IMG/VR virus record: IMGVR_UViG_3300022562_000870
Coordinates: 4,184-68,183 of that record
Strand: one strand, 5' to 3'
DNA from: a virus
Lineage: Duplodnaviria > Heunggongvirae > Uroviricota > Caudoviricetes
DNA length: 64,000 nucleotides
Shown: piece by piece, positions 1 to 64,000 of the stretch
Numbering within the stretch: the first letter of the stretch is position 1
How the letters are laid out: the number at the start of each line of letters is the position of its first letter
Notes under the pieces: model-generated
Told to the model about the DNA's origin: nothing
Databases searched by the model: none
What the model saw: only the letters and a program-made list of their open reading frames with translations
Translations under genes and position numbers: made by a program

Positions 1-4
1 ATTT

Positions 5-349
5 ATGATTGAAATATTGATGACTTTCGCTCTAGCGTTTTATTTTCTTGCGTTTTGGCTTGCACGAAAATATAAAAAAGAACGATGGAAACATATTTCT
101 ATAGCATGTTTCGCTTTTGCGCTCGATGTTGCAGCAACTTATCAAATGTGGTTGATGGATTTACACCTAGATAATTGGGTAGTAAAGTTACACACAATTT
201 TAGGTTTAGTAGCAATAAGCTTATTCCTAGTGCAAGGTACATTAGGCATTATGCGCAAGCGTAAATTACACATTTTCTTCGCCAAATACATCTTTTTGCC
301 ATTTTGGGTGATATCTTATTCAAGTGGATTTCTTTTCTTTTTAGTCTAA
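5..349 (+). CDS. hypothetical small membrane protein (may begin upstream of the window)
   Basis: Hydrophobic N-terminus with transmembrane-like stretches. The ORF starts at the window edge. Confidence 0.35.
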   Translation: MIEILMTFALAFYFLAFWLARKYKKERWKHISIACFAFALDVAATYQMWLMDLHLDNWVVKLHTILGLVAISLFLVQGTLGIMRKRKLHIFFAKYIFLPFWVISYSSGFLFFLV

Positions 350-377
350 GTTATTGTTTTTAAACGATAATTAATTG

Positions 378-406
378 TTGACAAATTTCTACAATTAGGT
401 TACAAT
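378..406 (+). promoter_or_regulatory. sigma70-like promoter (TTGACA-17-TACAAT)
   Basis: TTGACA at 378-383, a 17-nt spacer, then TACAAT at 401-406, upstream of the 429 ORF. Confidence 0.5.
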
Positions 407-428
407 TTATTCATCAAGTCAACGAAAG

Positions 429-1673
429 GTGAAGAAAATGTCAACAAATGAAGAGCGTACATACCTAATACCTTCTTGGAACGTAGGTAAATTGCGCGAT
501 AAAATTTTTAAAATGAATAGTAAGGCTGCTAAGTTGGGTTGTCCTGAAGTCCACATTGAAATCATCGAGCAATTCCAACAAAAGGCACCTGGTTATGAAG
601 ACGCGGTGCTTGCACCCATGATAACAATTTATAAAGTTGCTATCCGTGGTGAAGGCCCAAAAATTAATGGTTGGAAATTTGTTGGTACTTTAGATCATTA
701 TTCATTACCCGGATCGGTGATTGTTAACACAGTACCGGGTGAATGTGTTCCCCAAGAATATTACAACAGTGAAGCTATTTGTGACCATTGTGGTAAGATT
801 CGTCGTCGCATAGAAACCTTCATTGTAGAAGATGAAGATGAACATTTCAAACAAGTTGGCCGCCAATGTTTAAAAGATTTTCTTGGCCACGATCCTAAAG
901 CAGTAGCAAACCATTTAACTGGTTTAATGCGTTTTCTTGGTGAACTTGAAGATGAAGAATGGGCACGCGGTGGATGTGGCCGTGAACAATTCGTATATGA
1001 CCATCTTGAAGTTTTACAAACAGCCGCTGCTGTTATTCGTAAGGAAGGTTGGTTATCGCGTTCAAATGCGCAGGCTGATTTAGATGGAAAACCTGCAACT
1101 GCTGACCTTGTGATGGATGTTTTTCTTCCACCTTCTTTTGGTGGTGATTCGCGACGGGCACATGAGCATTGGGTAGATGGACTTGAAATAGACAACCCGC
1201 GTAATCAGAAAGACGCAGAAGATGCTTTAGCGTGGTTAAACGAACAACCACAACCTTCAACCAATGAATATATGCATAATTTACATGCTATCGCTGGTGC
1301 TGATGGTGTGCCAACTAAAATGTTTGGTTATTGGTGTTCATTAGTTTCATCATATTATCGTGCACAGGAAAAGCTGGCCGCTGATAAAGCATCTAACAAA
1401 TTAAATGAACATTTTGGTAACGTTAAAGAACGTGTAGAACTTGCAGTAGAAGTAGCAACTATACGAAACGTATCTGGTGAATTTGGTGGATATAGCATTG
1501 TAAAAATGCACGACGTGGATGGACACACGTTTATGTGGTTCACAAGTTCTTATGTTGACATGGAAATTGGACATAAGTATAATATCAGAGGTACCATCAA
1601 GAAACATGAAGAATACAATAACTGGAAACAGACACATCTGGCACGTGTTGCCGTAATAGGTGAAATAAGTTAA
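429..1673 (+). CDS. hypothetical protein (414 aa) with a CxxC pair
   Basis: Long ORF preceded by a promoter and a GAAAGGTGAAG RBS-like stretch. Contains CDHCGK; no recognised family. Confidence 0.5.
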   Translation: MKKMSTNEERTYLIPSWNVGKLRDKIFKMNSKAAKLGCPEVHIEIIEQFQQKAPGYEDAVLAPMITIYKVAIRGEGPKINGWKFVGTLDHYSLPGSVIVNTVPGECVPQEYYNSEAICDHCGKIRRRIETFIVEDEDEHFKQVGRQCLKDFLGHDPKAVANHLTGLMRFLGELEDEEWARGGCGREQFVYDHLEVLQTAAAVIRKEGWLSRSNAQADLDGKPATADLVMDVFLPPSFGGDSRRAHEHWVDGLEIDNPRNQKDAEDALAWLNEQPQPSTNEYMHNLHAIAGADGVPTKMFGYWCSLVSSYYRAQEKLAADKASNKLNEHFGNVKERVELAVEVATIRNVSGEFGGYSIVKMHDVDGHTFMWFTSSYVDMEIGHKYNIRGTIKKHEEYNNWKQTHLARVAVIGEIS

Positions 1674-1712
1674 AAAAGGGTGCATTTAACCAATCTATCT
1701 ACTAATTTTCCC

Positions 1713-1741
1713 TTGACTTAGAAATCACTTTACCATATAAT
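1713..1741 (+). promoter_or_regulatory. sigma70-like promoter (TTGACT-17-TATAAT)
   Basis: TTGACT at 1713-1718 and TATAAT at 1736-1741 with a 17-nt spacer. Confidence 0.5.
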
Positions 1742-1757
1742 AATATATGGAATTCAA

Positions 1758-2396
1758 ATGATGAGATGTGAAAATTGTAACCAAAAACATGATGGAAAAT
1801 ATGGTTCGGGGAGATTTTGCTCGTGTAAGTGTGCACGCGCATTTAGTACAAAACATAAAAGACTGGAAATAAATGAAAAAGTAAGCAGGATGTTATCTGG
1901 GCGTAAGGGACCACCATCACCTACAAAAGGAAAGAAATTACCACATCATGGCGAGAAAGTTCGCGACGGATGGGAGCGGCGGCGCGAACAACGAATTGCA
2001 ATGCTACCATTCGAACAACTTAATAAACCTGAACAGCGTGCTATAATTCTCAAGGAACAAAATAATGTATGTTGTGAATGTGGTATTCCTGAAGTCTGGA
2101 ATGATAAACCATTAAAATTTGAACGTGATCATATCGATGGTAATAAAAATAATAATAACCGCAAAAATTTAAGACTAATATGCCCAAATTGTCACCAACA
2201 AACCCCTACTTATAAAGGTCGAAACAATTTACAAGCAACGCGTGTTAACGATAAAGATGTAATAGCAGCACTGTTAGAAAGTAAAAGTGGGTTCGAATGC
2301 CTTAAACGGTTAGGCATGAACATGCATGGTAAAAACTATGAAAAACTAAGAAAAGTTATAAAAAAATATAATCTTGACCTTGATTATATTGTTTAA
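1758..2396 (+). CDS. HNH endonuclease with N-terminal zinc-ribbon
   Basis: N-terminal CENC...CSCKC cysteines, then CCECG..ERDHIDGNKNNNNRKNLRLICPNCH, the HNH-N pattern. It ends 2 nt before a tRNA. Confidence 0.6.
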   Translation: MMRCENCNQKHDGKYGSGRFCSCKCARAFSTKHKRLEINEKVSRMLSGRKGPPSPTKGKKLPHHGEKVRDGWERRREQRIAMLPFEQLNKPEQRAIILKEQNNVCCECGIPEVWNDKPLKFERDHIDGNKNNNNRKNLRLICPNCHQQTPTYKGRNNLQATRVNDKDVIAALLESKSGFECLKRLGMNMHGKNYEKLRKVIKKYNLDLDYIV

Positions 2397-2397
2397 T

Positions 2398-2472
2398 GGG
2401 AGTGTAGCAAATTTTGGTATTGCACCTGGCTCTTAACCAGACTACAAGTGGGTTCGATTCCCACCGCTCCTA
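2398..2472 (+). tRNA. tRNA, anticodon tentatively CUU (Lys); CCA encoded at 2473-2475
   Basis: Acceptor GGGAGTG/CGCTCCT. D-stem GCAA/TTGC. Anticodon stem CTGG/CCAG with loop CTCTTAA. T-arm GTGGG-TTCGATT-CCCAC. Confidence 0.6.
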
Positions 2473-2493
2473 CCAAATTTACGAGGTAATAAT

Positions 2494-2967
2494 ATGTTGT
2501 TTGATATTGATAAAGCAGAAAGGATAATTAAGCAAAATTTTACAGCAATAGTAAACTGTGCTATTTGGATTGCTTTAGGGTGTGGTGCATTTCTTCATTT
2601 CAACCAATTTACAGAAGCACCTAAAATATATGCAGAATTTATTTTTTACGTTTTAGTCGGTTTTACTATTGGATGTTTTATATCGTGGTCGTATAGAAAA
2701 ATAAAACGCCATTTAGCAACAATTAATCACAGAGGTAATTTTACTTTTAGAGCTTATCCTGAAGCAGAATTAATATTCAATCATCTTATTGACCAACCAG
2801 AATATGGAGATTGGGTTAAAGTAGACAATAGTAGTATGGGAATGTATGAAAACCTGGCAAAACTCGACTTTCTTGTGATTCTTAATGGAAAGTTAGAATA
2901 TGATGGGTTGCATTGGTACGTTAAATTAAACCCATGGACTATTAAAAGATTTTCTAAACAAAAATAG
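2494..2967 (+). CDS. hypothetical membrane protein
   Basis: ORF with two hydrophobic segments; no family recognised. Confidence 0.4.
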   Translation: MLFDIDKAERIIKQNFTAIVNCAIWIALGCGAFLHFNQFTEAPKIYAEFIFYVLVGFTIGCFISWSYRKIKRHLATINHRGNFTFRAYPEAELIFNHLIDQPEYGDWVKVDNSSMGMYENLAKLDFLVILNGKLEYDGLHWYVKLNPWTIKRFSKQK

Positions 2968-3020
2968 TTGTAATCTAACAAATCCTATGGTATGATAAAG
3001 AAAACCATAGGATTTTAATC

Positions 3021-3440
3021 ATGTTAGATAAAGCCATAGCATTAGCGGCTGAAAACTTTGTAGGCAAATTTGACCGTGGCGGACAACCATATATTCTTCA
3101 TTGCTTATACGTAATGAATAAGATGAATCCCGATGACCACGAATTGATGTCCATAGCTGTACTTCATGATATTGTTGAAGATACGGATGTTACGCTTGAT
3201 GTTCTTAAAGATTTGGGGTTTTCAGAACGGGTAGTGTGGGGTGTTAAGATTTTAACACATGAAGAAGATGAGCCATATATGGATTATATTAAACGCATTG
3301 CGCTCAATCCCGATGCACGTCTTGTTAAAATGGCAGACCTAGATCACAATTCCCGCATCCTTCGCATGAAAGGTACCCGCAAGAAAGACTTTGATCGTCT
3401 TGAAAAATATTTCTCAGCATACAATTATTTAAAAGGTTAA
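3021..3440 (+). CDS. HD-domain (p)ppGpp hydrolase-like (small alarmone hydrolase, SpoT/MESH1-type)
   Basis: HxxxHDxxED-like signature (LHCLYV..., AVLHDIVEDTDVT) and a size of about 139 aa, typical of stand-alone RelA/SpoT HD hydrolases. Confidence 0.6.
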   Translation: MLDKAIALAAENFVGKFDRGGQPYILHCLYVMNKMNPDDHELMSIAVLHDIVEDTDVTLDVLKDLGFSERVVWGVKILTHEEDEPYMDYIKRIALNPDARLVKMADLDHNSRILRMKGTRKKDFDRLEKYFSAYNYLKG

Positions 3441-3445
3441 TTAAT

Positions 3446-3787
3446 ATGAAAAGAAAATATGTAATTGACCACAATGATGGCGAAACCAGTTCATATGAAA
3501 TGGAAGTAACTGCTAATCAGTTGAATAACCATAAAATCAAAATGTTTTTTGATAAAGATTCTGCTTCATGGACAGACTTGGTTCGTGGTAAAATTTGTGC
3601 AGAATTGAAAGATCATGGTAACGGGGTAAAAATAAAATTCCCATCCCATCACAATAAGAAAGACCATAAAATATCTGTTGATTATAGTGAAATTCTAGAA
3701 TTATATTTACTATTGGATTTTTATTTTAAGGGTAGTGATATTTTGAATATCGTTCCAAACATCAAAAAATATATAGAGGTTGATTAA
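3446..3787 (+). CDS. hypothetical protein
   Basis: ORF tightly packed with its neighbours. Confidence 0.4.
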   Translation: MKRKYVIDHNDGETSSYEMEVTANQLNNHKIKMFFDKDSASWTDLVRGKICAELKDHGNGVKIKFPSHHNKKDHKISVDYSEILELYLLLDFYFKGSDILNIVPNIKKYIEVD

Positions 3788-4109
3788 TATGTTTGCACTT
3801 TATTTAAATCCAGTTACGGCAAATGCGGAAAGTTACATTCCCGTGGCAATGGCCGATTCATTCGAACGTCTTGAACGTTTATTAGAAGAAGAACTGTGTG
3901 AAGGATATAGTGATGGCCGTTACTACAGAAATTTCAAAGAAGGTATACTTCACAACTTCAATCCACCATCAATGAATGGCTTAAACTGTTTTGGTGTAAA
4001 TGAAGGAATTGTTGAAGTTGTAAGTGATGAAGATCTAAAACGATGGCATCAGGAAGAACTAAATAATTGGTACTTTCATTTTGCATCTTCAACACGATTT
4101 TATGATTGA
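3780..4109 (+). CDS. hypothetical protein
   Basis: ORF overlapping the stop of the upstream gene. Confidence 0.4.
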   Translation: MINMFALYLNPVTANAESYIPVAMADSFERLERLLEEELCEGYSDGRYYRNFKEGILHNFNPPSMNGLNCFGVNEGIVEVVSDEDLKRWHQEELNNWYFHFASSTRFYD

Positions 4110-4119
4110 TTTTTGGATG

Positions 4120-4320
4120 TAGTAATGTCCACCGTGCTTTGACGGCAAGTAGGCGAGCAGTTTCTCAAAAGTACCTACGGCGTAGGGAAAATAAATCTGG
4201 CTTTAAAGGGTTGTAGCCCCGTAGTCGAATATACCTGAGCATATGACAATGAGTACAAAGGCCAAGGAAAGTTGTTGTCTGACTGACGAACAGACCATCC
4301 AAATTTATTAAAGGTGAAAA
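4120..4320 (+). ncRNA. candidate structured noncoding region (unassigned)
   Basis: About 200 nt between genes with no ORF and higher GC than the surroundings. Hairpins include GTCTGACTGACGAACAGAC. Not tRNA-like. Confidence 0.2.
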
Positions 4321-4439
4321 ATTATGTGGTTTTCTATGTTATTATTCTGTATACTGATTGTGTTGGTTGTAGTGCTTTCAGATGCCGATACAGAAAGAAT
4401 GTATAAGCGGCAAGAAAAAGACGATGAGAAAAATGAAAA

Positions 4440-4757
4440 ATGAGCTTATTTGTAAAACAAAATGTTTTTTGTTCCTGTTGTGGGAAGCCAATCAAGGAAA
4501 ATCTTGGTAAAAAACGAATCCTATGTAGTGATAAATGCTATGAAATTATGGAAAAGAAATACGTTTCTTATGTTATGGGTAAGGAATACGCGGGTGAAGA
4601 ACCAAATTCGCCACTTAACGCTTACATGGAAGCAATAAACGAAATCGACGACTTTTTTGAATATGCCAATGAGTCTAGAACGGATAGGAAGCGTGTACAT
4701 GAAATACTTGGCAGGCTTACAGAAAAATTAGTAAAAATTTATAACCATAAGGAATAA
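4440..4757 (+). CDS. hypothetical zinc-ribbon protein
   Basis: CSCCGK...CSDKC cysteine pairs. Confidence 0.4.
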   Translation: MSLFVKQNVFCSCCGKPIKENLGKKRILCSDKCYEIMEKKYVSYVMGKEYAGEEPNSPLNAYMEAINEIDDFFEYANESRTDRKRVHEILGRLTEKLVKIYNHKE

Positions 4758-5170
4758 AAAATGGAAGAAGAACAAATAAAAGAAATGCTTTCTGATATTG
4801 TTAGTGCTATTGACTATGATATTTGGAAAGATATATTCGAATTTCCAGAAGATCCAGAATTCGCCGAAGATTTAATTGATGAATTGACAACTATTGTCCA
4901 TCATCATCTTAATCAAGAATGAACGTTAAACTGATCTATTAGACGAAGTAATGGAAACAGTAGAAAATGAAAAAAATGTTTAACAATGCACCGTCCATTT
5001 ATACATTGAAAGGGCTTTGGCGTGCCACACAAGGTTGTGAAAAATGTATTAACGATAAATGGGTTCCAGCAAGACCTTGTGGATTTTATAGTATCGGAAA
5101 TAGATTTAAGGCTGCTTGGTTAGTTTTTTCTGGAAAAGCAGATGCAGTAAAATGGCCTGGTAATCAATAA

Positions 5171-5644
5171 ATGAATATTTTTATTTTAGATAATAATGTT
5201 GAAACATGTGCAAAGTATCACGTCGATAAACACGTGGTAAAAATGATACTTGAATCTGCACAATTGTTGAGTACAGCTGTTAGACTTTCAGGTATCGAAG
5301 CCGGATATAATGCTACACATGTTAACCATCCTTGCAGCAAATGGGTTAGAGAGTCACTATCTAATTGGCGTTGGTTAAAAAATCTTACAGATAAATTGAA
5401 CGTTGAATATATGTACCGCTATAATAAAAATAACGGTCACAAATCGCATGGAATAGCAATGGCATTACCCGAACCGAATATACCAGATATAGGGTTAACG
5501 GCGTTTGCTTTGGCTATGCCAAATGAACATAAAGATAATGATCCTGTCAAAGCTTACAGAGATTATTATATAAACTGCAAAGGACATATAGCAGTATGGT
5601 CTAAAAGGGAAATACCAGAATGGTGGAATAACAATGCCCGGTAG
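5171..5644 (+). CDS. hypothetical protein; weak N-terminal resemblance to T4 DenV-type pyrimidine-dimer glycosylases
   Basis: The N-terminus ILDNNVETCAKYHVDKHVVKMILESAQLL loosely resembles the LVSELADQHLMAEYREL region of the Pyr_excise family. Very tentative. Confidence 0.4.
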   Translation: MNIFILDNNVETCAKYHVDKHVVKMILESAQLLSTAVRLSGIEAGYNATHVNHPCSKWVRESLSNWRWLKNLTDKLNVEYMYRYNKNNGHKSHGIAMALPEPNIPDIGLTAFALAMPNEHKDNDPVKAYRDYYINCKGHIAVWSKREIPEWWNNNAR

Positions 5645-5878
5645 TGATGATAGTTTTGGTTATGATGATTCTTGGCAAACGTGCCACACTGTCGGCATAA
5701 GTGGTGGATGTGGATATGATTGCCCTGTTTTTCTTCGTGGCGATTGTGACATACAAGAAGAAATCATTGAAAACGGCCTTAATGAAGGCATGAAAGAACA
5801 TTTTATTGATTGGGGTTTAATCGATGAAGATCCGATAGATCCGATAGATCCGTTTGATGATGCGATGGAGATATTAAA

Positions 5879-6190
5879 GTGAAACCAATGTTTACAGATG
5901 AAGAGAATGCTACCATTGAAGAAATGAGAATCAAACTTGCCACGCAATTTGGTGTATCTATAATAGATGATGGTGTAATTCTACGTTTCAACGGTGATAA
6001 AAAGAAGAACCGTGAAGTGATAATGAAGTTTGATGAAATAGACACAGGTGAAAAAACAGAATATTGTTTTTTCTGCGGTGAACGACATTACAAAAATGAT
6101 TTATATGAAACTGATATGGAAATTAAAATGTGTGTAGGAAAGGATAAACGCAAAGTTCAGTTATGTTATGATTGCTATTGTCCAAAGTAA
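5879..6190 (+). CDS. hypothetical Cys-rich protein
   Basis: CFFCGERH...CYDCYCPK at the C-terminus. Confidence 0.35.
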   Translation: MKPMFTDEENATIEEMRIKLATQFGVSIIDDGVILRFNGDKKKNREVIMKFDEIDTGEKTEYCFFCGERHYKNDLYETDMEIKMCVGKDKRKVQLCYDCYCPK

Positions 6191-6218
6191 GAATAGAAAA
6201 TTAAAATAGTGTTATCTG

Positions 6219-6344
6219 TAGTTTAACGGGTAAAACATCCGGGCGAGGGCAGCTGTGGTTCGATTCCACTTAACAACGGTTACGTAAGTCCGCACTGGAA
6301 GAAGATTGGTTCGATGCCAACCAGACGACACTTTATGCTTTGGT
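6219..6344 (+). tRNA. two tRNA-like elements (T-loops at about 6268 and about 6319); cloverleaf not resolved by hand
   Basis: GGTTCGATTCC and GGTTCGATGCC T-loop motifs. Acceptor pairing could not be established manually. Confidence 0.35.
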
Positions 6345-6346
6345 AG

Positions 6347-6418
6347 GTTAACAGGCAAACCACAACCCTGGTACGGTTGAATTGTGGGTTCAAGTCCCAT
6401 CCAAAGCTCCAATAAAAG
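6347..6418 (+). tRNA. tRNA-Thr (GGU); CCA encoded
   Basis: Acceptor GCTTTGG/CCAAAGC. Anticodon stem CAACC/GGTTG with loop CTGGTAC. T-arm GTGGG-TTCAAGT-CCCAT. Confidence 0.7.
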
Positions 6419-6424
6419 GTTATT

Positions 6425-6688
6425 ATGACAGCTAAGATTATACAATTTCCTACAAAAGAAAAGAAAACCAAAGAACCGAAAAATAGTTTTCTTAAAAGCC
6501 CTGTAGCTGTCGTAAAATGTGGTGAAAATTTGTTTCTTATGATAGAAACTGACAGCAAAGAATTCAAAAATTATGAATTGGTAGACCACATTCAAAGTTA
6601 TTTTAAAGACTGTGTAATAACATTCAATGGACGTTGGTTCGAACGTCATGGTGAAAATATATTAATCCCAATGGAGGCGCAATTTTAA
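6425..6688 (+). CDS. hypothetical protein
   Basis: ORF immediately downstream of a tRNA group. Confidence 0.35.
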   Translation: MTAKIIQFPTKEKKTKEPKNSFLKSPVAVVKCGENLFLMIETDSKEFKNYELVDHIQSYFKDCVITFNGRWFERHGENILIPMEAQF

Positions 6689-6690
6689 TT

Positions 6691-7578
6691 ATGTTGTGGG
6701 TAGTTCAAAATAATTTATATAATGAAGATGGTTATACGCGCTTTATTGGCGCGTTGGAACGTCTTGGCTGCGATTATTTAGTGGTTAAACCAGTTCCTTT
6801 CACCAACATACTTCTTCCTGCCGATTTTGATTCTATGACACAAGAAGTAGATGACGTTGAAGAACCATATATCGATCCAGACCAAAGAATTATAGTCATG
6901 GGTGCTACATCTTTATCGCGCATTGCTAAAGCACGTGGATGGAATCCTGGTACATTCCTTAATGACAATTTTGATTTCTCCGTTTGGCGTGAAGGATTTG
7001 GACCAGAAAATATTTTAAATTCGGATTCTATTGTCGCGAAGATTTGTGATCCTATCAACGTTACTGAAATGTCTGATACATTGTTTGTTCGTCCTGTACA
7101 CGATACCAAAGCATTTACTGGACTTACTATGAGCAAACACGATTTTCATGATTGGATATTACAACATTCCGTTATTGAGGAAGAAGAATTTCAACCACTG
7201 CACAAAAATACTGAAATAGCTATAGCAAGCTACAAAGAAATATATGCCGAATATAGATTTTTTGTTGTTAATGCACAGGTTGTAACTGGAAGTATGTACA
7301 AACGCGGCTCAATGGTTCAATATAGTAATCATATTGACGACCATGTTTTAAAATTCGCACAAAGCATGGTTCGATATTGGCAGGAAAAGGTAGATAGTAC
7401 ATTAGCCATTTATCCAGAAGCGCACGCGCCTGCGCAAGCATATGTATTAGATATAGCCGATACACCAGATGGTTTAAAAGTAATAGAAATAAACAACATT
7501 AATTCGGCGGGTTTTTATGATGCCGATCCAATGCTAATAATTACAGCCCTAGAAGATTTGGTGCGATATTATGACTAA
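6691..7578 (+). CDS. ATP-grasp-like domain protein
   Basis: C-terminal YVLDIADTPDGLKVIEINNINSAGFY resembles the ATP-grasp Mg/ATP-binding region. Confidence 0.4.
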   Translation: MLWVVQNNLYNEDGYTRFIGALERLGCDYLVVKPVPFTNILLPADFDSMTQEVDDVEEPYIDPDQRIIVMGATSLSRIAKARGWNPGTFLNDNFDFSVWREGFGPENILNSDSIVAKICDPINVTEMSDTLFVRPVHDTKAFTGLTMSKHDFHDWILQHSVIEEEEFQPLHKNTEIAIASYKEIYAEYRFFVVNAQVVTGSMYKRGSMVQYSNHIDDHVLKFAQSMVRYWQEKVDSTLAIYPEAHAPAQAYVLDIADTPDGLKVIEINNINSAGFYDADPMLIITALEDLVRYYD

Positions 7579-7861
7579 AAGCGATTGGAGAAGAATCCTT
7601 CGTGAACTAAAGGCGATGCGTTCTACGGATAAATTTAAAACTAAAATCGTATATTATGAAAGGCCAATTCCACTTTATATGGATGATGCTGAAGGTATGC
7701 TTGAAATAGATAAGATTGATGTGGATGAACTTTATATTAGATTTCAACATAGGGTTTATTTGAAACATGCCGACGTAATAGATATAACACCATCGGAAAT
7801 GCGCTCACGATTTTTCGTAACGATGAATGTTTTTAATATTGATAAAGTAAATTTTAAATAG
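7571..7861 (+). CDS. hypothetical protein
   Basis: ORF overlapping the stop of the upstream gene. Confidence 0.35.
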   Translation: MTKSDWRRILRELKAMRSTDKFKTKIVYYERPIPLYMDDAEGMLEIDKIDVDELYIRFQHRVYLKHADVIDITPSEMRSRFFVTMNVFNIDKVNFK

Positions 7862-7869
7862 GATATGAT

Positions 7870-8781
7870 ATGATAAAAAGATTTAAGGGTTGTTTGCTTG
7901 GATTGGCGGTAGGTGATGCTGTTGGAACGACAGTAGAATTTAAAAATCCAGATTCCTTTTTTCCAGTGGACGACATGACAGGCGGCGGTCCTTTCAAATT
8001 AGAAGCTGGACAGTGGACAGATGATACATCAATGGCGCTCTGTTTAGCTACTAGTTTAATTGAAAACGGATATGATGTAAAAGATCAAATGGACAGATAT
8101 GTTCGTTGGATGGATGAAGGATACATGTCCAGCAATGGAAGATGTTTTGATATTGGGTTCACTACACGCAATGCTTTAAATGATTATAAAGATTCTGGTG
8201 ATCCTTATAGCGGCGATAGTGGTGGATCGTTGAAAGGTAATGGTTCATTGATGCGTTTGGCACCAGTACCAATGTATTACGCAGAAGATACTGTCTTGGC
8301 CATAGAAAAATCTGGTGATAGTTCTAAGACTACACACGGCGATACGACTTGTGTAGATGCTTGCAGATTTTTTGGTGCGTTGATTGTTGGTGCGTTATTT
8401 GGTGTTGATAAAGAACGGCTATTGCGTCCATATGGTTGGATACCAGAACAGTATTGGAAGGATTCTCCTCTACATCCAGAAATAGATGAAGTCGCGGCGG
8501 GGTCTTTTAAAGTTAAAGAACCACCCTTTATTAAAGGTTCTGGATATGTTGTTAGGAGTTTAGAAGCCGCTCTGTGGGCATTCTATCATACAGACAACTT
8601 CAAAGACGCAATCCTTGATGCTGTTAACCTTGGCGATGATGCAGATACTACAGCCGCTATATGTGGTCAAATTGCTGGTGCTTATTATGGCGTTGACGAT
8701 ATACCTGAAGATTGGTTGAATAAATTAACCATGAAAGAAGAAATTGAAGAAATGGCAGTGAAGTTACATGAACACAGATAA
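7870..8781 (+). CDS. ADP-ribosylglycohydrolase family protein (DraG/ARH-like)
   Basis: N-terminal GCLLGLAVGDAVG and C-terminal DDADTTAAICGQIAGAYYG are hallmark ARH motifs. Confidence 0.7.
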   Translation: MIKRFKGCLLGLAVGDAVGTTVEFKNPDSFFPVDDMTGGGPFKLEAGQWTDDTSMALCLATSLIENGYDVKDQMDRYVRWMDEGYMSSNGRCFDIGFTTRNALNDYKDSGDPYSGDSGGSLKGNGSLMRLAPVPMYYAEDTVLAIEKSGDSSKTTHGDTTCVDACRFFGALIVGALFGVDKERLLRPYGWIPEQYWKDSPLHPEIDEVAAGSFKVKEPPFIKGSGYVVRSLEAALWAFYHTDNFKDAILDAVNLGDDADTTAAICGQIAGAYYGVDDIPEDWLNKLTMKEEIEEMAVKLHEHR

Positions 8782-9076
8782 AAAGTTCGGTGGAACTATT
8801 GAAAACTGGACATTAAACAAGCTTACAATTACAAAGGAAAAATTAAAAGAACTTCGTCCAGATATCGTAGTTGATGAAGCTATGATACTATCTGGTTATG
8901 TGGTTGAAGATCCGCTTGGCAGATGGCAACCAGGATTTCATATGCGTTCTTCGATAATAATTGACATTGACCGCGAAAATGGTATAATTGAAACGGAAAA
9001 CACTATATACCATGTGCAAGGTGAAGAAAAGCCCGAAAACGATATGGGTGATTCAATCTTGCGTGTTTTTTACTAG
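8768..9076 (+). CDS. hypothetical protein
   Basis: ORF with no recognised family. Confidence 0.35.
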   Translation: MNTDKKFGGTIENWTLNKLTITKEKLKELRPDIVVDEAMILSGYVVEDPLGRWQPGFHMRSSIIIDIDRENGIIETENTIYHVQGEEKPENDMGDSILRVFY

Positions 9077-9086
9077 GAGAAATACC

Positions 9087-9770
9087 ATGAAAAAGATAGT
9101 TGAAATACGTGCCGCAGAGGGCGGACAGGATAGCAAATTATTTGTCAATGATTTGGCAATCGCATACGAAAAAACCTTTTCTAAACTAGGCTGAAAGTCT
9201 ACACGCTCGTCCGAGCGAGATGGCTTCGTGTCTATTGAAGTCATCGGCAAAAATCTTAACCAATTAAAAAATGAAGCAGGCGGACATCGCATACAACGCG
9301 TTCCACCAACAGAACGTCGTGGTAGGGTGCATACGTCTACTGTAACTGTGGCTATTTTAGATGAAGCATACACAGCCAATTCTAAATATATGCTTCGTGA
9401 AGATCATCATTACTATTTTGAACCTTTTAAATCAACGGGTGCGGGTGGACAGCATAAGAACAAAACCCTTAGTGCTATCAAATGTATCCATATTCCTACT
9501 GGAATTAAGCAGGAAAGGTCAAGTAGGGATCAGCATAAAAACAAACGCGAAGCGCGGATTGCAGTCGATAAAATGCTGGATTCTTTGATAATTGAAGAGC
9601 AAAATGCTAATCAGAACACAGAACGCAGTGATATGGTGGGAAGCGGTATGCGTGGTGATAAAATCAGAACATACCGTTTTCAAGAAGATATCATAATTGA
9701 CCATATTTCTGATAAAAAAGTTAATCTAAAACAAGTATTTAGGGGTAACATGGATGTGTTCTGGAAATAA
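9087..9770 (+). CDS. peptide chain release factor homolog (RF1-type PxT motif, lacks domain 1; PrfH-like) interrupted by an in-frame TGA at 9192-9194
   Basis: - RBS AGGAGA upstream of ATG at 9087.
- IRAAEGGQDSKLFVNDLAIAY matches the start of RF domain 2.
- GGHRIQRVPPTERRGRVHTS carries the PxT motif.
- STGAGGQHKNKTLSAIKCIHIPTGI carries the GGQ motif.
- Both parts are in the same frame, separated only by TGA. Confidence 0.6.
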
Positions 9771-9781
9771 GGTTGACAATA

Positions 9782-9808
9782 ACCTAATAATGGTATAAAC
9801 TTGTGGCT
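9782..9808 (+). promoter_or_regulatory. possible sigma70-like promoter (TTGACA-15-TATAAA)
   Basis: TTGACA at 9782-9787 and TATAAA at 9803-9808. The spacer is short. Confidence 0.3.
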
Positions 9809-10277
9809 TTGATAGTTATGATCCATTTATAGGATAAATATTTCATGTATACAGACCCCGAAGACATTACATACCATGAATGTCCGCGTTGTCATCAAAA
9901 ATATCTTTTCACAAAGTCTGGATTGTGTAAGCTTTGCCTTGAACACGAAATAGAAAATGAAGATGTTAACGATGAAGAATATCCAGAAGACTACTTGGAG
10001 CATAACGGATGGCAATCAGAACAATAGAAATAAGACGCGTAAAAAACGATCAATATATTATTAAAATTGATGGTGAACGTGCGCGTGCAACATGGAATCA
10101 ATCATCGGTTGAATCTGCGGAAGATTATGGTTGTAGCGTTAGAGAAAGTGTTGCATCTATGATTCTTCAAGAATTGGATTCGCAATTTACATTAACGGAT
10201 GATGAACACAAAGACTATAAAAAGAAATTAAGAGAAATAATCGGTACTTAATATCATAATAAAAAGAGGTAAAATAT

Positions 10278-10622
10278 ATGCCAATGCAAGGAAAAGTATG
10301 GGGTAAAACCCAATTAATCGAACGTAATGCAAACTTTGAAGTTCATCGTATCGAAGCAAAGAAAGGTGGATTTTGTTCTAAGCACAAACATGAACACAAA
10401 TTCAACAAGTTCTTCGTTGAAAGTGGTAGATTTCAAATTGATGTTTGGCAAACAGATTACGATCTTGTAGATACTACCATTGTTGAAGCTGGTCAAAGCA
10501 CAACAGTTAAACCCGGACGCTATCACATGTTTAAAGCACTTGAAGATTCCGTGGTATATGAAATTTATTGGGTACAACTTGAAGCTGATGATATTCAGCG
10601 CGAAAACGTTGGTGGTAATTAA
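10278..10622 (+). CDS. cupin-fold protein (possibly sugar ketoisomerase-like)
   Basis: [17 protein letters not shown] has the cupin His pattern. It sits immediately upstream of kdsA. Confidence 0.4.
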
Positions 10623-11440
10623 TGGATAATCTTTGCGGATTTGAAATCGGAGGCGATAAGCCATTTTTTCTTATTGCTGGGCCTTGTGTTATTGAAGGCG
10701 AATATATCACCATGGAAACCGCAGAAAAGTTAAAAGAAATTACTGATAAACTTAATATTGGATTCATATTTAAATCTTCTTTCGATAAAGCTAACAGAAC
10801 TTCTATAAGGGGGTTTCGTGGATTAGGTATGGAAGCAGGATTGAAAATATTAGAAAAGGTTCGTAACGAATTCAATGTACCAATATTAACAGATGTCCAT
10901 GAAGATACGCCCATTGATGAAGTAGCAAGTGTAGTTAATGTTTTACAAACGCCTGCTTTTCTTGCAAGACAAACGAATTTTATAACTCGTGTTGCAGCAA
11001 CAGGTAAACCTGTTAACATCAAGAAAGCGCAATTTATGGCACCGTGGGATATGATTAACGTTGTAGAAAAAGCCAAGTCTACTGGCAACAAACAAATCAT
11101 GGTTTGTGAACGTGGTACATCGTTTGGATATAATACGTTGGTTTCTGATATGCGCTCGTTAGTTGAATTGCGCAAAACCGGATGCCCTGTTGTATTTGAT
11201 GCTACACATTCTGTACAGATGCCCGGTGGTCAAGGAACGTCTTCTGGTGGACAGCGCGAACACGTGCCGACGTTGGCGCGTGCGGCAGTAGCGGTCGGAG
11301 TTGATGGTTTATTCATGGAAACACATCCAACGCCAGACAAGGCTTTATCTGATGGACCAAATATGGTACCATTGCATGAAATGGAAAATCTGTTGCAAGC
11401 TTTAACGTCGATAGATTATGCAGCAAAAGCATACTTATGA
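10622..11440 (+). CDS. kdsA: 2-dehydro-3-deoxyphosphooctonate aldolase (KDO-8-phosphate synthase)
   Basis: Matches bacterial KdsA across the protein: [52 protein letters not shown]. Confidence 0.85.
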
Positions 11441-11883
11441 TTACTAATCTACAACTTGGTGCCAAGCTTTTACAGAAACGTTTAAAACCAAAAGAAAACG
11501 ATGATATGTACTACGGTGCTATAGTTCAAGAAGGACAAACTGCTGTTTGGTGTAACCTAAACAATGATTATGATTTATTAGAATCAGATATAAAACAGTT
11601 AAAACATTTAGGTTTTGTAATAGAAACTGACGGCGATATTTCCTTTTATTTTGGTGACGAAAAAGAAATTTGTACATGATATTAAAACGTATTGATGAAA
11701 TACTACGGGCAAAGCAACTAATGAAAATTTTTCAGGAGTGTGTAAACAATCCTGAAGCATATTTGATGGAAAAGAATAGACTTGGGACAGAATTTTTCGT
11801 AAATTTTTGGAAAAGTGGATTCAACGATGCTGCGAATGTTTATAATAAAACAAAATTTTGGTTTATGCGAAAAGTAAAACTTT

Positions 11884-12276
11884 ATGAATGATACTAAACA
11901 AGTTATAGTTCTTAGAAAAGATTTAAACATGCGCAAAGGTAAAATGGTTGCCCAAGGTGCACATGCTTCTATGAAAGCTATATTTGACCGTGGTAGAATA
12001 CGTAATCCAGACAGCAACGTGTTTGTTGTCGAAATGACGCCCGAAATGAAAGCGTGGATGATGGGAATTTTCACAAAAGTTTGCGTGAGTGTTAACAGCG
12101 AAGAAGAACTTCTAAATATACACAAACAAGCAGAAGATGCCGGATTAATTTGTAGTTTGATACAAGATGCTGGCTTAACGGAATTTGATGGTGTACCAAC
12201 ATATACGGCTGTTGCAGTTGGTCCTGCGAAACGCGAAGATGTAGATAAAATAACTGGACATTTAAAGTTATTATAA
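11884..12276 (+). CDS. peptidyl-tRNA hydrolase, PTH2 family
   Basis: VLRKDLNMRKGKMVAQGAHAS matches the Pth2 signature (VVRxDLxMGKGKxAAQCxHAA). Size about 130 aa. Confidence 0.7.
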   Translation: MNDTKQVIVLRKDLNMRKGKMVAQGAHASMKAIFDRGRIRNPDSNVFVVEMTPEMKAWMMGIFTKVCVSVNSEEELLNIHKQAEDAGLICSLIQDAGLTEFDGVPTYTAVAVGPAKREDVDKITGHLKLL

Positions 12277-12285
12277 AGCCCGATT

Positions 12286-12357
12286 AGCTGAGTTGGTTTA
12301 GCAACGCACTTGTAATGCGTAGACGGTGGTTCGAATCCGCCATTGGGCACCAATACT
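12286..12357 (+). tRNA. tRNA-Thr (UGU); CCA encoded
   Basis: Acceptor GCCCGAT/ATTGGGC. Anticodon stem ACGCA/TGCGT with loop CTTGTAA. T-arm GGTGG-TTCGAAT-CCGCC. Confidence 0.7.
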
Positions 12358-12368
12358 ATAGGTGATAT

Positions 12369-12707
12369 ATGATACAAAACGGTATAATATTCCGTGATGA
12401 GGAAGACCAAATATGGCTTGGTAAGTACGAAGATGGTACTATCAAATCATTTGAAAGTTTAGCAGATTATGAAGGGTTTTATGACGATTTGCCGCTGGAA
12501 AGACTTGTTTTCGTGGAAATTGATGAACAAGGTGAACAATTGTGGATAAAAGATCTTTTTACTTTCACGGTTGGGAAAGATGACGGAACTAATGAAGATA
12601 TAGATCCTGTTGTCATAACGCAGGTTTTAGAAGATCTTGGATTTCCAAGCGAAGAAAGTAATGACATGTTTGCAAGCTTTCTTACAGCAGCAGGTAAGGC
12701 AAATTAA
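12369..12707 (+). CDS. hypothetical acidic protein
   Basis: ORF between two tRNAs. Confidence 0.35.
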   Translation: MIQNGIIFRDEEDQIWLGKYEDGTIKSFESLADYEGFYDDLPLERLVFVEIDEQGEQLWIKDLFTFTVGKDDGTNEDIDPVVITQVLEDLGFPSEESNDMFASFLTAAGKAN

Positions 12708-12711
12708 TTAT

Positions 12712-12784
12712 TGGTCTGTAGTTCAATGGTAGAACGCCACCGTGACATGGTGGAGAAGTGGGTCCGACTCCCTCCAGATCAACC
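12712..12784 (+). tRNA. tRNA-Val (GAC) with an unusual T-loop (TCCGACT); CCA encoded
   Basis: Acceptor TGGTCTG/CAGATCA. D-stem GTTC/GAAC. Anticodon stem CCACC/GGTGG with loop GTGACAT. Confidence 0.55.
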
Positions 12785-12884
12785 AAATGTATTAGGTAAT
12801 AAATAACTGATTATGAATACTATAATTTTATTTTTTCAAAAAGGACACGGCTTTCGATCTTAGTGAAACTAAGAGGAGAAAGCA

Positions 12885-13529
12885 ATGTACTATCAAAACG
12901 AACCTGGTATCTATGTATACTATCTTGAACGTGTTTATTATAAACATGAATTAGATGTTATCGGTGAATTAAAGCTTAAATGTGTTTATTATAAATCTAT
13001 AGAAGATTTTATCTGGAAACACAACGAAGATACACTAAAAAACTGCTTTGGATATTCACCATATGATAAAATTTGCCAAGGAACCGTAGATAATCTCTAC
13101 CGCCGTAGCAAATATCATAGAAGACTCTATAATTACAAAACCGTAAAATGCGGAAAAACTAATTGTAGCGATCCAGAACATAGACACAACTTCAATCGTG
13201 TACGTGTCGTTTATGACCACAATGGGAATTTATATACACCAGATAGACTTATAGGATTACGTCGTAAATGGCTTCGCGAAAGAAAAAGCCGTTACTGGTA
13301 TGGATTTTCTGGAAGAAAACGTCGTCGTTGTTCCAGCCATCGCTCTATGCGCACTTTCCAAGAACGCAAATGGGCACATGCTTGGGATGATGAAGAATTT
13401 GCACCACGAGTACGTGCTGCAAGACAAGGTAAAAATCTTCCAGACGCTTGGGATGATTGGCATCGTCACAATGACAAGTGCTGGAAAACACAAAGTAAAC
13501 GCAAACATCAGTGGAAGGAGAAGAAATAA
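12885..13529 (+). CDS. hypothetical basic protein
   Basis: AGGAGA RBS. Lys/Arg-rich C-terminus. Confidence 0.4.
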   Translation: MYYQNEPGIYVYYLERVYYKHELDVIGELKLKCVYYKSIEDFIWKHNEDTLKNCFGYSPYDKICQGTVDNLYRRSKYHRRLYNYKTVKCGKTNCSDPEHRHNFNRVRVVYDHNGNLYTPDRLIGLRRKWLRERKSRYWYGFSGRKRRRCSSHRSMRTFQERKWAHAWDDEEFAPRVRAARQGKNLPDAWDDWHRHNDKCWKTQSKRKHQWKEKK

Positions 13530-13855
13530 TGACACATATGTGGAAAAGTGAAGAAGTATATACATTTGATATGCCATTATCACGCATTGATGATGTATAT
13601 GGAAAAAATGCTCGCTATCCATTATGGGCTTACTTGAAATATTATAATCCAAAAATAACGGATATGAAATTTGATGCAAAGTGCCCGGGATTACACGTAA
13701 TAGTATCTGTTCCTAAATACCACGGAAGTCATCCGTATTTCACCAACGAAGATGTGAAGAAGCTACTTGACACATATATGGATTATGCAAATGCTTCATA
13801 TAAAGAAATTGAAGCATGGTATAAAACAAAAGGATCGAATAATGTCAAGCCGTGA
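13511..13855 (+). CDS. hypothetical protein
   Basis: ORF overlapping its neighbours. Confidence 0.35.
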   Translation: MEGEEIMTHMWKSEEVYTFDMPLSRIDDVYGKNARYPLWAYLKYYNPKITDMKFDAKCPGLHVIVSVPKYHGSHPYFTNEDVKKLLDTYMDYANASYKEIEAWYKTKGSNNVKP

Positions 13856-14080
13856 TGGATTTGATTTAGAATATTTTGTTGAAGATTCTTTCAGAAATAT
13901 TACTAAAGAACAAGAAGAAGCTATCGTCGAATTGTTGGAACCCGAAAGGGAATCAATTGAATACTTCATATTGTATGATTTTGATGAAGAAACCATGTCA
14001 TGGCGTGACTATCGTAATGGAATGTGGTATAATCTCGAACAGTACGAAGATCGTATAAACAATATCTTAAAGGATGAATA

Positions 14081-14365
14081 ATGTTAATAGCTTTAGACTT
14101 TGATGGAACATATACGGCAGATCCAGAACTGTGGGATATGTTTATAAAACAGTCGCGTGAACGCGGCCATGAAGTAATAATCGCAACAATGCGCTATGCG
14201 GATAGTCTGGAAAGTGTGGGTGTAGAATGCATCCTCAAAGATAAAGTAGATAGAATCATTTATACCAATCGAAAAGCCAAAAAATCTTCCGTTCGTGTGC
14301 AGTATAAAGACCCAGATATATGGATTGATGATAATCCTGATTGGTTATACGAAGACGCACTATAA
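14081..14365 (+). CDS. small HAD-like phosphatase-fold protein
   Basis: N-terminal LDFDGTYT matches the DxDGT motif I of HAD phosphatases. Confidence 0.4.
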   Translation: MLIALDFDGTYTADPELWDMFIKQSRERGHEVIIATMRYADSLESVGVECILKDKVDRIIYTNRKAKKSSVRVQYKDPDIWIDDNPDWLYEDAL

Positions 14366-14366
14366 A

Positions 14367-14439
14367 TGCTTGATAAACTTTGCTGGTGAAGCCTGCTCTC
14401 GTAAAGCAGTGGAAGGCGGTTCGAATCCGCCATCAAGCT
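14367..14439 (+). tRNA. tRNA-Thr (CGU); CCA encoded
   Basis: Acceptor GCTTGAT/ATCAAGC. Anticodon stem CTGCT/AGCAG with loop CTCGTAA. T-arm GGCGG-TTCGAAT-CCGCC. Confidence 0.7.
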
Positions 14440-14530
14440 CCATTCCCCCTTTAACCTAAAAAAATCATTGCAATTATGTTCAAAATGTCGTATCATCTTT
14501 GTGTTAAATTCTTTTTAGAAGGTTACAGAA

Positions 14531-15943
14531 ATGAACGAAGAAACGAATGAAGAACTTTTAGACAAAATAGTAGAAGCTGCTGAAAAAGAACCAGCACCAT
14601 TTGAATTAATCGTTGGGGGTGAGAGGGGCGAAATTACAAATGGTGATGTGCCTGTTAGATGGTGTGTTACACCAGAACTTGTAAAACAAATGGAAGATGC
14701 TGGTGTTAAAGACCCACATGTTCTATTAGTTACAGCAACGCCAAAAGCGCGGGAAATGCACAGGCAACTAATTCCACTTACCGAATTAAAAGCATATGTA
14801 CGCTTTTACAAAGCAGGCGAACAAAAACTATATGGTTTTATAATTAATGGTGCAAAGGGGCGCAGATTCCTTCATAGCGCGTATTTGCAAAAAACATACA
14901 GAGGTTATAATACGGATATATTCTGTACATGGGATGAACGAGCGTATGACGAAATCGATGAAGAATTTGCGCGAACAGAAATAACACTAGATATTCCTGC
15001 CAATGTTTTTGGTAAAGAACCAAGTCCTTGGATGAAATGGTACGTCAATCTTTGGCATCCAACCTATAATACTGTTGATGAATGTCATTATCGTAAGCGC
15101 TGGCTTCTAGCGTTTTCAATTAAATGGATCTTTGTTATAGCATGGGCTATATTGTACACCACGTTTCGCATCGGTGTTGCGGCGGTGATGTCATTAGGAG
15201 GATATTTTAAACAAATAGAATGGAAGCTATTATTAAGACCATATAAATGGCATAGCATGGATCATGTGTTTGGTGATTTTGATTTTTCGGATAGTTTTTT
15301 CTTTATCAAACGCGAGCAGGTAACTTCATATGGTGCAGTGTTTGAGCGGTTTATATTTTTTCCCTTTGTATTAAATCCATTAATTCTTACAGTGTTGGGA
15401 TTAATTTATCTAACAGTGCCCGAAACGGGACAGTTAGTAATGCAAATCCTGTTTGGAATAGCATTAGGTATGTTTCTAATATTCGATATATTCATCTTTC
15501 TCTGTGATTACTTTGAAAAACATGGAACTTTTGGAATAAATGGTACAGTTGGTAAATATATTAACAAATTACCAATGCCAGAATTTGAAGCTAAATTTTT
15601 CAAAATTGTTGGAATTATTGCATTAGTTGGAATAGTACTCGGAGCATTATTTCTTGTTTGCTTCAAATTCGAACTCTTATTGCAAGTATTTTTGCCAGTA
15701 GCAGTTGCGGCTGTGTTAGCATGGATATTTGTTAAATATGGATTGGATTTGTTGGACAGATTTGATAATTTTATTTCCGTATCACCGGCAAAGAACGATT
15801 ACACCGAAATACGAGAACTTTTATGTCCAAGGGATAAACTAAACCTATCAACAGATACGGCTTTTATTCCACCAGAAAAACGCACTATACGTTTATGGTA
15901 TAATGACATGAAGAACAAAGTTTGTAAACCTATGCAACGATAA
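14531..15943 (+). CDS. hypothetical multi-pass membrane protein (470 aa)
   Basis: Soluble N-terminal half and a C-terminal half with several hydrophobic helices. Confidence 0.5.
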   Translation: MNEETNEELLDKIVEAAEKEPAPFELIVGGERGEITNGDVPVRWCVTPELVKQMEDAGVKDPHVLLVTATPKAREMHRQLIPLTELKAYVRFYKAGEQKLYGFIINGAKGRRFLHSAYLQKTYRGYNTDIFCTWDERAYDEIDEEFARTEITLDIPANVFGKEPSPWMKWYVNLWHPTYNTVDECHYRKRWLLAFSIKWIFVIAWAILYTTFRIGVAAVMSLGGYFKQIEWKLLLRPYKWHSMDHVFGDFDFSDSFFFIKREQVTSYGAVFERFIFFPFVLNPLILTVLGLIYLTVPETGQLVMQILFGIALGMFLIFDIFIFLCDYFEKHGTFGINGTVGKYINKLPMPEFEAKFFKIVGIIALVGIVLGALFLVCFKFELLLQVFLPVAVAAVLAWIFVKYGLDLLDRFDNFISVSPAKNDYTEIRELLCPRDKLNLSTDTAFIPPEKRTIRLWYNDMKNKVCKPMQR

Positions 15944-15964
15944 GGGTTTTATAGATATAAATAC

Positions 15965-15994
15965 GAGGCGGATGCATCACGTATCCGCCTTTTT
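15965..15994 (+). terminator. rho-independent terminator
   Basis: GGCGGAT-loop-ATCCGCC hairpin followed by TTTTT. Confidence 0.6.
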
Positions 15995-16088
15995 ACTTTA
16001 TAGGAGACAATTATGAACATGAAAACGTGAAAGCCCATGCCGCTGCTGACAATATCGTCAGGTGCTGGATGTGGGCTAGGAGAAAGTC

Positions 16089-16385
16089 ATGTTCAAAAAT
16101 ATGTCCCGTGCGATTCGTCGCCACCATCGTGCTCGTTTAAAGAAAGCCCGTCAAAATTATTGGGGATATGGAAAATTCGGTTGGCGCAGTTACTGCCAAT
16201 TTGAAACCATAAAAATGTCACCCCAAGTCCATGGAAGTGTAGTAAATACCCCAACCCCTTGTTCTTGTTATATGTGTGGTAATCCACGTCGTAATACATG
16301 GCAAAGTGCAAAAGAATGCCTTACGATGCAAGAACGTCGAGCTTTTGAAGATTATAAATACAACATCGAAGAATTAATAAAATAA
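16089..16385 (+). CDS. hypothetical Cys-containing protein
   Basis: ORF after a terminator, with an AGGAGAAAG RBS. Confidence 0.35.
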   Translation: MFKNMSRAIRRHHRARLKKARQNYWGYGKFGWRSYCQFETIKMSPQVHGSVVNTPTPCSCYMCGNPRRNTWQSAKECLTMQERRAFEDYKYNIEELIK

Positions 16386-16407
16386 TTAAAACAGTAGGAT
16401 AATAAAA

Positions 16408-17121
16408 ATGATAAAGCCTATAATGCTTTGGATAACATCACGCAGTCGCTCTTCAATGGTATCAAGGATTTTTGCTGAACATGGAATTTTTTGGGGTAAT
16501 ACGCAAAGACAATCGGCGGGATATGATACTTATGAAAATCAAACTATAAAAAGCTTGCAACATAAATTTAAACCTAAATGGTGGGTAGATCATAGAAGTC
16601 CTATCCGCGCACCAGAAAGCGTATTTTTAGAATTTCAACGCGCATTAGAAAAAGTAATACCCGAAAATGTTATATGGTCTATGAAAACTGGAGTGGAATA
16701 TTTTCCTGCGTATGAAAGTTTGGAACCATATAATATATTCATTAAACGAAAACCTGAAGATGTTGCAAAATCGTTGATTGAAAAAAACTTTAGTGCTGCA
16801 TTTAATAGAACTAAAGATTCTGTTAATAAAACCAAAGCATTAACTAATGCAATTAGAGGCATATCACTCACCGAAATTCATGCGCTATTAGATAAAACCA
16901 ACCACGAATTAAATAAAAAATACAATTCGTTAATAGCGGAGGCGTTGGAAACTATAACAGCTAGATATGAATATATGGATATTATTCAAGCCAAACATGG
17001 TGGTATATTTGTAGATACTGATAAGATTGTTAATGGTGATTTTTCCGAAATTAAAATGGCCATGGAATATTGTGGTATAGAATACAATGAAGAATTAACA
17101 AAAAAGGCTATTGTAAAATGA
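16408..17121 (+). CDS. hypothetical protein (first gene of the sugar-modification cluster)
   Basis: ORF with ATGA overlap to the downstream gene. Confidence 0.4.
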   Translation: MIKPIMLWITSRSRSSMVSRIFAEHGIFWGNTQRQSAGYDTYENQTIKSLQHKFKPKWWVDHRSPIRAPESVFLEFQRALEKVIPENVIWSMKTGVEYFPAYESLEPYNIFIKRKPEDVAKSLIEKNFSAAFNRTKDSVNKTKALTNAIRGISLTEIHALLDKTNHELNKKYNSLIAEALETITARYEYMDIIQAKHGGIFVDTDKIVNGDFSEIKMAMEYCGIEYNEELTKKAIVK

Positions 17122-17918
17122 AATTTGAAGATGATGTAAAAGAAAAGATGGAAGATTTACCGGCTAAAGAAATTGCAAGAATAACCGACAAAACTCCGCC
17201 CAAAAACTGTCCCCTTGGCGATCCTATTGAACCAATCTATAAAGGCGAAACTGCTATCCTAATAGCAACTGGTCCAAGTCTTAACGATGATCAACTTGAA
17301 TTTGTAAAGAAGCAGCAAGACGCTGGCAAATGTCGTGTTTTTACTATAAACAATGTATACCAGCGCGTTCCATGGACAGATGCACATCTTTCTTGTGATG
17401 GTCCTTGGTGGAGATGGTATGGACCACGTTCACAAAAACTTAAAGACCTTAAATGTCCAAAATATACTTGGTACTATGATATTGCACAAGAATTAAAAGA
17501 GTTTGGTGTAAAATATATCCGGGCGATAGAAAAACCCGGATTATCGCTCGATCCACGCACAATACATATTAACCATGGCAGTGGTCCAATGTGGATTAAT
17601 TTAGCATTACATTTTGGTATTAAACGGCTGGTATTAATTGGACATGATATGAAATTTGCACCGGATTATAAGCCACATGAAAAAATGCCAGGTTCAACAC
17701 CACGACATTATTTTAATGAATATCCTGGTCCTTTACAACACTGGCCAAGTGTTAAAGTTGGTTTATCTAAACCCGGCGTTTTAGATGGATTAATAGAAGC
17801 GTATAAAAAGATGATTCCACAACTTGAAGAAGTTGGTATGGATGTTGTTAATTGTACTCCTGATTCTGCACTAACAATTTTTAGAATGTCAACATTAGAA
17901 GAAGAGTTTAAAGAATGA
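17118..17918 (+). CDS. DUF115/MptE-like (Maf-type glycosyltransferase-like) protein
   Basis: Architecture and motifs (ILIATGPSL, FTINNVY) resemble the 6-hydroxymethylpterin diphosphokinase MptE-like domain of Maf proteins. Tentative. Confidence 0.4.
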   Translation: MKFEDDVKEKMEDLPAKEIARITDKTPPKNCPLGDPIEPIYKGETAILIATGPSLNDDQLEFVKKQQDAGKCRVFTINNVYQRVPWTDAHLSCDGPWWRWYGPRSQKLKDLKCPKYTWYYDIAQELKEFGVKYIRAIEKPGLSLDPRTIHINHGSGPMWINLALHFGIKRLVLIGHDMKFAPDYKPHEKMPGSTPRHYFNEYPGPLQHWPSVKVGLSKPGVLDGLIEAYKKMIPQLEEVGMDVVNCTPDSALTIFRMSTLEEEFKE

Positions 17919-18601
17919 TAGATTATATGGATTTTGAATATGGATTTACATGGACAAGTAATACCAAATGGATGATGCCATCCGATGAAAAACTATTCCA
18001 AAATCAATTTGCTATTGTAGATGAATTTATAGATACAACATTAGCATATATTCCAAAAAACAACCGGGAGGTTTGTATACAGGCAGGTGCTTGTATAGGG
18101 CTTTGGCCTATAAAGTATTCAAACTTTTTTGAAAAAGTTATCACTTTTGAACCACTATTAGAAACCTACAATTGCGCGGTAGAAAATATTAAACGCTGCA
18201 ACGTAAACAATATTGATATATTTAATCGAGCACTAGGCCCTAATACAAAAGTAAAAATGAAATATTCTAAAGAAAAAAATCTATCTCGTTCATATGGTGC
18301 ATATCATGTAGTTGAAGCAACAGATGGCATGGAAACTATGCCTATAGATGATATCCCATTAAATGGAAAACGAGTAAGTCATATACAGCTCGATGTTGAA
18401 GGGTATGAACTTAAAGCTTTAAAAAGTGCACAAAATGTAATTAAAACTTTTAGACCCGTAATTGTAATCGAACAAAGATCTTTAAGCCATTTACATACCC
18501 TTGGTGTTAAAATTAATAGTGCAAAAGAATGGTTGGAAAATGAGCAAGGATATATAGTTAAGGAAAGAATCGGTAACGATTTTATAATGATATCAAAATA
18601 A
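17915..18601 (+). CDS. FkbM-family methyltransferase
   Basis: VCIQAGACIGLWP (the FkbM DxGAxxG-like motif) and C-terminal conserved blocks. Confidence 0.5.
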   Translation: MIDYMDFEYGFTWTSNTKWMMPSDEKLFQNQFAIVDEFIDTTLAYIPKNNREVCIQAGACIGLWPIKYSNFFEKVITFEPLLETYNCAVENIKRCNVNNIDIFNRALGPNTKVKMKYSKEKNLSRSYGAYHVVEATDGMETMPIDDIPLNGKRVSHIQLDVEGYELKALKSAQNVIKTFRPVIVIEQRSLSHLHTLGVKINSAKEWLENEQGYIVKERIGNDFIMISK

Positions 18602-18613
18602 TAAGGAAAAGAG

Positions 18614-19612
18614 ATGCCTATACCAGAGGATATACAAGTCCATGTACTTGATATGGAACTTAATGGTGGATGTAATTATAAGTGTAAAATGTGTCCCCAA
18701 TCAGTCAGCCGTGAAAAAGAATTTCTTAAAAAACTGCCGCTTGATGTATTTGAAAAAGTAATAGATGATGCTATGCAATATGGTTTAAAAACTGTTACAT
18801 TGCATGGAAGTGGCGAACCTACACTCAACAAAGATATGCCAGATTTTGTTCGTGCTGTAAAAAAACGCGGATTAACTTGTATTAGTTTTACAAATGGATT
18901 AAAACTTACCGAAAAACTTTCTAAAGAACTTATCGATGCAGGGATCGATATTCTTCGCCTCTCATGTATTGGATACGATAAAGAAACTTATGAAGAATGG
19001 ATGGAACGCGGAGATTATGATTTAGTTCGCGAAAATGCAAAACGTTTTGTTGAACTAGCTAAGGGCAAAAATACCGAAATGCATATTAATCATCTCATTA
19101 TTGATAAAGATAACATAGATTATGAAATAGCCATGTATCGTAAAAATTGGGGTGAATATACTGGTGCACGTTCTGAAATGTGGTTGATGCATAATTGGAG
19201 TCATAGTGATAAGGTTGAATTAAAATATCTACGTGAAGAATTCTTAAATAAGAAAAAACTTCGTACATGTGGTAGACCATTTGCGCCATTGCTCCAAGTT
19301 AGGGCTGGTGGTTTAGATGGACATAAAGCAGCTGTAGTAGCCTGTTGTATGGTATTAGGTAAAGATAGTCAAGGCGTACTTGGTCATCTTGATACAGATT
19401 CTATCGCTGATGTTGTTAATGGTGAATTATATACGGAATTGCGCAAGGCACATGAAGAAAAGCGGTTTGATGATATATCTTATTGTAAGGGATGTGACCA
19501 ATTAATTGATACGCCAGAGGCTTTAGTGTGGTGTGATATTCCCGGCCGTGAATATGGTCAAAGCAAAAACCTTGCTACACTTAATTTTTTAAATTATTCT
19601 AAGGATAAGTAA
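18614..19612 (+). CDS. radical SAM enzyme
   Basis: CNYKCKMCP is the CxxxCxxC cluster. Additional C-terminal cysteines are consistent with an auxiliary cluster. Confidence 0.65.
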   Translation: MPIPEDIQVHVLDMELNGGCNYKCKMCPQSVSREKEFLKKLPLDVFEKVIDDAMQYGLKTVTLHGSGEPTLNKDMPDFVRAVKKRGLTCISFTNGLKLTEKLSKELIDAGIDILRLSCIGYDKETYEEWMERGDYDLVRENAKRFVELAKGKNTEMHINHLIIDKDNIDYEIAMYRKNWGEYTGARSEMWLMHNWSHSDKVELKYLREEFLNKKKLRTCGRPFAPLLQVRAGGLDGHKAAVVACCMVLGKDSQGVLGHLDTDSIADVVNGELYTELRKAHEEKRFDDISYCKGCDQLIDTPEALVWCDIPGREYGQSKNLATLNFLNYSKDK

Positions 19613-20399
19613 ATTCATAAAGACGCTTACCACTTTGGGGATATAATTGTTCCCAAAATGTACCATCTTGAATTTCTGCATGATGCCATTGACAATGAGC
19701 TAAATGCTGCAACAGGGGTAAACGTTCTGGATATCTTATATCATCCAAAGAATGTCCCGTAATACCATATGCTGCATCACCAACATCCATAGAGATAACA
19801 GGTATTCCTTCCAATAACATATCTAATGAAACTGTAGAATTTAAAACTATAGCGGCTTTAACATTTACTAGATCATCTACTAATGGATTTTGCTTACCTT
19901 TTGTAGGATGAGGACGAAATTTAACAGGTTCCTTAACCATAGCCCTAACTTCAGAATACCAATTTTCTAAACTTTTATATTTCATACATCGCGCCAAATC
20001 CGCTTGACCGCAAAGTAAAAATTGCTCGCCGCTTTTTTTCCATGGTTTTATTTGTTCTTCAGGATTCATAAATTTATGAAGGCGTGACGGTAAAACTTCT
20101 TTTACGCAATGAAATCCTAATCCATTAAATCCCGTCCAACTTAAAGAAACAATATCACCAGCAACATGGTCTTCTTTGCCAAAAAATTTTCGGTTGACCA
20201 TAATTCTTGGTTTACCGGATGCTTCTACGCCTTTCCAATGATTGGGTCCAAATAATATTGCAACATCACAATCAGGAAGATATTTTCTTTCTGAAGTTAT
20301 GCGCACGGTTATATTGTGTTTTTTAAAACCACTAGTAAAAAATTCAGACCAACGGGCGTGCCACGGAATTGACTTGTTTGCGTGGATAACAATATTCAT
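19599..20399 (-). CDS. capsule-polysaccharide-synthesis family protein; KpsS/KpsC-like candidate beta-Kdo transferase
   Basis: FRPHP (HP motif) and downstream LNSTVSLDMLLEGIPVISMD resemble the Capsule_synth (KpsC/KpsS) family. Tentative. Confidence 0.35.
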   Translation of the reverse strand: MNIVIHANKSIPWHARWSEFFTSGFKKHNITVRITSERKYLPDCDVAILFGPNHWKGVEASGKPRIMVNRKFFGKEDHVAGDIVSLSWTGFNGLGFHCVKEVLPSRLHKFMNPEEQIKPWKKSGEQFLLCGQADLARCMKYKSLENWYSEVRAMVKEPVKFRPHPTKGKQNPLVDDLVNVKAAIVLNSTVSLDMLLEGIPVISMDVGDAAYGITGHSLDDIRYPERLPLLQHLAHCQWHHAEIQDGTFWEQLYPQSGKRLYEFTYP

Positions 20400-20402
20400 T
20401 GT

Positions 20403-20975
20403 TTATATAACTTTTTTTCTACACCATGCGTTATCTGGGCCTATGATATAACCGGGTAAGAGTTCATCTGCTACTACTTTAACCGTAGGCCAGTTAATGT
20501 CGTGTCCTATTATGGTGCCAGTATCTTTAACTTTTGGTGACCATGTTAAAATATCATTGCGAACTGCTTCCGTAGAATGGTCTGCATCTATGAAAATAAA
20601 ATCCAAACTATTATCTTCTACTAATTTGGAGGCTTCTGTTGTTGTCATTCTATGAATAACTGCGCGATCCCCAAATTGTTTGGCACCCATAACTACACGC
20701 TGATAATTTTGTTCATGTGGCCACTCAATATAATTTTCTGGGCCTTCATTTTCTGGTTGCGGTTCCCACAGATCAACGCCAATCATCTTTACATCTGGAC
20801 AATTAGCAAGAACATGCAAAAATGTTCTACCTTGCCAGACACCCAATTCAGCACCAAGTTTCCAATTATTTGCCTTAACCATACTAGCTATCCATTGTTC
20901 CCTGCGCCAATGTGGTGGTACTTTTACTTGTGATTTGGCTGGATTTTTATTCCATGTTTCTATATCGTATTTCAT
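20403..20975 (-). CDS. class I SAM-dependent methyltransferase (TylF/macrocin O-methyltransferase-like)
   Basis: GAELGVWQGRTF SAM-binding motif and FIFIDADH. Confidence 0.5.
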   Translation of the reverse strand: MKYDIETWNKNPAKSQVKVPPHWRREQWIASMVKANNWKLGAELGVWQGRTFLHVLANCPDVKMIGVDLWEPQPENEGPENYIEWPHEQNYQRVVMGAKQFGDRAVIHRMTTTEASKLVEDNSLDFIFIDADHSTEAVRNDILTWSPKVKDTGTIIGHDINWPTVKVVADELLPGYIIGPDNAWCRKKVI

Positions 20976-21061
20976 TATTGTTCTTCTCCTGTGGTAATCT
21001 TGACCTTTGTCTATTTATATGATATAAATACGACCGATAATAATAACAAAAAGGTGAAATC

Positions 21062-21802
21062 ATGTCAAGAATGATCACACAATCTACATTAACTATTAAT
21101 GGGATTGATCTTAAAACCCCCAATTTACTAGAACCGCCGCCACGCGTAACTGTTGGAAAAGCTCCAGAAAAATTAATTGTTGCATGTGTGTGGTGGGGAA
21201 CATTATATCCGATTGAATATGTTAAAAGGTTATATAATTCTGTTAAACGTAACCTAACTATTCCACACGAATTCGTCTGTATAACGGATAATGAAGTTCC
21301 TGAAGGAATAACCAAAATAAAACCTCCTTTGTCAGATTCTAAAAAGGGATGGTGGCAAAAGGTAGGTTTATTTCATCCAGATTTATTTCCAACAGATGCA
21401 CGTATCCTTTATCTTGATTTAGATGTGGTAATTGTCGGATCATTAAACAATATTGCTAAGGTGCGCGAACCTTTTTGCATGATTGAAAATTATGGTCCAA
21501 ATAAAGGACATGCTGCGCACAATTCATCTGTTATGGTTTGGACACCTTCGGAAAATACATATAATATCTACAATAAATTTTCAGAAGATGTTATGCAGCA
21601 ATTGCATGGCGATCAATGTTATATTTGGCGTGTTCTTCGTGATAATATACACGATTATCCAAAAAGTTGGGTAGTATCATACAAATACGAAAAATATCCA
21701 CAATGGAATCATGCTGACAAAAATACTGCAATTTATGTATTTCATGGACAGCCCAAACCACATGAAGTAAAAGATCCACTTATAGTAGAAAATTGGAGAT
21801 AG
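21062..21802 (+). CDS. glycosyltransferase with DXD motif
   Basis: YLDLDVVIVGSL is a DxD-type nucleotide-sugar transferase signature. Confidence 0.45.
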   Translation: MSRMITQSTLTINGIDLKTPNLLEPPPRVTVGKAPEKLIVACVWWGTLYPIEYVKRLYNSVKRNLTIPHEFVCITDNEVPEGITKIKPPLSDSKKGWWQKVGLFHPDLFPTDARILYLDLDVVIVGSLNNIAKVREPFCMIENYGPNKGHAAHNSSVMVWTPSENTYNIYNKFSEDVMQQLHGDQCYIWRVLRDNIHDYPKSWVVSYKYEKYPQWNHADKNTAIYVFHGQPKPHEVKDPLIVENWR

Positions 21803-22362
21803 GAATGGTAGGGCTACCAGAACAGGAAGTACGTGCGCTTGGCGAATTACCTGAAGGAATTAGATTGCTAGAATTGGGAAATAAGAAAAATTCTGGTGGG
21901 TTATATAGAAATTGGTATATAGATAAAAATGTAAACTATTGGTGTACAGACATTAATGGTCGGGATGGTGCTATACCATGGGATATACGTGAAGAAATTC
22001 CACAAGAATTATTAGATCTTGCTCCCTTCGATTTTATAACGAATTTTGGATTTACAGAACACGTTCAAACAGATCATGGACAAGAAATGGCATGGAAAAA
22101 CATACATCTACTTTTAAAACTTGGTGGAAAATTATGTTGCACTTTGCCACAACCAGGATATAGAAAAGATCATGGAAAGGCTAGAGGATTTCCAGGCATT
22201 TATTATCCACATCCAGAATTCTTTGAAAATTATGCGGAACTAAATAGTTATATTATTGAAGACTTATGGATATCTCAAAACCATCTAGTCTGTTGTAGAA
22301 TGATTAAAAAACGAGATGGTGATTTTATAATGCCAGCAACAGGAATGTTTAAAAATGTCTGA
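21793..22362 (+). CDS. hypothetical protein
   Basis: ORF inside the cluster. Confidence 0.35.
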   Translation: MEIGMVGLPEQEVRALGELPEGIRLLELGNKKNSGGLYRNWYIDKNVNYWCTDINGRDGAIPWDIREEIPQELLDLAPFDFITNFGFTEHVQTDHGQEMAWKNIHLLLKLGGKLCCTLPQPGYRKDHGKARGFPGIYYPHPEFFENYAELNSYIIEDLWISQNHLVCCRMIKKRDGDFIMPATGMFKNV

Positions 22363-23167
22363 GTTAAAATTAACTAGCGATGAATATAAATTAACTAAAG
22401 AACAGCCGCAGCCAGAACAGGCTAACAAATTACAGCAGCGCAGAATACGGGCACAGCAACAAGCACGACAGCAGCAGCGGCGAGAACCATCAACATCTAA
22501 TAGAATTAATAAGGTGTTGGAATTCGACCCTGCGGATTATGATTATGCTTGTTATATTGTAGGCAGCGGCACGTCGATGAAAAACTTTGATTGGTCTTTA
22601 CTTGACGATCCTAAAAAATTTATCGTCGCCATCAACAACAATTATACTAAGTTACCAAGTGCGCAGATATTATATTGTACGGATGAACCATGGGTAAAAG
22701 AACATGCTGAAGATATAGAAAATTTTAACGGTGTTATATATCAGGGCGTTCTTAATTTGACTAACCCACCCAAACATCCAGTTGTTGACAAGCGTTGGCA
22801 TTTAACAGGATTTGATGGGTATGAAACAAAAGAAGGATGTTTGAAGCATGGCTCGAATTCGGCGTATGCGGCATTAAACATGTGTGCGGCGCATCTTGGA
22901 TTTAAGAAAATACACTTAGTAGGTATCGATATGAAATGGGGGCAAAAGGGAAACAGAAAAACCTCCCACTGGCATTCCGACGTTCGACCACATAAACGCA
23001 TAGACCACGAAGCAGTATACGATAAAATGATGTCTGCCTATAAAACTATAAGGCAACCCTTACTTGATGCTGGTGTTGAAGTTATAAATGTCAATACTGC
23101 AACAGGTACGGATTTGCGCGAATTCCCAATAAAATCAATAGAATCTGTATTTGGTAAGAAGACTTGA
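22355..23167 (+). CDS. DUF115/MptE-like protein (second copy) with Gln-rich N-terminus
   Basis: Core YIVGSGTSMKNF resembles the 17118 ORF. CAG-repeat-encoded QQRRIRAQQQARQQQRR stretch. Confidence 0.4.
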   Translation: MSELKLTSDEYKLTKEQPQPEQANKLQQRRIRAQQQARQQQRREPSTSNRINKVLEFDPADYDYACYIVGSGTSMKNFDWSLLDDPKKFIVAINNNYTKLPSAQILYCTDEPWVKEHAEDIENFNGVIYQGVLNLTNPPKHPVVDKRWHLTGFDGYETKEGCLKHGSNSAYAALNMCAAHLGFKKIHLVGIDMKWGQKGNRKTSHWHSDVRPHKRIDHEAVYDKMMSAYKTIRQPLLDAGVEVINVNTATGTDLREFPIKSIESVFGKKT

Positions 23168-23199
23168 CTTTAACCCCCTAATTACTATACAATTAACCT

Positions 23200-23667
23200 A
23201 TGGATATTAGCTCGAAAAAATCTGGGCCTGCTGGACAGTTATCTAATTTTACACCACGGCCATTTATGTTTAAAGGTGTTGAATGTAATTCTATGGAAGG
23301 ATTATTGCAGTCTTTTAAATTCAAAGATCCTGAAATGCAAAAGCACTGTTGCACATTAGTAGGATTTAAGGCCAAAAAATTTGGTTCAAAAAAGAACTGG
23401 CAAACCACACAAACGCTTTGGTGGCAAGGTCAACCCATTAAACGCGATTCTGAAGAATATCAAAAGCTCTTAGATGAAGCGTATGAAGCGCTTTATACTA
23501 CTAATGAAAAAGCAAAGAAAACGTTGCTTTCTACAGGTAATGCTAATTTAACACACAATATTGGTAGAACAAAAACCAGTGAAACGGTTTTAACACGGCA
23601 AGAATTTTGTTCACGTTTAATGAAAATTCGCGCTAAACTAAAGGCAGAGGAATATATAAATTTTTAA
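23200..23667 (+). CDS. NADAR-domain protein (YbiA-like; candidate ADP-ribose-removing enzyme)
   Basis: SNFTPRPF...GVECNSMEGLLQSFKF...WQGQP is the NADAR/DUF1768 pattern. Confidence 0.55.
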   Translation: MDISSKKSGPAGQLSNFTPRPFMFKGVECNSMEGLLQSFKFKDPEMQKHCCTLVGFKAKKFGSKKNWQTTQTLWWQGQPIKRDSEEYQKLLDEAYEALYTTNEKAKKTLLSTGNANLTHNIGRTKTSETVLTRQEFCSRLMKIRAKLKAEEYINF

Positions 23668-24152
23668 TGAAATCTATTAAACCACCACAAAAATACAACC
23701 CTGAAGAAGACGAGGGCTTATCAATTTTTCTAGCAGGTTCAATATCGCAAGATACAGCCGAAAGATGGCAAGAATATGTAGAACGGCGATTCGAAAATTA
23801 TGACCATATTACATTTTTAAATCCACGACGCGATGAATGGAAAGTCTCGAAGGAAATGGAAGATGCTGCATATAAAAGATATTTTACCGAACAGGTCACG
23901 TGGGAAACAGAAAATCTTGAAGCCGCCACGAGTATTTTTATGTACTTTGATCCAAATACGGTTTCACCGATATCATTATTGGAATTGGGAACATACGGAA
24001 AAAGTGAAAAAATGATGGTTTGCTGCCCAAAAGAATATTTTAGATATTACAATGTTGAATTTTTTTGTAATTATAATGGTATAACATTTTTTGATGACTT
24101 AGAAAAATCGTTGATACATTTAGAAGATTTAATCAAACTTTATATAATATGA
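23667..24152 (+). CDS. nucleoside 2-deoxyribosyltransferase-like protein
   Basis: IFLAGSISQD Rossmann-like motif, typical of the NDT/Rcl fold. Confidence 0.45.
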   Translation: MKSIKPPQKYNPEEDEGLSIFLAGSISQDTAERWQEYVERRFENYDHITFLNPRRDEWKVSKEMEDAAYKRYFTEQVTWETENLEAATSIFMYFDPNTVSPISLLELGTYGKSEKMMVCCPKEYFRYYNVEFFCNYNGITFFDDLEKSLIHLEDLIKLYII

Positions 24153-24448
24153 ACGATAAAATATGTAAATTATGTGGTAGACCTATGCCAGAAGGTTCGT
24201 TTAATACGCACCATTTGGTTCCAGCTACATTCAAAGGAAAAGAAACAATAGATTTACATATCGTTTGTCATGATAAGCTACATCATACGTTTTCGGAACG
24301 TGAAATGTTTCAATGGTATAATACGATTGAAAGAATCAAGGAACATGAAGAAATTAAAAAATTTGTAAAATGGGTTAAGAAGCAACCGCCCGAATTTTAT
24401 GCAAAACACAAAGATACACGCGATAGAAAGCGTCAACGAAAGAGGTAA
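24149..24448 (+). CDS. HNH-like nuclease
   Basis: CKLCGRP...HHLVP...CHDKLHH. Confidence 0.45.
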   Translation: MNDKICKLCGRPMPEGSFNTHHLVPATFKGKETIDLHIVCHDKLHHTFSEREMFQWYNTIERIKEHEEIKKFVKWVKKQPPEFYAKHKDTRDRKRQRKR

Positions 24449-24453
24449 AAACA

Positions 24454-25092
24454 ATGAAAGAAGTAAATTTGATAGAAAATAATATATTAACACTTATTAC
24501 TAGTGTGGCCTGTGTCACGCTTGCAAGAGAAATATTTGGAAAGCTAACTATAAACGATTACAAAACTATTCTTGAAATAATGGATAAATTTAGTGCGCAT
24601 GATGTTTTATATGATCCATCAGACGATGCTATTGTTAAAATGGTGCCAGAAGTATTACACGCGTGGATGGCTGAAATCGTACAAGAATTTGATGATAAAA
24701 CAGTTAATAATATATTAAAACGCGCTCATCCAAAAACTATAATTTTAGAAAATGGTGGATTTTTTGGTGAAAGATTGGCTCCAATTGGTACTGCTATTGA
24801 TGAATTCAAAGAAAAATACAAAGATAAAGATGGTGAAATGTTTATTATATCTAGTCCAATGTTTATATCTATTTTACAAGCGTGTATAAAAAACATTTTT
24901 GCTCCTGCTTTACAAGGTGAGTTTAAGGGACCGAATAACACAATGCTCGTTGGAACAACCGATGGTATTCCTGTTTATTCATATATTTTCAATCCGTCTT
25001 GTAAACTAGATGCGATTTTAGGATTTCGTGATTATGAAACCAACCGCATGGATATTACACCATTAGTGATAGAAAACTTAACGTTTGCTTAA
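24454..25092 (+). CDS. hypothetical protein
   Basis: ORF with no recognised family. Confidence 0.4.
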   Translation: MKEVNLIENNILTLITSVACVTLAREIFGKLTINDYKTILEIMDKFSAHDVLYDPSDDAIVKMVPEVLHAWMAEIVQEFDDKTVNNILKRAHPKTIILENGGFFGERLAPIGTAIDEFKEKYKDKDGEMFIISSPMFISILQACIKNIFAPALQGEFKGPNNTMLVGTTDGIPVYSYIFNPSCKLDAILGFRDYETNRMDITPLVIENLTFA

Positions 25093-25324
25093 TATGATAC
25101 CTACTAACTGTGCAACCTGTGGAAAACCTGTGTTTTTACCAGAAAATCCAGACGAGGAATGGCGGGATTCGCGAACCACCAAATACTGGTCTTTCGACGA
25201 AAATGGTGAAAAAAGACCCTATTGTGATGCTGCCTGTGGCCTAAAAGATTACAAAAAATAACTTGTCATTAGATTATTTTTATGCTATATTATAAAAGCT
25301 AATAATATAATAAGGATAATAATA

Positions 25325-25783
25325 ATGAAAAGTTTAATTTATCTTGCTGGGCCTATTTCTGGTCTAAGCTATGGCGAAAGCACGGATTGGCGTCAATATG
25401 TTATGGATAATTTACATGATGATGTAGAAGGATTGTCACCTTTAAGGGCAAAAGGATATTTGAAAGGAATAGAAACATTAGCCGATCAATATCGCGATTG
25501 GCCACTTTCTACACAAAAGGGAATATATGCACGCGATAAATGGGATTGTGAACGTGCGGATGTAGTTTTAGTCAACCTCTTGGGGGCTAAAACCGTTAGT
25601 ATAGGTACGGTTATGGAAATTGCATGGGCTGCACAGAAGAATACACCAATTGTTCTGGTTATGGAAGAAGATAATATCCATCAGCACGCCATGTTAAATG
25701 AAGCATGTCCGTTTATCGTAGATAGTTTGGAAAAGGCAATAGATGTTCTACACGCATTATTAATTGCGTACGATCATGAATGA
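25325..25783 (+). CDS. nucleoside 2-deoxyribosyltransferase-like protein (second copy)
   Basis: IYLAGPISG motif. Preceded by a TTGTCA-17-TATATT promoter-like sequence at 25263-25291. Confidence 0.45.
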   Translation: MKSLIYLAGPISGLSYGESTDWRQYVMDNLHDDVEGLSPLRAKGYLKGIETLADQYRDWPLSTQKGIYARDKWDCERADVVLVNLLGAKTVSIGTVMEIAWAAQKNTPIVLVMEEDNIHQHAMLNEACPFIVDSLEKAIDVLHALLIAYDHE

Positions 25784-25893
25784 TCGATTGGGCGAAATCA
25801 ACGACCTAGCAAAGCAAATTTTTGCTAATATAATTGCTAAATCTAATGATTTCGATAGGCAAACAGTATTAAAGGCGGCAATAGATTCATTTT

Positions 25894-26274
25894 ATGCTGC
25901 TGAGATGTTTTACGAATATGAAAATACTCGGAAAAATACAAAATAAGATACGTGGTTGGCACCTAAGCACGTGGTTAATAATATCCCTTATTCCACTTAA
26001 TTACCTTGATTTCAGAACTACACTTTGGTTAATGGATCATAAGGAAATGGGCGAATTTAATCCATTTTTGGATCATTTCATTTCTTTATTAGATACACCA
26101 TGGGTTATTTTTTGGTATAAACTTATTGCGTTGGCGGTGTTGTTTATACCTTACATATTGTTCTTGCGCTGGCGGCACTGTTGTCAGAAGAACTGGATGG
26201 TCTGGACTTTGGGATTTGTAAATGTTTATTATATTTCTATTGTTATTTTTAACACCTACTTAATTTTACTATAA
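25894..26274 (+). CDS. hypothetical membrane protein
   Basis: Several hydrophobic segments. Confidence 0.35.
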   Translation: MLLRCFTNMKILGKIQNKIRGWHLSTWLIISLIPLNYLDFRTTLWLMDHKEMGEFNPFLDHFISLLDTPWVIFWYKLIALAVLFIPYILFLRWRHCCQKNWMVWTLGFVNVYYISIVIFNTYLILL

Positions 26275-26552
26275 ATACTTTTATGGATGATATTGAAAAA
26301 CTTAAAAAAACTGTTAAAGAACAAAATACGCAGATTGAAAGCATGAAAAAGGCAATTAGCGTGTTACAACAGCAACTTATAGCAGTTTCAAAGAAACTTA
26401 ATCGCACATACGAATCTGGTCGTAGAAATACCAACGATATTAATACTGTATCTAGAACCCTCCAAACATTAACGCGAAGAAATTCATAGGGGTATCTAAT
26501 ATTCTTCTGATAAATAACTATAGATCATAGTTTTTATCAAGGAAATTAGAAT

Positions 26553-26999
26553 ATGCCATTTTTCGGATTTTTAAGCGCTCTTTTTAATATTAAAAAGATA
26601 TTACCATTTGTGTTACAATATTGGCGCGAATGTATGGTAGTAGGCATGGCAGCCTTGATTTGGTATCAAAATTTTAATGAAACCAGATGGTTTTTTGGTG
26701 CAGAAACAATTCCTAGCCTTGAAAAGCGCCTTGCTGGTGCAACAGACGCTGTAAGAATTTGTGAAGCCGGGAATAAAACATTATCGGCAACGATTGATAA
26801 GCGTAATGAAGAAGTAAAAAGATGGAAGGAAATCTCCGATGGACTTGAAAAAGATATAGAAAACTTACAAGTCACCATTTCTGGAATGCGCACTAAAACT
26901 AAAACGGAAGTTATAACAATTTTAAAAGACCCAACTCCACAGACGTGTGAAAAGTCAATAGATTACTTGCGCGATAGTGTAAAGGATTTAACATGGTAA
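26553..26999 (+). CDS. hypothetical membrane-anchored protein
   Basis: N-terminal transmembrane segment followed by a coiled-coil-like region. Confidence 0.4.
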   Translation: MPFFGFLSALFNIKKILPFVLQYWRECMVVGMAALIWYQNFNETRWFFGAETIPSLEKRLAGATDAVRICEAGNKTLSATIDKRNEEVKRWKEISDGLEKDIENLQVTISGMRTKTKTEVITILKDPTPQTCEKSIDYLRDSVKDLTW

Positions 27000-27352
27000 G
27001 AATAGTATTTTTAACATTATTCCTTATATTCGTAACAGGATGTGCGGAAACCATTAGGGTTAAAACCGAGGTTCAGGAAAGTATGGTGCCCGTCCTATAC
27101 TGTCCTGCTCCGCCTAAAATTGAAAGACCTGAACTACCTATTCAACAAATGACACAAGAGCAAATAGAAAAGGACGGTGAAGTTGTTAAACACTATAAGG
27201 CGACTGTTAAAACCCTTTTAGGCTATGGTAAAGAACTAGAAGCAGCTCTTATTAAATATGAAGAAATTAATAAAAAATACGAAGAAGAAAAGAAAAAGGT
27301 AGAACACGGAATTGAAATGCGGAAGAATGAAAATAAAAAGGAGCAGCAATGA
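26993..27352 (+). CDS. putative lipoprotein
   Basis: Signal peptide with a lipobox-like LIFVTGC. Confidence 0.4.
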   Translation: MVRIVFLTLFLIFVTGCAETIRVKTEVQESMVPVLYCPAPPKIERPELPIQQMTQEQIEKDGEVVKHYKATVKTLLGYGKELEAALIKYEEINKKYEEEKKKVEHGIEMRKNENKKEQQ

Positions 27353-27612
27353 AATTTATAGAATACTTACTTTCAGAAGAAATGGTTCCTGTTGCAACGG
27401 GAAATGTTCCTGGACCAAAAATGAGAGAGCGTGGAAGTGTTGAAGCATCTATACAACAAGGATTAGCAGGTATTAACGATGCTGTTGCTAAAGGTAACTG
27501 GAAATATGCGGAAAGTTTACTTGCACACATGCTTAAACAAGTTCAAACATTGGGTGCAGAATCTACTGCTCCTAATTTAGAAAAACCATCTTTCAAAATA
27601 TAAGGTATTATT

Positions 27613-27993
27613 ATGAACTTGTTAAAGGAATTGACGAGCGAATATGATTCTGAAACTATCGATGTTATAGCTATTATAACAGAAGCGGTTAAAGAATTAT
27701 ATGAAAAACGTGGAAGTTCTGGTGTAGATAATAAAACTATTAAAGATTTTATTACTGGTAATCAAGAATTAACCACGGCAGCTGCCGTAAAAGCATTTGC
27801 TGCACATGAAATGTATAAAACCAATAAACGAAATTTGGTAACATTATTTGCAAAAACACCATATGAGAAACGTATGGTTCGTAAGATTGTAGACGCGATG
27901 ACAAAATCTGGTGCTTTCAAACTACATCGTTCGCGCTATGCGGAAGGTGGTGGAAGATATTTCGAACTTAAAAAAGTTAAAGCGGGATTTTAA
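27613..27993 (+). CDS. hypothetical protein
   Basis: ORF with no recognised family. Confidence 0.35.
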   Translation: MNLLKELTSEYDSETIDVIAIITEAVKELYEKRGSSGVDNKTIKDFITGNQELTTAAAVKAFAAHEMYKTNKRNLVTLFAKTPYEKRMVRKIVDAMTKSGAFKLHRSRYAEGGGRYFELKKVKAGF

Positions 27994-28276
27994 TGATTAC
28001 TTTTAAGGAGTTTCTGATTGAAAAAACCAAAAGTGACTTTCAAAAATTGAAAGACAATCAGGTTCCGTTAACTCCAGAAGAGCGCAAAGAAGTTATGGAT
28101 AGAAAGGCGGTTTGGCATAAAGCACCTGATGGTGAAGAAAGCGTAGCCGTTTGGAAAAGTGTTAATAAGGATGGTAAGACCACTTATGTAACGCATACAC
28201 ACCGTGCGTATAATACAGCACCGACACTTAAAGGTGCAATTGGTCGTTTCCACGATTTTATTAAAGGAACCGCATA

Positions 28277-28831
28277 ATGAAGTTTTTAAAAGACCTTATG
28301 ACAATATCAGAAGCGCAAGGAAATGGTAAGAAAAAAGACTTGTCTTCACTTCCTGCTGATGTTATAAAAGAAATAAAGAAACTTATTAAAGATGGCGCAC
28401 AAGATTTAGAACATAAATGGATGAACGCCCTCGAATTGGTTCAACAAGCATACAAAGTTGCTGGTGTTGAACGCCCTACACCCGCTGAACGCAGTGCATG
28501 GGAAGAATATGAAGAAATGCTCGTGGTCGGTGTAGAAGAACTGGCCAAAGCGCGAAAAGGTCAAACGGATTGGAAAATGTCTTCAGATGTTTTTCATGAA
28601 GCCATGGAAAAGCGTATGAAAATCCGTGTATTCGAAATAGGTGATCAGTTCGCTAAAGGTCACACAGTAGAAGCTAAAAACCTTGCAGAAATCATTGAAA
28701 TGGTAAGAAAGCAAGCAGGCGAAGCTGGTTACGAAATGAATGTTGAAGAACACGATCCAAGCTGCGTCACATGTCATTTCACTATGCATGGTATAAAACG
28801 TCCATACCACGTTAAACTCCAAAGACTATAA
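28277..28831 (+). CDS. hypothetical protein
   Basis: ORF with no recognised family. Confidence 0.35.
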   Translation: MKFLKDLMTISEAQGNGKKKDLSSLPADVIKEIKKLIKDGAQDLEHKWMNALELVQQAYKVAGVERPTPAERSAWEEYEEMLVVGVEELAKARKGQTDWKMSSDVFHEAMEKRMKIRVFEIGDQFAKGHTVEAKNLAEIIEMVRKQAGEAGYEMNVEEHDPSCVTCHFTMHGIKRPYHVKLQRL

Positions 28832-28860
28832 AGTAATTTTATTGCATTTATTGACTATCA

Positions 28861-28889
28861 CTATTATAAGTGATATACTGTCTTAAGAA
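28861..28889 (+). promoter_or_regulatory. sigma70-like promoter (TTGACT-17-TATACT)
   Basis: Canonical spacing, upstream of the methyltransferase gene. Confidence 0.5.
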
Positions 28890-28954
28890 TATATTATAAG
28901 AATAGTTTATTTGTATCCAAATACTATAATAAAAATAAAAAATAGGTTACATTC

Positions 28955-29803
28955 ATGTCGATTATAAAACATGGTGATTGTCTTGATGTTTTAAAAGAAT
29001 ATCCAGACGATTATTTTGATTTGATATTAACATCACCACCATACGCCGATGCACGCGTAAAAACTTATGGTGGCGTTCCCCCAGATGAATATGTAGAATG
29101 GTTCCTACCACGCTCTGAAGAATTTTTGCGCGTATTAAAACCCACAGGAACTTTTATTCTTAATATTAAAGAAAAGACGGTCAATTCAGAACGAAGCACC
29201 TATGTTATAGAACTAATTCTTGAACTACGCAAACAAGGATGGTTATGGACAGAAGAGTTTATCTGGCATAAAACAACAGCATTTCCTGGAAAATGGCCAA
29301 ACAGATTTCGAGATGCATGGGAAAGATGTTTACAGTTTAATAAAAATAAAAAATTTAAAATGAATCAAGAAGCTGTAATGGTGCCAATCGGTGATTGGGC
29401 AACAAAAACTTCAAGACTTACATCTTTAACAAAAAACGATAAAGTACGCCATGATTCTTCAACCAATAGTGGTTTTAGTAAAAAAACCGCCAATTGGGTT
29501 AATAGGGATATGGTATATCCAACCAATGTTTTACATTTAGCACCAGAAACTGGAAATCGTAAACATAGCGCAGTATTTCCTAAGAAAATACCAGAATGGT
29601 TTATTAAATTATTTACCGATGAAGGTGATATGGTATTAGACCCATTTGTTGGTTCTGGAACTACATGTCACGTAGCAGATGAACTTAACCGTGAATCTGT
29701 TGGTATAGATATTCTTGAAGAAAATATAGAATTAGCTGACAATAAAATGAAAAATTGTGATCTCTTAACATTTGACATAGAAGAAAAAGAAAATGAAAAT
29801 TGA
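28955..29803 (+). CDS. DNA methyltransferase (N6-adenine or N4-cytosine, beta-class)
   Basis: TSPPYAD (motif IV) precedes DPFVGSGTT (motif I). Confidence 0.75.
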   Translation: MSIIKHGDCLDVLKEYPDDYFDLILTSPPYADARVKTYGGVPPDEYVEWFLPRSEEFLRVLKPTGTFILNIKEKTVNSERSTYVIELILELRKQGWLWTEEFIWHKTTAFPGKWPNRFRDAWERCLQFNKNKKFKMNQEAVMVPIGDWATKTSRLTSLTKNDKVRHDSSTNSGFSKKTANWVNRDMVYPTNVLHLAPETGNRKHSAVFPKKIPEWFIKLFTDEGDMVLDPFVGSGTTCHVADELNRESVGIDILEENIELADNKMKNCDLLTFDIEEKENEN

Positions 29804-30641
29804 TAAAAAACGAGTTGACTTGCGGTTGCAAGAATTCAGAATGAATAGAATAGCAGCAATTGAAAAATTTAATATTGAAGAAAAATTAGCAAGGGTAGAT
29901 ATGAGTTTATACAGAATCAACGGTATACTTACTATAAAAGACTTTGCTAAAAAAATGGTAAAAGACTGGTACGCAAGGAATACAGAAACAGAACATGGAC
30001 ATGTTATGGAACATATTGCAACATTGACAGTGGAAGAAAATTTTAAAGTTTTGGATGTTCCACAAAGTGAAAAATGTAGTTTTGATATTTTATTCACCGT
30101 AGAAGATAGTAATGGTCGAACAATGTTAACTGGCTTACAAGTTAAAGCAGGTGAAAATAGTCAAAATTGTCAAAACATGGATGGATATAAGGGTGATGTT
30201 ATTAAATTTAACAAAAAATATAAACACGAATATGATAATGTAATGTGCATAAAAGGATCTTGTCGCGGTACTTCTAACGGGTTCATATTAGTAGACGGTA
30301 TACCTAAACATTTAAGTATAAAGTTGGCTGGACAGGAATTCTGGAAGAAAATAAGTGGTGGCAGTGATGACTTCTTTGAAAAAGTGTATGGTCTTGTAGA
30401 TTATTTTTTCGCAGAACATGAAGAAGTAATCGACGAAAAGTTAAATGAATTAATTTCTAATGTTTGTAACTATTTAAGTGCTAACTGCTCAAACGATGGT
30501 GTACATATAGATCCATTAAAAGTTTTATCATACACATCAGTTAGTAAATTACCCAACCCCGCACTATTAGATAATGCGCTTGCGGCTATTGAAAACCCCG
30601 ACGCATTTTATGAAAGAGAAAGTCTTATTTCATATGAATAA
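29793..30641 (+). CDS. hypothetical protein between two methyltransferases (nuclease or anti-restriction function possible)
   Basis: Position only. Weak D...E.K spacing (FDILFTVED...LQVK). Confidence 0.35.
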   Translation: MKIDKKRVDLRLQEFRMNRIAAIEKFNIEEKLARVDMSLYRINGILTIKDFAKKMVKDWYARNTETEHGHVMEHIATLTVEENFKVLDVPQSEKCSFDILFTVEDSNGRTMLTGLQVKAGENSQNCQNMDGYKGDVIKFNKKYKHEYDNVMCIKGSCRGTSNGFILVDGIPKHLSIKLAGQEFWKKISGGSDDFFEKVYGLVDYFFAEHEEVIDEKLNELISNVCNYLSANCSNDGVHIDPLKVLSYTSVSKLPNPALLDNALAAIENPDAFYERESLISYE

Positions 30642-31212
30642 ACCCACCATACAAGATTTTATAGATATCGACGACCTTCCACCAAACGAAGAACAAATGA
30701 TGAAGGCGGCTGGTTTCACACATGATAGTGTGGACAATCAGTCTGTAGATTGGTATACACCTAAATGGATATTTGATGAATTAGATATAAAATTTGATCT
30801 CGATCCTTGTCATCCAAAACAAAGAATTCCATGGATTCCCGTAGAAAAGCATTATAGTTTAGAAGATGATGGATTAAAATCACCATGGTTTGGAAACGTT
30901 TGGTTAAATCCTCCATATGGTAAGGAAACTAGTATATGGTTAGAAAAGATGCATAACCATCGTAATGGTATAGCATTAGTTTTTGCCAGAACGGATTGTC
31001 AATGGTATCACAATTATGTTACACGGGCAGATGGATTACTTTTTCTTAAAGGTAGAATTAGGTTCGTAGATGGTCTTGGTGTTACAAAGGGTGGTGGTGC
31101 TGGCAGTGGATCTATGCTCATATCATGGGGTGAAGCTAATACTAATAGGTTAAAACAAATATCCGACCGGGGTCATTTTATACCCCTTGACGAATTGAAA
31201 AAAATAAGGTAA
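30634..31212 (+). CDS. DNA N6-adenine methyltransferase, phage Dam-like
   Basis: DWYTPKWIF and NPPYG motifs. The start was refined to ATG at 30634, overlapping the upstream stop. Confidence 0.65.
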   Translation: MNKPTIQDFIDIDDLPPNEEQMMKAAGFTHDSVDNQSVDWYTPKWIFDELDIKFDLDPCHPKQRIPWIPVEKHYSLEDDGLKSPWFGNVWLNPPYGKETSIWLEKMHNHRNGIALVFARTDCQWYHNYVTRADGLLFLKGRIRFVDGLGVTKGGGAGSGSMLISWGEANTNRLKQISDRGHFIPLDELKKIR

Positions 31213-31286
31213 ACTCTGCGAAACTTAAAATTATAAATTTACAATAATGATAAATTTATAACAACTATAATTCTGAGGGGAATAAA

Positions 31287-32750
31287 ATGAGTTTATTTTT
31301 AATTGGTGGTATAGCCGCCAGTGCAGTAGTACTATTAGCTTTAGTGGTTTCTTTGATTTGGCGCGTCGTAGTTGAACCGAATGAAGTACATATCGTTCAA
31401 TCTGGTAAGACGACTAAGGTTTATGGTCGCCCATCGGCAGACTTATCAAATGAAGAAGGATTGAAAATATATGGTAACAGTTATTATAACTGGCCAGCAT
31501 GGATTCCATGGATTGGTGTTCAATCAAAAGTTTTTCCTTTGGCGGTGTTTGATGAAGCATTGGAAGAATATGAAGCATATGATGTTGGTCGTGTTCCATT
31601 CGTAGTTGACATCGTAGCTTTCTTTCGTATTTCCGATCCTGCGGTGGCAGCGAAGCGCGTTGATACAATTCCCGAATTGCGCGAACAGCTTAAGCTGATT
31701 CTGCGTGGTGCAGTTCGTACTATCTTAGCAAAACATGATATCGAAGAAATTATGGGTGAACGCTCAAAATTTGGTAAAATGTTTACAGAAGAAACAGAAA
31801 TGCAACTTAAAGAATGGGGCGTTTCAAACGTAAAAAGTATTGAATTGATGGATGTGCGCGACGGCAAAACCTCAAAGACCGTTTCAAATATCATGGCTAA
31901 GAAAGAATCTTTCATAGAAATGGAATCGCGTAAAGAAGTTGCAGTCAACCATAAGAATGCACAATTGGCAGAAATTGATGCAGCCCGTGAAGCTGAAGTT
32001 CGTAAACAAGAAGCTGAACAATTGGTTGGCCAAAGGACTGCTGAAAAAGACCAAGCAGTTGGTATTGCAACAGAAAAGGCACAACAAGAAATTAAAGAAC
32101 AAGCAAAAGTTACAGCCGAAAAAGATATGGCTGTTAAACAAGTTCAACAAGTACGTCAAGCAGAAATTGATAAAAATGTACAAGTCGTTAAAGCACAACA
32201 GGATAAAGAAGTTGCTATTACTGTTTCAGAAGGTACGCGTGAACAAACACGTATCGTTGCTGAAGGTAATTTGAAAGAAAAGCAATTACAAGCAGAAGGT
32301 ATACTCGCTGTTGGTACTTCTGAAGCTGAAGCAAAACGTCTGGCTGAAATGGCGCTGGTCACACCACAAATTGAACTTGCTAAAGAAATCGGTGAAAATG
32401 AAGGATATCAAACATATCTTATCAAAATCCGCGCAGTTGAAAAGGATGAAGTTGTTGGTGTTGAACAAGCTAAAGCACTACAAGATGCTGGTATTAAAGT
32501 CATTGCTAACACGGGTAATGTTTCAAACGGCGTTGATAGTGTAATGGATTTATTCTCATCAAAAGGCGGTACGGCAATTGGTTCAACTTTAGAAGCAATG
32601 GCAAACACTGAACAAGGACAAGCACTTTTAGCTAAACTTGGTCTTAAGCAAACCGATGATAGTATAGAAGATATAGCTTCTAAAATGACTAAATCAGTAA
32701 AACGCAGTTCTAAACCTAATGGAAAAGGTAACGGCGCTGCACTTCAATAA
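31287..32750 (+). CDS. SPFH/band-7 (flotillin-like) membrane protein with a long coiled coil
   Basis: N-terminal transmembrane segment, an SPFH core (VVEPNEVHIVQSGK...), then a Q/E/K/A-rich repeat region. Confidence 0.65.
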   Translation: MSLFLIGGIAASAVVLLALVVSLIWRVVVEPNEVHIVQSGKTTKVYGRPSADLSNEEGLKIYGNSYYNWPAWIPWIGVQSKVFPLAVFDEALEEYEAYDVGRVPFVVDIVAFFRISDPAVAAKRVDTIPELREQLKLILRGAVRTILAKHDIEEIMGERSKFGKMFTEETEMQLKEWGVSNVKSIELMDVRDGKTSKTVSNIMAKKESFIEMESRKEVAVNHKNAQLAEIDAAREAEVRKQEAEQLVGQRTAEKDQAVGIATEKAQQEIKEQAKVTAEKDMAVKQVQQVRQAEIDKNVQVVKAQQDKEVAITVSEGTREQTRIVAEGNLKEKQLQAEGILAVGTSEAEAKRLAEMALVTPQIELAKEIGENEGYQTYLIKIRAVEKDEVVGVEQAKALQDAGIKVIANTGNVSNGVDSVMDLFSSKGGTAIGSTLEAMANTEQGQALLAKLGLKQTDDSIEDIASKMTKSVKRSSKPNGKGNGAALQ

Positions 32751-32764
32751 GTAACTACAATAAA

Positions 32765-32800
32765 AAGCGGGTAAGTTTATCTTGACTTACCCGCTTTTTT
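32765..32800 (+). terminator. rho-independent terminator
   Basis: AGCGGGTAAG-loop-CTTACCCGCT followed by TTTTTT. Confidence 0.65.
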
Positions 32801-32819
32801 ATATTAGGATATATGTATT

Positions 32820-33215
32820 ATGCTAGACACGGATCACACTGCAAAACGCATTACTGAAACTGAACGCCTTTTAAATAAAGGCATTTGGGTTACAGCCGGA
32901 ACCATTCTCTTAATAATGTTAATGATGACAACATGCACGATGCATAGCAATACTTATGATGGTGAACGTATTCGTGAAGAAGCGGCTGCTCAAAAGAACG
33001 AAATAGAATTAGCCAAACAGAAAGCAATAGTTAGACAAGCAGAAATACAGGCGGACAAAGAAAGATTGGAAATCATCGAACGATTGATAAAATCTGGAAT
33101 CAATCCCGTAGCTGCAAGGTGTGGAATTAATGGTTGGACTGTTGTACATGATGATCCAACGTGTTTGGTTGCCGCAGGAATTAATAATAATTCACAAAGA
33201 AAAACTGAAGAATAA
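32820..33215 (+). CDS. hypothetical membrane/coiled-coil protein
   Basis: ORF with no recognised family. Confidence 0.35.
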   Translation: MLDTDHTAKRITETERLLNKGIWVTAGTILLIMLMMTTCTMHSNTYDGERIREEAAAQKNEIELAKQKAIVRQAEIQADKERLEIIERLIKSGINPVAARCGINGWTVVHDDPTCLVAAGINNNSQRKTEE

Positions 33216-33243
33216 AAAATATTAAATATGGGGATATAATTTT

Positions 33244-34329
33244 ATGAAAAATATAGCTGTCTTGGGCGCTGGAAACATAGGCTCACTAATTTCAATTTTA
33301 CTTGCAACAAATGAATACAATGTTCACCTATTAAGTGATAACTTTCCTGATATAGATTTTGAAACTCATGGGATTCATCTTTGTATAAGTGATGTATCAG
33401 ACACGGATTCGCTTCAACGATTCGTAAAAGACAACGCAATTGATGTGATAGTATCGGCATTACCATATTATTTAAACATAGGTGTTGCTACTATCGCGAA
33501 TGAAAACAACATTAATTATTTCGACCTAACTGAAGATGTAGGTGTAAAAAATCATATCCTTAACCTTGTTGAAACATCCTCTCAAAACAATATTCTAATG
33601 CCACAATGTGGTCTAGCACCAGGATTTATTAATATTGTGGGTGCAGATTTAATGCGTCAATTTGATAGCATACATGAAGCAAAGCTACGCGTTGGTGCAC
33701 TGCCGCAAACAATTAGTAATTCTTTAAAATATAATTTAACATGGTCTACTAATGGTTTAGTCAATGAATATGGCAATCCGTGTGAAGCGATTGTCGAAGG
33801 ACGATTTGTAGATGATTTGATGCCATTGGAAGGGGTAGAAACAACACTTATTGATGGTGTTGAATATGAAGCATTTAATACTTCTGGTGGATTAGGCACG
33901 TTAGCAGAAACATTTGCTCAAAAAGCACGCAATCTTAATTATAAAACGCTGCGCTATCCAGGGCATTGCGAAAAAATTAAATTCCTGATGTTTGATTTGC
34001 GCTTAAATGAAAAAAGACATGTCTTAGAAAATATCTTAGAACAAGCTGTACCAATGACCAAACAAGATGTTATTGTTATATACTCTGCTGTTTCTGGTAA
34101 TGTTGCAGGTAAATTTAAGGAATTGTCTTATGTCAATAAAGTATATCCACGTGAAATCGCCGGACAGGTGTGGGCAGGAATACAAGTGACTACCGCTGCT
34201 GGTGTATGTGCTGCATTGGATATCACTATAAATAATCCCGAAAAATATAATGGGTTTGTTAGACAAGAAGATATTAATCTTGATGAGTTTATCAATAACA
34301 GATTCGGTGAATATTACTTAGAACCATAA
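33244..34329 (+). CDS. saccharopine-dehydrogenase-family NAD(P)-binding oxidoreductase
   Basis: N-terminal IAVLGAGNIGS Rossmann motif and a length of about 360 aa. Confidence 0.5.
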   Translation: MKNIAVLGAGNIGSLISILLATNEYNVHLLSDNFPDIDFETHGIHLCISDVSDTDSLQRFVKDNAIDVIVSALPYYLNIGVATIANENNINYFDLTEDVGVKNHILNLVETSSQNNILMPQCGLAPGFINIVGADLMRQFDSIHEAKLRVGALPQTISNSLKYNLTWSTNGLVNEYGNPCEAIVEGRFVDDLMPLEGVETTLIDGVEYEAFNTSGGLGTLAETFAQKARNLNYKTLRYPGHCEKIKFLMFDLRLNEKRHVLENILEQAVPMTKQDVIVIYSAVSGNVAGKFKELSYVNKVYPREIAGQVWAGIQVTTAAGVCAALDITINNPEKYNGFVRQEDINLDEFINNRFGEYYLEP

Positions 34330-34359
34330 TAGTAATTAATCTTCAAGTAAAGCATAATA

Positions 34360-34629
34360 ATGACTAACGAATTTCTCTTAGAAATTGCTGGTTGGATCGG
34401 TGCGTTTCTATTCTGTGTATCCGGATTACCACAAGCGTGGCAATGTATAAAACAAGGGCACAGTGAAGGTCTATCAAAGTCTTTTTTACAGATGTGGATT
34501 TGGGGTGAAATTCTTACTTTGATATACGTTTTACCCAAATGGCATTGGCCACTTATAGCCAATTATGCTATCAATATAGTTATTATCGGAATTATAATTT
34601 GGTACAGATACCTGCCACGCAAGTCTTGA
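34360..34629 (+). CDS. PQ-loop (SemiSWEET-like) small membrane protein
   Basis: GLPQAWQ PQ-loop motif and three predicted helices in 89 aa. Confidence 0.4.
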   Translation: MTNEFLLEIAGWIGAFLFCVSGLPQAWQCIKQGHSEGLSKSFLQMWIWGEILTLIYVLPKWHWPLIANYAINIVIIGIIIWYRYLPRKS

Positions 34630-34660
34630 CTTTAACCCCCAAATAACCTATACTGCTGGT

Positions 34661-35869
34661 ATGAATGAATATCAGCAAAAAATATATGACGATTTAATGC
34701 AACTTGTTGAAAACAATGAAGCATTTTACTACGTTGACCAACACATATTTGATGGTTTATCATCATCTATTGATACAGTATATCGTATTTTCTTATATCG
34801 ATTAGCTTCTTACACAGACTTTCTGAATCCATCGGCGCTGGAATGTCGTGGTATTACTTTTGAAGTAACTGAAGAAGGTAAGAATGCACAACCAATTCGC
34901 TTGGCGGCAATGCCAATGGAAAAGTTTTTCAATTTACATGAAAATCCATTCACTATGGATTTAGATCTTTCCGCTGTTGAAAGTGTAATGTTGAAAGCTG
35001 ATGGTAGTTTAATATCGGCTTTCAAACACAATGGTTATCTACGGCTTAAGACGAAAGGTTCGTTGTGGTCTGACCAAGCAATGGCGGCAATGGGGTGGTT
35101 ACACGATCATGAAAATCAACCACTACTTAATGAAATAACATTATTAGTTAACCATGGCTTTACCGTCAATATGGAATGGTGTGCGCCAGATAATCGTATT
35201 GTTATCAATTACCAAGAACCAAAGTTAGTAATTCTTAATATCCGCAATAATGAAGATGGTAGTTATGTTCGCTATCCTGATCGCGTAGATGAAGGTTTTG
35301 TTGAAATACACAAACATTGGATAGAATTGGAACAACCAAAAGATATCAATGAATTTGTTAAGCAAATACCTTCTATGAAAGATGTGGAAGGTTATGTTGT
35401 ATGCATCAGTTCTGGTCAACCTCATGCCAAAACTCAATTGGCTAACGGTGATTGTTGCATTGGTATCCAGCATGTTAAAATAAAGACTGAATGGTACTTG
35501 ACACAACATCGTGCAAAAGATTCTATCGATAGCCCACGGCGTTTGTTCGAAGCTGTCTTGGAAGAAGCTACTGATGACTTAAAATCTTTATTCCATGATA
35601 ATCCATATGTCTTGAATAAAATCGACGAAATGGAAAAATTCGTTGAAGTACGATACAACCACTTGGTTGATACTGTCGAACGTTTCTATGAACGCAATAA
35701 AGGATTAGAACGCAAAGAATATGCTATTCTTGGACAACAGGAAATGGATCGTATGCAGTTCGGTTTAGCTATGATGAAGTATTTGGATAAGCCTGTTTCT
35801 TACAAAGATGCTATGAAAAAGGCTTGGAAACATTATGGCCTTAAAGATGCAGTAAAGGAAGAAGAATGA
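34661..35869 (+). CDS. RNA ligase, T4 Rnl1-like
   Basis: Nucleotidyltransferase motif I in LKADGSLI (KxDGSL as at T4 Rnl1 K99). Size about 400 aa. Confidence 0.6.
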   Translation: MNEYQQKIYDDLMQLVENNEAFYYVDQHIFDGLSSSIDTVYRIFLYRLASYTDFLNPSALECRGITFEVTEEGKNAQPIRLAAMPMEKFFNLHENPFTMDLDLSAVESVMLKADGSLISAFKHNGYLRLKTKGSLWSDQAMAAMGWLHDHENQPLLNEITLLVNHGFTVNMEWCAPDNRIVINYQEPKLVILNIRNNEDGSYVRYPDRVDEGFVEIHKHWIELEQPKDINEFVKQIPSMKDVEGYVVCISSGQPHAKTQLANGDCCIGIQHVKIKTEWYLTQHRAKDSIDSPRRLFEAVLEEATDDLKSLFHDNPYVLNKIDEMEKFVEVRYNHLVDTVERFYERNKGLERKEYAILGQQEMDRMQFGLAMMKYLDKPVSYKDAMKKAWKHYGLKDAVKEEE

Positions 35870-36390
35870 GTATTGATTTGCCGCAAGGCCCAATATCTTG
35901 GGAAGCTGCGGCTGCCCTCGATGAAGAATATGCAAAGGTTCTTGAACGTGAAGAACTAGGATATGACCTTTATATTGACAATGCTAATGTTCTTAGATGG
36001 GTACCAAATCCAGAACGCGTGGAAGAAATCATGAATGAATTTGGTGCAAAAGATCTTAATGATTTATTTGGTAGATGTAATGCGGATAAAAACGATCCAA
36101 AGATTCGCGAACTTTACAAAGCTATGGGTTACAGTTTATCTGGATTTTGGGAAATATTTTATTGGGAAGTAAACAATGAAGACGCATGGGCGTATCAAGG
36201 AAGATTGAAAACTCCTGTTGATAAAAAACGATTAGGATTTGAAGTGCAATTTGAAGTCAACGGTGATATTGATCCAGAAAAATTTAAGAAAGCATTCGAA
36301 TCCTTCCTTGAGTTTGGTGCCGATGAAGCAGAAAATATTGAAGGTGCTTACGAACATAAAATAATTTCAGTTGAAAGACTTTTATATTAG
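35866..36390 (+). CDS. hypothetical protein
   Basis: ORF overlapping the upstream stop. Confidence 0.4.
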   Translation: MSIDLPQGPISWEAAAALDEEYAKVLEREELGYDLYIDNANVLRWVPNPERVEEIMNEFGAKDLNDLFGRCNADKNDPKIRELYKAMGYSLSGFWEIFYWEVNNEDAWAYQGRLKTPVDKKRLGFEVQFEVNGDIDPEKFKKAFESFLEFGADEAENIEGAYEHKIISVERLLY

Positions 36391-36402
36391 GAGAAAAATA
36401 AT

Positions 36403-36891
36403 ATGAGTACACAAGACGTACCGGGTTACGGTAGTGCATCCAGCGACAAGCTCGCTATGGGTGTTTGGGGTGAACATAACGATGGTAGTTTACTATTAGT
36501 TGAATCTACAGAAGGTGGAAGGATAGTTTATTCTATTTTTGATATGGCACAAGATCCTATCGTAGAATACCGCGATGCGATGCCAGAAGCGGGTTTCAAA
36601 GAAACATTTTCTTTTAGTAGTAAAAAATCAAAAGTAGATAGCGGTTGGGTATTCCATGATAAAACACCATTCCCATGGGATAAAGTTATGAAAAGTGGTG
36701 GCAAAGATGGTATGCGTTATGCCTCTGCTAATGACCAACTTAATGCCGCACAGCGCGTAGCACAGTCTATGGAACTTCGCAAACAAACATTTAATGGAGA
36801 TAAGTGGTCGCACATGCTCGGAGTAGTTGGTAAAAAGGGTAAAGTTATCGTTGATAAGCTGCAACGCGCAATTAACGAATTAGGAAGATAA
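36403..36891 (+). CDS. hypothetical protein
   Basis: ORF with no recognised family. Confidence 0.4.
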   Translation: MSTQDVPGYGSASSDKLAMGVWGEHNDGSLLLVESTEGGRIVYSIFDMAQDPIVEYRDAMPEAGFKETFSFSSKKSKVDSGWVFHDKTPFPWDKVMKSGGKDGMRYASANDQLNAAQRVAQSMELRKQTFNGDKWSHMLGVVGKKGKVIVDKLQRAINELGR

Positions 36892-37407
36892 CATGCCAAA
36901 ATTTAAAGAAGGTGATAAGGTTGTTGTCAAACATCAGCGTGAAATGGGTGAATGTATTGTTACAAATCCTTGTGAACAAACAGACATGACACGCATCGGT
37001 GGTGAACCTGTTGGTTTTTATGTTCGCATTGACACACCAAAAGCCAAGAATCAAGGATACCACGAAGAAAATCTAGAAAAGGTATAACATGGCGGAACAA
37101 ATATCAGAAGACGGTCGTGCAACAGGCATTGTACGTACAGATATGCATTGTCATGATTGTAGTAAACAATTCTACGCTTCTATAGATTTTGAGATTGACG
37201 GCAATCATATAATAATTTGTCCAAATTGCGGACATAATCATTGTCGCGTTATTGTGAACGGGCAAGTTACTGGTGAACGTTGGGATAGTAAATGGGGCAG
37301 CGTTAATGATAGGACTGAACGAATTTGGAATCACCAGACATTGAAAATGGAAACTAGCTCCGCTGCGCAATTTTTAAGAAATAAGTGGATAAAGAAGTCA
37401 ACATGAC

Positions 37408-38067
37408 ATGAGCTATATAACAATTGCCAACAACACTAGTAGCGGTAATTATTATATTGCTGGTACCGCAGGTGGAACAGTTACCAGTAATACATGGGCA
37501 ACGACATCAAGTACGTATCCTTCAACAGGTTCTGGTTTAACTGTAGGTAGTGGTGGGATAGCAGTATCTGGTAATAATAATGTAGTAATATCAAATTTGG
37601 TTGTCGATGGAAGCCTCGGTGCCATAGAAGTTTCACCAAACACTACATTAAAACTACCAGACGGCCATATAATTGAGGTTGACGATCTTGGTAATTTTGA
37701 AATACTTGATGATGATGCGCAAGTAACATACAAAGCAAATAATGTATTAGAATTTAACAAATATATTAATGCTAGTGATTTACTTGAAGCGTTCATTAAA
37801 GATTTGGGGCATATAGGTATCAAACAGGGTGAAGTATTAAACGTTCCAATCGAACTTTTTATTAATTGGATTATTCTTAAAGCTGCTGAACAAGATGGTG
37901 ATAATGCACCAGCAGATGTTCCACGTTTAGAATCTTCTGTTAAACCTACCAAGCATCCAAAATGTTTATGTTGTGGAAAGTTTATTAAGAAGAAGTTGGT
38001 GGAACATAAAATACATTTTTGCAACCCCGAACATCATCATTTATATTTACATAAGGTAGGAATATGA
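37408..38067 (+). CDS. hypothetical protein (Gly/Ser/Thr-rich N-terminus)
   Basis: ORF with no recognised family. Confidence 0.4.
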   Translation: MSYITIANNTSSGNYYIAGTAGGTVTSNTWATTSSTYPSTGSGLTVGSGGIAVSGNNNVVISNLVVDGSLGAIEVSPNTTLKLPDGHIIEVDDLGNFEILDDDAQVTYKANNVLEFNKYINASDLLEAFIKDLGHIGIKQGEVLNVPIELFINWIILKAAEQDGDNAPADVPRLESSVKPTKHPKCLCCGKFIKKKLVEHKIHFCNPEHHHLYLHKVGI

Positions 38068-38633
38068 AAAATCTTTACCCAAAAATATATGAAATATTAA
38101 GGTTAACATATGATACTATGGAGGAGGATGAAATTCCTTTAAACGATTTTCTTATGTTTGCGCAATATAATTTTTTCAACGAGCACGGAAAAGAAGTAAA
38201 TGATTTTGAAATATATGCTGCATTTGTTACATTACAAGCGGAAGAAGTTTTTAGGCTTACATCAGACAAAATGGTTTGCGCGGGTGAACAATATGAGTAG
38301 ATGAATAAATGGATTATAACGTAGAAATAATAGCAGGTACAGGTAAAGAAGCATTGGGTAATGTCTGTATTCCTGACAGAGGTGATATAGTTACAAAAGA
38401 TAGCATTATTATTATTCCTCACGGCGGTCAAAAGTACCACGTTGAAGGAATGATATGTAAGGCCATTATTACTGAGATAGGTAATAGAATGTGCCATTTA
38501 GCTATCGTAACCCGCGAACAAGGAAAACTATTAGTTCGTATGGAAAACGCAATGGAACAATTAAAAAATGCTAAACGTGTTTGGATAGATTGCTCAGGCG
38601 AAACACCAACCGTTGTAGTTAGAGGAGAATAAT

Positions 38634-39539
38634 ATGGGTTGTTGGAACCATACATGTGCAATAACAAATTTGCCAATTTATGAAGATGAAGATGTTGTAG
38701 TAATACTTTTAAAAGCAAGAAGTGAACCGAACGAAGATTCCTTTTGTTATCCTACAGCTTATTATGCACCATTACCCTTCTATTTTGAAGGGAAATATAA
38801 TGATTATGGTGCTGTAAAAGATTGTCATGGGGCGGCGCTTGATATAATAGTAGATAAATTACGCGAAAAACTTTTTGAATTAGAGCAAGGTGAAAATCAA
38901 TTTCATGATATTCCTGCAAAGCGGAATGAATTTGATATAGATATGCTTTTTAGTCTAGATCATGAAAATCGTTTGTTTATTCACAATCCAGTAAAATCAC
39001 CATACGATATGCGTGAAAAGATATACATTAAACATATTGTTATTCGCAAAGAAGTTTTCGATGGGATTGTAGATGGGATTGTCATAGACAGTTGCCTTAC
39101 TGGTCTTGTAACTTATAAAGACCTTGTTAATCAATTTCCATTATTTACAAAAGATGTTGATGATATTGTATCGCTTGATAAAGACCATTTCGCACGCACG
39201 TTTTGGAGAATGACCCATAAAATAGGAGATACAACTGTCGCTGAATTTTTAGCATACAATGGACAGGGAAGTTATGGCATGAACCATCCGTTGGACGCGA
39301 ATGAAACACTATTTTCATTACGCGAAAAGGCCGATAAAAGGTATTGGGATGTACTCGATAATGCTGTACGGATGTCACTATTGATGACATTCATGGTGAA
39401 TTCGAGAAAATCTTGGCATATACCATCCGGTGTTGGTTCGCAAGAGGATAGTACTAATTGTCAAGAACTATGTGCAACGTTGACTTTATCATCGGCTAAT
39501 AAACTTAAGAAATATTTTGAAGAAAGGTGGGAAGATTAA
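38634..39539 (+). CDS. hypothetical protein
   Basis: ORF with no recognised family. Confidence 0.4.
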   Translation: MGCWNHTCAITNLPIYEDEDVVVILLKARSEPNEDSFCYPTAYYAPLPFYFEGKYNDYGAVKDCHGAALDIIVDKLREKLFELEQGENQFHDIPAKRNEFDIDMLFSLDHENRLFIHNPVKSPYDMREKIYIKHIVIRKEVFDGIVDGIVIDSCLTGLVTYKDLVNQFPLFTKDVDDIVSLDKDHFARTFWRMTHKIGDTTVAEFLAYNGQGSYGMNHPLDANETLFSLREKADKRYWDVLDNAVRMSLLMTFMVNSRKSWHIPSGVGSQEDSTNCQELCATLTLSSANKLKKYFEERWED

Positions 39540-40245
39540 AATGGGTATAAGAATCCACAAAATGATTGGATATGGGTTACAGGATATTGCCAACGAAGAT
39601 TATGAAATAACCGATTCAAGAATTAATCCAGATGGGTGGCTTGGTGAACGTGACGAAGACAAATTCAACCTTGAGGGTTTTAGTAACCACATAAATGAAA
39701 CACTGGCAACCATGGACGAAGACCACATCGATCATTTCAGCTTAATGCTTCTTCAAAGAACGCTTAAAGATATGCGTGAATATGAATTTTATCATTCTGT
39801 CTTTTATGATAGTGAATATGGTAATCCCAATGTGTTATTGTTCATTCCGCCGGGATGTAAACATTGGAGCAGATATGATGACATGATTGATTATTACGAT
39901 CCTGTTAATTCAAACGATGACGGGATAGTTAATAGTGTCATTCCCATTAACAGAACGCTTTATCCATATGAATCGTGGATCAACATCAAAGAAATGCCGC
40001 CAAAGCGTATTGTTGGTGAAGAATGGCAAGCCCTTTACTTTTATAGAAACATGGTGCGCGAAAATCAAGATTTGCGCAATAAATTAGCACGAGACTTGGG
40101 TTTGGAAAATGAAGAAGAAATAAAGACTTACATAGTCCCGATTATACCAGTAGAACTAGTAGAATTGATAAAATACCTTAAAATCTTCACCAACGAGCGC
40201 CACATTTATGAACTTAGACCAATGATTTACGGATATTGGGGTTAA
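39517..40245 (+). CDS. hypothetical protein
   Basis: ORF with no recognised family. Confidence 0.4.
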   Translation: MKKGGKIKMGIRIHKMIGYGLQDIANEDYEITDSRINPDGWLGERDEDKFNLEGFSNHINETLATMDEDHIDHFSLMLLQRTLKDMREYEFYHSVFYDSEYGNPNVLLFIPPGCKHWSRYDDMIDYYDPVNSNDDGIVNSVIPINRTLYPYESWINIKEMPPKRIVGEEWQALYFYRNMVRENQDLRNKLARDLGLENEEEIKTYIVPIIPVELVELIKYLKIFTNERHIYELRPMIYGYWG

Positions 40246-40312
40246 ATTTGGTACTCCATGGTAAAGACGTATAAATACAATAGAATATACGTTTTTATCA
40301 TGGAGTTCACCA

Positions 40313-41518
40313 ATGAAAGAATTGAATAGAATGCGGCTTGCGGCTGGTATACCAATAGATCCAAGCATCGAAGTAACTGAAAAGCAAATAGTTACCGGAA
40401 AACAAATTACCGAAGCACGCGATACCCCAAAGCGCAAAGCAGATTTGCGTGTAAAAGATAGTAAATCCCTCAAAGCCAGAAAGCGCGGTCTTGAACAAGC
40501 TGTTAAGCATGTTCGTCAAGCCGTAGCAATCCTCGAAAAAATTCCAGCTACAGATTTTGGTGGTGAAATCCCACGCTTTATCGGTGAACTGGAAGATATC
40601 TTAGGTGTGGATAATGATGATGGAATGGAAGATTATCTCGAACGTGTTATTTCTGATTTTCGTAAAATTGAAGGTGCCGAATCCAAAGAAAAACGTAAAG
40701 AAGAGGAAGAAGAAGCTTATGCAGAATTGGAAGCTGCCATGGATGAAGAAAATTTCAAACGTGAAATGACAGCAGATCAAGAACGTGTAGCTAATATGGC
40801 CGAAGACGAAGAACTTGGTAACTTTATTCAAAATCTTTCTGACATTCAACGCGATCAACTGATGGTTGCTATTAAAGCTTTACAGCTTGTTGATACGGAA
40901 GCTATGATTCGCGAAAGCGCCTATAAAACTGTCGCGAAGATTATGGGCGACAAGTTGGAAGAAGCCATGCATTACTATAATGTAAATTATGATAGCTTCG
41001 AAGTTGACAAAAATAAACCTATTAATGTTGCTGATGGAAACGCAAACGATGAACACGTTTGGGATGAAACAGAAGAACAAGAAGAAAAAAATGAAGGTCC
41101 AACACAATTAAAAACAATGGATCAACAAGACAATTCACCACAAGATAAATCAGGTGATGATTTAAGCACAATGTTTAAGGTACCTAACGGTATCAAACAA
41201 GCACTGCGAACTGAAATTGATAAAGCCGAACGCGAAGCAGAAAAACTAGACGTGCGCGATAAAGATGCCGCACTATTTTACAAAGACTTGGCTAAAGCAT
41301 TCAGTGACTTGCTTGGACACCTTGAAAAAGGTACGCGCTATGATTTTAAACAGGCGCAAATTTTTGCACAAACCCTTATGGGTCCAATGCTTCATAAGAT
41401 GCCGCATCAAGTATGGGAATTCTTAGCAAATGGTGGCGAAACCCGTTCACTAAAAAGCTACATGAAAAAAGTAGATAAGAAATTTCCAATTACAGGTCCG
41501 CGCAACACACTAAAATGA
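40313..41518 (+). CDS. hypothetical acidic protein
   Basis: Glu/Asp-rich central region. Confidence 0.4.
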   Translation: MKELNRMRLAAGIPIDPSIEVTEKQIVTGKQITEARDTPKRKADLRVKDSKSLKARKRGLEQAVKHVRQAVAILEKIPATDFGGEIPRFIGELEDILGVDNDDGMEDYLERVISDFRKIEGAESKEKRKEEEEEAYAELEAAMDEENFKREMTADQERVANMAEDEELGNFIQNLSDIQRDQLMVAIKALQLVDTEAMIRESAYKTVAKIMGDKLEEAMHYYNVNYDSFEVDKNKPINVADGNANDEHVWDETEEQEEKNEGPTQLKTMDQQDNSPQDKSGDDLSTMFKVPNGIKQALRTEIDKAEREAEKLDVRDKDAALFYKDLAKAFSDLLGHLEKGTRYDFKQAQIFAQTLMGPMLHKMPHQVWEFLANGGETRSLKSYMKKVDKKFPITGPRNTLK

Positions 41519-42096
41519 AGGTTGCAGAACTTTTAAGTGAAGAAATTTTCCATTTCAAGACTGAAATGGAAGTATATCTTACAAAGGTTGAAGATGAACT
41601 TACAGCACTTGGTGACGTGATGTCTACTAATGCCAGTAAGTTTGCTTTAGCAGCATGGAAAAAAGGCAACATTGAACCAAAAAGAGTAGCACAAATTATA
41701 GTTCAAAAGGGAATTTAAAATGAAAGTAGAAGAAATACTTTTTGAATATAAAAATAAGTACTACAAACCTGTACCCAAAAAACCAAAAGTTCGTCCTAAA
41801 AAGACCCTATGGCACGATAATTATGACCGTTGGGTAACCGATATAAAAGCACGTTTTCCCGATGCACATGCTTATTACGATGAAGAAAATGAAGAAATCG
41901 TAGCAGCATGTGAAAAATGTAAAGATGCATATGGGAAATGGTCTAAGAAAAAGGACAAATTCCCAGGTGTTTCATTTTACAAACCACGCCATGTTTCCAG
42001 TGTGACTAAGTTTTTACATAACTTACGTCAAATTAAGGATGACCCAAAAAAATAAGAATAAATACATTAAACTAACCTATATAAAGGATAATTATA

Positions 42097-42981
42097 ATGT
42101 ATAAAGAAACGCTCGACATCCTGTTGGAAGATATCAATGACCACAACGATGTAAAAACCCAACTTTTAAAAAACCAATTAGAATACCATTTTACTACAAA
42201 AGATATTGAGCGCCAACGCGTACTTGATTGTAGTGTTCCTATTGTACGTCGTGTAGTAGATAGATTTAGACTTGCAGATCTTATTGGTGTACAACCAATC
42301 ACTAATGAAAAAAATCCAACAGTTATTTCTGGTGGACTTAAATATGATGTCGCACTTCAAGATGAACCATACAAATGTTCTTATCCTGATCTGGCTGAAT
42401 ATAGTATGCTAGAGGGTGAAATAAACCAAGCTATAGGACATGAAATAGAAAGCGAAATAGTATCAACATACTTAAATATTATTGCAGAATATGCACCAGA
42501 AATTACATTTACTTTAACGGATTCGTGGGAACGGGAAAGTCTTGTAGCCTTAGCTGATACAATTGAAGAAGCTATATACGAAATTGGTGCAAATTGGATT
42601 GTAGTTTCACCATTGGTTCTTTCACTTATTCAATCAAATCCTGAAGCAGACTATAACCAAGATTCAACGGGTGAAAAGAAATTTACTATGGGTGATTTAC
42701 AACTTATAGGTTCATTTAATGGTGTTCCAACATATTGTAGTTTACACCTGCCTAATGATGGTGCTACTATTCTTATCGGTTATAAAGATCATGAAAGTGA
42801 AGACGCACCGATTGTATTCGCACCCAAAACATTAATTCAAGTTGGATTTAAAGCACGAAATGATTTTGATGATCCATATTATCCGCTATCTTCAAGACAA
42901 GCTAAATTCATTCATATACACAATGTGGAAGACCAATACAGAAAAATTACAATAAAATACGATGATGGGGTTGACATCTAA
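42097..42981 (+). CDS. hypothetical protein
   Basis: ORF with no recognised family. Confidence 0.4.
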   Translation: MYKETLDILLEDINDHNDVKTQLLKNQLEYHFTTKDIERQRVLDCSVPIVRRVVDRFRLADLIGVQPITNEKNPTVISGGLKYDVALQDEPYKCSYPDLAEYSMLEGEINQAIGHEIESEIVSTYLNIIAEYAPEITFTLTDSWERESLVALADTIEEAIYEIGANWIVVSPLVLSLIQSNPEADYNQDSTGEKKFTMGDLQLIGSFNGVPTYCSLHLPNDGATILIGYKDHESEDAPIVFAPKTLIQVGFKARNDFDDPYYPLSSRQAKFIHIHNVEDQYRKITIKYDDGVDI

Positions 42982-43033
42982 TTTTGGGTGATATATACTT
43001 CATGACCATGTAGAAAATAAGTAATATCATTTT

Positions 43034-43062
43034 TTGACAACGCTTATATATACATGTAATAT
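43034..43062 (+). promoter_or_regulatory. sigma70-like promoter (TTGACA-17-TAATAT)
   Basis: Canonical spacing. Drives a short locus that ends at the 43275-43306 terminator. Confidence 0.45.
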
Positions 43063-43274
43063 TGATTTAATTTAACGCCGAAAGGCAAAATACAAAAGGT
43101 TGGAATATGATTTCAATAGCAAGACAACAATGGCAAATACAACAGCCCGGTTTATGTGGGATGGGTTCATTGCGCCTAGGCTCTTTTAGTCATGATCCAC
43201 GTTATGAACGCGCACAGCCTTTTGCAGGGGGATCTACCGAAACAATGTAAGTAGAAACCAAAAAAGAAATCGCA

Positions 43275-43306
43275 AAAGGCTGGAACCAGAAGGAACCAGC
43301 CTTTTT
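43275..43306 (+). terminator. rho-independent terminator
   Basis: GGCTGG-loop-CCAGCC followed by TTTTTT. Confidence 0.55.
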
Positions 43307-43403
43307 TCGTTATAGGAGTTTGAAAATGTGGGAAAAATTTTTGAATTTATTGATAGGTGAATTTCAGGCTCCGAAAAAAGTTAAGAAAAAGTTAAAAAAA
43401 CCC

Positions 43404-43432
43404 TTGACACCTTATCAAAGACATGTTATAAT
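43404..43432 (+). promoter_or_regulatory. sigma70-like promoter (TTGACA-17-TATAAT) facing the tRNA array
   Basis: Consensus -35 and -10 with a 17-nt spacer, about 250 nt upstream of the first tRNA of the array. Confidence 0.55.
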
Positions 43433-43685
43433 ATTGGAATGGCGCGAAAAGCGTCGTAGATTTAAAGAAATGCAGAAGTAGTTAGCGGAACGCTTAGTGA
43501 CTAACCACTTTAAAGAAATACGGGTAGTAGAATGTTGATCAGGTTGAAATTCCTGTCCGAACACCTACTACGGAACTTACCTACCAGTAGCGATGGGATG
43601 GTACCAGCCACGCGATTAGAACCGTAAAATCGGTCACGCTGAAAGATAGGAAACGGTATAATATCGTTTAAAAAGTGTATATTAG

Positions 43686-43771
43686 CTGCGTGTAGCCGGG
43701 TAACTTGGTAGCCCCCCTCGCTTGGAACGAGGTGTCGAAAGACCTTGCTGGTTCGAATCCAGTTGCGCAGA
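43686..43771 (+). tRNA. tRNA, atypical type-II-like; anticodon loop CTTGGAA (UGG, Pro?); CCA encoded
   Basis: Acceptor CTGCGTG/TGCGCAG. Anticodon stem CCTCG/CGAGG. Long variable hairpin GTCGAAAGAC. T-arm GCTGG-TTCGAAT-CCAGT. D-arm not resolved. Confidence 0.45.
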
Positions 43772-43787
43772 CCAATATACATTTAAA

Positions 43788-43870
43788 TGGGAAGTAGGAA
43801 AATTGGCAACCCCACCTGACTTTGAATCAGGCGTCGAAAGACATTGTGCGTTCGAGTCGCACCTTCCCAG
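43788..43870 (+). tRNA. tRNA, atypical type-II-like; anticodon loop CTTTGAA (UUG, Gln?); CCA encoded
   Basis: Acceptor TGGGAAG/CTTCCCA. Anticodon stem CCTGA/TCAGG. Variable hairpin GTCGAAAGAC. T-arm GTGCG-TTCGAGT-CGCAC. Confidence 0.45.
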
Positions 43871-43884
43871 CCAATTAAAAATAT

Positions 43885-43967
43885 GGATCAGATGGGGAAA
43901 CTGGTATCCCTACCCGGCTGTAACCCGGGCGCTTCTAGCACTGTAGGTTCGAATCCTACCTGATCCA
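43885..43967 (+). tRNA. tRNA-Tyr (GUA), type II; CCA encoded
   Basis: Acceptor GGATCAG/CTGATCC. D-stem GGGG/TCCC. Anticodon stem CCCGG/CCGGG with loop CTGTAAC. Long variable arm. Confidence 0.65.
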
Positions 43968-43976
43968 CCAAATTAT

Positions 43977-44057
43977 GTAGCGGCTGAACATTGGCGAGTT
44001 CACCTGCCTGTAAAGCAGATGCCTATGGCTGTGGTGGTTCGACTCCACCTCGCTGCA
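43977..44057 (+). tRNA. tRNA-Tyr (GUA), second type II copy; CCA encoded
   Basis: Acceptor GTAGCGG/TCGCTGC. D-stem GAAC/GTTC. Anticodon loop CTGTAAA. T-arm GGTGG-TTCGACT-CCACC. Confidence 0.55.
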
Positions 44058-44111
44058 CCAAATTTTGTCTGACCTAACACATCGATCACTGTTAGGATTT
44101 ACACAAGTAGT

Positions 44112-44183
44112 AACCATGTGATGTACTTGGAAGCATGGCCCCCTCTAAAGGGGTTTGTATAGGTTCGAATCCTATTGTGGTAA
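44112..44183 (+). tRNA. suppressor-type tRNA with anticodon CUA (reads UAG); no CCA encoded
   Basis: - U8 present.
- D-stem ATGT/GCAT with loop ACTTGGAA.
- Anticodon stem GCCCC/GGGGT with loop CTCTAAA.
- 4-nt variable loop.
- T-arm ATAGG-TTCGAAT-CCTAT.
- Acceptor AACCATG/TGTGGTA with an A1/A72 mismatch. Confidence 0.6.
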
Positions 44184-44246
44184 AAAATGTATTAGTTGGT
44201 ATTCATTCGCGATGAAAAATCCAACCGACAAAATTCAAATTCTATG

Positions 44247-44323
44247 GATTTCTCCCTTGGAAGGCGGCTGACCTGTGCGGTCGGTAATACTAGTTTAGAA
44301 GGGTTCAATTCCCTTGGAAATCC
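44247..44323 (+). tRNA. tRNA-like element with a non-canonical core (no anticodon arm found); CCA encoded
   Basis: Perfect acceptor GATTTCT/GGAAATC and T-arm AAGGG-TTCAATT-CCCTT. The middle forms CTGACC-TGTGC-GGTCGG, a hairpin with a 5-nt loop. Confidence 0.35.
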
Positions 44324-44334
44324 CCAAATAATAT

Positions 44335-44415
44335 ACAGTGGTATGCAAATGGTTAAAGCAGCTGGGCCTTCAACCCAGTCCGTAAGGTTTGCGAGTTCGA
44401 ATCTCGTCCGCTGTA
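44335..44415 (+). tRNA. type II tRNA with ambiguous anticodon loop CCTTCAA (UUC or UCA); CCA encoded
   Basis: Acceptor ACAGTGG/CCGCTGT. 3-bp D-stem. Anticodon stem (G)CTGGG/CCCAG(T), resembling the selC GCTGGA-CTTCAAA-TCCAGT arm. Variable hairpin CCGTAAGG. Confidence 0.45.
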
Positions 44416-44468
44416 CCAACTTTCAACCATACATTGACATTGAAATCACAGTGTGATATAATAATTGC

Positions 44469-44924
44469 ATGAAATTATGTGGAAAATGTGGAAAAACAAA
44501 ACCGCTAACTGAATTTACCTTTAAAAAAGGTAAACATAAACCACAATCATATTGTAAGGACTGTAACCGCGAATATCAACGTGAACATTATCATAGGAAT
44601 AAAGAAAAATATTTTGATGATCGTAAACAGCGAAGAAAAGATAGTAAGGAAAAGGCGATTAAACTCCTTCTTGAATATGTTAAGGATGGATGTGTTGATT
44701 GTGGTGAAAAAGATTTCGAAGTTTTAGATTTTGACCATATTGAACAGAGCAATAAAGAATATACCATATCTTATATGATAAACAATGGTTTTGGTGTTGA
44801 AAAAATCAAAAACGAACTTGAAAAATGTCGAGTATTGTGTAGTAACTGTCATCGTCGAAGAACGGCGAAGCAATTAGGATGGTATTCAGAATATTTACAT
44901 TTACTTGAAACTACATCGCTGTAG
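44469..44924 (+). CDS. HNH endonuclease-like zinc-ribbon protein
   Basis: CGKCGK...CKDC, then VDCGEKDFEVLDFDHIEQ and CSNCHRRRT. Its 3' end overlaps the start of a tRNA. Confidence 0.5.
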   Translation: MKLCGKCGKTKPLTEFTFKKGKHKPQSYCKDCNREYQREHYHRNKEKYFDDRKQRRKDSKEKAIKLLLEYVKDGCVDCGEKDFEVLDFDHIEQSNKEYTISYMINNGFGVEKIKNELEKCRVLCSNCHRRRTAKQLGWYSEYLHLLETTSL

Positions 44925-44989
44925 TTTAACTGGAATAGAACGCAAGCCTTTCAAGCTTGAAAATGCGGGTTCGAGTCCCGTCAGCGATA
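44915..44989 (+). tRNA. tRNA-Glu (UUC); CCA encoded
   Basis: Acceptor ATCGCTG/CAGCGAT. D-stem GTTT/GAAC. Anticodon stem CAAGC/GCTTG with loop CTTTCAA. T-arm GCGGG-TTCGAGT-CCCGT. Confidence 0.65.
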
Positions 44990-45007
44990 CCAATAATGGA
45001 AGTGAAC

Positions 45008-45442
45008 ATGAAAAAAGTTAAAACTGCGATAAGTGAAATACAACGCCATGAAGAAATAAGTCTTTTTGGGTTTTTTGATAAACACCTTTTTGGTAATGGG
45101 TATTATTTTGAGTTCGTACGAGAAGAAATAGAAGGAAGGGCCGATAGAAAAATATTCATATTTTGGTGGTGGTGGGGCAGGAATCGCGGGGTTAAAACAA
45201 CTATTCTTGATTGGCTTGACCCGTTTTCAATAAACATAAGAAGAAATATCACCGAATCTGTTAAAAAGATACGGCTGAAATTTGAAAATAGTGGAATGAA
45301 TCATGATGAACAACGGTACTGGTCAAAAATTCTTTTACACGCGTATCATGACGCGCAAAACTTTTTGTTCGGTTGGTCATTATTTTTAAAAATAAGTTAT
45401 GGTTCTATAGCTTTATCAACTTTCGTATTTTCTTTCTTTTAA
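45008..45442 (+). CDS. hypothetical protein
   Basis: ATG refined to lie downstream of the tRNA. Confidence 0.35.
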   Translation: MKKVKTAISEIQRHEEISLFGFFDKHLFGNGYYFEFVREEIEGRADRKIFIFWWWWGRNRGVKTTILDWLDPFSINIRRNITESVKKIRLKFENSGMNHDEQRYWSKILLHAYHDAQNFLFGWSLFLKISYGSIALSTFVFSFF

Positions 45443-45462
45443 TAAGAATTCAACAAAATCTA

Positions 45463-45547
45463 TTGCGCGGTATACAAATGGTTAACGTGATGGGCCTCAT
45501 AAGCCTATGCTGAAAAGCTTTGCGGCGTTCGAATCCCGCCTGCGCTA
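45463..45547 (+). tRNA. tRNA-like, type-II-like; anticodon loop CTCATAA (CAU); boundaries approximate
   Basis: Anticodon stem TGGGC/GCCTA. Variable hairpin GCTGAAAAGC. 3' end CTGCGCT-A-CCA. The T-stem and 5' acceptor strand are imperfect. Confidence 0.35.
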
Positions 45548-45566
45548 CCAATTAAAGGTGAACATC

Positions 45567-45767
45567 ATGAGAAGATGTAAACAATGTAATAAAAGTATTG
45601 AACATAAGCATAAGAATGCTAAGTTCTGTAAACAAAAATGTAAAGATAAATATCATAACGTGAATAATCCACGTGGATATTTTGCACACTTGGCTGGTGA
45701 AAGTAACAACTTGCACGACTATGAAGATGCACATATCTTCAGTAGTGAAGCGTTGGGTCAAGAATGA
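45567..45767 (+). CDS. small zinc-ribbon protein
   Basis: RBS AAAGGTG upstream. CKQCNK...CKQKCKDKYH. Confidence 0.4.
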   Translation: MRRCKQCNKSIEHKHKNAKFCKQKCKDKYHNVNNPRGYFAHLAGESNNLHDYEDAHIFSSEALGQE

Positions 45768-45773
45768 AATAAT

Positions 45774-45846
45774 GCGGGTATAGTGTTTAACGGCAGCATA
45801 ATGTCCTTCCAAGTCAAAGGTGGGGGTTCGAATCCCCCTATCCGCT
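45774..45846 (+). tRNA. tRNA-like element (73 nt) without a resolvable D or anticodon stem; CCA encoded
   Basis: Acceptor GCGGGTA/TATCCGC and T-arm GGGGG-TTCGAAT-CCCCC are perfect. An exhaustive manual search found no anticodon stem of 5 bp with a 7-nt loop. Confidence 0.35.
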
Positions 45847-45947
45847 CCAAAATTTGTAGTCCAGTGCTATGCGGGAAAGAAGGTGCCTAAGCGATCATAG
45901 ACATGCACATCCTTTACTACAAATTTCTTATTATAAAATTTCTTATT

Positions 45948-46039
45948 GTGTTAGTGGCGAAATTGGCAGACGCTGCTGGTGAACCAGACGTGGGTAAACT
46001 GGCGATGACGATCTTGCAGGTTCGAGTCCTGTCTAATAT
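45948..46039 (+). tRNA. type-II-like tRNA with a Leu-like D-arm; anticodon unresolved; no CCA
   Basis: Acceptor GTGTTAG/CTAATAT. D-arm GCG-AAATTGGCAGA-CGC. T-arm GCAGG-TTCGAGT-CCTGT. The central 45 nt contain a 4-nt-loop hairpin. Confidence 0.35.
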
Positions 46040-46111
46040 GATAAGTTTTGGCAGTGGGGCAGATTGAATATGCGGCTGATTGTCTATCAGCATTAAGAGG
46101 GTTTGATTCCC
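46040..46111 (+). tRNA. tRNA, anticodon loop TTGTCTA (GUC, Asp?); CCA encoded
   Basis: Acceptor GGCAGTG/CACTGTC. Anticodon stem GCTGA/TCAGC. T-arm GAGGG-TTTGATT-CCCTT. D-stem poor. Confidence 0.45.
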
Positions 46112-46119
46112 TTCACTGT

Positions 46120-46187
46120 CGCCAAATATACTATTGTAGTTTAACAAAAATACCTGGAGTAGTCTGGGAGATGTGGGTGAAAATCCT
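46120..46187 (+). tRNA. tRNA-like element with an atypical T-loop (TGAAAAT) and unresolved anticodon; CCA encoded
   Basis: Perfect acceptor ACTATTG/CAATAGT. T-stem GTGGG/CCTGC formed with G-U pairs. Confidence 0.3.
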
Positions 46188-46382
46188 GCCAATAGTTCCA
46201 AATCAAATTAATCAACTAAGCACGCAAGTGTAGAACCACTAATCATCGTACCTCGCTCATACCTTGGGAAAATTAGTTGGTCTACCAAAGGCCAAGAGAA
46301 GGCAATTGGTTGTGGAGTCGAAGCCCATAGTTGATTTAACGGGGCGCAGGGCAGTAGTGTCCGTAAGTCGCAACGAATTCTA

Positions 46383-46456
46383 TGGTGACTGTAGCTTAAT
46401 TGGTAAAGCTCCAGACTGTGAATCTGAAAGATGGGGGTTCAAGTCCCCTCAGTCAC
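46383..46456 (+). tRNA. tRNA-His (GUG) with G-1; CCA encoded
   Basis: G-1 opposite C73. Acceptor GTGACTG/CAGTCAC. D-stem GCTT/AAGC. Anticodon loop CTGTGAA. T-arm GGGGG-TTCAAGT-CCCCT. Confidence 0.7.
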
Positions 46457-46465
46457 CCCAAATAA

Positions 46466-46543
46466 TGGAACCTTAGCTGAGTGGGAAATGGCCTAGCGTC
46501 TGGTTGAAGCCCAGAAGACATCCGTTCGAATCGGATAGGTTCT
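46466..46543 (+). tRNA. tRNA-Phe (GAA), 78 nt with an extended D region; CCA encoded
   Basis: Acceptor GGAACCT/AGGTTCT. Anticodon stem TCTGG/CCAGA with loop TTGAAGC. T-arm ATCCG-TTCGAAT-CGGAT. Confidence 0.55.
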
Positions 46544-46551
46544 ACCAATTA

Positions 46552-46624
46552 TGGAACTCTGGTGTAGTAGGTCTGCACACTTGTCTGAAGAACAGGGGGT
46601 CACGGTTCGAATCCGTGGGGTTCC
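46552..46624 (+). tRNA. tRNA with anticodon GAA (second Phe-type); CCA encoded
   Basis: Acceptor GGAACTC/GGGTTCC. D-stem GTGT/GCAC. Anticodon stem CTTGT/ACAGG with loop CTGAAGA. T-arm CACGG-TTCGAAT-CCGTG. Confidence 0.55.
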
Positions 46625-46639
46625 ACCAAAAAGAATAAT

Positions 46640-46713
46640 GCCCACTTAGCTTAACTGGACAAAGCACTTCACTACGAATGAAGGGGATGCAGGTTCGAAT
46701 CCTGTGGTGGGTG
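46640..46713 (+). tRNA. tRNA-Arg (ACG); CCA encoded
   Basis: Acceptor GCCCACT/GGTGGGT. Anticodon stem CTTCA/TGAAG with loop CTACGAA. T-arm GCAGG-TTCGAAT-CCTGT. Confidence 0.65.
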
Positions 46714-46720
46714 CCAATAT

Positions 46721-46793
46721 GGACTGTGCTCTGGGTTAAGCGGCTGTGGCTCCAAACTACGGCGTCTGCGGGGTTCGATTCCTTGACAGTCTG
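46721..46793 (+). tRNA. tRNA-Trp (CCA); CCA encoded
   Basis: Acceptor GGACTGT/ACAGTCT. Anticodon stem TGTGG/CTACG with loop CTCCAAA. T-arm CGGGG-TTCGATT-CCTTG. Confidence 0.6.
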
Positions 46794-49187
46794 CCAAATT
46801 CATATTATATTATCGAAATGGCTTCTTTAAGATTGCAATCATTTCTAGTACCCACGCTTAAGGTTGGCTTAGGTGGAAATTACTACGTTATTTGTGATGT
46901 AAAAGAACACCTTATCGAAATTTGTAACACAATTAGCAAAAGTGTCAATTCCATTTACTACAATAAAAAATATTGTTGTTGGGTAATTAGGGTAAAAAAC
47001 AAAGCTACCAAGCGAAAATTGTTGACATTAATGCCTATTAATACTACAATGTGTTATGCAAAAGAATAGGCACATAAAAACCATACCAGAAAAATATGGT
47101 ATTTGCGACATTGAATTGGAAGCAACCAAATATTTCAAGGATCATTATAACCGCGATAATTACGATGCCGAAAAAATGTTTGAAGGAATTCCATATATCG
47201 GCTATATGCGCATAGACACAAACGATCCATTGCTTCAACATTGGGGGTATAGTGACGATGATATTATAAATGCAAAAATACTCTCTGTTTCTGAAACGGA
47301 CGTACGTTTTTGTTATTACGATTCACATCATGATCGTCTAGCGTGGGCAACTAAAAAACATGAAAATTTTCATGTAGAAGGAAATGTTTTAAGGAAAGCA
47401 AATGATTAGCAATGACGACATTGATGACCTTCAAGTAAGCTTAGGTTTCTGCTGTTGTGGCAATCCAGAAGATAATTTAAAATATGTTCGCAATGGTTTG
47501 CATCATATCAATGAAATGCACAACATGGATGATGATAAAATGTCTTTTGAAGAATGGACTGAAAAAGGATTAGAAATTTTTGGTAGTAGAAAAGCGGAAT
47601 ATTTTTTTTATTATTGGGCAGACAAGGAAGGGCTGACCGAACATGGTGGTAGTGTGCCGGGATGGTTAGACACAAAAGGCCACGAACTTTTAGAAAATCT
47701 TAATATCATATTAGAGGATAAATGAAATGCCAAAAGGTCGTAAGATAACAAAAGTAGGTAACTACATTAAACGCCAAAACGTACAACGCAAGTTTCGTAT
47801 TGGTACGCGCAAGGCCGGAAAGCCAGCACATGAAATGACAACAGATGATTTGAAGGCCGTACTTGAACGCGAAAGTGATAAACGTTATCACAACAAAGTA
47901 CGTGCTGTTTTAGCATTGCGTGGAGTCGCTGCTTGAATATAGTGAACGTATTGAATAAACTCGCGGATGCACTTAGCGGTTTATCTTTCTATGAAAATAA
48001 CAACACCAGTAGAGGTATTGTGCACGATGAAGTATCTAAAATTTTAGACTTGTGGCTTAATGCTGGTACAATTTATGATTACGCGATAATCTGCGACGAT
48101 AGTAATAATAGTTATTATCTCAGCAATATCAATGTAGATGTTTTACTTAAAACACACATAAATGATGGATTTGTTTATGTGCCTATACGAAAACATTTAA
48201 ACTCGTAATATTACAAGAAACATTAACATGAAACATAGAATAGAAATTTGCAAGAATGGTGAATATAGTAAATTAGCATATATGGCACCAGTAAATGAAG
48301 ATGGTGAAATAGATTCTGGTTACAGAATTGCTGGTCCTAAAGGATGGGGCGGTACATCTACGATTGCAACAATAGACATTAGTGAAGAAAACTTGATAAA
48401 ATATATCAAGGAGTATGCACCAAATGTTCTTAAGGAATTGAGAAGTCGAAAGAAGAAAACAGTATGAGAATTGATATAATAAAAAAGGCCATATACGGAA
48501 TGATCAATGAAAGAATTAATATTACTGCGCTTGAAGAAAAGGATTCTACGGCTGATATTAAACAACAAATAGCAATGCATAGGGATAATTATAATTTCTT
48601 TGAAAAGGCGTTGGCAGAAGAGCTTCAATCAATTTCTGATAGGTTTGACGAACTTGATCATCGTACATCTAAGTTAAGAACATTGCGGTAGGATGGACAG
48701 GTTTCCAAAAGAAGGCGATCCTGTAAGGATTACTATGCAAATTGATAAAGACCTTGAAGCTAATAACGACAAGGTTGGAAAGGTTTTATGGCGTGATGGT
48801 GAATACATCATGGTAGAATTAGACAAAAGTAAAGTTCAAGTCGAATGTTACCTTTGTGAATTAGAGGAAGTATAAAATATGACAACTAAAGTAACAATAG
48901 AAGCTTGTTGTGCTGAAGATGAAGCTGTAAAAATTATAATAGGTGATAAGCTTGTAAGTGATACTTATGTTTTACAAAACGGTGATACTGAAACTTATTA
49001 TATTCATGGTGAAGTATCTTTACTAGTTAAAGAATTTAAAACAGATTAACGACGCGATAACGTATCCACCAGTAGGAGCATAAAGAATATCAAACCGTTC
49101 ATGATAAGGCTGATTCGCGATACTCACAGCTGTAAGTGTAATGTTTTGGGAACCATGTAATTATACTTGCCGTCGTTATTTAAATTA

Positions 49188-49269
49188 TTGCAAGTGTGTG
49201 GCGGTGGCATCTCCATGGGATGCAGTAGGGGTCGCTCCCCCACCATAGGTTCGAGTCCTATGCTTGCAA
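49188..49269 (+). tRNA. tRNA-like, type-II-like with a short D region; anticodon loop TCCATGG (CAU?); CCA encoded
   Basis: Acceptor TGCAAGT/GCTTGCA. Stem GCATC/GATGC. Variable hairpin GGGG-TCGCT-CCCC. T-arm ATAGG-TTCGAGT-CCTAT. Confidence 0.4.
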
Positions 49270-49278
49270 CCAAATATT

Positions 49279-49352
49279 CGGAGTGTAGCTCAGTTTGGCA
49301 GAGCGCGTGCTTTGGGAGCATGAGGTCCAAGGTTCAAATCCTTGTACTCCGA
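49279..49352 (+). tRNA. tRNA-Pro (UGG); CCA encoded
   Basis: Acceptor CGGAGTG/TACTCCG. D-stem GCTC/GAGC. Anticodon stem CGTGC/GCATG with loop TTTGGGA. T-arm CAAGG-TTCAAAT-CCTTG. Confidence 0.65.
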
Positions 49353-49671
49353 CCAATTAAAGGTGAAATATGATAGTTAACATTAATGAACTTCTTGAAC
49401 TGAAAGAAAAATTGAATGAAATTAATTCAATCCCGCTTGAAGAAATTGAATTTTATGAAAATGGTGAACTGGTGGAAATTCCCGAAGAACTATTAGAACA
49501 ATGGGATTACATTGGGCTAAACAATGTTGACTTTATAACCACTGGTTACTATAAAGAAAATCCCAACAAAGGATGGTTACAGAAACAAGCCGATGCAGCA
49601 CGCCTAACAGTTGAATCATGGCCAGAAGGTAAACAAGAAGCTATGAAGAATGCAATACGGAATAAAGACTG

Positions 49672-49920
49672 ATGGGATATCATAAACGACCAATTAAAAA
49701 AGGTGAAGTTGGTGAAATTTCTAAGATAGAAGAAGAAATTGATGAACTTAAAGAAGCTATAGAACAATATAACAGTATATTGGCACTTGTTGAACTATCA
49801 GATATCTATGGCGCAATCGAATGTTATTTGGAAAAACACTTTTCTGATTTTACCATGGAAGATTTAAAATCAATGTCCGATGCAACAAGACGCGCATTTG
49901 AAGATGGTAGCAGAAAATGA
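49672..49920 (+). CDS. MazG-like nucleoside triphosphate pyrophosphohydrolase (small)
   Basis: GEVGEISKIEEEIDELKEA...LVELSDIYGAIECYL resembles the MazG EExxE/helical motif. Confidence 0.4.
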   Translation: MGYHKRPIKKGEVGEISKIEEEIDELKEAIEQYNSILALVELSDIYGAIECYLEKHFSDFTMEDLKSMSDATRRAFEDGSRK

Positions 49921-50128
49921 CTTTTTTAACTGAAAATAATGCAATATTTTTAAAAGAATTGGGTGAATTACTTCATCAGCATAATGTTCAAATTGAATCA
50001 CACAATGATAAAATAGAAATTTTATTTTTCAATGGCGGTGGGTGGATGAGTAACAATATAGAATTTGGTAATCAACTTTGTGGTGATTATTGTAAAGACG
50101 CTGCCAAGAAGGTTCTTAAAAAGAAAAA

Positions 50129-50704
50129 ATGATTAGTTACGGTTTGCTTGCAGAAGCATTGGAATATTATCAAGACCAAGGTTATGAACTGGTTGACGTT
50201 CCTTGGACTGTTTCCAAACAATCGATGAATATAACCGCAGGCAAAAGCATCGATTTAGAAAAAAATAAATACATAGACGACTACTTGGTTGGAAGCGCAG
50301 AGCAATCTTTCTTGCACATGATCCGAGGAGGTGAACTTTCCGAAGGAAGATACTGCGCTATAACCCCGTGTTTTAGAAGCAACGATCCTGAAGATGAACT
50401 TCATCAGAAATATTTTATGAAAGTTGAACTTATTTCATACAATAAAAAATGGTGGCAATGGGTATCGGATATGGAATTATTAATCTATGATGCGCGACAG
50501 TTCTTCGAACAATGGGTTCCTACGACAGTAGTTAAAACGAAGGATGAACGTAGCGATGAAAGTTATGATATTGAATGTAATGGAATTGAATTAGGTTCAT
50601 ATGGTATTAGACACTTCGAAAATATTGATTGGGTTTATGGTACAGGATTGGCCGAACCTAGATTTTCAAATGTATTGAATAGAGAATTTTATGCCAACAG
50701 TTAA
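50129..50704 (+). CDS. minimal class II aminoacyl-tRNA synthetase core, SerRS-like (amino acid:carrier-protein ligase-like)
   Basis: - ITPCFRSNDPEDELHQKYFMKVE matches SerRS motif 2 (TPCFRSEA...HQFDKVE).
- YELVDVPW is motif-1-like.
- C-terminal IELGSYGIR...YGTGLAEPR is motif-3-like.
- Only 191 aa, with no N-terminal tRNA-binding arm. Confidence 0.55.
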   Translation: MISYGLLAEALEYYQDQGYELVDVPWTVSKQSMNITAGKSIDLEKNKYIDDYLVGSAEQSFLHMIRGGELSEGRYCAITPCFRSNDPEDELHQKYFMKVELISYNKKWWQWVSDMELLIYDARQFFEQWVPTTVVKTKDERSDESYDIECNGIELGSYGIRHFENIDWVYGTGLAEPRFSNVLNREFYANS

Positions 50705-50933
50705 TTGGAAATATGATATTGCGCCTTCACATAAATGTAAAATATGTGGGGCTTATTGGCGTTTATGGTTAAAAGAAGAAGTACCATATTCTGAAAATGA
50801 TAGTTGGAGTTTACTTTCAACATCTTGCGGTTCATGCTGTGATAATGTTCCCATGCGTGGACAAATAGAACCTTTAAAATTAGGTGACATGTTTAAATTC
50901 ATCTGCGAGGCCAGTTCTAACAAGAATAAATAA
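50691..50933 (+). CDS. small Cys-rich zinc-ribbon protein
   Basis: CKICGAY...CGSCC. Its start overlaps the end of the SerRS-like gene. Confidence 0.35.
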   Translation: MPTVNWKYDIAPSHKCKICGAYWRLWLKEEVPYSENDSWSLLSTSCGSCCDNVPMRGQIEPLKLGDMFKFICEASSNKNK

Positions 50934-50954
50934 AGTCATATAAGGATTAAAATA

Positions 50955-51725
50955 ATGATAATACCTATAGTGACATCAACCGATGATGGCTATTTGCCCG
51001 GTTGTATAGCTTTATATAATTCCTATTTAAAAAATTCAAAGGATGGGTTTAGTTTCCATGTTCTTGCTTATGGTGATGAAAGTTTAAAAGAAAAACTTCA
51101 TGCAGCCGGTATAGAAAATGTATATCTAAATGCGGCGGTTGGGGCTGAACGCATTCCTAAGAGTGTTAAATATGATTGGTATCGTCATGAAATCGAATCA
51201 AGTGCAATGTATGCGCGATTGATTATTCCAGACTTATTTCCAGATGTTCCATATTCTATTTACGTAGATGCGGATGCTATCATTCTTAAATCATTAAAAG
51301 GTTTATTAGTTAACATGAGTGACTACCCATGTGGTGGTACACAATCATGGTCAACAATGGTGGCAGATGTTCCAGATGCGGGATTAACAGAAAGGGGAAT
51401 AATGACGAGCTTTTTGGTTTTTAATCATAAAGCATGGAAAGAAAAAGATGTTTATGTGAAATGTATCGAACTAATGAATACGAGTAAGTTACATTTTAAA
51501 ACTGTGGTACAAGGTGTACTTCAAATGGTGATTCGTCAAGATTATTATATGTATCCTGAATTTCATCAAGTACAAGCAAGTCACGATACCACGATAGACA
51601 GAATTAAAGATGCATATATACTTCATTTCGTTGGGTATAATCCTTGGGAAAAAATACCACAAGAATTATTAGATAGAAAACCTGTTAGAAGGTTTACATT
51701 AGATATATGGAGAAAATACGCATGA
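50955..51725 (+). CDS. glycosyltransferase family 8-like
   Basis: IVTSTDDGYLPGCIAL and YVDADAIIL (DxD) resemble the GT8 LgtC/glycogenin fold. Confidence 0.5.
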   Translation: MIIPIVTSTDDGYLPGCIALYNSYLKNSKDGFSFHVLAYGDESLKEKLHAAGIENVYLNAAVGAERIPKSVKYDWYRHEIESSAMYARLIIPDLFPDVPYSIYVDADAIILKSLKGLLVNMSDYPCGGTQSWSTMVADVPDAGLTERGIMTSFLVFNHKAWKEKDVYVKCIELMNTSKLHFKTVVQGVLQMVIRQDYYMYPEFHQVQASHDTTIDRIKDAYILHFVGYNPWEKIPQELLDRKPVRRFTLDIWRKYA

Positions 51726-52621
51726 AAGTACTAGTTACGGGAGCCTGTGGGTTTATAGGACAATACGTTGTAGAAGAATTGAAACGCAGAGGTCATATCC
51801 CTGTACTTTTTGATCACTATGATAGAGGTGGTTACGACGATCCAGTAATATTGGGCGACGTACGTGATGATGTAGCTGTTACAGAAGCAATGGCACATGT
51901 TGATTCATGGATACATTTAGCAGCAGTACTTGGTACACAAGAAACGATTCAGAATCCAAGACCAGCAGCAGAATCAAATCTGTTGGGCGGTCTTAATATG
52001 TTAGAGGCGGCAGCACAATATAATTTGCCCGGTGTCTACATTGGTGTTGGTAATCACTGGATGAACAACACTTATTCGATTACTAAAACAATGATTGAAC
52101 GTTTTGTTGACATGTTCAACAAAAATCGTGGAACTAAAATTAATATCGTTCGGGCAATGAACGCATATGGTCCAAGACAGCGCCCTGCTCCGCCATTTGG
52201 TTCTTCAAAAGTTAGAAAAATTACACCGTCGTTTGTATGTCGAGCATTAACAGATATGGACGTGGAAGTCTATGGTGATGGTCAGCAAATTTCGGACATG
52301 ATTTATGTTACAGATGTGGCCAAGGCGTTAGTAACGGCCTTAGAAAAAGCCGCTTCTGGTATAGTATTTGATACTGCTGTAGAAGTTGGGCCTGCCGTAA
52401 ACAATACAGTTCAGGAAGTTGCTGAATTAATTATCAAATTATCAAATTCGAATTCAAAATTGGTTAATTTACCAATGCGCCCGGGTGAAATACCAAACTC
52501 AGTTGTTAGCGCAAATGTTGAAACTTTGAAGTTGGTTGACATGTCATCTGATGATTTGGTGTCATTAGAAGAAGGGATGAAAGCCACGATAGAATACTTC
52601 AAGGATTTTCTGGATAAATAA
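51707..52621 (+). CDS. NAD-dependent epimerase/dehydratase (SDR family)
   Basis: VLVTGACGFIGQY Rossmann motif and a YxxxK-type layout. Confidence 0.7.
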   Translation: MEKIRMKVLVTGACGFIGQYVVEELKRRGHIPVLFDHYDRGGYDDPVILGDVRDDVAVTEAMAHVDSWIHLAAVLGTQETIQNPRPAAESNLLGGLNMLEAAAQYNLPGVYIGVGNHWMNNTYSITKTMIERFVDMFNKNRGTKINIVRAMNAYGPRQRPAPPFGSSKVRKITPSFVCRALTDMDVEVYGDGQQISDMIYVTDVAKALVTALEKAASGIVFDTAVEVGPAVNNTVQEVAELIIKLSNSNSKLVNLPMRPGEIPNSVVSANVETLKLVDMSSDDLVSLEEGMKATIEYFKDFLDK

Positions 52622-52894
52622 AAATATGGGATTATTTGTTTTGTGTCTTGAAGAAGATCCAACACCAAAAGATTTGATAGAAACTGCAATGGCAAACATC
52701 GAACTTCATCTTGAACACGATGATACAGATTATTTGTTAGAAGCCTTTGCGTTACCCATGCTTAAAGAAGCATTAGAGAAATTAGAAAAATAAACATGGT
52801 TTTCGGAATTTTGCCATGGGGGTGAAAATTCCATTTTAACTGACTTTAAAATTTAACAGGTATCTAGTCAGTATGCCGTACAAAAGAGGTAATC

Positions 52895-53752
52895 ATGATG
52901 TACAATAATAAGCTTGCAGTAGCTCTAAAATCTGCCGGGAAAGTTCTCCGTGAATTCGGAGAGACAGTCTACATACCTTTCGGAAGTGAATATTCTGTTC
53001 TACTTAAAAACCTTAATAGCGTTCGTGCACTTGTCAAAGTTGAAATTGATGGTGTAGACGTTGGTGATGGCACAAGATTTGTTCTCGATGCAAACAGTAG
53101 TGTTGAATTAGAACGCTTCATAAAAAATGGCAACCTAAAAAAGGGTAATCGTTTCAAATTTATTGAACGTACTGGTGGTGTTGAAAAACATCGTGGTGTA
53201 GGTATTGAAGATGGTATCGTTCGTATTGAGTTTAATTACGAACAACCATTAACAATCACCACAACTAACTGGGATTGGCAGTGGAATAACAAACCTTACT
53301 ACTCTTTTTATAATACTACTGACGATGCGGGGTTTCGTGGACTGATTGGAAACAGTGTAAGTTCAAACTACTGTGCTAATGTTAGTGCAGGTGGTTCAAC
53401 TGCAAAAATGCCAGATGGTAATGTTACACTTACAAGCAGCGTAAATCTAGATTCAAATGCTAAGGGTATTGTTTCTAACGAAGCTAGTGTTGAAGATATT
53501 GTAAAGAATGAAGCTGGTATAACTGTAGCAGGTTCAGTTTCTGCACAACAATTCAAACAAGTGGATTCATTCCTAACGGAAGCAGAGACACATGTCATAG
53601 TTCTTCAAATGCTTGGACAGACAGAAGATAATCAACAAGTATTAAAACCTGTCACTGTTAAAGCAAAACCAAAGTGTATTACATGCGGTCGTACGAACAA
53701 AGCAACAGCTAAGTTCTGCACAGATTGTGGTACATCTTTACAAATAATCTAA
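52895..53752 (+). CDS. hypothetical protein with C-terminal zinc ribbon
   Basis: CITCGRTNKATAKFCTDCG at the C-terminus. Confidence 0.4.
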   Translation: MMYNNKLAVALKSAGKVLREFGETVYIPFGSEYSVLLKNLNSVRALVKVEIDGVDVGDGTRFVLDANSSVELERFIKNGNLKKGNRFKFIERTGGVEKHRGVGIEDGIVRIEFNYEQPLTITTTNWDWQWNNKPYYSFYNTTDDAGFRGLIGNSVSSNYCANVSAGGSTAKMPDGNVTLTSSVNLDSNAKGIVSNEASVEDIVKNEAGITVAGSVSAQQFKQVDSFLTEAETHVIVLQMLGQTEDNQQVLKPVTVKAKPKCITCGRTNKATAKFCTDCGTSLQII

Positions 53753-53803
53753 AATAGACTATACTAACGGGTAGGTGTTAACCATCTACCCGTTTTTATT
53801 ATG

Positions 53804-53883
53804 CCTCGGTGACTAATGTAAATCGGCACAGCTACTGCGCTTAAAACGCAGGTTTTTGTGGGTTCGAATCCCACCCGGGGTAC
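53804..53883 (+). tRNA. tRNA-Leu (UAA); CCA encoded
   Basis: Acceptor GCCTCGG/CCGGGGT. Anticodon stem CTGCG/CGCAG with loop CTTAAAA. T-arm GTGGG-TTCGAAT-CCCAC. Confidence 0.6.
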
Positions 53884-53892
53884 CAAATAATG

Positions 53893-53972
53893 CGTCGGTG
53901 GTTAATGTAAATCGGTACAGCTACAAGGCTCAAACCCTTGACTTTTGTGGGTTCGAATCCCACCCGGCGTAC
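53893..53972 (+). tRNA. tRNA-Leu (CAA); CCA encoded
   Basis: Paralogous to the 53804 tRNA. Anticodon stem CAAGG/CCTTG with loop CTCAAAC. Confidence 0.6.
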
Positions 53973-54270
53973 CAAATTTAAAGGTGAATTATGTTATTGC
54001 ATTTTGTATTAGATTCTGGTAAAATTGTTACATTGGGTACTTTGTTACCCGTTAGTAAGGATATTTTAAATCTATATGTTAAAAAATATCCGCGACACTG
54101 GATAACAGTATGACAACACCAGAAGAAGTAGATAAGCTACAAGAATTGGCTAAAGAGACTCTTATAGAAATGATTGAAAATAAGAATCATTTTATTACAC
54201 ACGTAAGATACAACTGGCTTGATGGTGATAAAACAAGTGTTACTTTCGAATATATTGATAAGGAATAACT

Positions 54271-54537
54271 ATGATACAACCAAAAACAATAAAAGAACGA
54301 TATGTCTTAGAATTTCTATATACAGATATGTGGAGCCGGTGGATAACAAACAGTGGCTTGCAACCATACATGTTTAAATCTGTTGAAAATGCTATCGAGA
54401 ATCTTAAAGAAGCGCTTGATGAAAATCGAAACGATAGTTATCGTTTTGATTACTTAAGAAACACAAAATATCGCGTACGTAAGATTTATCTCTTCGACGA
54501 TCTTTATACAGATGAAATTGAAGAAATAACCATCTAA
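54271..54537 (+). CDS. hypothetical protein
   Basis: ORF with no recognised family. Confidence 0.35.
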   Translation: MIQPKTIKERYVLEFLYTDMWSRWITNSGLQPYMFKSVENAIENLKEALDENRNDSYRFDYLRNTKYRVRKIYLFDDLYTDEIEEITI

Positions 54538-54716
54538 ATTGATTTCAAAACAGTAGAAGTGGTGGCTTTGAATAGTCATTCACTTCTATAGTCTATTGCC
54601 CGTAGGCGAAGCAGGTTGGGCACCTTGTGTGTTTTGAAATATCGGATGCCGCAATCCGCCAATCTTGAATTGGTGACCTACACAACTCGTAGGTCTGATA
54701 AATGTGTGGCACAATT

Positions 54717-54792
54717 CTGGAGCCGTAGCTTAATTGGCTAAAGCGCTTTCCTGTCAAGAAAGAAGATGGGGGTTCAAGTCCCCTCGGTTCCG
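54717..54792 (+). tRNA. tRNA-Asp (GUC); CCA encoded
   Basis: Acceptor GGAGCCG/CGGTTCC. Anticodon stem CTTTC/GAAAG with loop CTGTCAA. T-arm GGGGG-TTCAAGT-CCCCT. Confidence 0.65.
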
Positions 54793-54946
54793 CCAAATTC
54801 GGACATTGCATCGCGAATTGGGTTCGATTCCCAACGTTGAGGTAGGTTAACAATCTTATTATCAGTAAGCCGATGGATGTCCCGTTTTCAATGCCAGATG
54901 ATCCGCGTGTGTATCCACGTGCTGGCTCCAAACAATGCCTCGGTGA

Positions 54947-55015
54947 CTAATGTAAATCGGCACAGCTACCTGCCTTAGAAGCAGGGTTTTTGCGGGTTCG
55001 AATCCCGCCCGGGGT
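54947..55015 (+). tRNA. tRNA-Leu (UAG); CCA encoded
   Basis: Same scaffold as the 53804 tRNA. Anticodon stem CCTGC/GCAGG with loop CTTAGAA. Confidence 0.6.
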
Positions 55016-55038
55016 ACCAATTTAACATAAATAATATC

Positions 55039-55437
55039 ATGAAAAATACACTTTTAGAAGCGTTCATCAATGATGTTAGAATAGAAGCGGTGAAGTTTAG
55101 ACTTCAGACTTCCAATGTTCTCGAAGATGTTCAATATAATGACATTCTCGGAAATTTTGAAAACAATAAACAGGATAGTGCTACCGTTGCCACAATCCTT
55201 GGAAAAGCATTAAATGATTTAAAAGCTTTAAATTCTTCTGGTTATGTTCGCTTATTAGCAAGATTGGTTAAAAAATGGAATGAAACGCGAATAATCATCC
55301 AATATGAAGGTTATGGATGGGATGAAGAATCCTATAAGCGAAGAAGCGAAGCTTATTCATATGTTCTTTTATTGCGGATACTTAAGAAAAAACATAAAGA
55401 CTTGTATTCCTTTATTAAACCCCTAATAAATACATAA
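55039..55437 (+). CDS. hypothetical protein
   Basis: ORF with no recognised family. Confidence 0.35.
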   Translation: MKNTLLEAFINDVRIEAVKFRLQTSNVLEDVQYNDILGNFENNKQDSATVATILGKALNDLKALNSSGYVRLLARLVKKWNETRIIIQYEGYGWDEESYKRRSEAYSYVLLLRILKKKHKDLYSFIKPLINT

Positions 55438-55454
55438 TACATCTGGAGAAACAT

Positions 55455-55907
55455 ATGAAAGTTGGTGAAATATTTGAAGGTAATTATGATGATGCATCAT
55501 ATGATGCAAGCAACGAAGCTGCACAAGAATACTTCAATGAAAAGTATATTTCACTTCCAGCTGTTATGTCTTTAAGATTAGAAGAAATTGCAGACTATGC
55601 GCATAAGGCTAATCTTAGTAATGAAGCCGAATTCTTAAATAAGTTTGTTGATATGAATGATGATGATTTCTACGTTCCGAGAGATGTTGGCAAACATATA
55701 GATCAGTTGGATACTATGATTGGTAACGAAGATCCAAACATAGTGGACGCTATTGAACAGCTTGTTGCATTATTATCAAGTAATATGACAACAGAAGAAG
55801 AATGGATGAATTCAAAAGAAGCACATTCGGTTGCTGATGAAGCACGTGCGGAATATGAACCTGATGAACATAACCGTTACGGTATAAAACCAAGCGATTT
55901 TTATTAA
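55455..55907 (+). CDS. hypothetical acidic protein
   Basis: RBS GGAGAAACAT upstream. Confidence 0.4.
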   Translation: MKVGEIFEGNYDDASYDASNEAAQEYFNEKYISLPAVMSLRLEEIADYAHKANLSNEAEFLNKFVDMNDDDFYVPRDVGKHIDQLDTMIGNEDPNIVDAIEQLVALLSSNMTTEEEWMNSKEAHSVADEARAEYEPDEHNRYGIKPSDFY

Positions 55908-55984
55908 ACATTATGCAGGCATAGTATAATGGTCATTATGGGACGTTGCCAACGTTCGGATGCGGGTTCGATTCCCGCTGCCTG
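55908..55984 (+). tRNA. tRNA-Gly (GCC); CCA encoded
   Basis: Acceptor GCAGGCA/TGCCTGC. Anticodon stem GGACG/CGTTC with loop TTGCCAA. T-arm GCGGG-TTCGATT-CCCGC. Confidence 0.6.
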
Positions 55985-56333
55985 CTCCAAATAGTTAATG
56001 ATTCCATGGAGGGAAGCGCGTTGACAATGAAATTCAATATTATGAATATTGTTGGTGGGATTACTGCCGCATTAGCATTAATTAGTGCAATTATTGCTGC
56101 CGATGCAAGATATACAAAAAGTGATGACTTAACTACTGTTAAAAACGAAATCATCAATGAAATGCGCAACGAAGTTACCAAAAATAGAACAGTAATGATT
56201 TCAAGTATGCAGCGCGATGCAGACGACCTTGAATTTATGATGATGGAATTTGAACAAAAGAAAAAACCAGTTCCAAGATACATATTAGAAAAACACAAAC
56301 AAATCATACGTCAAATAGAAGAGTTAAAAAAAG

Positions 56334-56909
56334 ATGAAATTAGGGAAACTAAAAGTTCTAAGTAGTATATTATTCATTTCATTACTATTAACAGCTTCTG
56401 CCATTAGCAGTGGTGAAAGTTATATAGCAAAGAATTTAGCAGCGGCTCAATTTACAACACTTGTTAAAGAACGCGAACCCGTTGATAATATAAATGCGGT
56501 TGATACTTCTGCTAGTAGCGTTTACTTCTTTGTTGATGTTCGCGATTGTAAAGGATGTGTTGTTGAACACGAATGGTGGTATCGTGGTGCCAAAGTTAGC
56601 ACAATTAAAGCTTCAAAAATTAAATATGATAGGTATCGTTGGTGGTCTAAGAAAACTTTAGTTAAAGATTACTTAGGCGATTGGACAGTTAAAGTTGTTA
56701 TTAATGGAAAAGTCAGACTGACAAAAACCATAACATATGGCAAAACATCAACAAAACAAATACCCATTAAAAATCGTGTTTTTATGGAAGAAGCATCCGA
56801 ATGTGAATTACAATTAAGATACTTCAGTACACAATCAAAACAAAATCCCGAAGACGGCTATTTTAAGTTCATGTTAGATAAATGGACTAAACGTTGTTTA
56901 CCAGAATAA
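56334..56909 (+). CDS. hypothetical secreted protein
   Basis: N-terminal signal-peptide-like LSSILFISLLLTASAIS. Confidence 0.4.
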   Translation: MKLGKLKVLSSILFISLLLTASAISSGESYIAKNLAAAQFTTLVKEREPVDNINAVDTSASSVYFFVDVRDCKGCVVEHEWWYRGAKVSTIKASKIKYDRYRWWSKKTLVKDYLGDWTVKVVINGKVRLTKTITYGKTSTKQIPIKNRVFMEEASECELQLRYFSTQSKQNPEDGYFKFMLDKWTKRCLPE

Positions 56910-56988
56910 CTGGAAGCGTGCATGAGTGGTTTAAATGGGCACCCTGCTAAGGTGTTGGACGCGCAAGCGTCCCGTGGGTTCGAATCCC
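56902..56988 (+). tRNA. tRNA-Ser (GCU), type II; CCA encoded
   Basis: Acceptor GGAAGCG/CGCTTCC. Anticodon stem GCACC/GGTGT with loop CTGCTAA. Long variable hairpin. T-arm GTGGG-TTCGAAT-CCCAC. Confidence 0.65.
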
Positions 56989-57007
56989 ACCGCTTCCGCC
57001 AAAATTA

Positions 57008-57079
57008 TATCCCCGTAGCTTAATGGAAGAGCGATTGGTTTCGACCCAATTAGGTGCGCGTTCGAATCGTGTCGGGGGT
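57008..57079 (+). tRNA. tRNA-Arg (UCG); CCA encoded
   Basis: Acceptor ATCCCCG/CGGGGGT. D-stem GCTT/GAGC. Anticodon stem ATTGG/CCAAT with loop TTTCGAC. Confidence 0.6.
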
Positions 57080-57111
57080 GCCAATTTGTAACCTAAAATA
57101 TAAATACTTAA

Positions 57112-57456
57112 ATGTGGAAATATATTTGGGTTACATTATTATTTGGTTGCTTGGCTTTACCTGCTTGTGCAGGTAACTATCTGCCCATGGGCGAACCTAT
57201 AAAAACCGAAATAGTCAATAGTCAAGTTTATATTACTTGGATACGTTTTGAAGACCACGAACAAGTCAAAGAAGAATGTGAAAGAATGGGGGTAACAGCC
57301 AAAAAAGGTCATAGAGTTGTGGCGTGTGCGTCTTTTGATATTGAAAAACAAACATGTACGATATATGCCTTAAATCCACAAACGTTGAATGACCAAAGAA
57401 CGACGCTACTAGGACATGAGGTTAAGCATTGTTTTGATGGTTCATATCACGATTAG
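57112..57456 (+). CDS. small lipoprotein with HExxH motif
   Basis: Signal peptide with lipobox LPACAG. C-terminal LLGHEVKHCFDG. Confidence 0.4.
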   Translation: MWKYIWVTLLFGCLALPACAGNYLPMGEPIKTEIVNSQVYITWIRFEDHEQVKEECERMGVTAKKGHRVVACASFDIEKQTCTIYALNPQTLNDQRTTLLGHEVKHCFDGSYHD

Positions 57457-57497
57457 ATATAAATACCAGAAAAATTAACGATTTTAAGGGATTTACC

Positions 57498-57884
57498 ATG
57501 CTATTAGAACACATTAAAGGTATTAAACATGATACCGAACTTGCTGAAGAAATCGAGCAGTTGCAGGCCGAAACTATCAAAATAATGGAAGCTGTTGCCC
57601 GTCCCGGGGAGATTCCTGCTGAAGGAAATATGGATGAACTTATGATGGCTATGGATGCTGTAATGAAGCAATTAGATGCTGCTCGTCGTGGCCTTGGATT
57701 GGTTAATAAGTTGGGGGATAGCCCATCGCGTACCACCAACAGAAGCCGTATAATGGGTAACTTAAATAAAATTCGTGGAAATTTACGTCGTGTAGAAAAG
57801 ATGTTTTCCGCTGCTATTGATGAAGATCCTGAATTAAAAGCAGAATTAAATTACCAAAAAGGTGTTATGACTGGTAAATATTAA
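57498..57884 (+). CDS. hypothetical protein
   Basis: ORF with no recognised family. Confidence 0.35.
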   Translation: MLLEHIKGIKHDTELAEEIEQLQAETIKIMEAVARPGEIPAEGNMDELMMAMDAVMKQLDAARRGLGLVNKLGDSPSRTTNRSRIMGNLNKIRGNLRRVEKMFSAAIDEDPELKAELNYQKGVMTGKY

Positions 57885-57886
57885 AA

Positions 57887-57985
57887 AATGGAAGGGTAAG
57901 CCGAAAGAGTTTGGGTAGCGGCAACTGCCTTGAAAGCAGGGGGCCTGCGTAAGCAGGTGTCGGGGTTCGAATCCGCGTCCTTCCG
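57887..57985 (+). tRNA. tRNA-Ser (UGA)-like, unusually long (about 99 nt) with an oversized D region; CCA encoded
   Basis: Acceptor GGAAGGG/TCCTTCC. Anticodon stem CTGC/GCAG with loop CTTGAAA. Long variable hairpin. GCCG...CGGC encloses a 15-nt D-loop. Confidence 0.45.
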
Positions 57986-58048
57986 CCAAATAGTTGACAT
58001 AATATTAAAATCCTGCTATTCTAATAGTGGGATTTTTTATGTCCAAAA

Positions 58049-58140
58049 GGAAGATTGGCAGAGTCTGGTTTATTGCGCTTCGTTGGAAGCGAAGTGGGCG
58101 GTGTCAAAATCGCCCCGTGGGTTCAAATCCCACATCTTCC
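58049..58140 (+). tRNA. tRNA-Ser (GGA), type II; CCA encoded
   Basis: Acceptor GGAAGAT/ATCTTCC. D-stem GCAG/TTGC. Anticodon stem CTTCG/CGAAG with loop TTGGAAG. Variable hairpin GGGCG...CGCCC. Confidence 0.6.
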
Positions 58141-58145
58141 TCCAA

Positions 58146-58218
58146 TTGATCTATGGTGTAACTGGCAACACACATGACTCTGAATCATGAATTCTAGGTT
58201 CGAATCCTAGTAGATCAG
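58146..58218 (+). tRNA. tRNA-Gln (CUG); CCA encoded
   Basis: Acceptor TGATCTA/TAGATCA with G73. D-stem GTGT/ACAC. Anticodon stem CATGA/TCATG with loop CTCTGAA. T-arm CTAGG-TTCGAAT-CCTAG. Confidence 0.7.
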
Positions 58219-58236
58219 CCAAAATAGGTAAATTAT

Positions 58237-58797
58237 ATGAAAAAACTTTTAGCGATTTTTTTAACATTGTTTTGTATAGGTTGTGTAAATGCTGGACCAG
58301 TTATAGAAACTGAAAACGGCATAGAGCCTATAACTATAAATGAAAATGTAGAAGAACAGTTAAAGCAACTTAATGATGATTATTTAAAAGCAAAACTTGA
58401 TATAGTTTTTAGATGTGATCATGATGGTAAATGGGTACAACGTGTAGCAGAACGCCGCGATAGTGGAAGAACCTTTCGTGGGGCTAGTAATGATAATATA
58501 AATTCTTTACAAAGTGCAGCCGATGATAAAAATTCTGGACTTACAACAGCACTTGCTTTAAGACAAACGTTAACGGTTATTTGGATTTATAGCAATTATA
58601 AATCCACACCAGAAGAATTATATTCGATGATGTTTGAAGATTGCACAGAAGAGGCATTTGCAGAATTAGAATATGATTTTGCATATGCGAAACAATGGAT
58701 ATTACAACAAGTGCCAGATACATGGGGTACTGAACCTGGAACCGATTTTGAAGATCCTACGGCAACAGACCCGAACGACCCACATTCGCATAAATAA
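58237..58797 (+). CDS. putative lipoprotein
   Basis: Signal peptide with lipobox LFCIGC. Confidence 0.4.
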   Translation: MKKLLAIFLTLFCIGCVNAGPVIETENGIEPITINENVEEQLKQLNDDYLKAKLDIVFRCDHDGKWVQRVAERRDSGRTFRGASNDNINSLQSAADDKNSGLTTALALRQTLTVIWIYSNYKSTPEELYSMMFEDCTEEAFAELEYDFAYAKQWILQQVPDTWGTEPGTDFEDPTATDPNDPHSHK

Positions 58798-58803
58798 ATC
58801 ATT

Positions 58804-58886
58804 GCCGAAGTGGTGAAAAGGTATACACGCAGCTTTGAGGTGGCTGTGGATGAAAATCCATGCGGGTTCGAATCCCGCCTTCGGCA
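58804..58886 (+). tRNA. tRNA-Leu (GAG), type II; CCA encoded
   Basis: Acceptor GCCGAAG/CTTCGGC. Anticodon stem CAGCT/GGCTG with loop TTGAGGT. Variable hairpin. T-arm GCGGG-TTCGAAT-CCCGC. Confidence 0.55.
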
Positions 58887-58891
58887 CCAAT

Positions 58892-59302
58892 TTAACTAAG
58901 GTCAATCAACGCTTTTGTTTTAGTAACGTCTAAGTTATATTTCGTAGATAAAAATTCTGCAAACTTTCTAATAGAAGCTTTCTTATCCTGACAATACTTA
59001 AGTTGTATTCTATATGCTTCAACTTCTGCTTCATAGCGATACTTCTTAGAAAACTTATAAAGCAATCCATGAATGCCTAGGGTTCTATAAAATTGACGAC
59101 AATGCTGAAGTTCATGTTCTAATAATCCTTCATCGTCTTTATATTTTTCGACAACGCGAATAATAAAACCGTTTGATCTTCCTGCGGCGAAATCACCAAG
59201 CGTTTTTACATAAAAAATAAATGCTGGTAATATACCATAAACAAATTTTATCTTCATAATAATACTCCTTATCTTTGAATATTTATTGAAAATCCTTGAC
59301 AT
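58892..59302 (-). CDS. small HExxH-motif protein (possible ImmA/IrrE- or SprT-like metallopeptidase)
   Basis: GLLEHELQHCRQFY on the minus strand, in a region where nearly all other genes are on the plus strand. Confidence 0.4.
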   Translation of the reverse strand: MSRIFNKYSKIRSIIMKIKFVYGILPAFIFYVKTLGDFAAGRSNGFIIRVVEKYKDDEGLLEHELQHCRQFYRTLGIHGLLYKFSKKYRYEAEVEAYRIQLKYCQDKKASIRKFAEFLSTKYNLDVTKTKALIDLS

Positions 59303-59353
59303 TTAGGTTAAAATATGTCATGCTATTGATTTATGTAATATAAGGAATGAAAA

Positions 59354-59704
59354 ATGTCTAAAATTAAAAGTCGTATTCTTAAGGAATATACCAACATTTC
59401 AGATAATGATATATGGATGGGTACAACTAAATTATTACCCAAGCGCGTGGAGGTTCCTGAAGAATTTCAATGTGGATCGGCATCCAAGTGGAATAAGTTG
59501 TTTAATGATTTGTTTTATTTTGGACTTGCAGAACTTAATATTACACCGAAAGAAGGTGTTGATACCAATGCTGCACTTAAATGTATCAAAGCACATATGG
59601 CTTCATGGGAACCAAAACATCAAGATAAAGAATCTGGTGTTGCATATATGATGTCTATCTTATTCGAAGATGCTGTATGGACACGAGCTGAGCGTAGCGT
59701 TTAA
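59354..59704 (+). CDS. hypothetical protein
   Basis: ORF with no recognised family. Confidence 0.35.
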   Translation: MSKIKSRILKEYTNISDNDIWMGTTKLLPKRVEVPEEFQCGSASKWNKLFNDLFYFGLAELNITPKEGVDTNAALKCIKAHMASWEPKHQDKESGVAYMMSILFEDAVWTRAERSV

Positions 59705-59718
59705 AAAACAAATGTCAT

Positions 59719-60744
59719 ATGAACAAGCTATTAACACGTGATGATTTTCGCAATAGCGTCTTTGAACGTGATCGTCACACGTGTGTATTTTGTAAAAACC
59801 CTGCCGTAGATGCGCATCATATTATAGAACGACGCCTGTGGCCTGATGGTGGCTACTATTTAAATAACGGTGCTTCGGTTTGTGAAGAACATCACCTTGC
59901 TTGTGAAATGACAACAATGTCTGTTGAAGAAGTTCGTGAAGCATGTGGCATTGAAAAACCTATTATACCGCCACATTTATATGATGACCAAATTTACGAT
60001 AAATGGGGTAACATAGTATTACCTAATGGACAGCGCCTTAAAGGTGAATTGTTCTTCGATGAAAGTGTTCAAAAGATACTTGAAAAGGGTGGTGTATTAC
60101 CACTATTCACTGGTTACGTAAAATACCCAAGAACATATCACCTTCCTTGGTCACAAGGATTACACGATGATGATCGAATGATGAACAATGTAGATGCCTT
60201 CATTGGGCAGCGCGTAATCGTAACCGAAAAACTTGATGGTGAAAATACTACACTGTATTATGATCATAATCATGCGCGTTCTATCGATAGTGGTGGACAT
60301 GCTAGTCGTGATTGGGTTAAAAATTTCTGGTCACAATTTAATTTTGAAATTCCTGAAGATTGGCGCGTATGTGGTGAAAATATGTATGCGGAACATTCTA
60401 TACCTTATAACGACCTAAAATCTTATTTTTATGGATTCTCCATATGGAATGAAAAGAACATATGTTTATCGTGGGATGAAACCTTAGAATGGTTTAGGTT
60501 ATTACATCCTAAATTAGTCCATGTTCCAGTTTTATACGATGGTATATTCGATAAAAAGGTTATCGTTGACTTATGGAATGATTCGATGTATGATACTTGT
60601 GAAGGGTACGTTATGCGCGTAGCTGATTCTTTTTCTATGAATGAATTTAGGTTCAAAGTGGGAAAGTTTGTTCGCAAAGACCATATCAGAACTACACCGC
60701 ATTGGATGCACGGCAAACCCATAACAGTTAATAAATTGAAATAA
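59719..60744 (+). CDS. HNH nuclease domain fused to an ATP-dependent RNA/DNA ligase-like nucleotidyltransferase
   Basis: - N-terminus: HTCVFCKNPAVDAHHIIERR...CEEHH (HNH).
- C-terminus: motif I VIVTEKLDGEN (KxDGxN), motif IV EGYVMRV, motif V FKVGKFVRK. Confidence 0.55.
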   Translation: MNKLLTRDDFRNSVFERDRHTCVFCKNPAVDAHHIIERRLWPDGGYYLNNGASVCEEHHLACEMTTMSVEEVREACGIEKPIIPPHLYDDQIYDKWGNIVLPNGQRLKGELFFDESVQKILEKGGVLPLFTGYVKYPRTYHLPWSQGLHDDDRMMNNVDAFIGQRVIVTEKLDGENTTLYYDHNHARSIDSGGHASRDWVKNFWSQFNFEIPEDWRVCGENMYAEHSIPYNDLKSYFYGFSIWNEKNICLSWDETLEWFRLLHPKLVHVPVLYDGIFDKKVIVDLWNDSMYDTCEGYVMRVADSFSMNEFRFKVGKFVRKDHIRTTPHWMHGKPITVNKLK

Positions 60745-60746
60745 TA

Positions 60747-60938
60747 ATGGCACACGCAAGATTGCATATCATCTGTGGAAACTGCGGATGTAATGACATG
60801 TTTAAATTCAGAATCGAACCCGAAGGTCACGATATCACTTATATAGAACCAGAATTTGAACCTGCTGTATTCATTACATGTGAAAATTGTTCTACGTTAC
60901 ATGATTTAAGTGATACTATTGAAGAAGTGAAAAAATAA
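60747..60938 (+). CDS. small zinc-ribbon protein
   Basis: CGNCGC...CENC. Confidence 0.35.
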   Translation: MAHARLHIICGNCGCNDMFKFRIEPEGHDITYIEPEFEPAVFITCENCSTLHDLSDTIEEVKK

Positions 60939-60940
60939 AT

Positions 60941-61016
60941 GCATAGGTGGCGGAGCTTGGTCTAACGCGTGCGGTTGCAACCCGCAATTTCGTCGGTTCG
61001 AATCCGACCCTATGCT
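60941..61016 (+). tRNA. tRNA-Cys (GCA); CCA encoded
   Basis: Acceptor GCATAGG/CCTATGC. Anticodon stem TGCGG/CCGCA with loop TTGCAAC. T-arm GTCGG-TTCGAAT-CCGAC. Confidence 0.65.
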
Positions 61017-61036
61017 CCAAAAATAGGATAAAAAAT

Positions 61037-62080
61037 ATGAGAATTATAGAAGATACCAAATACGACTTTTCAGACTTACTAATTATTCCAAAACGTTCTT
61101 CATTAGTTTCAAGAAAAGCTGTCGAACTTGAAAAGGAATATACTTTTTTACATTCGCCTTACGTGTATCGTGGAATACCAATCGTGTCGTCAAATATGAC
61201 ACATACAGGTACATTTGAAATGGCGTATGCGTTAAACGAATTCGGGCTTTCTGCTGCGATTCATAAACACTATGAACCACGAGATGTGGCTAATTTCTTT
61301 AGTATGTCACATAAGGCATGGAACTTTTATTCCATGGGTATTCTTGATAAAGATTTTGAAAAATTTAAACTTGTAAATGAATTGATGACATATGGAAGCA
61401 TTAATTATGTTAATATCGATGTTGCCAATGGTTATTCGGAACAGTTTGCTGAAGTTGTCGCAAAAATGCGCGATTATCGTCCAGATATAGTTATAATGGC
61501 AGGAACCGTTGTAACACCCGAAATGACAGAACAACTTCTTATTTCTGGTGCTGATATTGTTCGCATTGGAATTGGTTCTGGTAGTGTTTGTACTACACGT
61601 AAGAAAACTGGCGTTGGATATCCACAAGCAAGTGCCGTTATTGAATGTGCGGATGCTGCACATGGTTTAAAAGGCCACGTCGTTTCTGATGGCGGTTGCA
61701 CAATGCCAGGTGATGTATCAAAAGCGTTTGGCGCTGGTGCAGACTTTGTAATGCTTGGTGGAATGTTTGCAGGTCACGAAGAGGGCGGTGGTGAAGAAAT
61801 TTGGCGTGATGGTGTGCAATTCAGAAGCTTCCACGGAATGAGTTCAAAAGCCGCAATGGACAAGTATGCGGGTGGTGTAGCTGATTATCGTGCAAGTGAA
61901 GGTAAGGAAGTTTTAGTTCCTTATCGTGGTAAAGTTGAAAACACGGTTAAAGAAATTCTTGGTGGTCTTCGCAGTACTTGCACATACGTTGGTGCAAAAA
62001 CATTGAAAGAACTTCCAAAACGAACTACCTTTATAAAGGTAAGTCGTACACATAACACGGTATTTGGAGATGAAAGATAA
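61037..62080 (+). CDS. guaC: GMP reductase
   Basis: Start refined to MRIIEDTKYDF, downstream of the tRNA. Co-linear with E. coli GuaC (IDVANGYSE, GIGSGSVCTTR, VGYPQASAVIECADAAHGL, VSDGGC, GADFVMLGG). Confidence 0.8.
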   Translation: MRIIEDTKYDFSDLLIIPKRSSLVSRKAVELEKEYTFLHSPYVYRGIPIVSSNMTHTGTFEMAYALNEFGLSAAIHKHYEPRDVANFFSMSHKAWNFYSMGILDKDFEKFKLVNELMTYGSINYVNIDVANGYSEQFAEVVAKMRDYRPDIVIMAGTVVTPEMTEQLLISGADIVRIGIGSGSVCTTRKKTGVGYPQASAVIECADAAHGLKGHVVSDGGCTMPGDVSKAFGAGADFVMLGGMFAGHEEGGGEEIWRDGVQFRSFHGMSSKAAMDKYAGGVADYRASEGKEVLVPYRGKVENTVKEILGGLRSTCTYVGAKTLKELPKRTTFIKVSRTHNTVFGDER

Positions 62081-62321
62081 TGACAATGTATATAGACCCT
62101 AAAACATTTCAACCATTTTTGGAAGTTGAACTAATTCCAAAAATAAATGGAAAATTAGAAGAAAGGTACGCGATTAAATCATATGTTCCTTTAGAACCAT
62201 TACAGGATGCTAATGTTTTAAATGAAGAAGATGCTGCTGAACTAGCAAGAAAAGTACTTATTGATGGAACTAGTCGTGATATTTCTACACTTGAAGAATT
62301 AGAACCAAAGGATATTCCATA

Positions 62322-62780
62322 ATGGGCATGTATCAAGAATTACACTTTGGTTGGTACTTCATAGCAAATGAACGCGTAATTGAAGATACTGAAATGGTTC
62401 GTGTATGTAGTAATGATATAGGACATGGAATTGCTGAAGGTGGATATTGTCCAGACTGTGGTTCTGAAGTTGTAGATCGTCCAAAATTAAAATCAACATC
62501 ACTTGACATATATGATTTCGAAGAAATGGGTGACCAATTTATTTTTCCTGAATTTTATGTTAATAATACAGAAGGAATGATTTTAGGAATTTCAAATTAT
62601 GGCGCTGGATGTATGCGCCTTGAAGATAGTGAAATCATTAATTTTAATGATATTGAATATACTAAACAAAAACTTTATCAAGAATTCATGCAAAAACATG
62701 AAAGTGATATTGAATTTTTAAAAGAACATCTTTACGATAATCTTCAAGTAAATTTTGGTATGTTCTTTTACTATATGTAA
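62322..62780 (+). CDS. hypothetical protein with CxxC zinc-binding pair
   Basis: ORF with no recognised family. Confidence 0.35.
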   Translation: MGMYQELHFGWYFIANERVIEDTEMVRVCSNDIGHGIAEGGYCPDCGSEVVDRPKLKSTSLDIYDFEEMGDQFIFPEFYVNNTEGMILGISNYGAGCMRLEDSEIINFNDIEYTKQKLYQEFMQKHESDIEFLKEHLYDNLQVNFGMFFYYM

Positions 62781-62784
62781 TACT

Positions 62785-62888
62785 GCCGCTGCTGAATAAG
62801 ATCAACAAAGGTCGTGGCGAATTCAGCCCTGTTGAATGGGTGTCACCGCTGGCTTCGGTGATTGCGGGTTCGAATCCTGTCGGCGGCA
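62785..62888 (+). tRNA. tRNA-like 3' module with a long non-canonical body (about 104 nt); no CCA
   Basis: Acceptor GCCGCTG/CGGCGGC and T-arm GCGGG-TTCGAAT-CCTGT. The body contains the hairpin ATTCAG-CCCTG-TTGAAT and no standard anticodon arm. Confidence 0.3.
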
Positions 62889-63075
62889 CTAGTTAAGGAA
62901 CTAAAATGAAACAATTATGTACTTCTAAAATTGATGCAGGTGAATATGATTCTATCATTTCCTTTATGATTAATCATGGTCTTTCAGATAGAACCATTTT
63001 ACACGAAATAATGAATTCTACTAAAGGAAAAGAGAATCCATCAACCGTTTTAAAACGAATTGAAGGTTTAAGAAA

Positions 63076-63309
63076 ATGAATAAGCTTCTTGACGATACAC
63101 CATTAACCTTTGGTAAACATAAGGGCGAAACGCCCAATGATATTGCTGTGGTTAATCCACAATATGTCGTTTGGATGTACGATAATATGAATAGAAAATT
63201 TTGTACGATGGAATTAAGAAACAAATGTGAAGATATGTCACATGGTAATGACGAAGAGTGGCATGAATTATCAAGCGTATATTTTGAGGATATAGATCCG
63301 TGGGGATGA
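63076..63309 (+). CDS. hypothetical protein
   Basis: Ends at TGA 63307-63309. The next ORF starts in the same frame one codon later. Confidence 0.35.
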   Translation: MNKLLDDTPLTFGKHKGETPNDIAVVNPQYVVWMYDNMNRKFCTMELRNKCEDMSHGNDEEWHELSSVYFEDIDPWG

Positions 63310-63312
63310 ACA

Positions 63313-63732
63313 ATGTGGCACACCAGTACTGGTATAATCAAATACGATCCGCCTCGACCGGGTATGAAGCGTCGTACAGATTGGTGGGCAATCCTTCAAA
63401 TTGATAGAGAGATTACTCGCTATTATCGTTGGTGGGTAATGAAAGAAAAATGGATTGACTTGTGTCAACCTTCATGGGATGCACACGTTTCAATTATCCG
63501 TGGCGAAAAACCCCCCGAAGATAAAATGCACCTTTGGAAGAAATATGACGGCCAACGGGTTGATTTTAAATACAAACATGACGTTCGTCGAAGTGGCGAT
63601 ACCACAGGTTGGGATAGACCAAGCCATTACTGGTTTGTTGAAGTAGATTGTCCCCTATTGATTGACATTCGCAAGGAATTAGGTTATCCTTGTAATTGGA
63701 AACTGCATTTAACAATCGGTAGAACGTGGTAA
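63313..63732 (+). CDS. hypothetical protein
   Basis: ORF with no recognised family. Confidence 0.35.
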   Translation: MWHTSTGIIKYDPPRPGMKRRTDWWAILQIDREITRYYRWWVMKEKWIDLCQPSWDAHVSIIRGEKPPEDKMHLWKKYDGQRVDFKYKHDVRRSGDTTGWDRPSHYWFVEVDCPLLIDIRKELGYPCNWKLHLTIGRTW

Positions 63733-63739
63733 TAACCAT

Positions 63740-64000
63740 ATGATTAAACATACAAAATTTTTTGGTGTGTCTTTGCCAAGGACGGGAACATCGTCCTTGG
63801 CTTATGCTGTTAAGCACCTTGGATTATATACAGCGCATTATCTGCCAGAAAGTACCTATGCGCATATCCATATGTATGATTTTGCTAATGATTTTCCCAT
63901 TCCGCTTCGGTATAAGGAACTTGATAAACGATTCCCTAATTCCAAATTCATTTATACGGATCGGCCTGTAGAAGATTGGTTGAAATCCTATGAAACGCAT
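63740..64000 (+). CDS. sulfotransferase-like protein (partial, continues past the window end)
   Basis: GVSLPRTGTSSL resembles the PAPS 5'-phosphosulfate-binding loop. Confidence 0.4.
   Translation, partial: MIKHTKFFGVSLPRTGTSSLAYAVKHLGLYTAHYLPESTYAHIHMYDFANDFPIPLRYKELDKRFPNSKFIYTDRPVEDWLKSYETH

Follow-up and report, generated by a model that had tools for sequence, protein, structure and literature searches.

A conserved in-frame UGA in phage genes for an RF1-like protein without domain 1 suggests programmed read-through

RESULTS

An RF1-like phage gene is interrupted by a single in-frame TGA

The window analyzed in this study is a stretch of 64,000 nucleotides from a virus of the Caudoviricetes (IMG/VR record IMGVR_UViG_3300022562_000870, positions 4,184 to 68,183), whose genes all lie on the plus strand and whose open reading frames (ORFs) cover 86% of it. 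It contains a gene related to release factor 1 (RF1), which starts with an ATG at position 9087, ends with a TAA at positions 9768 to 9770, and comprises 227 codons of one frame, the sole break being a TGA at codon 36 (positions 9192 to 9194). The local reading is GGC TGA AAG, after which frame 0 continues; a CUU-stop-C heptamer with +1 continuation, as in prfB, is absent from this gene, with frame 0 being kept past the TGA. No further stops or frameshifts were detected downstream of the TGA. A Shine-Dalgarno sequence (AGGAG) is present at positions 9075 to 9079, 7 nt 5' of the ATG, and a similar motif precedes the gene in 99 of 114 homologs. The previous gene ends at position 9076, and the frames upstream of the ATG are closed. 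The initial annotation, which had described a single frame with a good ribosome binding site broken only by TGA, was borne out in all these points.

Codons 1 to 35 (positions 9087 to 9191) include the invariant residues E11-G12-G13-x-D15, which correspond to the tip of helix alpha-5 of RF1, and are under purifying selection (see below). The TGA itself, flanked as GGC-TGA-A, stands where RF1 has a conserved Trp. Codons 37 to 227 (positions 9195 to 9767) encode the remainder of domain 2/4, domain 3 with the GGQ motif, and the C-terminal part. Within this portion, the PPT tripeptide representing the PxT "anticodon" motif of RF1 (positions 9303 to 9311) lies inside HRIQRVPPTERRGRVHTS, and the catalytic GGQ motif is encoded at positions 9444 to 9452; P73, P74, and T75 as well as G120, G121, and Q122 are invariant in the family alignment. 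Termination by TAA is shared by 62 of 68 homologs.

Upstream of the gene, pattern matching identified a sigma-70 consensus promoter on the plus strand (TTGACA, 16-nt spacer, TG, TATAAT; positions 8961 to 8988; 12/12 matches) ∼98 nt 5' of the start codon, within the 3' end of the preceding gene. Such a strong upstream promoter was confined to the window and one other locus (L184) and is no feature of the family. A second promoter-like site on the same strand (TTGACA, 17-nt spacer, TAAACT; positions 9773 to 9801; 10/12 matches), likewise a pattern match, is located directly 3' of the gene and suggests that the RF1-like gene may form its own transcription unit. Since a perfect sigma-70 promoter and a good Shine-Dalgarno sequence precede the gene, the TGA is likely to be the limiting step of its expression.

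The genes adjoining the RF1-like gene encode a DUF6957 protein, two small ORFs, a cupin, and KdsA. Among the wider neighbors are genes for an R2K ATP-grasp protein, an ADP-ribosylglycohydrolase, a PTH2 peptidyl-tRNA hydrolase, a T4-type RNA ligase 1 (Rnl1), a second RNA ligase, and tRNAs detected with ARAGORN as well as Rfam; the RNA ligases, which belong to families other than RtcB, are located 25 to 50 kb from the RF1-like gene. The Rnl1 of this phage is 40 to 43% identical to that of jumbo myophages of 320 to 360 kb, which are thus distant relatives. Judged by gene content, the neighborhood looks like a translation-maintenance island. Homologous genes are likewise typically situated within tRNA islands (922 tRNAs in 1.13 Mb of flanks), in which no conserved operon partner was recognized: besides tRNAs, only PTH2 recurred (10 loci).

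The window gene encodes a derivative of RF1 without domain 1

The window protein matched two Pfam families above their cut-offs, PCRF with residues 4 to 88 (profile positions 103 to 194 of 194; 74.8 bits) and RF-1 with residues 111 to 206 (68 bits). The NCBIfam model of RF1 was matched at positions 107 to 333 of 347 with 187.5 bits, compared to a cut-off of 400, i.e., the protein fell short of the full four-domain RF1 architecture at the equivalog cut-off. Because the RF1 model was matched from position 107 only and the frame upstream is closed, domain 1 is considered to be absent, as had been described together with the presence of domains 2 to 4 and of the PxT and GGQ motifs.

When aligned to the models of RF1, RF2, and PrfH, the protein scored best with RF1, followed by RF2 (102 bits) and PrfH (59.7 bits); the respective scores in the comparison with PDB entries were 200, 122, and 55 bits. 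Initially, the protein had been likened to PrfH. The shared lack of domain 1 stands, but the PrfH model (TIGR03072; cut-off 166.65 bits) did not extend over the whole length and covered residues 105 to 198 only, that is, the GGQ domain. Furthermore, no rtcB gene, with which a PrfH-type operon would be formed, was found among the adjoining genes. By its sequence, the phage protein is an RF1 derivative and no PrfH.

The decoding elements of RF1 are present, comprising the PxT motif with a preceding Gln (Q-R-V-P-P-T) and the following His-Thr (H-T-S); the pattern QRVPPTE also occurs in some cellular RF1s. In HMMER alignments, the TGA codon coincided with a Trp of Escherichia coli RF1 (...AEARRW...; PDB entries 5o2r and 6orl), as stated in the initial annotation, and with a Trp of Thermotoga maritima RF1 (RKGW) as well. 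An AlphaFold (AF2) model was built for a 77% identical homolog in place of the window protein. This model had a pLDDT of 89.8 and superimposed on ribosome-bound RF1 with TM scores of 0.85 to 0.90 and a root mean square deviation of ∼2.6 Å, and the predicted fold is that of a complete RF1 domain 2/3/4 module. Since the RF1 decoding residues and the GGQ motif are invariant, specificity for UAA and UAG, but not UGA, is expected. Together, motifs and predicted fold suggest that the product would terminate at UAA and UAG and, as proposed earlier, would not recognize the UGA of its own gene.

The TGA is conserved among homologs under selection on both of its sides

A protein search returned thousands of relatives, the closest of which were either ∼227-residue "full-length" proteins with Trp at position 36 or fragments of 137 to 187 residues. 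Loci were analyzed at the DNA level using the best 80 of at least 412 confirmed relatives in IMG/VR, the best 80 of at least 591 in metagenomes, and GTDB genomes; with only the best 80 loci kept per collection, the sample is biased toward relatives of the window protein. The Trp36 of database homologs (P0002 to P0009; proteins of 222 to 232 aa) was considered as a sign of relatives with TGG and rejected, because their DNA reads TGA. The apparent Trp is due to gene callers that applied code 4 to short contigs and so translated TGA as Trp, and the shorter fragments originate from arbitrary internal starts called 3' of the same TGA. Public protein sets thus present the family with a systematic annotation error, either truncated or as code-4 "full-length" proteins.

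In GTDB, the best matches dropped fast to ordinary full-length cellular RF1 of ∼40% identity, which argues that the form lacking domain 1 is essentially viral. A megablast search of INPHARED with the region yielded no match, and no close homolog was found in cultured phages, the best tblastn identity being <40%.

All 68 IMG/VR loci first examined had TGA at the same codon. Homologs with a sense codon at this site would, according to the initial annotation, speak against recoding; among the 147 distinct complete genes from the best loci kept, 123 carried TGA at codon 36. A further 13 had one or two TGAs elsewhere, between codons 38 and 53 (2 of these also with TAG), 4 required a +1 frameshift, and 7 were uninterrupted. 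One homolog (P0022) has Ala at the site of the TGA. Judged from P0022 and the 7 ungated genes, the gate is not obligatory. Pairwise identity among the 123 genes that have TGA at codon 36 ranges from 36 to 100% (median, 57%); they differ among themselves as much as they differ from E. coli RF1. Paralogous pairs are located on contigs L193 and L244, and in each pair both copies have retained the TGA. Across 118 unique segments of 108 nt, the TGA reached 2.0 bits per base, compared to 0.05 to 0.6 bits at adjacent third positions.

Among the closest relatives of the window gene, pN was ∼0.13 for codons 1 to 35 and ∼0.15 for codons 37 to 90, with pS values of 0.5 to 0.9, at which synonymous sites are saturated; pN was ∼0.15 and pS ∼0.65 on both sides of the TGA. 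For codons 1 to 35, the median dN/dS was 0.20 in 547 pairs, again with saturated synonymous sites. With this caveat, both halves of the gene are under purifying selection, and a conserved in-frame stop followed by coding selection in the same frame, the pattern sought in testing for programmed read-through, was present.

The initial annotation had named a pseudogene as the alternative. A single G-to-A change turns TGG into TGA, and a premature stop is the usual hallmark of a pseudogene; a decaying gene, or a sequencing or assembly error, could thus produce the same picture. However, an identical TGA was seen in 123 distinct genes, which come from independent samples and have saturated synonymous sites, and copies of a single contaminant are excluded by the range of 36 to 82% identity among the related sequences. 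Inspection of the part downstream of the TGA, where decay would be expected to leave its traces, revealed no additional stops or frameshifts, and the catalytic and decoding motifs are invariant. Moreover, the internal stop was never TAA and only twice TAG, compared to 141 instances of TGA in the 147 genes of the best loci kept. By these comparative sequence data the pseudogene reading is refuted, and decay or error retains next to no probability.

A near-cognate tRNA-Trp is the favored decoder of the TGA

As recognized initially, TGA acts as a normal stop elsewhere in the window, where it ends 32 of the 115 plus-strand ORFs and participates in ATGA-type overlaps. Reading frames closed at a median of 9 to 10 codons past terminal TGAs (10 in the window), and none of the loci in the 1.13 Mb of flanks displayed continuation past TGA. 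Neither many in-frame TGAs nor a tRNA with UCA anticodon, as expected for reassignment of this stop codon (code 4), were observed in the window, the flanks, or the complete genome of LR745206 (see below). Coding densities under codes 11, 4, and 15 proved uninformative, as removal of any stop lengthens ORFs, and the frame-closure test was used instead. Other candidates for genes split by TGA in the window turned out to be adjacent genes sharing a frame.

No UCA-anticodon tRNA was present among the 922 tRNAs encoded in 1.13 Mb of flanks near 82 homologs, and neither ARAGORN nor Rfam detected one in the 64 kb of the window, which belongs to a genome of probably ∼350 kb. The complete genome of LR745206 (634,780 bp), whose copy of the gene carries two in-frame TGAs, encodes 59 tRNAs, including one tRNA-Trp(CCA) and none with a UCA anticodon, and uses TGA as a strict terminator genome-wide. 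In the window, the sole tRNA-Trp call (ARAGORN; positions 46721 to 46796) lacked support by Rfam; therefore, the decoder would be either a host tRNA-Trp or a tRNA from a phage gene located beyond the window. A tRNA found by Rfam only (positions 46050 to 46121) has the anticodon GUC and was dismissed as a suppressor.

An alternative is that the phage provides a dedicated UCA suppressor tRNA or switches to a TGA=Trp code late in infection, and that the RF1-like gene is part of a "code-change module" of the kind suggested for the TGA-recoded Jade phages. Borges et al. described RF1, TrpRS, and a TGA-suppressor tRNA adjoining TGA-recoded lysis genes and pointed out that detection tools often miss suppressor tRNAs; the visible part of the phage genome is 64 kb, and a CUA-anticodon tRNA in the window (positions 44111 to 44184) demonstrates that unusual tRNAs exist in this phage. 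On the other hand, UCA tRNAs were missing from all three sets described above, TGA is a regular terminator throughout the window, the flanks, and the LR745206 genome, and the Jade phage module itself uses the standard code (Borges et al.). We consider this alternative improbable. Regarding the proposal of the initial annotation that recoding gates the gene, the gate was thus supported by the conserved TGA, from whose pattern in the sequences read-through would follow, and the near-cognate tRNA-Trp was retained as its decoder, while a dedicated UGA-reading tRNA is unlikely. The near-cognate tRNA is favored because no UCA tRNA occurs among the 922 tRNAs or in the complete genome.

Genes for tRNA-Trp(CCA) were frequent near homologs, and 20 of 24 encode a U11-A24 pair, as is created by the Hirsh suppressor mutation. 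The U11-A24 pair is common in bacterial tRNA-Trp. Its presence in neighboring phage tRNA-Trp is a weak hint at Hirsh-like suppression.

With respect to the context of the TGA, the preceding codon was always GGN. Of 68 genes, 55 had A as the base following the in-frame TGA (+4; 81%), 7 had G, 6 had C, and none had T, in comparison to 28% A and 29% T after 411 terminal TGAs of the same loci. A search for conserved RNA structures that might stimulate read-through gave no candidate. According to one report on bacteria, U at +4 strengthens termination or lowers read-through (PMC5289835).

Incorporation of selenocysteine was also considered, since UGA is the codon for this amino acid and in-frame UGAs in bacteria are often read in this way. 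However, RNAalifold predicted no conserved RNA structure after the TGA from 118 sequences (z score of the window fold, −1.15), no SECIS or other Rfam element was found near it, the homologous residue is Trp rather than Cys, and tRNA-Sec was absent among the tRNAs found in the window and flanks. Lacking both a SECIS element after the UGA and Cys in homologs, the gene bears none of the marks of a selenoprotein gene, and this explanation is extremely improbable.

Other lineages of the family carry different gates

A group of homologs termed clade B, to which the published huge phages LR745206, LR756504, and LR756502 belong, has Phe or Leu at position 36 and TGA a few codons downstream. For genes of this clade with two in-frame TGAs, simple near-cognate read-through would be expected to give a very low yield. 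This hints at an extra factor, such as inhibition of RF2 or an unusually leaky host, and infected cells may read through these codons more often than near-cognate leakage by itself would allow.

Five loci, four of them within the 147 genes, contain prfB-like heptamers exactly where others have the stop. Three encode a CTT TAG C cassette at three different codons (L017, L241, and L246), and two encode CTT TGA C (L086 and LR745208). A +1 slip restored an RF1-like ORF in all five, and the four that were explicitly joined yielded proteins of 223 to 232 residues. In a nearest-neighbor analysis, frameshift genes were nested among different read-through types, which argues that gates arose or interconverted repeatedly.

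These genes also bear on the idea of a split function, in which the first 35 codons would act as a leader or encode a separate peptide, and the functional protein would be started 3' of the TGA by internal initiation or reinitiation, e.g., at GTG 9228. Indeed, GTG 9228 opens an ORF of 180 codons, and gene callers report products of 137 to 187 residues starting past the TGA. Yet these internal starts (M, L, or V) vary among relatives, with products of 187, 185, 180, 176, 156, 148, 142, 140, 138, and 137 aa, and none is conserved. Codons 1 to 35 are strongly constrained at the dN/dS given above and encode the invariant EGGxD and a helix, both parts of RF1 domain 2; the stretch from the TGA to GTG 9228 (codons 37 to 47) likewise shows in-frame conservation. 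In sister lineages, the two parts of the gene are connected by +1 frameshifting. A split function is therefore very unlikely, if less so than decay or selenocysteine.

DISCUSSION

The comparative evidence makes it probable that the UGA at codon 36 is subject to programmed read-through, with near-cognate tRNA-Trp inserting Trp in competition with the host RF2 and a paralog of RF1 without domain 1 as the product. We infer both the occurrence of read-through and the identity of the inserted amino acid from the pattern of conservation. In the window phage, transcription would start from the consensus sigma-70 promoter upstream, and ribosomes would initiate at the ATG with its good Shine-Dalgarno sequence and arrive at GGC-UGA-A. 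Here, the host RF2 as the sole reader of UGA would terminate translation in most cases, releasing a peptide of 35 residues, and a minority of ribosomes would accept near-cognate Trp-tRNA(CCA), by which the ancestral Trp of RF1 is restored and the 227-residue factor completed. Output would be low and set by the balance of RF2 and tRNA-Trp, presumably being tuned by the level of RF2, and would rise if termination at UGA becomes inefficient or tRNA-Trp abundant.

The product would be a termination factor with predicted specificity for UAA and UAG that lacks the domain by which cellular RF1 contacts the ribosomal stalk and RF3. Its gene appears to belong to a putative translation-maintenance island of tRNAs, PTH2, and RNA ligases. 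A broader interpretation is possible, which we put forward more tentatively: nearly all members of this large family may lie behind recoding gates that sense the state of host termination. In most of them, the window gene included, this would be UGA-Trp read-through sensed by RF2, cross-coupling both branches of termination, and other lineages would independently have acquired CUU-UAG-C. An RF3-independent terminator would then be made only when host termination falters or tRNA-Trp is in excess.

Release-factor genes controlled by recoding, with prfB as the example, are a classic of translational control. If the interpretation is correct, the family would be a widespread natural phage example of both devices, read-through and frameshifting, acting on an RF1-type factor, in parallel to giant eukaryotic viruses. 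It would provide a testable route to the ways in which large phages sense or remodel termination of translation in their hosts, and compact natural cassettes for UGA read-through and UAG frameshifting that could be used in synthetic biology. A prior description of this RF1 gate was not found in openly accessible reviews and surveys on release factors, recoding, and huge and jumbo phages, which do mention release-factor genes of phages.

Class I release factors of phages have been noted in other settings. They are listed among the translation genes of huge phages (PMC7162821), and the RF1 and RF2 of the code-change modules of recoded phages (Borges et al.) are, like the genes studied here, located near tRNAs. 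Those genes, however, are reported as uninterrupted and written in the standard code within phages that have recoded late genes, whereas in the present family TGA was not recoded elsewhere in the window, the flanks, or LR745206 and the release-factor gene itself bears the stop. Absence of domain 1 is a trait common to the phage protein and PrfH (RF-H), the partner of RtcB and a presumed player in conflict-related ribosome rescue (PMC6514570). In contrast to PrfH, whose model accounts for the GGQ domain only, the phage protein keeps the decoding elements of RF1 and has no adjacent RtcB.

A leaky UGA in a phage gene has an established precedent in Q-beta, where it is read as Trp by normal tRNA-Trp to give the minor full-length product A1 (PMC6526423). 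The window gene resembles this case in that its UGA is, presumably, also occasionally read as Trp. In Q-beta, however, the principal functional protein is the short form, to which read-through adds a C-terminal extension. The short product of the window gene is a fragment of 35 residues, and function would require the read-through product.

The release-factor gene of Mimivirus and Megavirus (R726/mg280) contains a strictly conserved in-frame UGA, for which a tRNA-Trp carrying a Hirsh-like D-arm was proposed as the decoder that inserts Trp, and a separate frameshift at UAG/UAA (PMC3521657). Giant viruses and the phage family thus have in common that virus-encoded termination factors require recoding by the same two devices. 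The giant-virus factor is a homolog of eRF1/aRF1 in a virus of eukaryotic hosts, whereas the phage protein is a derivative of bacterial RF1 without domain 1. In giant viruses both devices are combined in one gene; in the phages they occur singly, in different lineages. Moreover, the UGA of the phages stands in place of a conserved Trp codon, unlike that of the giant-virus gene.

The closest parallel in bacteria is prfB, the gene for RF2. In both prfB and the window gene, an early stop (codon 26 and codon 36, respectively) is recognized by just one of the two release factors, and the yield of full-length protein depends on how efficiently this recognition occurs; the actual heptamer is found in five relatives of the window gene. 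The bypass differs, being a +1 frameshift in prfB and read-through in the same frame in the window gene. In a 2016 review of recoding, an early in-frame stop with continuation in the same frame was unknown for RF2 and RF1 genes (PMC5009743). A 2025 survey of >12,000 bacterial genomes reported prfA without programmed frameshift and no TAG in the prfB motif among 8,164 genomes (PMC12421855). The logic of control would differ, too: prfB is autoregulated, whereas the window gene combines an RF1-type factor with the RF2-specific UGA, so that any feedback would be cross-regulation. The CUU-UAG-C cassette of related phages, if it functions as predicted, would constitute the first equivalent of prfB autoregulation with an RF1-cognate stop.

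Gene neighborhood, promoter, and tRNAs

Within the tRNA island of the window, genes for PTH2, a peptidyl-tRNA hydrolase belonging to the archaeo-eukaryotic type (11884-12276), a T4-type RNA ligase 1 (34661-35869), a second RNA ligase (59719-60744), and an ADP-ribosylglycohydrolase (7870-8781) were identified. PTH2 was also encoded close to the RF1-like gene in 10 further loci. Together, PTH2, the RNA ligases, and the ADP-ribosylglycohydrolase plausibly constitute a counter-defense and translation-repair module. Pattern matching revealed a sequence (8961-8988) that agrees with the sigma-70 promoter consensus at 12/12 positions and has the TG of an extended -10 element; it lies within the 3' end of a DUF6957 gene, ∼98 nt 5' of the RF1-like start codon.

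At 44111-44184, ARAGORN and Rfam (45.9 bits) agreed on a tRNA whose anticodon, CUA, is of the amber-suppressor type. The same genome also encodes an RF1 homolog that is predicted to be of the UAG-reading type. Comparable CUA tRNAs were present at three related loci (L006, L021, and L035), one of which (L021) additionally carried a UUA tRNA. Elsewhere in the window, the two tRNA callers were at odds: a tRNA with anticodon GUC (46050-46121) was detected by Rfam and missed by ARAGORN, while a tRNA-Trp called by ARAGORN (46721-46796) had an aberrant D-arm and no Rfam match. Three further ARAGORN tRNAs (14368-14442, 43686-43774, and 53895-53974) scored below the Rfam gathering score.

Database records of the RF1-like family

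Public proteins of the family (P0002-P0009, P0004/L163, P0097/L165, and the 222- to 232-aa clusters) occurred in two forms, either as "full-length" proteins with TGA read as Trp or as N-terminally truncated products of 137 to 187 aa. In the "full-length" records, TGA had been rendered as Trp without a flag by code-4 models picked on short contigs. In PHROGs, the family corresponds to phrog_19918, labeled "unknown function."

Variation of the gate and the decoding loop

In a divergent clade of the family, Trp36 was lost, and one or two in-frame TGAs were found instead at codons 38 to 53. This clade comprised L167/L255-L267 (LR745206.1), L168 (LR756504.1), L170 (LR756502.1), L084, L085, L224-L226, and L239, with both TGA and TAG in frame in L224 and L226. 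TGA is a strict stop in the LR745206 genome, and none of the 59 tRNAs of this complete genome was a suppressor tRNA.

Seven homologs (L252, L169, L227, L238, L243, L249, and L250) had no gate, i.e., the gene was uninterrupted. L252 (JGI 3300072488 Ga0634389_00009, 181 kb) encodes P0022, which shares 55% identity with the window protein and has Ala at position 36; its gene is not located in a tRNA island and adjoins NlpC/P60 and holin-like genes.

Some phages carried two nearby RF1-like paralogs, each with TGA at codon 36 (L193, 940-1614 and 2911-3588; L244, 2476-2859 and 3001-3699). The decoding tripeptide was PKT in one L244 copy and PPN in the other. PPN also replaced PPT in L086 and L233, and the RF-like gene of LR745208 (L254) had a shortened decoding loop, QRTSNGRIHSS, without PxT. 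Judged from these loops, the codon specificity of the LR745208, L086, and L233 copies may be changed or gone.

Frameshift cassettes

In five relatives, the in-frame TGA was replaced by a prfB-like +1 frameshift cassette. The cassette read CTT TGA C in L086 and in L254 (LR745208.1), a complete huge-phage genome, and CTT TAG C in L017 (∼470-480, codon 33), L246 (codon 53), and L241 (codon 37), where AAGAGGGGA lies upstream. An RF1 analogue of prfB autoregulation is absent from bacteria according to a 2025 survey (PMC12421855); a UAG cassette in an RF1-type gene would constitute such an analogue.

Follow-up and report, generated by a model that had tools for sequence, protein, structure and literature searches.

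A phage gene cluster that is an enlarged copy of a widespread glycosylation cassette and probably serves to sugar-coat the virus particle

The DNA analysed here, referred to as the window, is a stretch of 64,000 nucleotides from an uncultured jumbo phage of the Caudoviricetes (positions 4,184 to 68,183 of IMG/VR record IMGVR_UViG_3300022562_000870). A preliminary reading of the sequence alone had picked out a set of sugar-related genes, and those that it named proved to be real genes. The features considered are the following.

10278..10622, plus strand: small cupin of 114 aa, type II phosphomannose-isomerase C-terminal or WbuC-like (Pfam, PHROGs)
10622..11440, plus strand: KdsA, KDO-8-phosphate (3-deoxy-8-phosphooctulonate) synthase (NCBIfam and Pfam profiles)
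15965..15991, plus strand: terminator-like hairpin, 11-bp stem and T run (consensus match only)
16408..17121, plus strand: protein of an unannotated phage family with sulfotransferase-like motifs
17118..17918, plus strand: DUF115-A, Maf-like/sialyltransferase-like glycosyltransferase, catalytic core only
17915..18601, plus strand: FkbM-family SAM methyltransferase (PF05050 2.7e-13; TIGR01444 7.7e-21)
18614..19612, plus strand: radical SAM enzyme with SPASM/twitch domain (PF04055 1.3e-17; PF13186 6.4e-7)
19599..20399, minus strand: KpsC/WbbB/KrkA-like glycosyltransferase (the HP-motif ORF), 266 aa, single module
20403..20975, minus strand: Methyltransf_24-type SAM methyltransferase (PF13578 1.4e-17; phrog_2675 2.4e-24)
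21040..21068, minus strand: best sigma-70-like promoter match (TTGACA, 17 nt, TATTAT, upstream TG)
21062..21802, plus strand: GT-A glycosyltransferase, distantly GT8-like, D-L-D motif invariant (phrog_1962 2.5e-26)
21793..22362, plus strand: probable class I SAM methyltransferase, weak (Methyltransf_23, PF13489 5.9e-4, under the gathering score)
22355..23167, plus strand: DUF115-B, second Maf-like/sialyltransferase-like protein (phrog_4603 2.6e-22; PF01973 9.3e-4)
50955..51725, plus strand: GT8 glycosyltransferase, first gene of a separate glyco pair (PF01501 7.1e-20)
51707..52621, plus strand: NAD-dependent sugar epimerase/dehydratase, overlapping the GT8 gene (PF01370 1.8e-34)
63740..64000, plus strand: Sulfotransfer_4 protein, first 87 of 196 codons, cut by the window end

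Judged by its equivalog-level match, ORF 10622-11440 encodes a genuine KDO-8-phosphate synthase, as first proposed: it scores 437 bits against NF003543 (cutoff 242) and 413 bits against TIGR01362 (cutoff 314), both NCBIfam KDO8P synthase equivalogs, and matches Pfam DAHP_synth_1 at 2.3e-74. The cupin (PF01050 27.9 bits, gathering score 23.6; Cupin_2 6e-6; phrog_7851 2.7e-13) ends where KdsA begins, in a TAATG overlap of stop and start codons, and kdsA would be translationally coupled to this small sugar-isomerase-type protein. Neither KdsB (CTP_transf_3) nor KdsD (SIS) was found in a Pfam scan that covered chosen plus-strand ORFs (60 aa or longer) of the window and, on the minus strand, those within 10278-23167; to that extent the initial view of a window devoid of kdsB and kdsD holds.

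About 5 kb separate kdsA from the cluster, a gap that holds tRNA genes, PTH2 and the terminator-like hairpin. The latter sits between the cluster and the gene just upstream, encoding a multi-pass membrane protein of 470 aa; terminator-like sites in the region total what chance predicts. The promoter match agrees at 11 of 12 positions and falls within the 86-bp gap between divergent genes, ahead of the minus-strand pair, a site that is only suggestive as the overall count of such sequences equals chance. The cluster does not lie beside structural genes, occupying instead a tRNA-rich accessory region with two of its genes on the opposite strand. Directly downstream are Phage_30_3 and nucleoside 2-deoxyribosyltransferase-like genes, followed further on by a type II restriction-modification pair and a Dam-like methylase.

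The two DUF115 ORFs are members of one phage family and form a single BLAST cluster, both scoring below the Pfam gathering threshold. DUF115-B is grouped with its partner by sequence, and it is the predicted model of DUF115-A that shows a CMP-sugar-type fold, with the flagellin glycosyltransferase Maf as nearest fold; the two Maf-like proteins postulated beforehand are thereby retained. Maf itself (DUF115/PF01973, PDB 5MU5) measures about 630 aa, whereas the window proteins correspond to the core only (about 220-270 aa) and are devoid of the flanking domains thought to hold flagellin. The GT42 sialyltransferases Cst-I and Cst-II rank with Maf as the closest known systems. Maf enzymes work with pseudaminic or legionaminic acid.

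The minus-strand HP-motif ORF, initially likened to KpsS/KpsC, is in its predicted model a fold relative of the retaining beta-Kdo transferases KpsC (GT107), WbbB (N-terminal domain, GT99) and KrkA (PDB 6MGD/6MGB, 5FA0, 9YFX), from which it differs by a sequence identity of 11-15% and by having no match to Pfam Capsule_synth. The (K/R)-x-H-P cytosine/phosphate-binding motif of these enzymes reads R162-P-H164-P165 in the window protein, a conserved Gln before an acidic residue is common to all, and N-S-T stands at the place of their phosphate-binding Ser pair. The nucleophile motif, strictly Q-x-x-x-D in proven Kdo transferases, is Q-A-D-L-A here, and across the family jumbo phages show Q-A-D and siphoviruses Q-T-E at this position (Q-x-D/E); even H-P is lost in a few members. 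The KpsC-type fold does not fix the sugar, because one KpsC homologue transfers pseudaminic acid and not Kdo (PMC12887879). Unlike their comparators, the phage genes often stand within head operons, and their surroundings hold no genes for kps or O-antigen export. Profile-HMM annotation, the check proposed along with the sequence-only reading, assigned neither the KpsS-like nor the DUF115 ORFs to unrelated families.

The third transferase, first noticed as a DXD glycosyltransferase, matches Pfam GT8 at 2.6e-4, under the gathering score. The best PDB matches of its family profile are GT8 enzymes (led by 6mw5, 0.0023; 5gvv, 0.004; glycogenin, 0.012), and the assignment draws on these and on the PHROGs match. 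It is a homologue of phage P1 PmgQ, annotated as 'putative morphogenetic', with which it shares about 30% identity.

The expected tailoring enzymes are present as the FkbM, radical SAM/SPASM, Methyltransf_24 and weak Methyltransf_23 proteins; the radical SAM enzyme reaches no NCBIfam equivalog at its cutoff. The assignment of 16408..17121 is uncertain. Its family (49 homologues, all lacking Pfam domains) carries TSRSRSS and R-x-PEDVA-x-S nearly invariantly in the alignment, and these are similar to the two motifs with which sulfotransferases bind PAPS; one of 26 members matches Sulfotransfer_3 (3.4e-5), and an hhalign comparison with the Sulfotransfer_4 protein of this phage did not support sulfotransferase kinship. 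An APS kinase gene lies just past the window, about 5 kb beyond the Sulfotransfer_4 gene, in the contig extension, and in one relative, L002, a Sulfotransfer_1/3 gene directly precedes the DUF115 gene. The GT8 and epimerase genes reported elsewhere in the window are likewise confirmed by their Pfam scores.

The cluster is an enlarged copy of a widespread, undescribed phage glycosylation cassette. Within 10 kb of DUF115, in 80 IMG/VR loci retrieved by DUF115 patterns alone, many of them on short contigs, a GT8-like gene occurs in 64 and a KpsC-like gene in 43. These three genes make up a recurrent core, usually accompanied by methyltransferases, to which the window adds a second DUF115, further methyltransferases, the radical-SAM/SPASM enzyme and the possible sulfotransferase; the Methyltransf_23-like family appears in 25 of the 80 loci and the 16408..17121 family in 11. 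Three related jumbo-phage contigs carry the window's genes in the same order. The grouping is not a matter of chance, since gene order is kept in these three contigs and the core trio stands together in most of the 80 independent loci. Fusions also occur, of GT8-like with KpsC-like in one locus (L070) and of KpsC-like with a sialyltransferase-like domain in another (P0323).

HK97-type structural genes, verified with PHROGs, accompany the cassette in 67 of 80 loci. In 45 of the 53 loci with a major capsid gene, DUF115 follows it by at most three ORFs; in 29 of the 30 that show both capsid and head-tail adaptor (connector) genes, it lies between the two and in the orientation of the head operon, an arrangement of HK97-type siphoviruses. 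Cultured phages agree: Pseudomonas phage D3 orf7 likewise falls between major head protein and adaptor, and Caulobacter phage CcrBL9 gp527 comes after the tail fibre genes. The 25 most frequent of 50 Pfam families in 111 representative neighbouring ORFs included neither flippases nor ABC transporters, polyprenyl-phosphate transferases or ligases, which fits a cytoplasmic acceptor. CMP-sugar synthetases and NeuB-type synthases were equally missing from the 25 most frequent of the 50 families, so that a host-supplied donor is needed.

The position between capsid and adaptor and the lack of export or lipid-carrier genes favour cytoplasmic glycosylation of virion proteins over remodelling of LPS or capsule. 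The cassette probably sugar-coats the virus particle. In its full form the proposal, our leading one though held with slightly less than even confidence, is that late in infection the cassette places an acidic, O-methylated glycan on virion proteins with Kdo as the proposed donor. We infer what is modified, with which sugar and in what sequence of steps, as follows. Soluble cassette enzymes would act in the cytoplasm late in infection. Like Maf on flagellin, a DUF115 enzyme would begin the glycan by linking a CMP-activated ulosonic acid to Ser/Thr; elongation would fall to the KpsC-like and GT8-like enzymes, and capping to the methyltransferases. The product would be a short glycan, most likely on the head, and perhaps also sulfated in the window phage. 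CMP-Kdo, made by every Gram-negative host, would be the most economical donor; phage KdsA would enlarge the Kdo pool and the host would provide KdsD, KdsC and KdsB. Against a virion target, the window's own cassette lies away from structural genes, a place in the head operon implies late expression and not necessarily a structural acceptor, and the literature searched reports no glycan on virions of cassette-carrying phages.

A different view, unlikely but the best of the others, has the cassette modify the surface of the infected host, its targets being LPS core or O-antigen, capsule linker, flagellin or pilin, and would end in blocked superinfection or changed recognition by grazers. KdsA would feed extra Kdo to LPS or capsule, lipid-linked glycans would be the substrates of the KpsC-like and GT8-like enzymes, and flagellin that of the Maf-like ones. 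The natural acceptors of the nearest structural relatives agree with it, namely capsule glycolipid (KpsC), O-antigen (WbbB), capsule polymer (KrkA) and flagellin (Maf), as does the frequency of GT8 enzymes in LPS core synthesis. Phage-borne kdsA has also been interpreted as host-surface modification in a marine viral genome (PMC5332604) and, with kdsB, in cyanophage S-SCSM2R (PMC12801897), whose KdsA is 41% identical to that of the window. In those phages, however, kdsA is paired with kdsB or nucleotide-sugar genes, and Maf-like or KpsC-like transferases are not reported with it. The upstream membrane protein, conserved in two of three jumbo relatives, could serve such remodelling, but it is missing in L002 and all siphovirus cassettes and parted from the cluster by the hairpin. 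Neither the window cluster nor the 25 most frequent of 50 neighbour families includes a lipid-carrier-initiating transferase, flippase, ABC exporter, polymerase or ligase, and serotype-conversion genes do not usually keep a constant head-operon placement.

It is rather improbable that kdsA merely sustains the host Kdo/LPS pool or another phage need while the cluster uses another sugar, such as pseudaminic or legionaminic acid, or does without ulosonic acids. The intervening 5 kb with its tRNA genes, PTH2 and hairpin speaks for such independence, as do the unconserved QXXXD, the KpsC homologue that transfers pseudaminic acid and the sugars of Maf enzymes. Moreover, kdsA accompanies the cassette in the jumbo lineage only (1 of 80 IMG/VR loci), and cupin homologues of 44-52% identity occur near the cassette in four other loci (L011, L012, L013 and L071) with no KdsA within 10 kb. 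Nevertheless, the cupin-KdsA adjacency and the order cupin, kdsA, cassette are kept in all three jumbo relatives, the models of the KpsC-like protein and DUF115-A suggest CMP-sugar-type folds, and no nonulosonic-acid synthase or CMP-synthetase appears in the window or the 25 most frequent of 50 neighbour families, such sugars not being made by all hosts.

That the cassette's transferases decorate modified DNA bases with Kdo or other glycans and so evade restriction is very improbable: a phage glycosyltransferase is reported to put a Kdo-like sugar acid on hydroxymethylcytosine (bioRxiv 10.1101/2023.12.21.572611), and the Phage_30_3, deoxyribosyltransferase-like, restriction-modification and Dam-like genes lie downstream, but neither the window nor the 25 most frequent of 50 neighbour families holds a cytosine methyltransferase/TET-type oxygenase or hydroxymethylase partner, the predicted folds match Kdo transferases and Maf rather than T4 beta-glucosyltransferase-like enzymes, and the cassette is found in head operons.

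Of the functional reading first made, modification of virion proteins is thus the part favoured. We infer Kdo as donor from the jumbo-lineage synteny of KdsA, the CMP-type folds predicted for the transferases and the lack of a CMP-sugar synthetase; the link is tentative, since kdsA lies 5 kb away, the strict QXXXD is absent and no CMP-sugar synthetase was found.

Virion glycosylation has a counterpart in mycobacteriophages, where phage glycosyltransferases encoded beside structural genes reportedly decorate capsid and tail-tube subunits. Glycans on these subunits are attributed to Freeman et al. (2023, Cell Host Microbe) in the description given by PMC12619734, and the work is also cited in PMC12691614. 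As far as these accounts describe such operons, the cassette is placed equivalently, immediately behind the major capsid gene (the 45 of 53 loci above), with enzymes of other families, ulosonic-acid-type and GT8-like, and probably Gram-negative hosts; in the window phage, unlike in those operons, the cassette has moved off the structural genes. If glycosylation of virion proteins is indeed its function, phages would possess a different, ulosonic-acid-type enzyme set for coating their particles.

The gene cluster at 16408-23167, hereafter the cassette, is very probably a glycosylation module, and the identities of the enzymes described below are assigned with high confidence. Its core trio consists of DUF115 (Maf-like), GT8-like and KpsC-like proteins, and its full content is as follows.

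Gene content of the cassette at 16408-23167
16408-17121: ORF of an unannotated family
17118-17918: DUF115-A, Maf-like
FkbM methyltransferase
Radical-SAM/SPASM enzyme
19599-20399, minus strand: KpsC-like protein of 266 aa, without Pfam match
Minus strand: Methyltransf_24 enzyme
21062-21802: GT8-like protein
Weak Methyltransf_23 match
22355-23167: DUF115-B, Maf-like

The minus-strand protein at 19599-20399, which the sequence-only reading had likened to KpsS/KpsC on account of an HP motif, does carry a (K/R)-x-H-P motif and possesses the modified GT-B-like fold of the retaining beta-Kdo transferases (GT99, GT107 or KrkA type). According to the 2026 KrkA paper, the conserved elements of these enzymes are a (K/R)XHP CMP motif, a Ser pair on the phosphate and a QXXXD motif in which Asp is the covalent nucleophile and Gln binds the Kdo carboxylate; one KpsC homologue transfers pseudaminic acid (PMC12887879). 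In the window protein the first of these motifs reads R162-P163-H164-P165, with R162 and P165 invariant in the family alignment and H164 conserved in at least 90%; R-x-H-P is missing in a few distant phage members (at loci L009, L011 and L013). Gln132 is invariant as well, yet it opens the sequence Q-A-D-L-A, in which position +2 is Asp and position +4 is Ala. The siphovirus versions carry Q-T-E, and Q-x-x-x-D is kept by outlying members only. Since the HP motif and the Gln are present but Q-A-D-L-A takes the place of QXXXD, the protein is filed as one that 'works like, folds like' the retaining beta-Kdo transferases rather than as a proven member.

The window protein gave no match to Pfam Capsule_synth (PF05159) at E <= 0.01, and the best PDB match of the family profile is KpsC, at a weak E of 0.11; one family member (P0262) reaches 22.5 bits against the Capsule_synth gathering score of 20 and two others match weakly. 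An exhaustive profile search collected 5,063 clusters at E <= 1e-3, the listed members being mostly ~250-290 aa long. About ten viral proteins with the same fold were found in BFVD by Foldseek, including, in Tetraselmis virus 1, proteins annotated 'capsule polysaccharide biosynthesis' and, in Caulobacter phage CcrColossus, one that is uncharacterised, and tblastn of deposited phage genomes returned just one KpsC-like homologue, a weak one. Tetraselmis virus 1 holds several such proteins, Tetraselmis viridis virus records hold DUF115 homologues (tblastn), and the cell coverings of Tetraselmis are rich in Kdo.

That the cassette encodes two DUF115/Maf-like proteins, as had been proposed from the sequence alone, is upheld by the matches of both ORFs to phrog_4603 (about 1e-21 and 1e-22) and by a sialyltransferase-like central fold in the one that was modelled, DUF115-A; their scores against Pfam PF01973 (29.7 and 19.5 bits) stay under the gathering score of 34.6. 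Most of the listed homologues have a precomputed PF01973 match. The alignment with 5mu5 spans 195 residues and covers the core only, the flanking domains of full-length Maf being absent (266 and 270 aa vs 632 aa in 5mu5), and no flagellin gene lies near the two ORFs. The GT8-like protein likewise falls below the Pfam gathering score (21.1 vs 24.3) and keeps an invariant D119-L-D121; when its family profile is searched against the PDB, GT8 enzymes lead the matches (E 0.002-0.02). It is ~30% identical to PmgQ of phage P1, annotated with a 'putative morphogenetic function', and has homologues in related jumbo phages. A Pfam scan of selected plus-strand ORFs also bears out the GT8 and epimerase pair noticed elsewhere, at 50955-52621. 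Single-sequence searches of unannotated window ORFs against the PDB returned noise only.

Upstream of the cassette, the ORF at 10622-11440, recognized as KdsA on first reading, is by profile assignment a KDO-8-phosphate synthase at equivalog level: both NCBIfam equivalog cutoffs are exceeded (NF003543, 437 bits against 242; TIGR01362, 413 bits against 314) and the match is full length (residues 4-269 of 272). Its start codon is overlapped by the stop codon of a 114-aa small cupin (10278-10622) scoring above the Pfam cutoff for the type II phosphomannose isomerase C-terminal domain. This overlap and the isomerase-type match made it attractive to regard the cupin as a non-SIS arabinose-5-phosphate isomerase replacing KdsD; the idea is weakened by homologues that follow the cassette in four loci lacking kdsA within 10 kb. 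KdsB (CTP_transf_3) and KdsD (SIS), which had not been visible to the eye, were equally absent from the Pfam scan of selected plus-strand ORFs elsewhere in the window. Neither gene was found in ~9.5 kb more at the 3' end; on the 5' side, gene calls from a short contig cover ~0.8 kb beyond the edge. A 94-aa ORF at 14081-14365, kept in the jumbo relatives, displays HAD-phosphatase-like motifs (LDFDGT ... IDDNPD), has no Pfam match and could be a minimal phosphatase, for instance a KdsC-like Kdo-8-phosphate phosphatase. Just upstream of the cassette, the gene at 14531-15943 encodes a protein of 470 aa, soluble in its N-terminal part and otherwise rich in hydrophobic segments, whose sole match is a weak one to CobS; the gene stops at a strong terminator-like hairpin and is conserved in two of the three jumbo relatives.

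Two further genes point to sulfation encoded by this phage. A Sulfotransfer_4 gene starts at 63740, is cut by the end of the window and continues on an overlapping contig (L006, 8695-9285), where an APS kinase gene follows ~5 kb further on (14519-14953, minus strand). The product of APS kinase is PAPS, the sulfate donor, and from these two genes the phage probably makes and uses PAPS. Within the cassette, the ORF at 16408-17121 has nearly invariant TSRSRSS and R-x-PEDVA-x-S motifs resembling the PAPS-binding motifs of sulfotransferases. It has no Pfam or NCBIfam match, and one of the 26 members of its family matches Sulfotransfer_3 (3.4e-5). We do not claim this ORF as a sulfotransferase, the case consisting of the motifs and that one member, and hhalign against the Sulfotransfer_4 protein of the phage giving 0.1% probability.

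The window has a G+C content of ~36%, carries nearly all its genes on the plus strand and includes 28 tRNA genes (ARAGORN). Besides the genes already described, it encodes two RNA ligases, an ADP-ribosylglycohydrolase, a PTH2 peptidyl-tRNA hydrolase (11884-12276), a 180-aa RF1-like protein with PCRF and RF-1 domains (9228-9770), a GMP-reductase/IMPDH-like protein and a complete type II restriction-modification pair (N6_N4 DNA methylase and EcoO109I-like endonuclease) followed by a Dam-like methylase (28955-31212). Megablast of 10278-23167 and 30000-54000 against 50,697 phage records found no near-identical DNA. Between the Rnl1-type RNA ligase and its counterparts in jumbo phages of 300-360 kb (Vibrio 2.275.O, Stenotrophomonas CM1, Xanthomonas Xoo-sp13 and Cronobacter GAP32) the identity is 40-43%, a metagenomic contig of 100,960 bp encodes proteins 100% identical to window proteins, and close relatives occur on contigs of 363,531, 301,415 and 122,089 bp. 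On the strength of the ligase likeness and of these large contigs, the window is taken as the accessory region of an uncultured jumbo phage. Since the only prophage-type match to the cassette in reference bacterial genomes lies on a 6.6-kb MAG contig, no host is assigned.

Several further features of this region deserve mention. The tRNA array contains a tRNA with anticodon CUA (44111-44184; an amber suppressor labelled 'Pyl' by ARAGORN). Genome-wide TAG recoding, an idea raised by this tRNA and the RF1-like protein, is unlikely, TAG stopping 14 of 101 plus-strand ORFs and the read-throughs being mostly short; the ORF at 35866-36390 stops at a TAG in frame with 36403-36891, so that read-through would add 166 codons. 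Directly 3' of the cassette, in an arrangement kept in the relatives, lie genes for a T4 gp30.3-family protein (Pfam Phage_30_3) and two nucleoside 2-deoxyribosyltransferase-like proteins (23200-24152 and 25325-25783). The 294-aa ORF at 42097-42981, which precedes the main tRNA array, matches the T4 Gp23 major capsid profile in its middle part only (1.7e-11) and may be a capsid-fold paralogue or remnant. A saccharopine-dehydrogenase-like gene followed by that of a small PQ-loop membrane protein (33244-34629) forms a pair unusual for a phage. Promoter and terminator scans of the region gave overall site counts equal to chance, and the individual sites singled out, two in all, are to be taken with caution.

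All three jumbo relatives share the gene order RF1-like, cupin, kdsA, PTH2, cassette and Phage_30_3, and differ in the content of the cassette. In one, a genuine Sulfotransfer_1/3 gene immediately precedes DUF115; a second carries a GT90-like gene and additional FkbM genes; and the radical-SAM gene occurs in two of the three. Loci for surface glycans typically show turnover of this kind. A scan of IMG/VR by two DUF115 peptide patterns alone widened the comparison to 80 distinct loci, in which GT8-like (64 loci), KpsC-like (43), MT23-type (25), FkbM (21) and 16408-family genes (11) lie within 10 kb of DUF115; kdsA does so in a single locus, that of the jumbo relative itself.

The neighbors of the cassette in these loci were established by clustering all 1,390 ORFs and checking representatives with PHROG. 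An HK97-type head-tail module (large terminase, portal, protease, major head protein, head-tail adaptor, head closure, neck and tail terminator) is present in 67 of the 80, usually in the order terminase, portal, protease, major capsid, then one or two DUF115 genes, methyltransferase, GT8-like and KpsC-like, then adaptor. In 45 of the 53 loci with a capsid gene, DUF115 follows it at a distance of at most three ORFs; in 29 of the 30 that show both capsid and connector, it is placed between the two, and this interval contains little beyond the cassette except methyltransferases and a few small proteins. Among cultured phages, orf7 of Pseudomonas phage D3 (DUF115) has the major head protein on one side and the adaptor on the other, and gp527 of Caulobacter phage CcrBL9 (DUF115) comes just after the tail fibre genes, near a methyltransferase. 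PMG1, like D3, has DUF115 and a methyltransferase within its head operon, and CcrSC, like CcrBL9, has DUF115 behind its tail fibre genes. In the window itself the cassette occupies an accessory region and adjoins neither capsid nor tail-tube genes. Other neighbors, drawn from the 25 most frequent of 50 Pfam families in 111 representative ORFs, include more enzymes of glycan tailoring, namely GT8, GT10, GT25, TylF, epimerase, radical SAM and 2OG oxygenase; the same 25 families comprise no flippase, ABC exporter, polyprenyl-phosphate transferase or ligase, and no CMP-sugar synthetase or NeuB-type synthase.

Two fusion proteins support, at the level of sequence, joint action of the enzymes of the cassette: a single 455-aa protein joining GT8-like and KpsC-like parts (L070:7018-8385), and a 681-aa protein (P0323) in which a KpsC-like part is fused to a GT29 sialyltransferase-like region. 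Small proteins occupy the junction between the major capsid and first DUF115 genes in many siphovirus loci. Three loci (L020, L025 and L026; e.g. L025:5622-6095) encode a Ser/Thr/Ala-rich protein of ~157 aa between the major capsid and the first DUF115, and others (L030:5287-5574, L035:5607-5849) have small junction proteins, with a Lys-rich type of 80-115 aa; these are possible decoration proteins and might act as acceptors of the glycan.

Because the cassette travels with the head operon, no export machinery is among the 25 most frequent neighboring families and its transferases are soluble, the simplest reading is that it serves virion proteins. The relatives of these transferases use nucleotide-activated sugars in the cytoplasm, and the transferases would glycosylate virion proteins before or during assembly. 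CMP-Kdo is universal in Gram-negative bacteria. Folds of the CMP-sugar type are seen in the KpsC-like protein and, with the DUF115-A model standing for both, in the DUF115 proteins, and no CMP-sugar synthetase is among those 25 families, so that host CMP-Kdo would be the most economical donor. In the jumbo lineage kdsA would raise the Kdo supply; methyltransferases would cap the glycan, which sulfotransferases and the radical-SAM enzyme might modify further in this phage. Mycobacteriophage operons provide a precedent for virion glycosylation (Freeman et al. 2023, as described in PMC12619734), and share with the relatives of the cassette, not with the window, glycosyltransferase genes that adjoin the capsid gene. 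Taken as a whole, from virion acceptor to Kdo donor and kdsA supply, this explanation falls a little short of an even chance.

The toolkit had also been proposed to remodel host LPS or capsule. The natural acceptors of the structural relatives are in keeping with a host-surface role for the cassette and kdsA, as are earlier readings of phage kdsA (PMC5332604; PMC12801897), but it is made unlikely by the lack of export genes among the neighboring families listed and by the place of the cassette in head operons. It is improbable, too, that kdsA is unrelated to the cassette and that another sugar is used, for all that kdsA stands at a distance, a terminator-like hairpin intervenes, other cassette loci do without kdsA and the nucleophile motif is altered. 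DNA hypermodification, for which a Kdo-like sugar reported on 5-hydroxymethylcytosine (bioRxiv 10.1101/2023.12.21.572611) offers a model, is highly improbable, no base-modification partner genes having been seen in the window or beside the cassettes and the folds being unlike those of DNA glycosyltransferases.

Phage kdsA genes were known already (PMC5332604; PMC12801897), as was virion glycosylation in mycobacteriophages. The literature searched yielded no paper on phage DUF115/Maf-like or KpsC-like proteins, and three elements appear undescribed in it: the conserved cassette of Maf-like, GT8-like and KpsC-like genes, its placement within head operons in many phages, and the expanded jumbo-phage form linked to kdsA and sulfation genes. 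Returning to the virion reading, we suggest very tentatively that there is a large unrecognised class of phages of Gram-negative bacteria whose heads are coated with a short methylated Kdo-type glycan, also sulfated here, made by a cassette between capsid and connector. Its size is hinted at by the KpsC-like family alone, with more than 5,000 sequence clusters of whatever origin.

If true, a virion glycosylation system would to our knowledge be described for the first time outside actinobacteriophages, and Kdo for the first time in linkage to protein. The retaining ulosonic-acid transferases would gain a new branch in which the nucleophile motif is shifted to Q-x-D/E, a natural experiment on how Kdo transferases carry out their unusual double displacement. 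It would also provide a compact soluble enzyme set for placing ulosonic acids onto proteins. The sugar-coating of phages would be common in environmental phages of Gram-negative hosts rather than a mycobacteriophage peculiarity, bearing on how charged and how sticky the particles are in sea water and sediment, on recognition by grazers and immune systems, hence on phage therapy, and on the reading of cryo-EM density on capsids. The trio is in itself a useful annotation for thousands of hypothetical proteins. Even with a host-surface target, a fixed transferase trio moves through unrelated phage lineages and, in jumbo phages, acquires kdsA, genes for sulfation and radical-SAM chemistry.

Follow-up and report, generated by a model that had tools for sequence, protein, structure and literature searches.

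Tyrosine-type extra variable arms on phage tRNAs of class-I isotypes

Within a 64,000-nt stretch of a Caudoviricetes virus (IMG/VR record IMGVR_UViG_3300022562_000870; hereafter the window), we identified Pro(UGG), Gln(UUG), Glu(UUC) and initiator-like CAU tRNA elements that carry an extra variable arm and are real genes (Pro-L, Gln-L, Glu-L and CAU-L; Table 1). Such an arm, normally found only on Tyr, Leu and Ser tRNAs, is common on phage class-I isotypes but rare on cellular ones, and our literature search found no published description of extra-arm class-I-isotype phage tRNAs as a class. Judging from sequence, we give about an even chance to the reading we favour, namely that they work as phage isoacceptors for the commonest codons and are charged with the cognate amino acid, the arm distinguishing them from host tRNAs. 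The genes probably originated by exchange with, or remodelling of, adjacent tRNA-Tyr-type genes.

The genes lie in a tRNA island, or giant-phage tRNA gene cluster, of a large AT-rich T4-like phage. Preceded by a consensus promoter and with their CCA ends encoded, the genes belong to a tight array whose intergenic spacers measure 6-13 nt in the ARAGORN gene calls. The leader RNA preceding the first tRNA is 84% identical to L188 across 226 nt and has 39 consensus pairs, 15 of them compensatory; an Rfam search with it returned no match. Codon usage in the phage is dominated by GAA among Glu codons (874 of 921, and 7% of all phage codons), CAA among Gln codons (284 of 359) and CCA among Pro codons (249 of 466), and the extra-arm tRNAs decode these commonest codons of the three families. 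The island also contains degenerate tRNA-like elements (44247-44326 and 45947-46041), a Phe tRNA gene bearing an insertion (46467-46547) and an HNH endonuclease ORF.

Table 1. Coordinates and properties of the features discussed, in window numbering.
Feature	Positions	Strand	Properties
RNA ligase, T4 Rnl1-type	34661..35869	+	RNA_lig_T4_1 92 bits, T4_Rnl1_C 75 bits; tRNA-repair context
Sigma-70-type promoter, consensus	43404..43432	+	TTGACA-17-TATAAT with TG; 12/12 hexamer matches; 5' of tRNA array
Structured leader RNA, conserved	43440..43685	+	Between promoter and first tRNA; context
tRNA-Pro(UGG) with extra arm (Pro-L)	43686..43774	+	ARAGORN, 89 nt; C1-G72, A73, encoded CCA, A37, 14-nt variable region
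Variable-arm hairpin GUC-GAAA-GAC, Pro-L	43734..43743	+	
tRNA-Gln(UUG) with extra arm (Gln-L)	43788..43873	+	ARAGORN, 86 nt; Rfam 46.8 bits; U1-A72, G2-C71, G3-C70, G73
Variable-arm hairpin GUC-GAAA-GAC, Gln-L	43833..43842	+	
Two tRNA-Tyr(GUA) genes, ordinary class II	43885..44060	+	Next in array; 3-bp variable arms, geometry as in extra-arm tRNAs
tRNA-Glu(UUC) with extra arm (Glu-L), tRNA-Tyr-like body	44335..44418	+	49.8 bits; variable region CC-GUAA-GG-UUU
Canonical tRNA-Glu(UUC)	44915..44992	+	Occurs together with Glu-L in each of the four related phages
CAU tRNA with extra arm (CAU-L), initiator-like	45464..45550	+	U1.U72 mismatch, A11-U24, A73; Rfam 29.6 bits
Conserved tRNA-like RNA without D stem	49189..49272	+	Acceptor, GG-containing 7-nt linker, GGUG/CACC helix, UCCAUGG-loop hairpin, second hairpin, T arm, ACCA
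Canonical tRNA-Pro(UGG)	49279..49355	+	Rfam 63.4 bits, G37
Class II aminoacyl-tRNA-synthetase-like minimal catalytic core, 191 aa	50129..50704	+	Probably the "SerRS-like protein" of the sequence-only reading
Second RNA ligase	59719..60744	+	PF09414 107 bits; context

A sequence-only reading of the window had proposed four elements of normally class-I isotypes with long variable arms, and the class assignment holds: ARAGORN calls Pro-L and Gln-L with the manually drawn anticodon loops (CUUGGAA and CUUUGAA), and tRNA software places the anticodon loops as drawn rather than recovering ordinary type II tRNAs with loops elsewhere. Pro-L and Gln-L stand as tRNAs through ARAGORN and CAU-L through Rfam, while the fourth element, at 49189-49272, has the features described, is tRNA-like and is missed by default finders; the canonical tRNA-Pro(UGG) placed at 49279 is present. 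Covariance-model scoring, a check suggested there, gave the bit scores of Table 1, with Pro-L matching only locally (25.3 bits, short of the gathering score, 29) because three extra bases (GCC) lie between its acceptor stem and D arm. Its D arm is nevertheless good (GGGU/GCCC), and C1, G72, A73 and CCA are common to all nine Pro tRNAs compared, Pro-L among them. Gln-L has just two standard pairs in its D stem, and 6 compensatory pairs separate it from its homologue (L039:3349-3435). Minimum-free-energy folding by itself was not significant (z -0.1 to -1.65); support for the structures comes from the tRNA models and from relatives.

The hairpin said to be common to the two adjacent genes is indeed found in both, within the variable regions U-GUC-GAAA-GAC-CUU (Pro-L) and C-GUC-GAAA-GAC-AUU (Gln-L), and they account for two of the three copies of GTCGAAAGAC in the window, against 0.07 expected. 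The third copy (25189-25198, minus strand) lies within a small ORF and was set aside as a chance occurrence. The closest syntenic relatives have short arms on Pro2 and Gln(UUG) at the same array position, which indicates that the arm is dispensable there.

Glu-L is a fifth extra-arm case, absent from the sequence-only list. Across three phages all 69 cells were paired, with 6 compensatory pairs distributed over all four cloverleaf helices, a level of covariation reached in 0 of 500 shuffles. Its D loop and arm match those of the tRNA-Tyr genes in the dataset, and the copy in the window has C33 in place of U33. E. coli GluRS depends for identity on an augmented D helix and a variable loop of 4 nt; Glu-L has neither, which makes its charging doubtful. 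CAU-L, with anticodon loop CUCAUAA, variable hairpin GCU-GAAA-AGC and one bulged C in its T stem, barely attains the Rfam tRNA threshold and is detected by ARAGORN only with a relaxed one. Comparison with related phages, also suggested earlier, yielded compensatory changes in Glu-L, in Gln-L and, across four contigs, in the 49189-49272 RNA.

The extra arm begins with 0-1 unpaired base, continues into a stem of 3 bp capped by a 4-nt GNRA loop, and ends with 3 unpaired bases. This is the geometry of bacterial class II tRNA-Tyr, where the same elements enclose a 3-5-nt loop. The E. coli tRNA-Tyr arm (C-GUC-AUC-GAC-UUC) has the very GUC/GAC stem of Pro-L and Gln-L. Since Ser tRNAs in the dataset mostly have 5-6 bp in this stem and 0-2 unpaired bases after it, a Ser-type arm was rejected. 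The likeness to dataset tRNA-Tyr extends in Glu-L and CAU-L to a 3-bp D stem, an 11-nt D loop of the AAGUGGCUAAA type and a 6-bp anticodon stem. Unlike tRNA-Tyr (G1-C72/A73, GUA), the extra-arm genes have anticodons UGG, UUG, UUC and CAU, and acceptor ends that are those of Pro or Gln, or initiator-like.

The proposal of a common module is strengthened by the recurrence of the hairpin on many isotypes and in many phages. Of the 61 viral tRNA matches to the pattern GTCGAAAGAC-N7-GTTCGARTC, 50 fell on class-I isotypes, versus 5 of 111 cellular ones (Fisher p = 1e-26). A single fixed motif was used to fetch both samples, and the viral one is redundant, with 29 matches from T5-like Asn genes. Other long arms occurred on 18 of 364 class-I tRNAs of viral loci. 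An 83-nt tRNA-Asn(GUU) with the hairpin is present in 291 T5-like GenBank phage records (identity of at least 95% in 274), among them those of IrisVonRoten and TrudiGerster, two phages of E. coli K-12; GenBank has it annotated as "tRNA-Asn"; we found no publication remarking on its extra arm. It resembles the window tRNAs in the position of GUC-GAAA-GAC, in G73 and in its encoded CCA, and differs in isotype and in its full 4-bp D stem. The hairpin's isotype-specific flanks recur in unrelated phage contigs, and the window genes would belong to extra-arm class-I-isotype families circulating among phages.

Islands of this kind churn through duplication, homing-endonuclease-driven recombination and anticodon switching, and a Tyr-type arm might simply be carried along or tolerated without advantage, with Pro-L, CAU-L and the window Glu-L decaying. 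Such a neutral origin would fit the degenerate elements, the interrupted Phe gene, the HNH ORF, the short arms of relatives and the presence of canonical Pro and Glu copies, as well as defects in individual copies, which count against our preferred reading (the Pro-L insertion of 3 nt, the bulged CAU-L T stem, Glu-L C33 and the 2-bp Gln-L D stem). We nonetheless consider it unlikely, given that each of the four related phages keeps Glu-L alongside canonical Glu, with compensatory changes, that isotype-specific flanks repeat in unrelated contigs, that the long-arm tRNA-Asn is so widespread and so conserved, and that the strong phage-versus-cell asymmetry demands explanation.

If the extra-arm tRNAs are functional cognate isoacceptors, as we favour, host RNase P would process them, cognate host synthetases would charge them, and they would translate beside the canonical copies. 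More tentatively, the arm may be retained since it sets the phage isoacceptor apart in structure from its host counterpart: enzymes touching the anticodon-stem/variable-loop face, such as host defence nucleases, toxins or a phage factor depleting host tRNAs, could treat an armed tRNA differently, while general machinery, which already accepts class II tRNAs, would go on using it. The two RNA ligases of the phage (Table 1) also count in favour. No nuclease is known to be stopped when a class-I isotype bears an extra arm. Retron-Eco7 PtuAB and Septu cleave E. coli tRNA-Tyr within the variable arm, and phage tRNA-Tyr with a different arm resists them (PMC12673091, PMC13096335), a parallel in which variable-arm variation decides the outcome of tRNA-cleaving defence; that tRNA is a native class II species with an altered arm, whereas in the window the arm sits on normally armless isotypes. 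PARIS AriB cleaves at 40/41, adjoining the arm (PMC12409363). Against a role of the arm in evasion, T5's PARIS-evading Asn and Thr tRNAs are short-armed, and the long-arm T5-like tRNA-Asn retains the host-like UAAUCC at the AriB site (read against PMC12409363). It is conceivable, if improbable, that the extra-arm species are not adaptors and act instead as regulatory RNAs, or as decoys or competitive inhibitors of long-arm-recognising nucleases: over-expressed phage tRNAs have been suggested to inhibit AriB competitively (PMC12409363), PtuAB and Septu target an arm with the identical GUC/GAC stem, and the 49189-49272 RNA combines C33 with the absence of a D stem. A pure decoy, however, needs neither common-codon anticodons nor isotype-specific acceptor ends nor encoded CCA.

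The acceptor ends bear directly on charging. In Pro-L and Gln-L the discriminator and 1-72 pair track the anticodon isotype, and the discriminator does so in long-arm Cys, Gly, Asn, His, Glu, Pro, Ile and Met tRNAs (elsewhere U73 in 5 of 5 Cys and 3 of 3 Gly, G73 in 10 of 11 Asn). The acceptor positions listed for Gln-L in Table 1 constitute the E. coli GlnRS set, and C1-G72, present in Pro-L, is required by ProRS and disfavoured by bacterial TyrRS, for which U35 is a major element. The sequence-only reading had linked the hairpins to Ser identity and a SerRS-like factor; this link is not supported, in view of the Tyr-type arm, the cognate discriminators and the candidate ORF itself (50129-50704). 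The latter scores 20 bits against serS (cut-off 301), and its predicted structure (pLDDT 95) matches the catalytic domains of PylRS and SerRS with TM of about 0.7, as a bare core without the SerRS-style N-terminal arm that binds the variable arm. Among GenBank phages it occurs in those of Escherichia, Acinetobacter and Caulobacter, unlike the hairpin tRNA-Asn, which is mostly in Salmonella T5-like phages, a difference that speaks against it as a partner of the hairpins.

That the arm recruits TyrRS, LeuRS, SerRS or the phage mini class II enzyme so that Pro, Gln, Glu or Met codons receive a different amino acid, as may happen with some allo-tRNAs and with nev-tRNAs (reportedly charged with Leu), appears very improbable: the Tyr-type geometry and stem, the tRNA-Tyr-like D loop, 6-bp anticodon stem and A73 of Glu-L and CAU-L, the U35 kept by Glu-L and the class II core gene 800 nt downstream would favour it, but discriminators follow the isotype rather than a uniform A73 or G73, Pro-L has C1-G72, Gln-L has G73 and the GlnRS acceptor set in full, SerRS would need a longer arm, the mini-enzyme has no tRNA-binding appendage and a mismatched distribution, and missense at a codon as frequent as GAA would be very costly. 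Allo-tRNAs, some of them located in phage-associated clusters, are built on 8/4 or 9/3 acceptor/T stems, with a long tetraloop-capped D stem and Ser-type identity with G73/U73 (Mukai et al. 2017; PMC5389517), unlike the window tRNAs with their 7/5 arrangement and cognate discriminators. Nematode nev-tRNAs (Hamashima et al., via PMC5389517) likewise carry a variable arm on class-I-anticodon tRNAs and are eukaryotic; the identity elements in the window indicate cognate charging instead.

Neither default ARAGORN nor Rfam called the RNA at 49189-49272, and ARAGORN did not report it as a tmRNA. The RNA comprises a 5-bp stem GCAUC/GAUGC closing the UCCAUGG loop, a hairpin GGGG-UCGCU-CCCC and an 11-nt D region, features kept in four other contigs with at least 7 compensatory pairs. 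Compared by architecture alone, it resembles the T5 "tRNA-like stable RNAs" and the tRNA-like domain of tmRNA in its acceptor stem, T arm, ACCA and location in a phage tRNA region, and in a D arm shrunk to a short GG-containing linker; unlike them, it has no G3.U70 and carries a CAU-containing 7-nt loop and a second hairpin.

A long variable arm is conventionally taken to distinguish Leu, Ser, Tyr (in bacteria) and Sec tRNAs and to be a key feature by which they are recognised. In this window such an arm is found on Pro, Gln, Glu and initiator-type tRNAs, whose variable loop is normally short (class I) and which in other respects retain their own identity marks. ARAGORN, whose cloverleaf consists of a 7-bp acceptor stem, a D arm, a 5-bp anticodon stem with a 7-nt loop and a 5-bp T stem with a 7-nt loop, by default called a tRNA-Pro(UGG) (Pro-L; 89 nt, loop CUUGGAA, variable region U-GUC-GAAA-GAC-CUU), a tRNA-Gln(UUG) (Gln-L; 86 nt, loop CUUUGAA, variable region C-GUC-GAAA-GAC-AUU) and a tRNA-Glu(UUC) (Glu-L; 84 nt, arm CC-GUAA-GG), the last absent from the sequence-only reading of this DNA. 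CAU-L, with anticodon CAU, was called only at a relaxed threshold (-ps85). In the sequence, its acceptor stem is 7 bp long and includes U1.U72, its D stem has 3 bp including A11-U24, and its anticodon stem of 6 bp carries the loop CUCAUAA; the arm is GCU-GAAA-AGC, and a single C bulges from the T stem. The variable regions of 11-14 nt form stem-loops of 2-3 bp with GNRA loops, as expected of class II (more than 10 nt), and the anticodons UGG, UUG, UUC and CAU lie outside the class II set of Leu, Ser, Tyr and Sec. ARAGORN and Infernal agree on this and place the anticodon loops where the sequence-only reading had placed them when it described long variable arms on Pro, Gln and Met-type tRNAs, which rules out ordinary class II tRNAs with misplaced loops.

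Covariance-model folding, which that reading had proposed as a check, gave Rfam RF00005 scores of 46.8 bits for Gln-L, 49.8 for Glu-L and 29.6 for CAU-L, barely above the gathering score of 29. Pro-L stays below it with a local match of 25.3 bits; Infernal aligns it only locally because 3 extra bases separate the acceptor stem from a D arm that is otherwise good (GGGU/GCCC). The tRNA-like RNA at 49189 (49189 element) was called neither by Rfam nor by default ARAGORN. The hairpin sequence GTCGAAAGAC occurs three times in the window against 0.07 expected; its third copy (25189) was rejected as another element, being coding sequence inside a small ORF. Minimum folding energies have unremarkable z-scores (-0.1 to -1.65) and are uninformative on their own, so support was sought in comparison with relatives.

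Positions of the tRNA genes, RNA elements and ORFs under discussion (window coordinates unless a contig is named)
Feature	Position	Remark
Sigma-70-type promoter, perfect	43404-43432	
Structured leader RNA, non-coding	43440-43685	directly 3' of the perfect promoter, 5' of the tRNA array
Pro-L	43686-43774	Pro(UGG) lineage with A37
Further Pro(UGG) genes with A37	L189:5933-6010; L190:6586-6663; L016:697-784	
Gln-L	43788-43873	
tRNA(CUA), amber-suppressor type	44111-44184	ARAGORN label 'Pyl' from the anticodon alone
Degenerate tRNA-like element	44247-44326	relaxed ARAGORN only; C73-CCA end, G at -1 (His-like end)
Glu-L	44335-44418	
Second perfect promoter	44434-44462	
HNH endonuclease-like ORF	44469-44924	within the tRNA island, behind the second promoter
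Canonical tRNA-Glu(UUC)	44915-44992	
CAU-L	45464-45550	
Degenerate tRNA-like element	45947-46041	95 nt; relaxed ARAGORN only; Leu-type D arm, long variable region
tRNA-Asp(GUC)	46050-46124	T loop UUUGAUU
Non-coding stretch	46125-46384	tRNA-Asp to tRNA-His
tRNA-Phe(GAA) homologue	46467-46547	homologue at L188:8297-8371
Non-coding stretch	49045-49185	just 5' of the 49189 element
49189 element	49189-49272	
Canonical tRNA-Pro(UGG)	49279-49355	has G37
191-aa ORF	50129-50704	
Short-loop tRNA-Leu	53895-53974; L188:11479-11556, 11912-11989, 16519-16597; L039:664-740; L202:4125-4201	
T4 Gp23-like ORF	window	phage context
T4 Rnl1-type RNA ligase and second RNA ligase	window	

Relatives were reached through the 191-aa ORF, whose closest homologues lie on the phage contigs L188, L189 and L190. 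These are syntenic with the window in the Gp23-like ORF, tRNA island, 191-aa ORF, zinc-ribbon ORF and downstream RNA ligase, which in L188 is followed by IMPDH. A protein search with the Gp23-like ORF found no further relatives, and sequence patterns for Glu-L and the 49189 element re-found the L188 contig and no others. Glu-L is followed by a canonical Glu gene in all four phages, and its three alignable copies are paired in 69/69 cells; changes on both sides are seen in six pairs, which are distributed across the four cloverleaf helices, a level reached in 0/500 shuffles. Patterns for the Gln-L D arm had a sole match in IMG/VR, contig L039; two metagenome matches contained no tRNA and were set aside as chance. 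This one clear homologue matches Gln-L in its D region and variable arm; six pairs of the acceptor, anticodon and T stems show compensatory change, and A1-U72 and U73 stand in place of U1-A72 and G73. The T stem and D-loop core of Pro-L recur in the second Pro gene (Pro2) of L189 and L190, in which the variable loop has only 5 nt.

To judge from their sequences, CAU-L and the CAU tRNAs with the hairpin in other phages resemble initiators. Namely, the U1.U72 of CAU-L leaves no Watson-Crick 1-72 pair, as is typical of bacterial initiators, and the same U1.U72 is found in the annotated T5 tRNA-fMet. Among long-arm CAU tRNAs in viral loci, 9/10 combine a 1x72 mismatch with G30-C40/G31-C39; CAU-L itself has G29-C41, G30-C40 and C31-G39, the third pair being flipped, besides its A11-U24. 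In the 49189 element, both the three anticodon-stem G-C pairs and A11-U24 are absent, and position 1-72 is U-A in the window and C.A or A.A in its relatives. Its homologues in L188, L196 and L197-199 occupy the same site upstream of the 191-aa ORF and keep the loop NCCAUGG. Compensatory changes affect two pairs of the acceptor stem, one or two of the T stem, three of the CAU-bearing hairpin, and a GGUG/CACC helix (GAUG/CAUC in L188) that stands where the D arm would be. It is therefore a conserved tRNA-like RNA and not a standard tRNA. These changes support a fold different from the 'tRNA-Pro(GGG)' that relaxed ARAGORN (-ps85) draws here, which we rejected. It is not a tmRNA, which would combine a tRNA-like domain bearing G3.U70 with a reading frame for a tag: ARAGORN called no tmRNA in the window, and the 84-nt element lacks G3.U70.

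The extra arm is widespread among phages. Scanning IMG/VR with the motif GTCGAAAGAC-N7-GTTCGARTC gave 66 loci; 50/61 matches inside tRNA genes belong to class-I isotypes (Asn 29, Met/initiator 9, Cys 4, Gln 3, Gly 2, and one each of Pro, Arg and Ile). The same motif, run against one genome per prokaryotic species, gave at least 120 loci; among the matches listed, 111 fall in tRNA genes, 106/111 of them Ser, Leu or Tyr, and 3/5 exceptions lie on tRNA-dense, phage-like contigs. The class-I share differs between viral and cellular matches, among the matches listed, at Fisher p = 1e-26, a value for one fixed motif and a redundant viral set. Independently of the motif, variable regions of at least 10 nt with hairpins of other kinds, GNRA-capped in many cases, occur in 18/364 of the remaining class-I-isotype tRNAs from the viral loci (Thr, His, Lys, Ile, Gly, Glu, Pro, Asn, Val and Met). 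At least 13 isotypes and many phage lineages show the pattern, which among the matches listed for this one motif is nearly missing from cellular genomes. An 83-nt T5-like tRNA-Asn with the identical hairpin is found in 291 GenBank phage records, annotated plainly as tRNA-Asn; two of its phages, IrisVonRoten and TrudiGerster, infect E. coli K-12, and such phages are available from public collections. We found no description of long-arm class-I phage tRNAs in the open-access full-text literature, and the phenomenon is broad, phage-specific and apparently undescribed. Several of these tRNAs are missed or mislabelled by annotation pipelines.

In 31/51 unique long-arm class-I-isotype tRNAs from phage loci, the variable region begins with 0-1 unpaired base, continues as a 3-bp stem closed by a 4-nt loop and ends in 3 unpaired bases, and the loop is GAAA in 34. 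This is the geometry of tRNA-Tyr in phages and cells; the arm of E. coli tRNA-Tyr, C-GUC-AUC-GAC-UUC, has a stem identical to the GUC/GAC arms of the window (sequence verified). In Leu tRNAs that share this core, the stem has 4 bp and 2 unpaired bases come after it; in Ser tRNAs, the stem has mostly 5-6 bp, or mostly 5-7 bp within the same loci, and 0-2 unpaired bases come after it. The discriminator base of long-arm tRNAs is U in Cys (5/5) and Gly (3/3), G in Asn (10/11), C in His, and A in Pro, Glu, Ile and Lys, tracking the isotype and not one class II rule, which argues against Ser identity. In the window, the stem has 3 bp, short of the roughly 5 bp or more of tRNA-Ser, and three of the four genes (Pro-L, Glu-L, CAU-L) have A at N73; only Gln-L has G there, and G73 is also a Gln element.

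The acceptor-end sets of Pro-L and Gln-L correspond to the identity sets of E. coli ProRS and GlnRS. The ProRS set C1-G72, A73, G35 and G36 is complete in Pro-L, with G37 replaced by A37, and the GlnRS set U1-A72, G2-C71, G3-C70, G73, G10, U35 and G36 is complete in Gln-L. C1, G72, A73 and CCA are common to 9/9 aligned Pro tRNAs (Pro-L and eight others). In bacterial tRNA-Pro, G37 is methylated to m1G37. E. coli GluRS uses the short variable loop, and Glu-L, with its tRNA-Tyr-like body and long arm, is a doubtful case for cognate identity.

The sequence-only reading had suggested a link of the arm to Ser identity and to a phage factor such as a SerRS-like protein, probably the product of the 191-aa ORF. 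Its view of an unusual architecture with the hairpin as a shared module stands, and the link to SerRS lacks support in view of the 3-bp arm geometry, the isotype-following discriminators and the architecture of the ORF. The product scores 20 bits against serS (cut-off 301.65), aligning only at serS positions 179-290, and 19.6 bits, below threshold, against Pfam tRNA-synt_2. Motif 2 (FRDD/E) and motif 3 (GTGLAEPR) are conserved, and the structural model (pLDDT 95) matches only catalytic domains (PylRS, SerRS) at a TM of about 0.7, with no N-terminal arm of the kind that binds the variable arm in SerRS. It is a minimal class II aminoacyl-tRNA-synthetase-like catalytic core. Its homologues number about 1190, and 278 GenBank phage records contain it under varying names (SerRS, HisRS, hypothetical). 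Across GenBank phages, it is distributed differently from the tRNA-Asn with the hairpin.

For the origin of the arm, sequence comparison lends support to both hairpin insertion and remodelling of tRNA-Tyr: Pro-L resembles the short-arm Pro2 of relatives with insertions, and Glu-L and CAU-L resemble remodelled tRNA-Tyr bodies. Long-arm genes adjoin Tyr genes in the window and in L016. The hairpin flanks are isotype-specific and recur in unrelated contigs, suggesting that whole gene families move between phages. The nearest known concepts are allo-tRNAs (PMC5389517) and nematode nev-tRNAs; allo-tRNAs split acceptor and T stems 8/4 or 9/3, whereas Pro-L, Gln-L and Glu-L are 7/5, and CAU-L 7/5 with one bulged base.

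Pro-L, Gln-L, Glu-L and CAU-L would be processed, cognately charged and used in translation; more weakly, we infer that the extra arm is kept since it alters how tRNA-targeting enzymes see the tRNA. The variable arm of tRNA-Tyr is both target and escape determinant towards Retron-Eco7 and Septu (PMC12673091, PMC13096335), and PARIS AriB cuts at 40/41, beside the point where the arm emerges (PMC12409363). The phage also encodes RNA-repair ligases. A wider proposal, to which we give distinctly less than even chances, is that phages in general use a tRNA-Tyr-type arm on class-I isotypes for counter-defence, as a structural 'self' mark that would leave aminoacylation and decoding intact and block or divert immune nucleases and toxins reading the anticodon-stem/variable-loop face; D-armless initiator-like RNAs of the 49189 type would then be part of the same equipment. 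Against the inferred effect on tRNA-targeting enzymes, relatives get by with short-arm Pro2 and Gln genes, the window copies have blemishes (the 3-nt insertion of Pro-L, C33 in Glu-L, the bulged T stem of CAU-L), and the long-arm tRNA-Asn keeps host-like sequence at the AriB site. In T5 itself, tRNA-Asn and tRNA-Thr(UGU) are short-armed, so the published PARIS experiments do not bear on the extra arm. If the counter-defence proposal were true, the rule that class II comprises only Leu, Ser, Tyr and Sec would break down systematically in phages, with initiator tRNAs among the exceptions, protection or self-marking would be a new route in the tRNA-cleavage arms race (PrrC, PARIS, Retron-Eco7, Septu, VapC), and the seemingly redundant tRNA copies of phages would be explained. 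The extra-arm tRNAs also offer natural designs for inserting hairpins into class-I tRNAs.

The window is AT-rich and phage-like (36% G+C), with at least 28 tRNA genes by ARAGORN, on the + strand throughout. The array runs Pro-L, Gln-L, Tyr, Tyr, suppressor(CUA), Glu-L, with spacers of 6-13 nt among the first four genes and gene-encoded CCA ends in the extra-arm tRNAs. Its leader RNA is 84% identical to that of L188 and has a consensus fold of 39 pairs, 15 with compensatory changes (four phages), with no Rfam match. The T5 and T4 tRNA regions contain homing endonucleases, as this island contains an HNH ORF. The canonical tRNA-Pro(UGG) claimed near 49279 is present. In the phage, GAA accounts for 95% of the codons for Glu and 7% of the total, CAA for 79% of those for Gln and CCA for 53% of those for Pro; these dominant codons are read by the anticodons of Glu-L, Gln-L and Pro-L.

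In the tRNA(CUA), the anticodon stem is 6 bp long, the variable loop has 3 nt, the first pair is mismatched and no CCA is encoded; TAG is the rarest stop in 47 ORFs checked (5, with TAA 30 and TGA 12), and the PylRS/SerRS-like catalytic core is encoded 6 kb downstream. The tRNA-Asp(GUC), missed by default ARAGORN and scoring 39.5 bits in Rfam, is an orthologue of the Asp genes in L189 and L190. The non-coding stretch behind it is 72% identical to L188 over 186 nt and partly conserved in L189 and L190, with no Rfam match. The one preceding the 49189 element has about 75% identity to L188 in its first 106 nt, and its complementary ends (AACGACG ... CGUCGUU) suggest another structured RNA. An 81-nt ARAGORN 'tRNA-Thr(GGU)' was rejected as a further long-arm case: it is the tRNA-Phe(GAA) homologue, in which an insertion of about 6 nt separates the D stem from the anticodon stem, and it adjoins the canonical tRNA-Phe at 46553. 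The reverse oddity also occurs, namely tRNA-Leu (UAA, UAG, CAA; A73) of 77-80 nt with a variable loop of class-I length, a kind that accounts for 26/50 unique Leu tRNAs of the phage loci, T5-like E. coli phages included.
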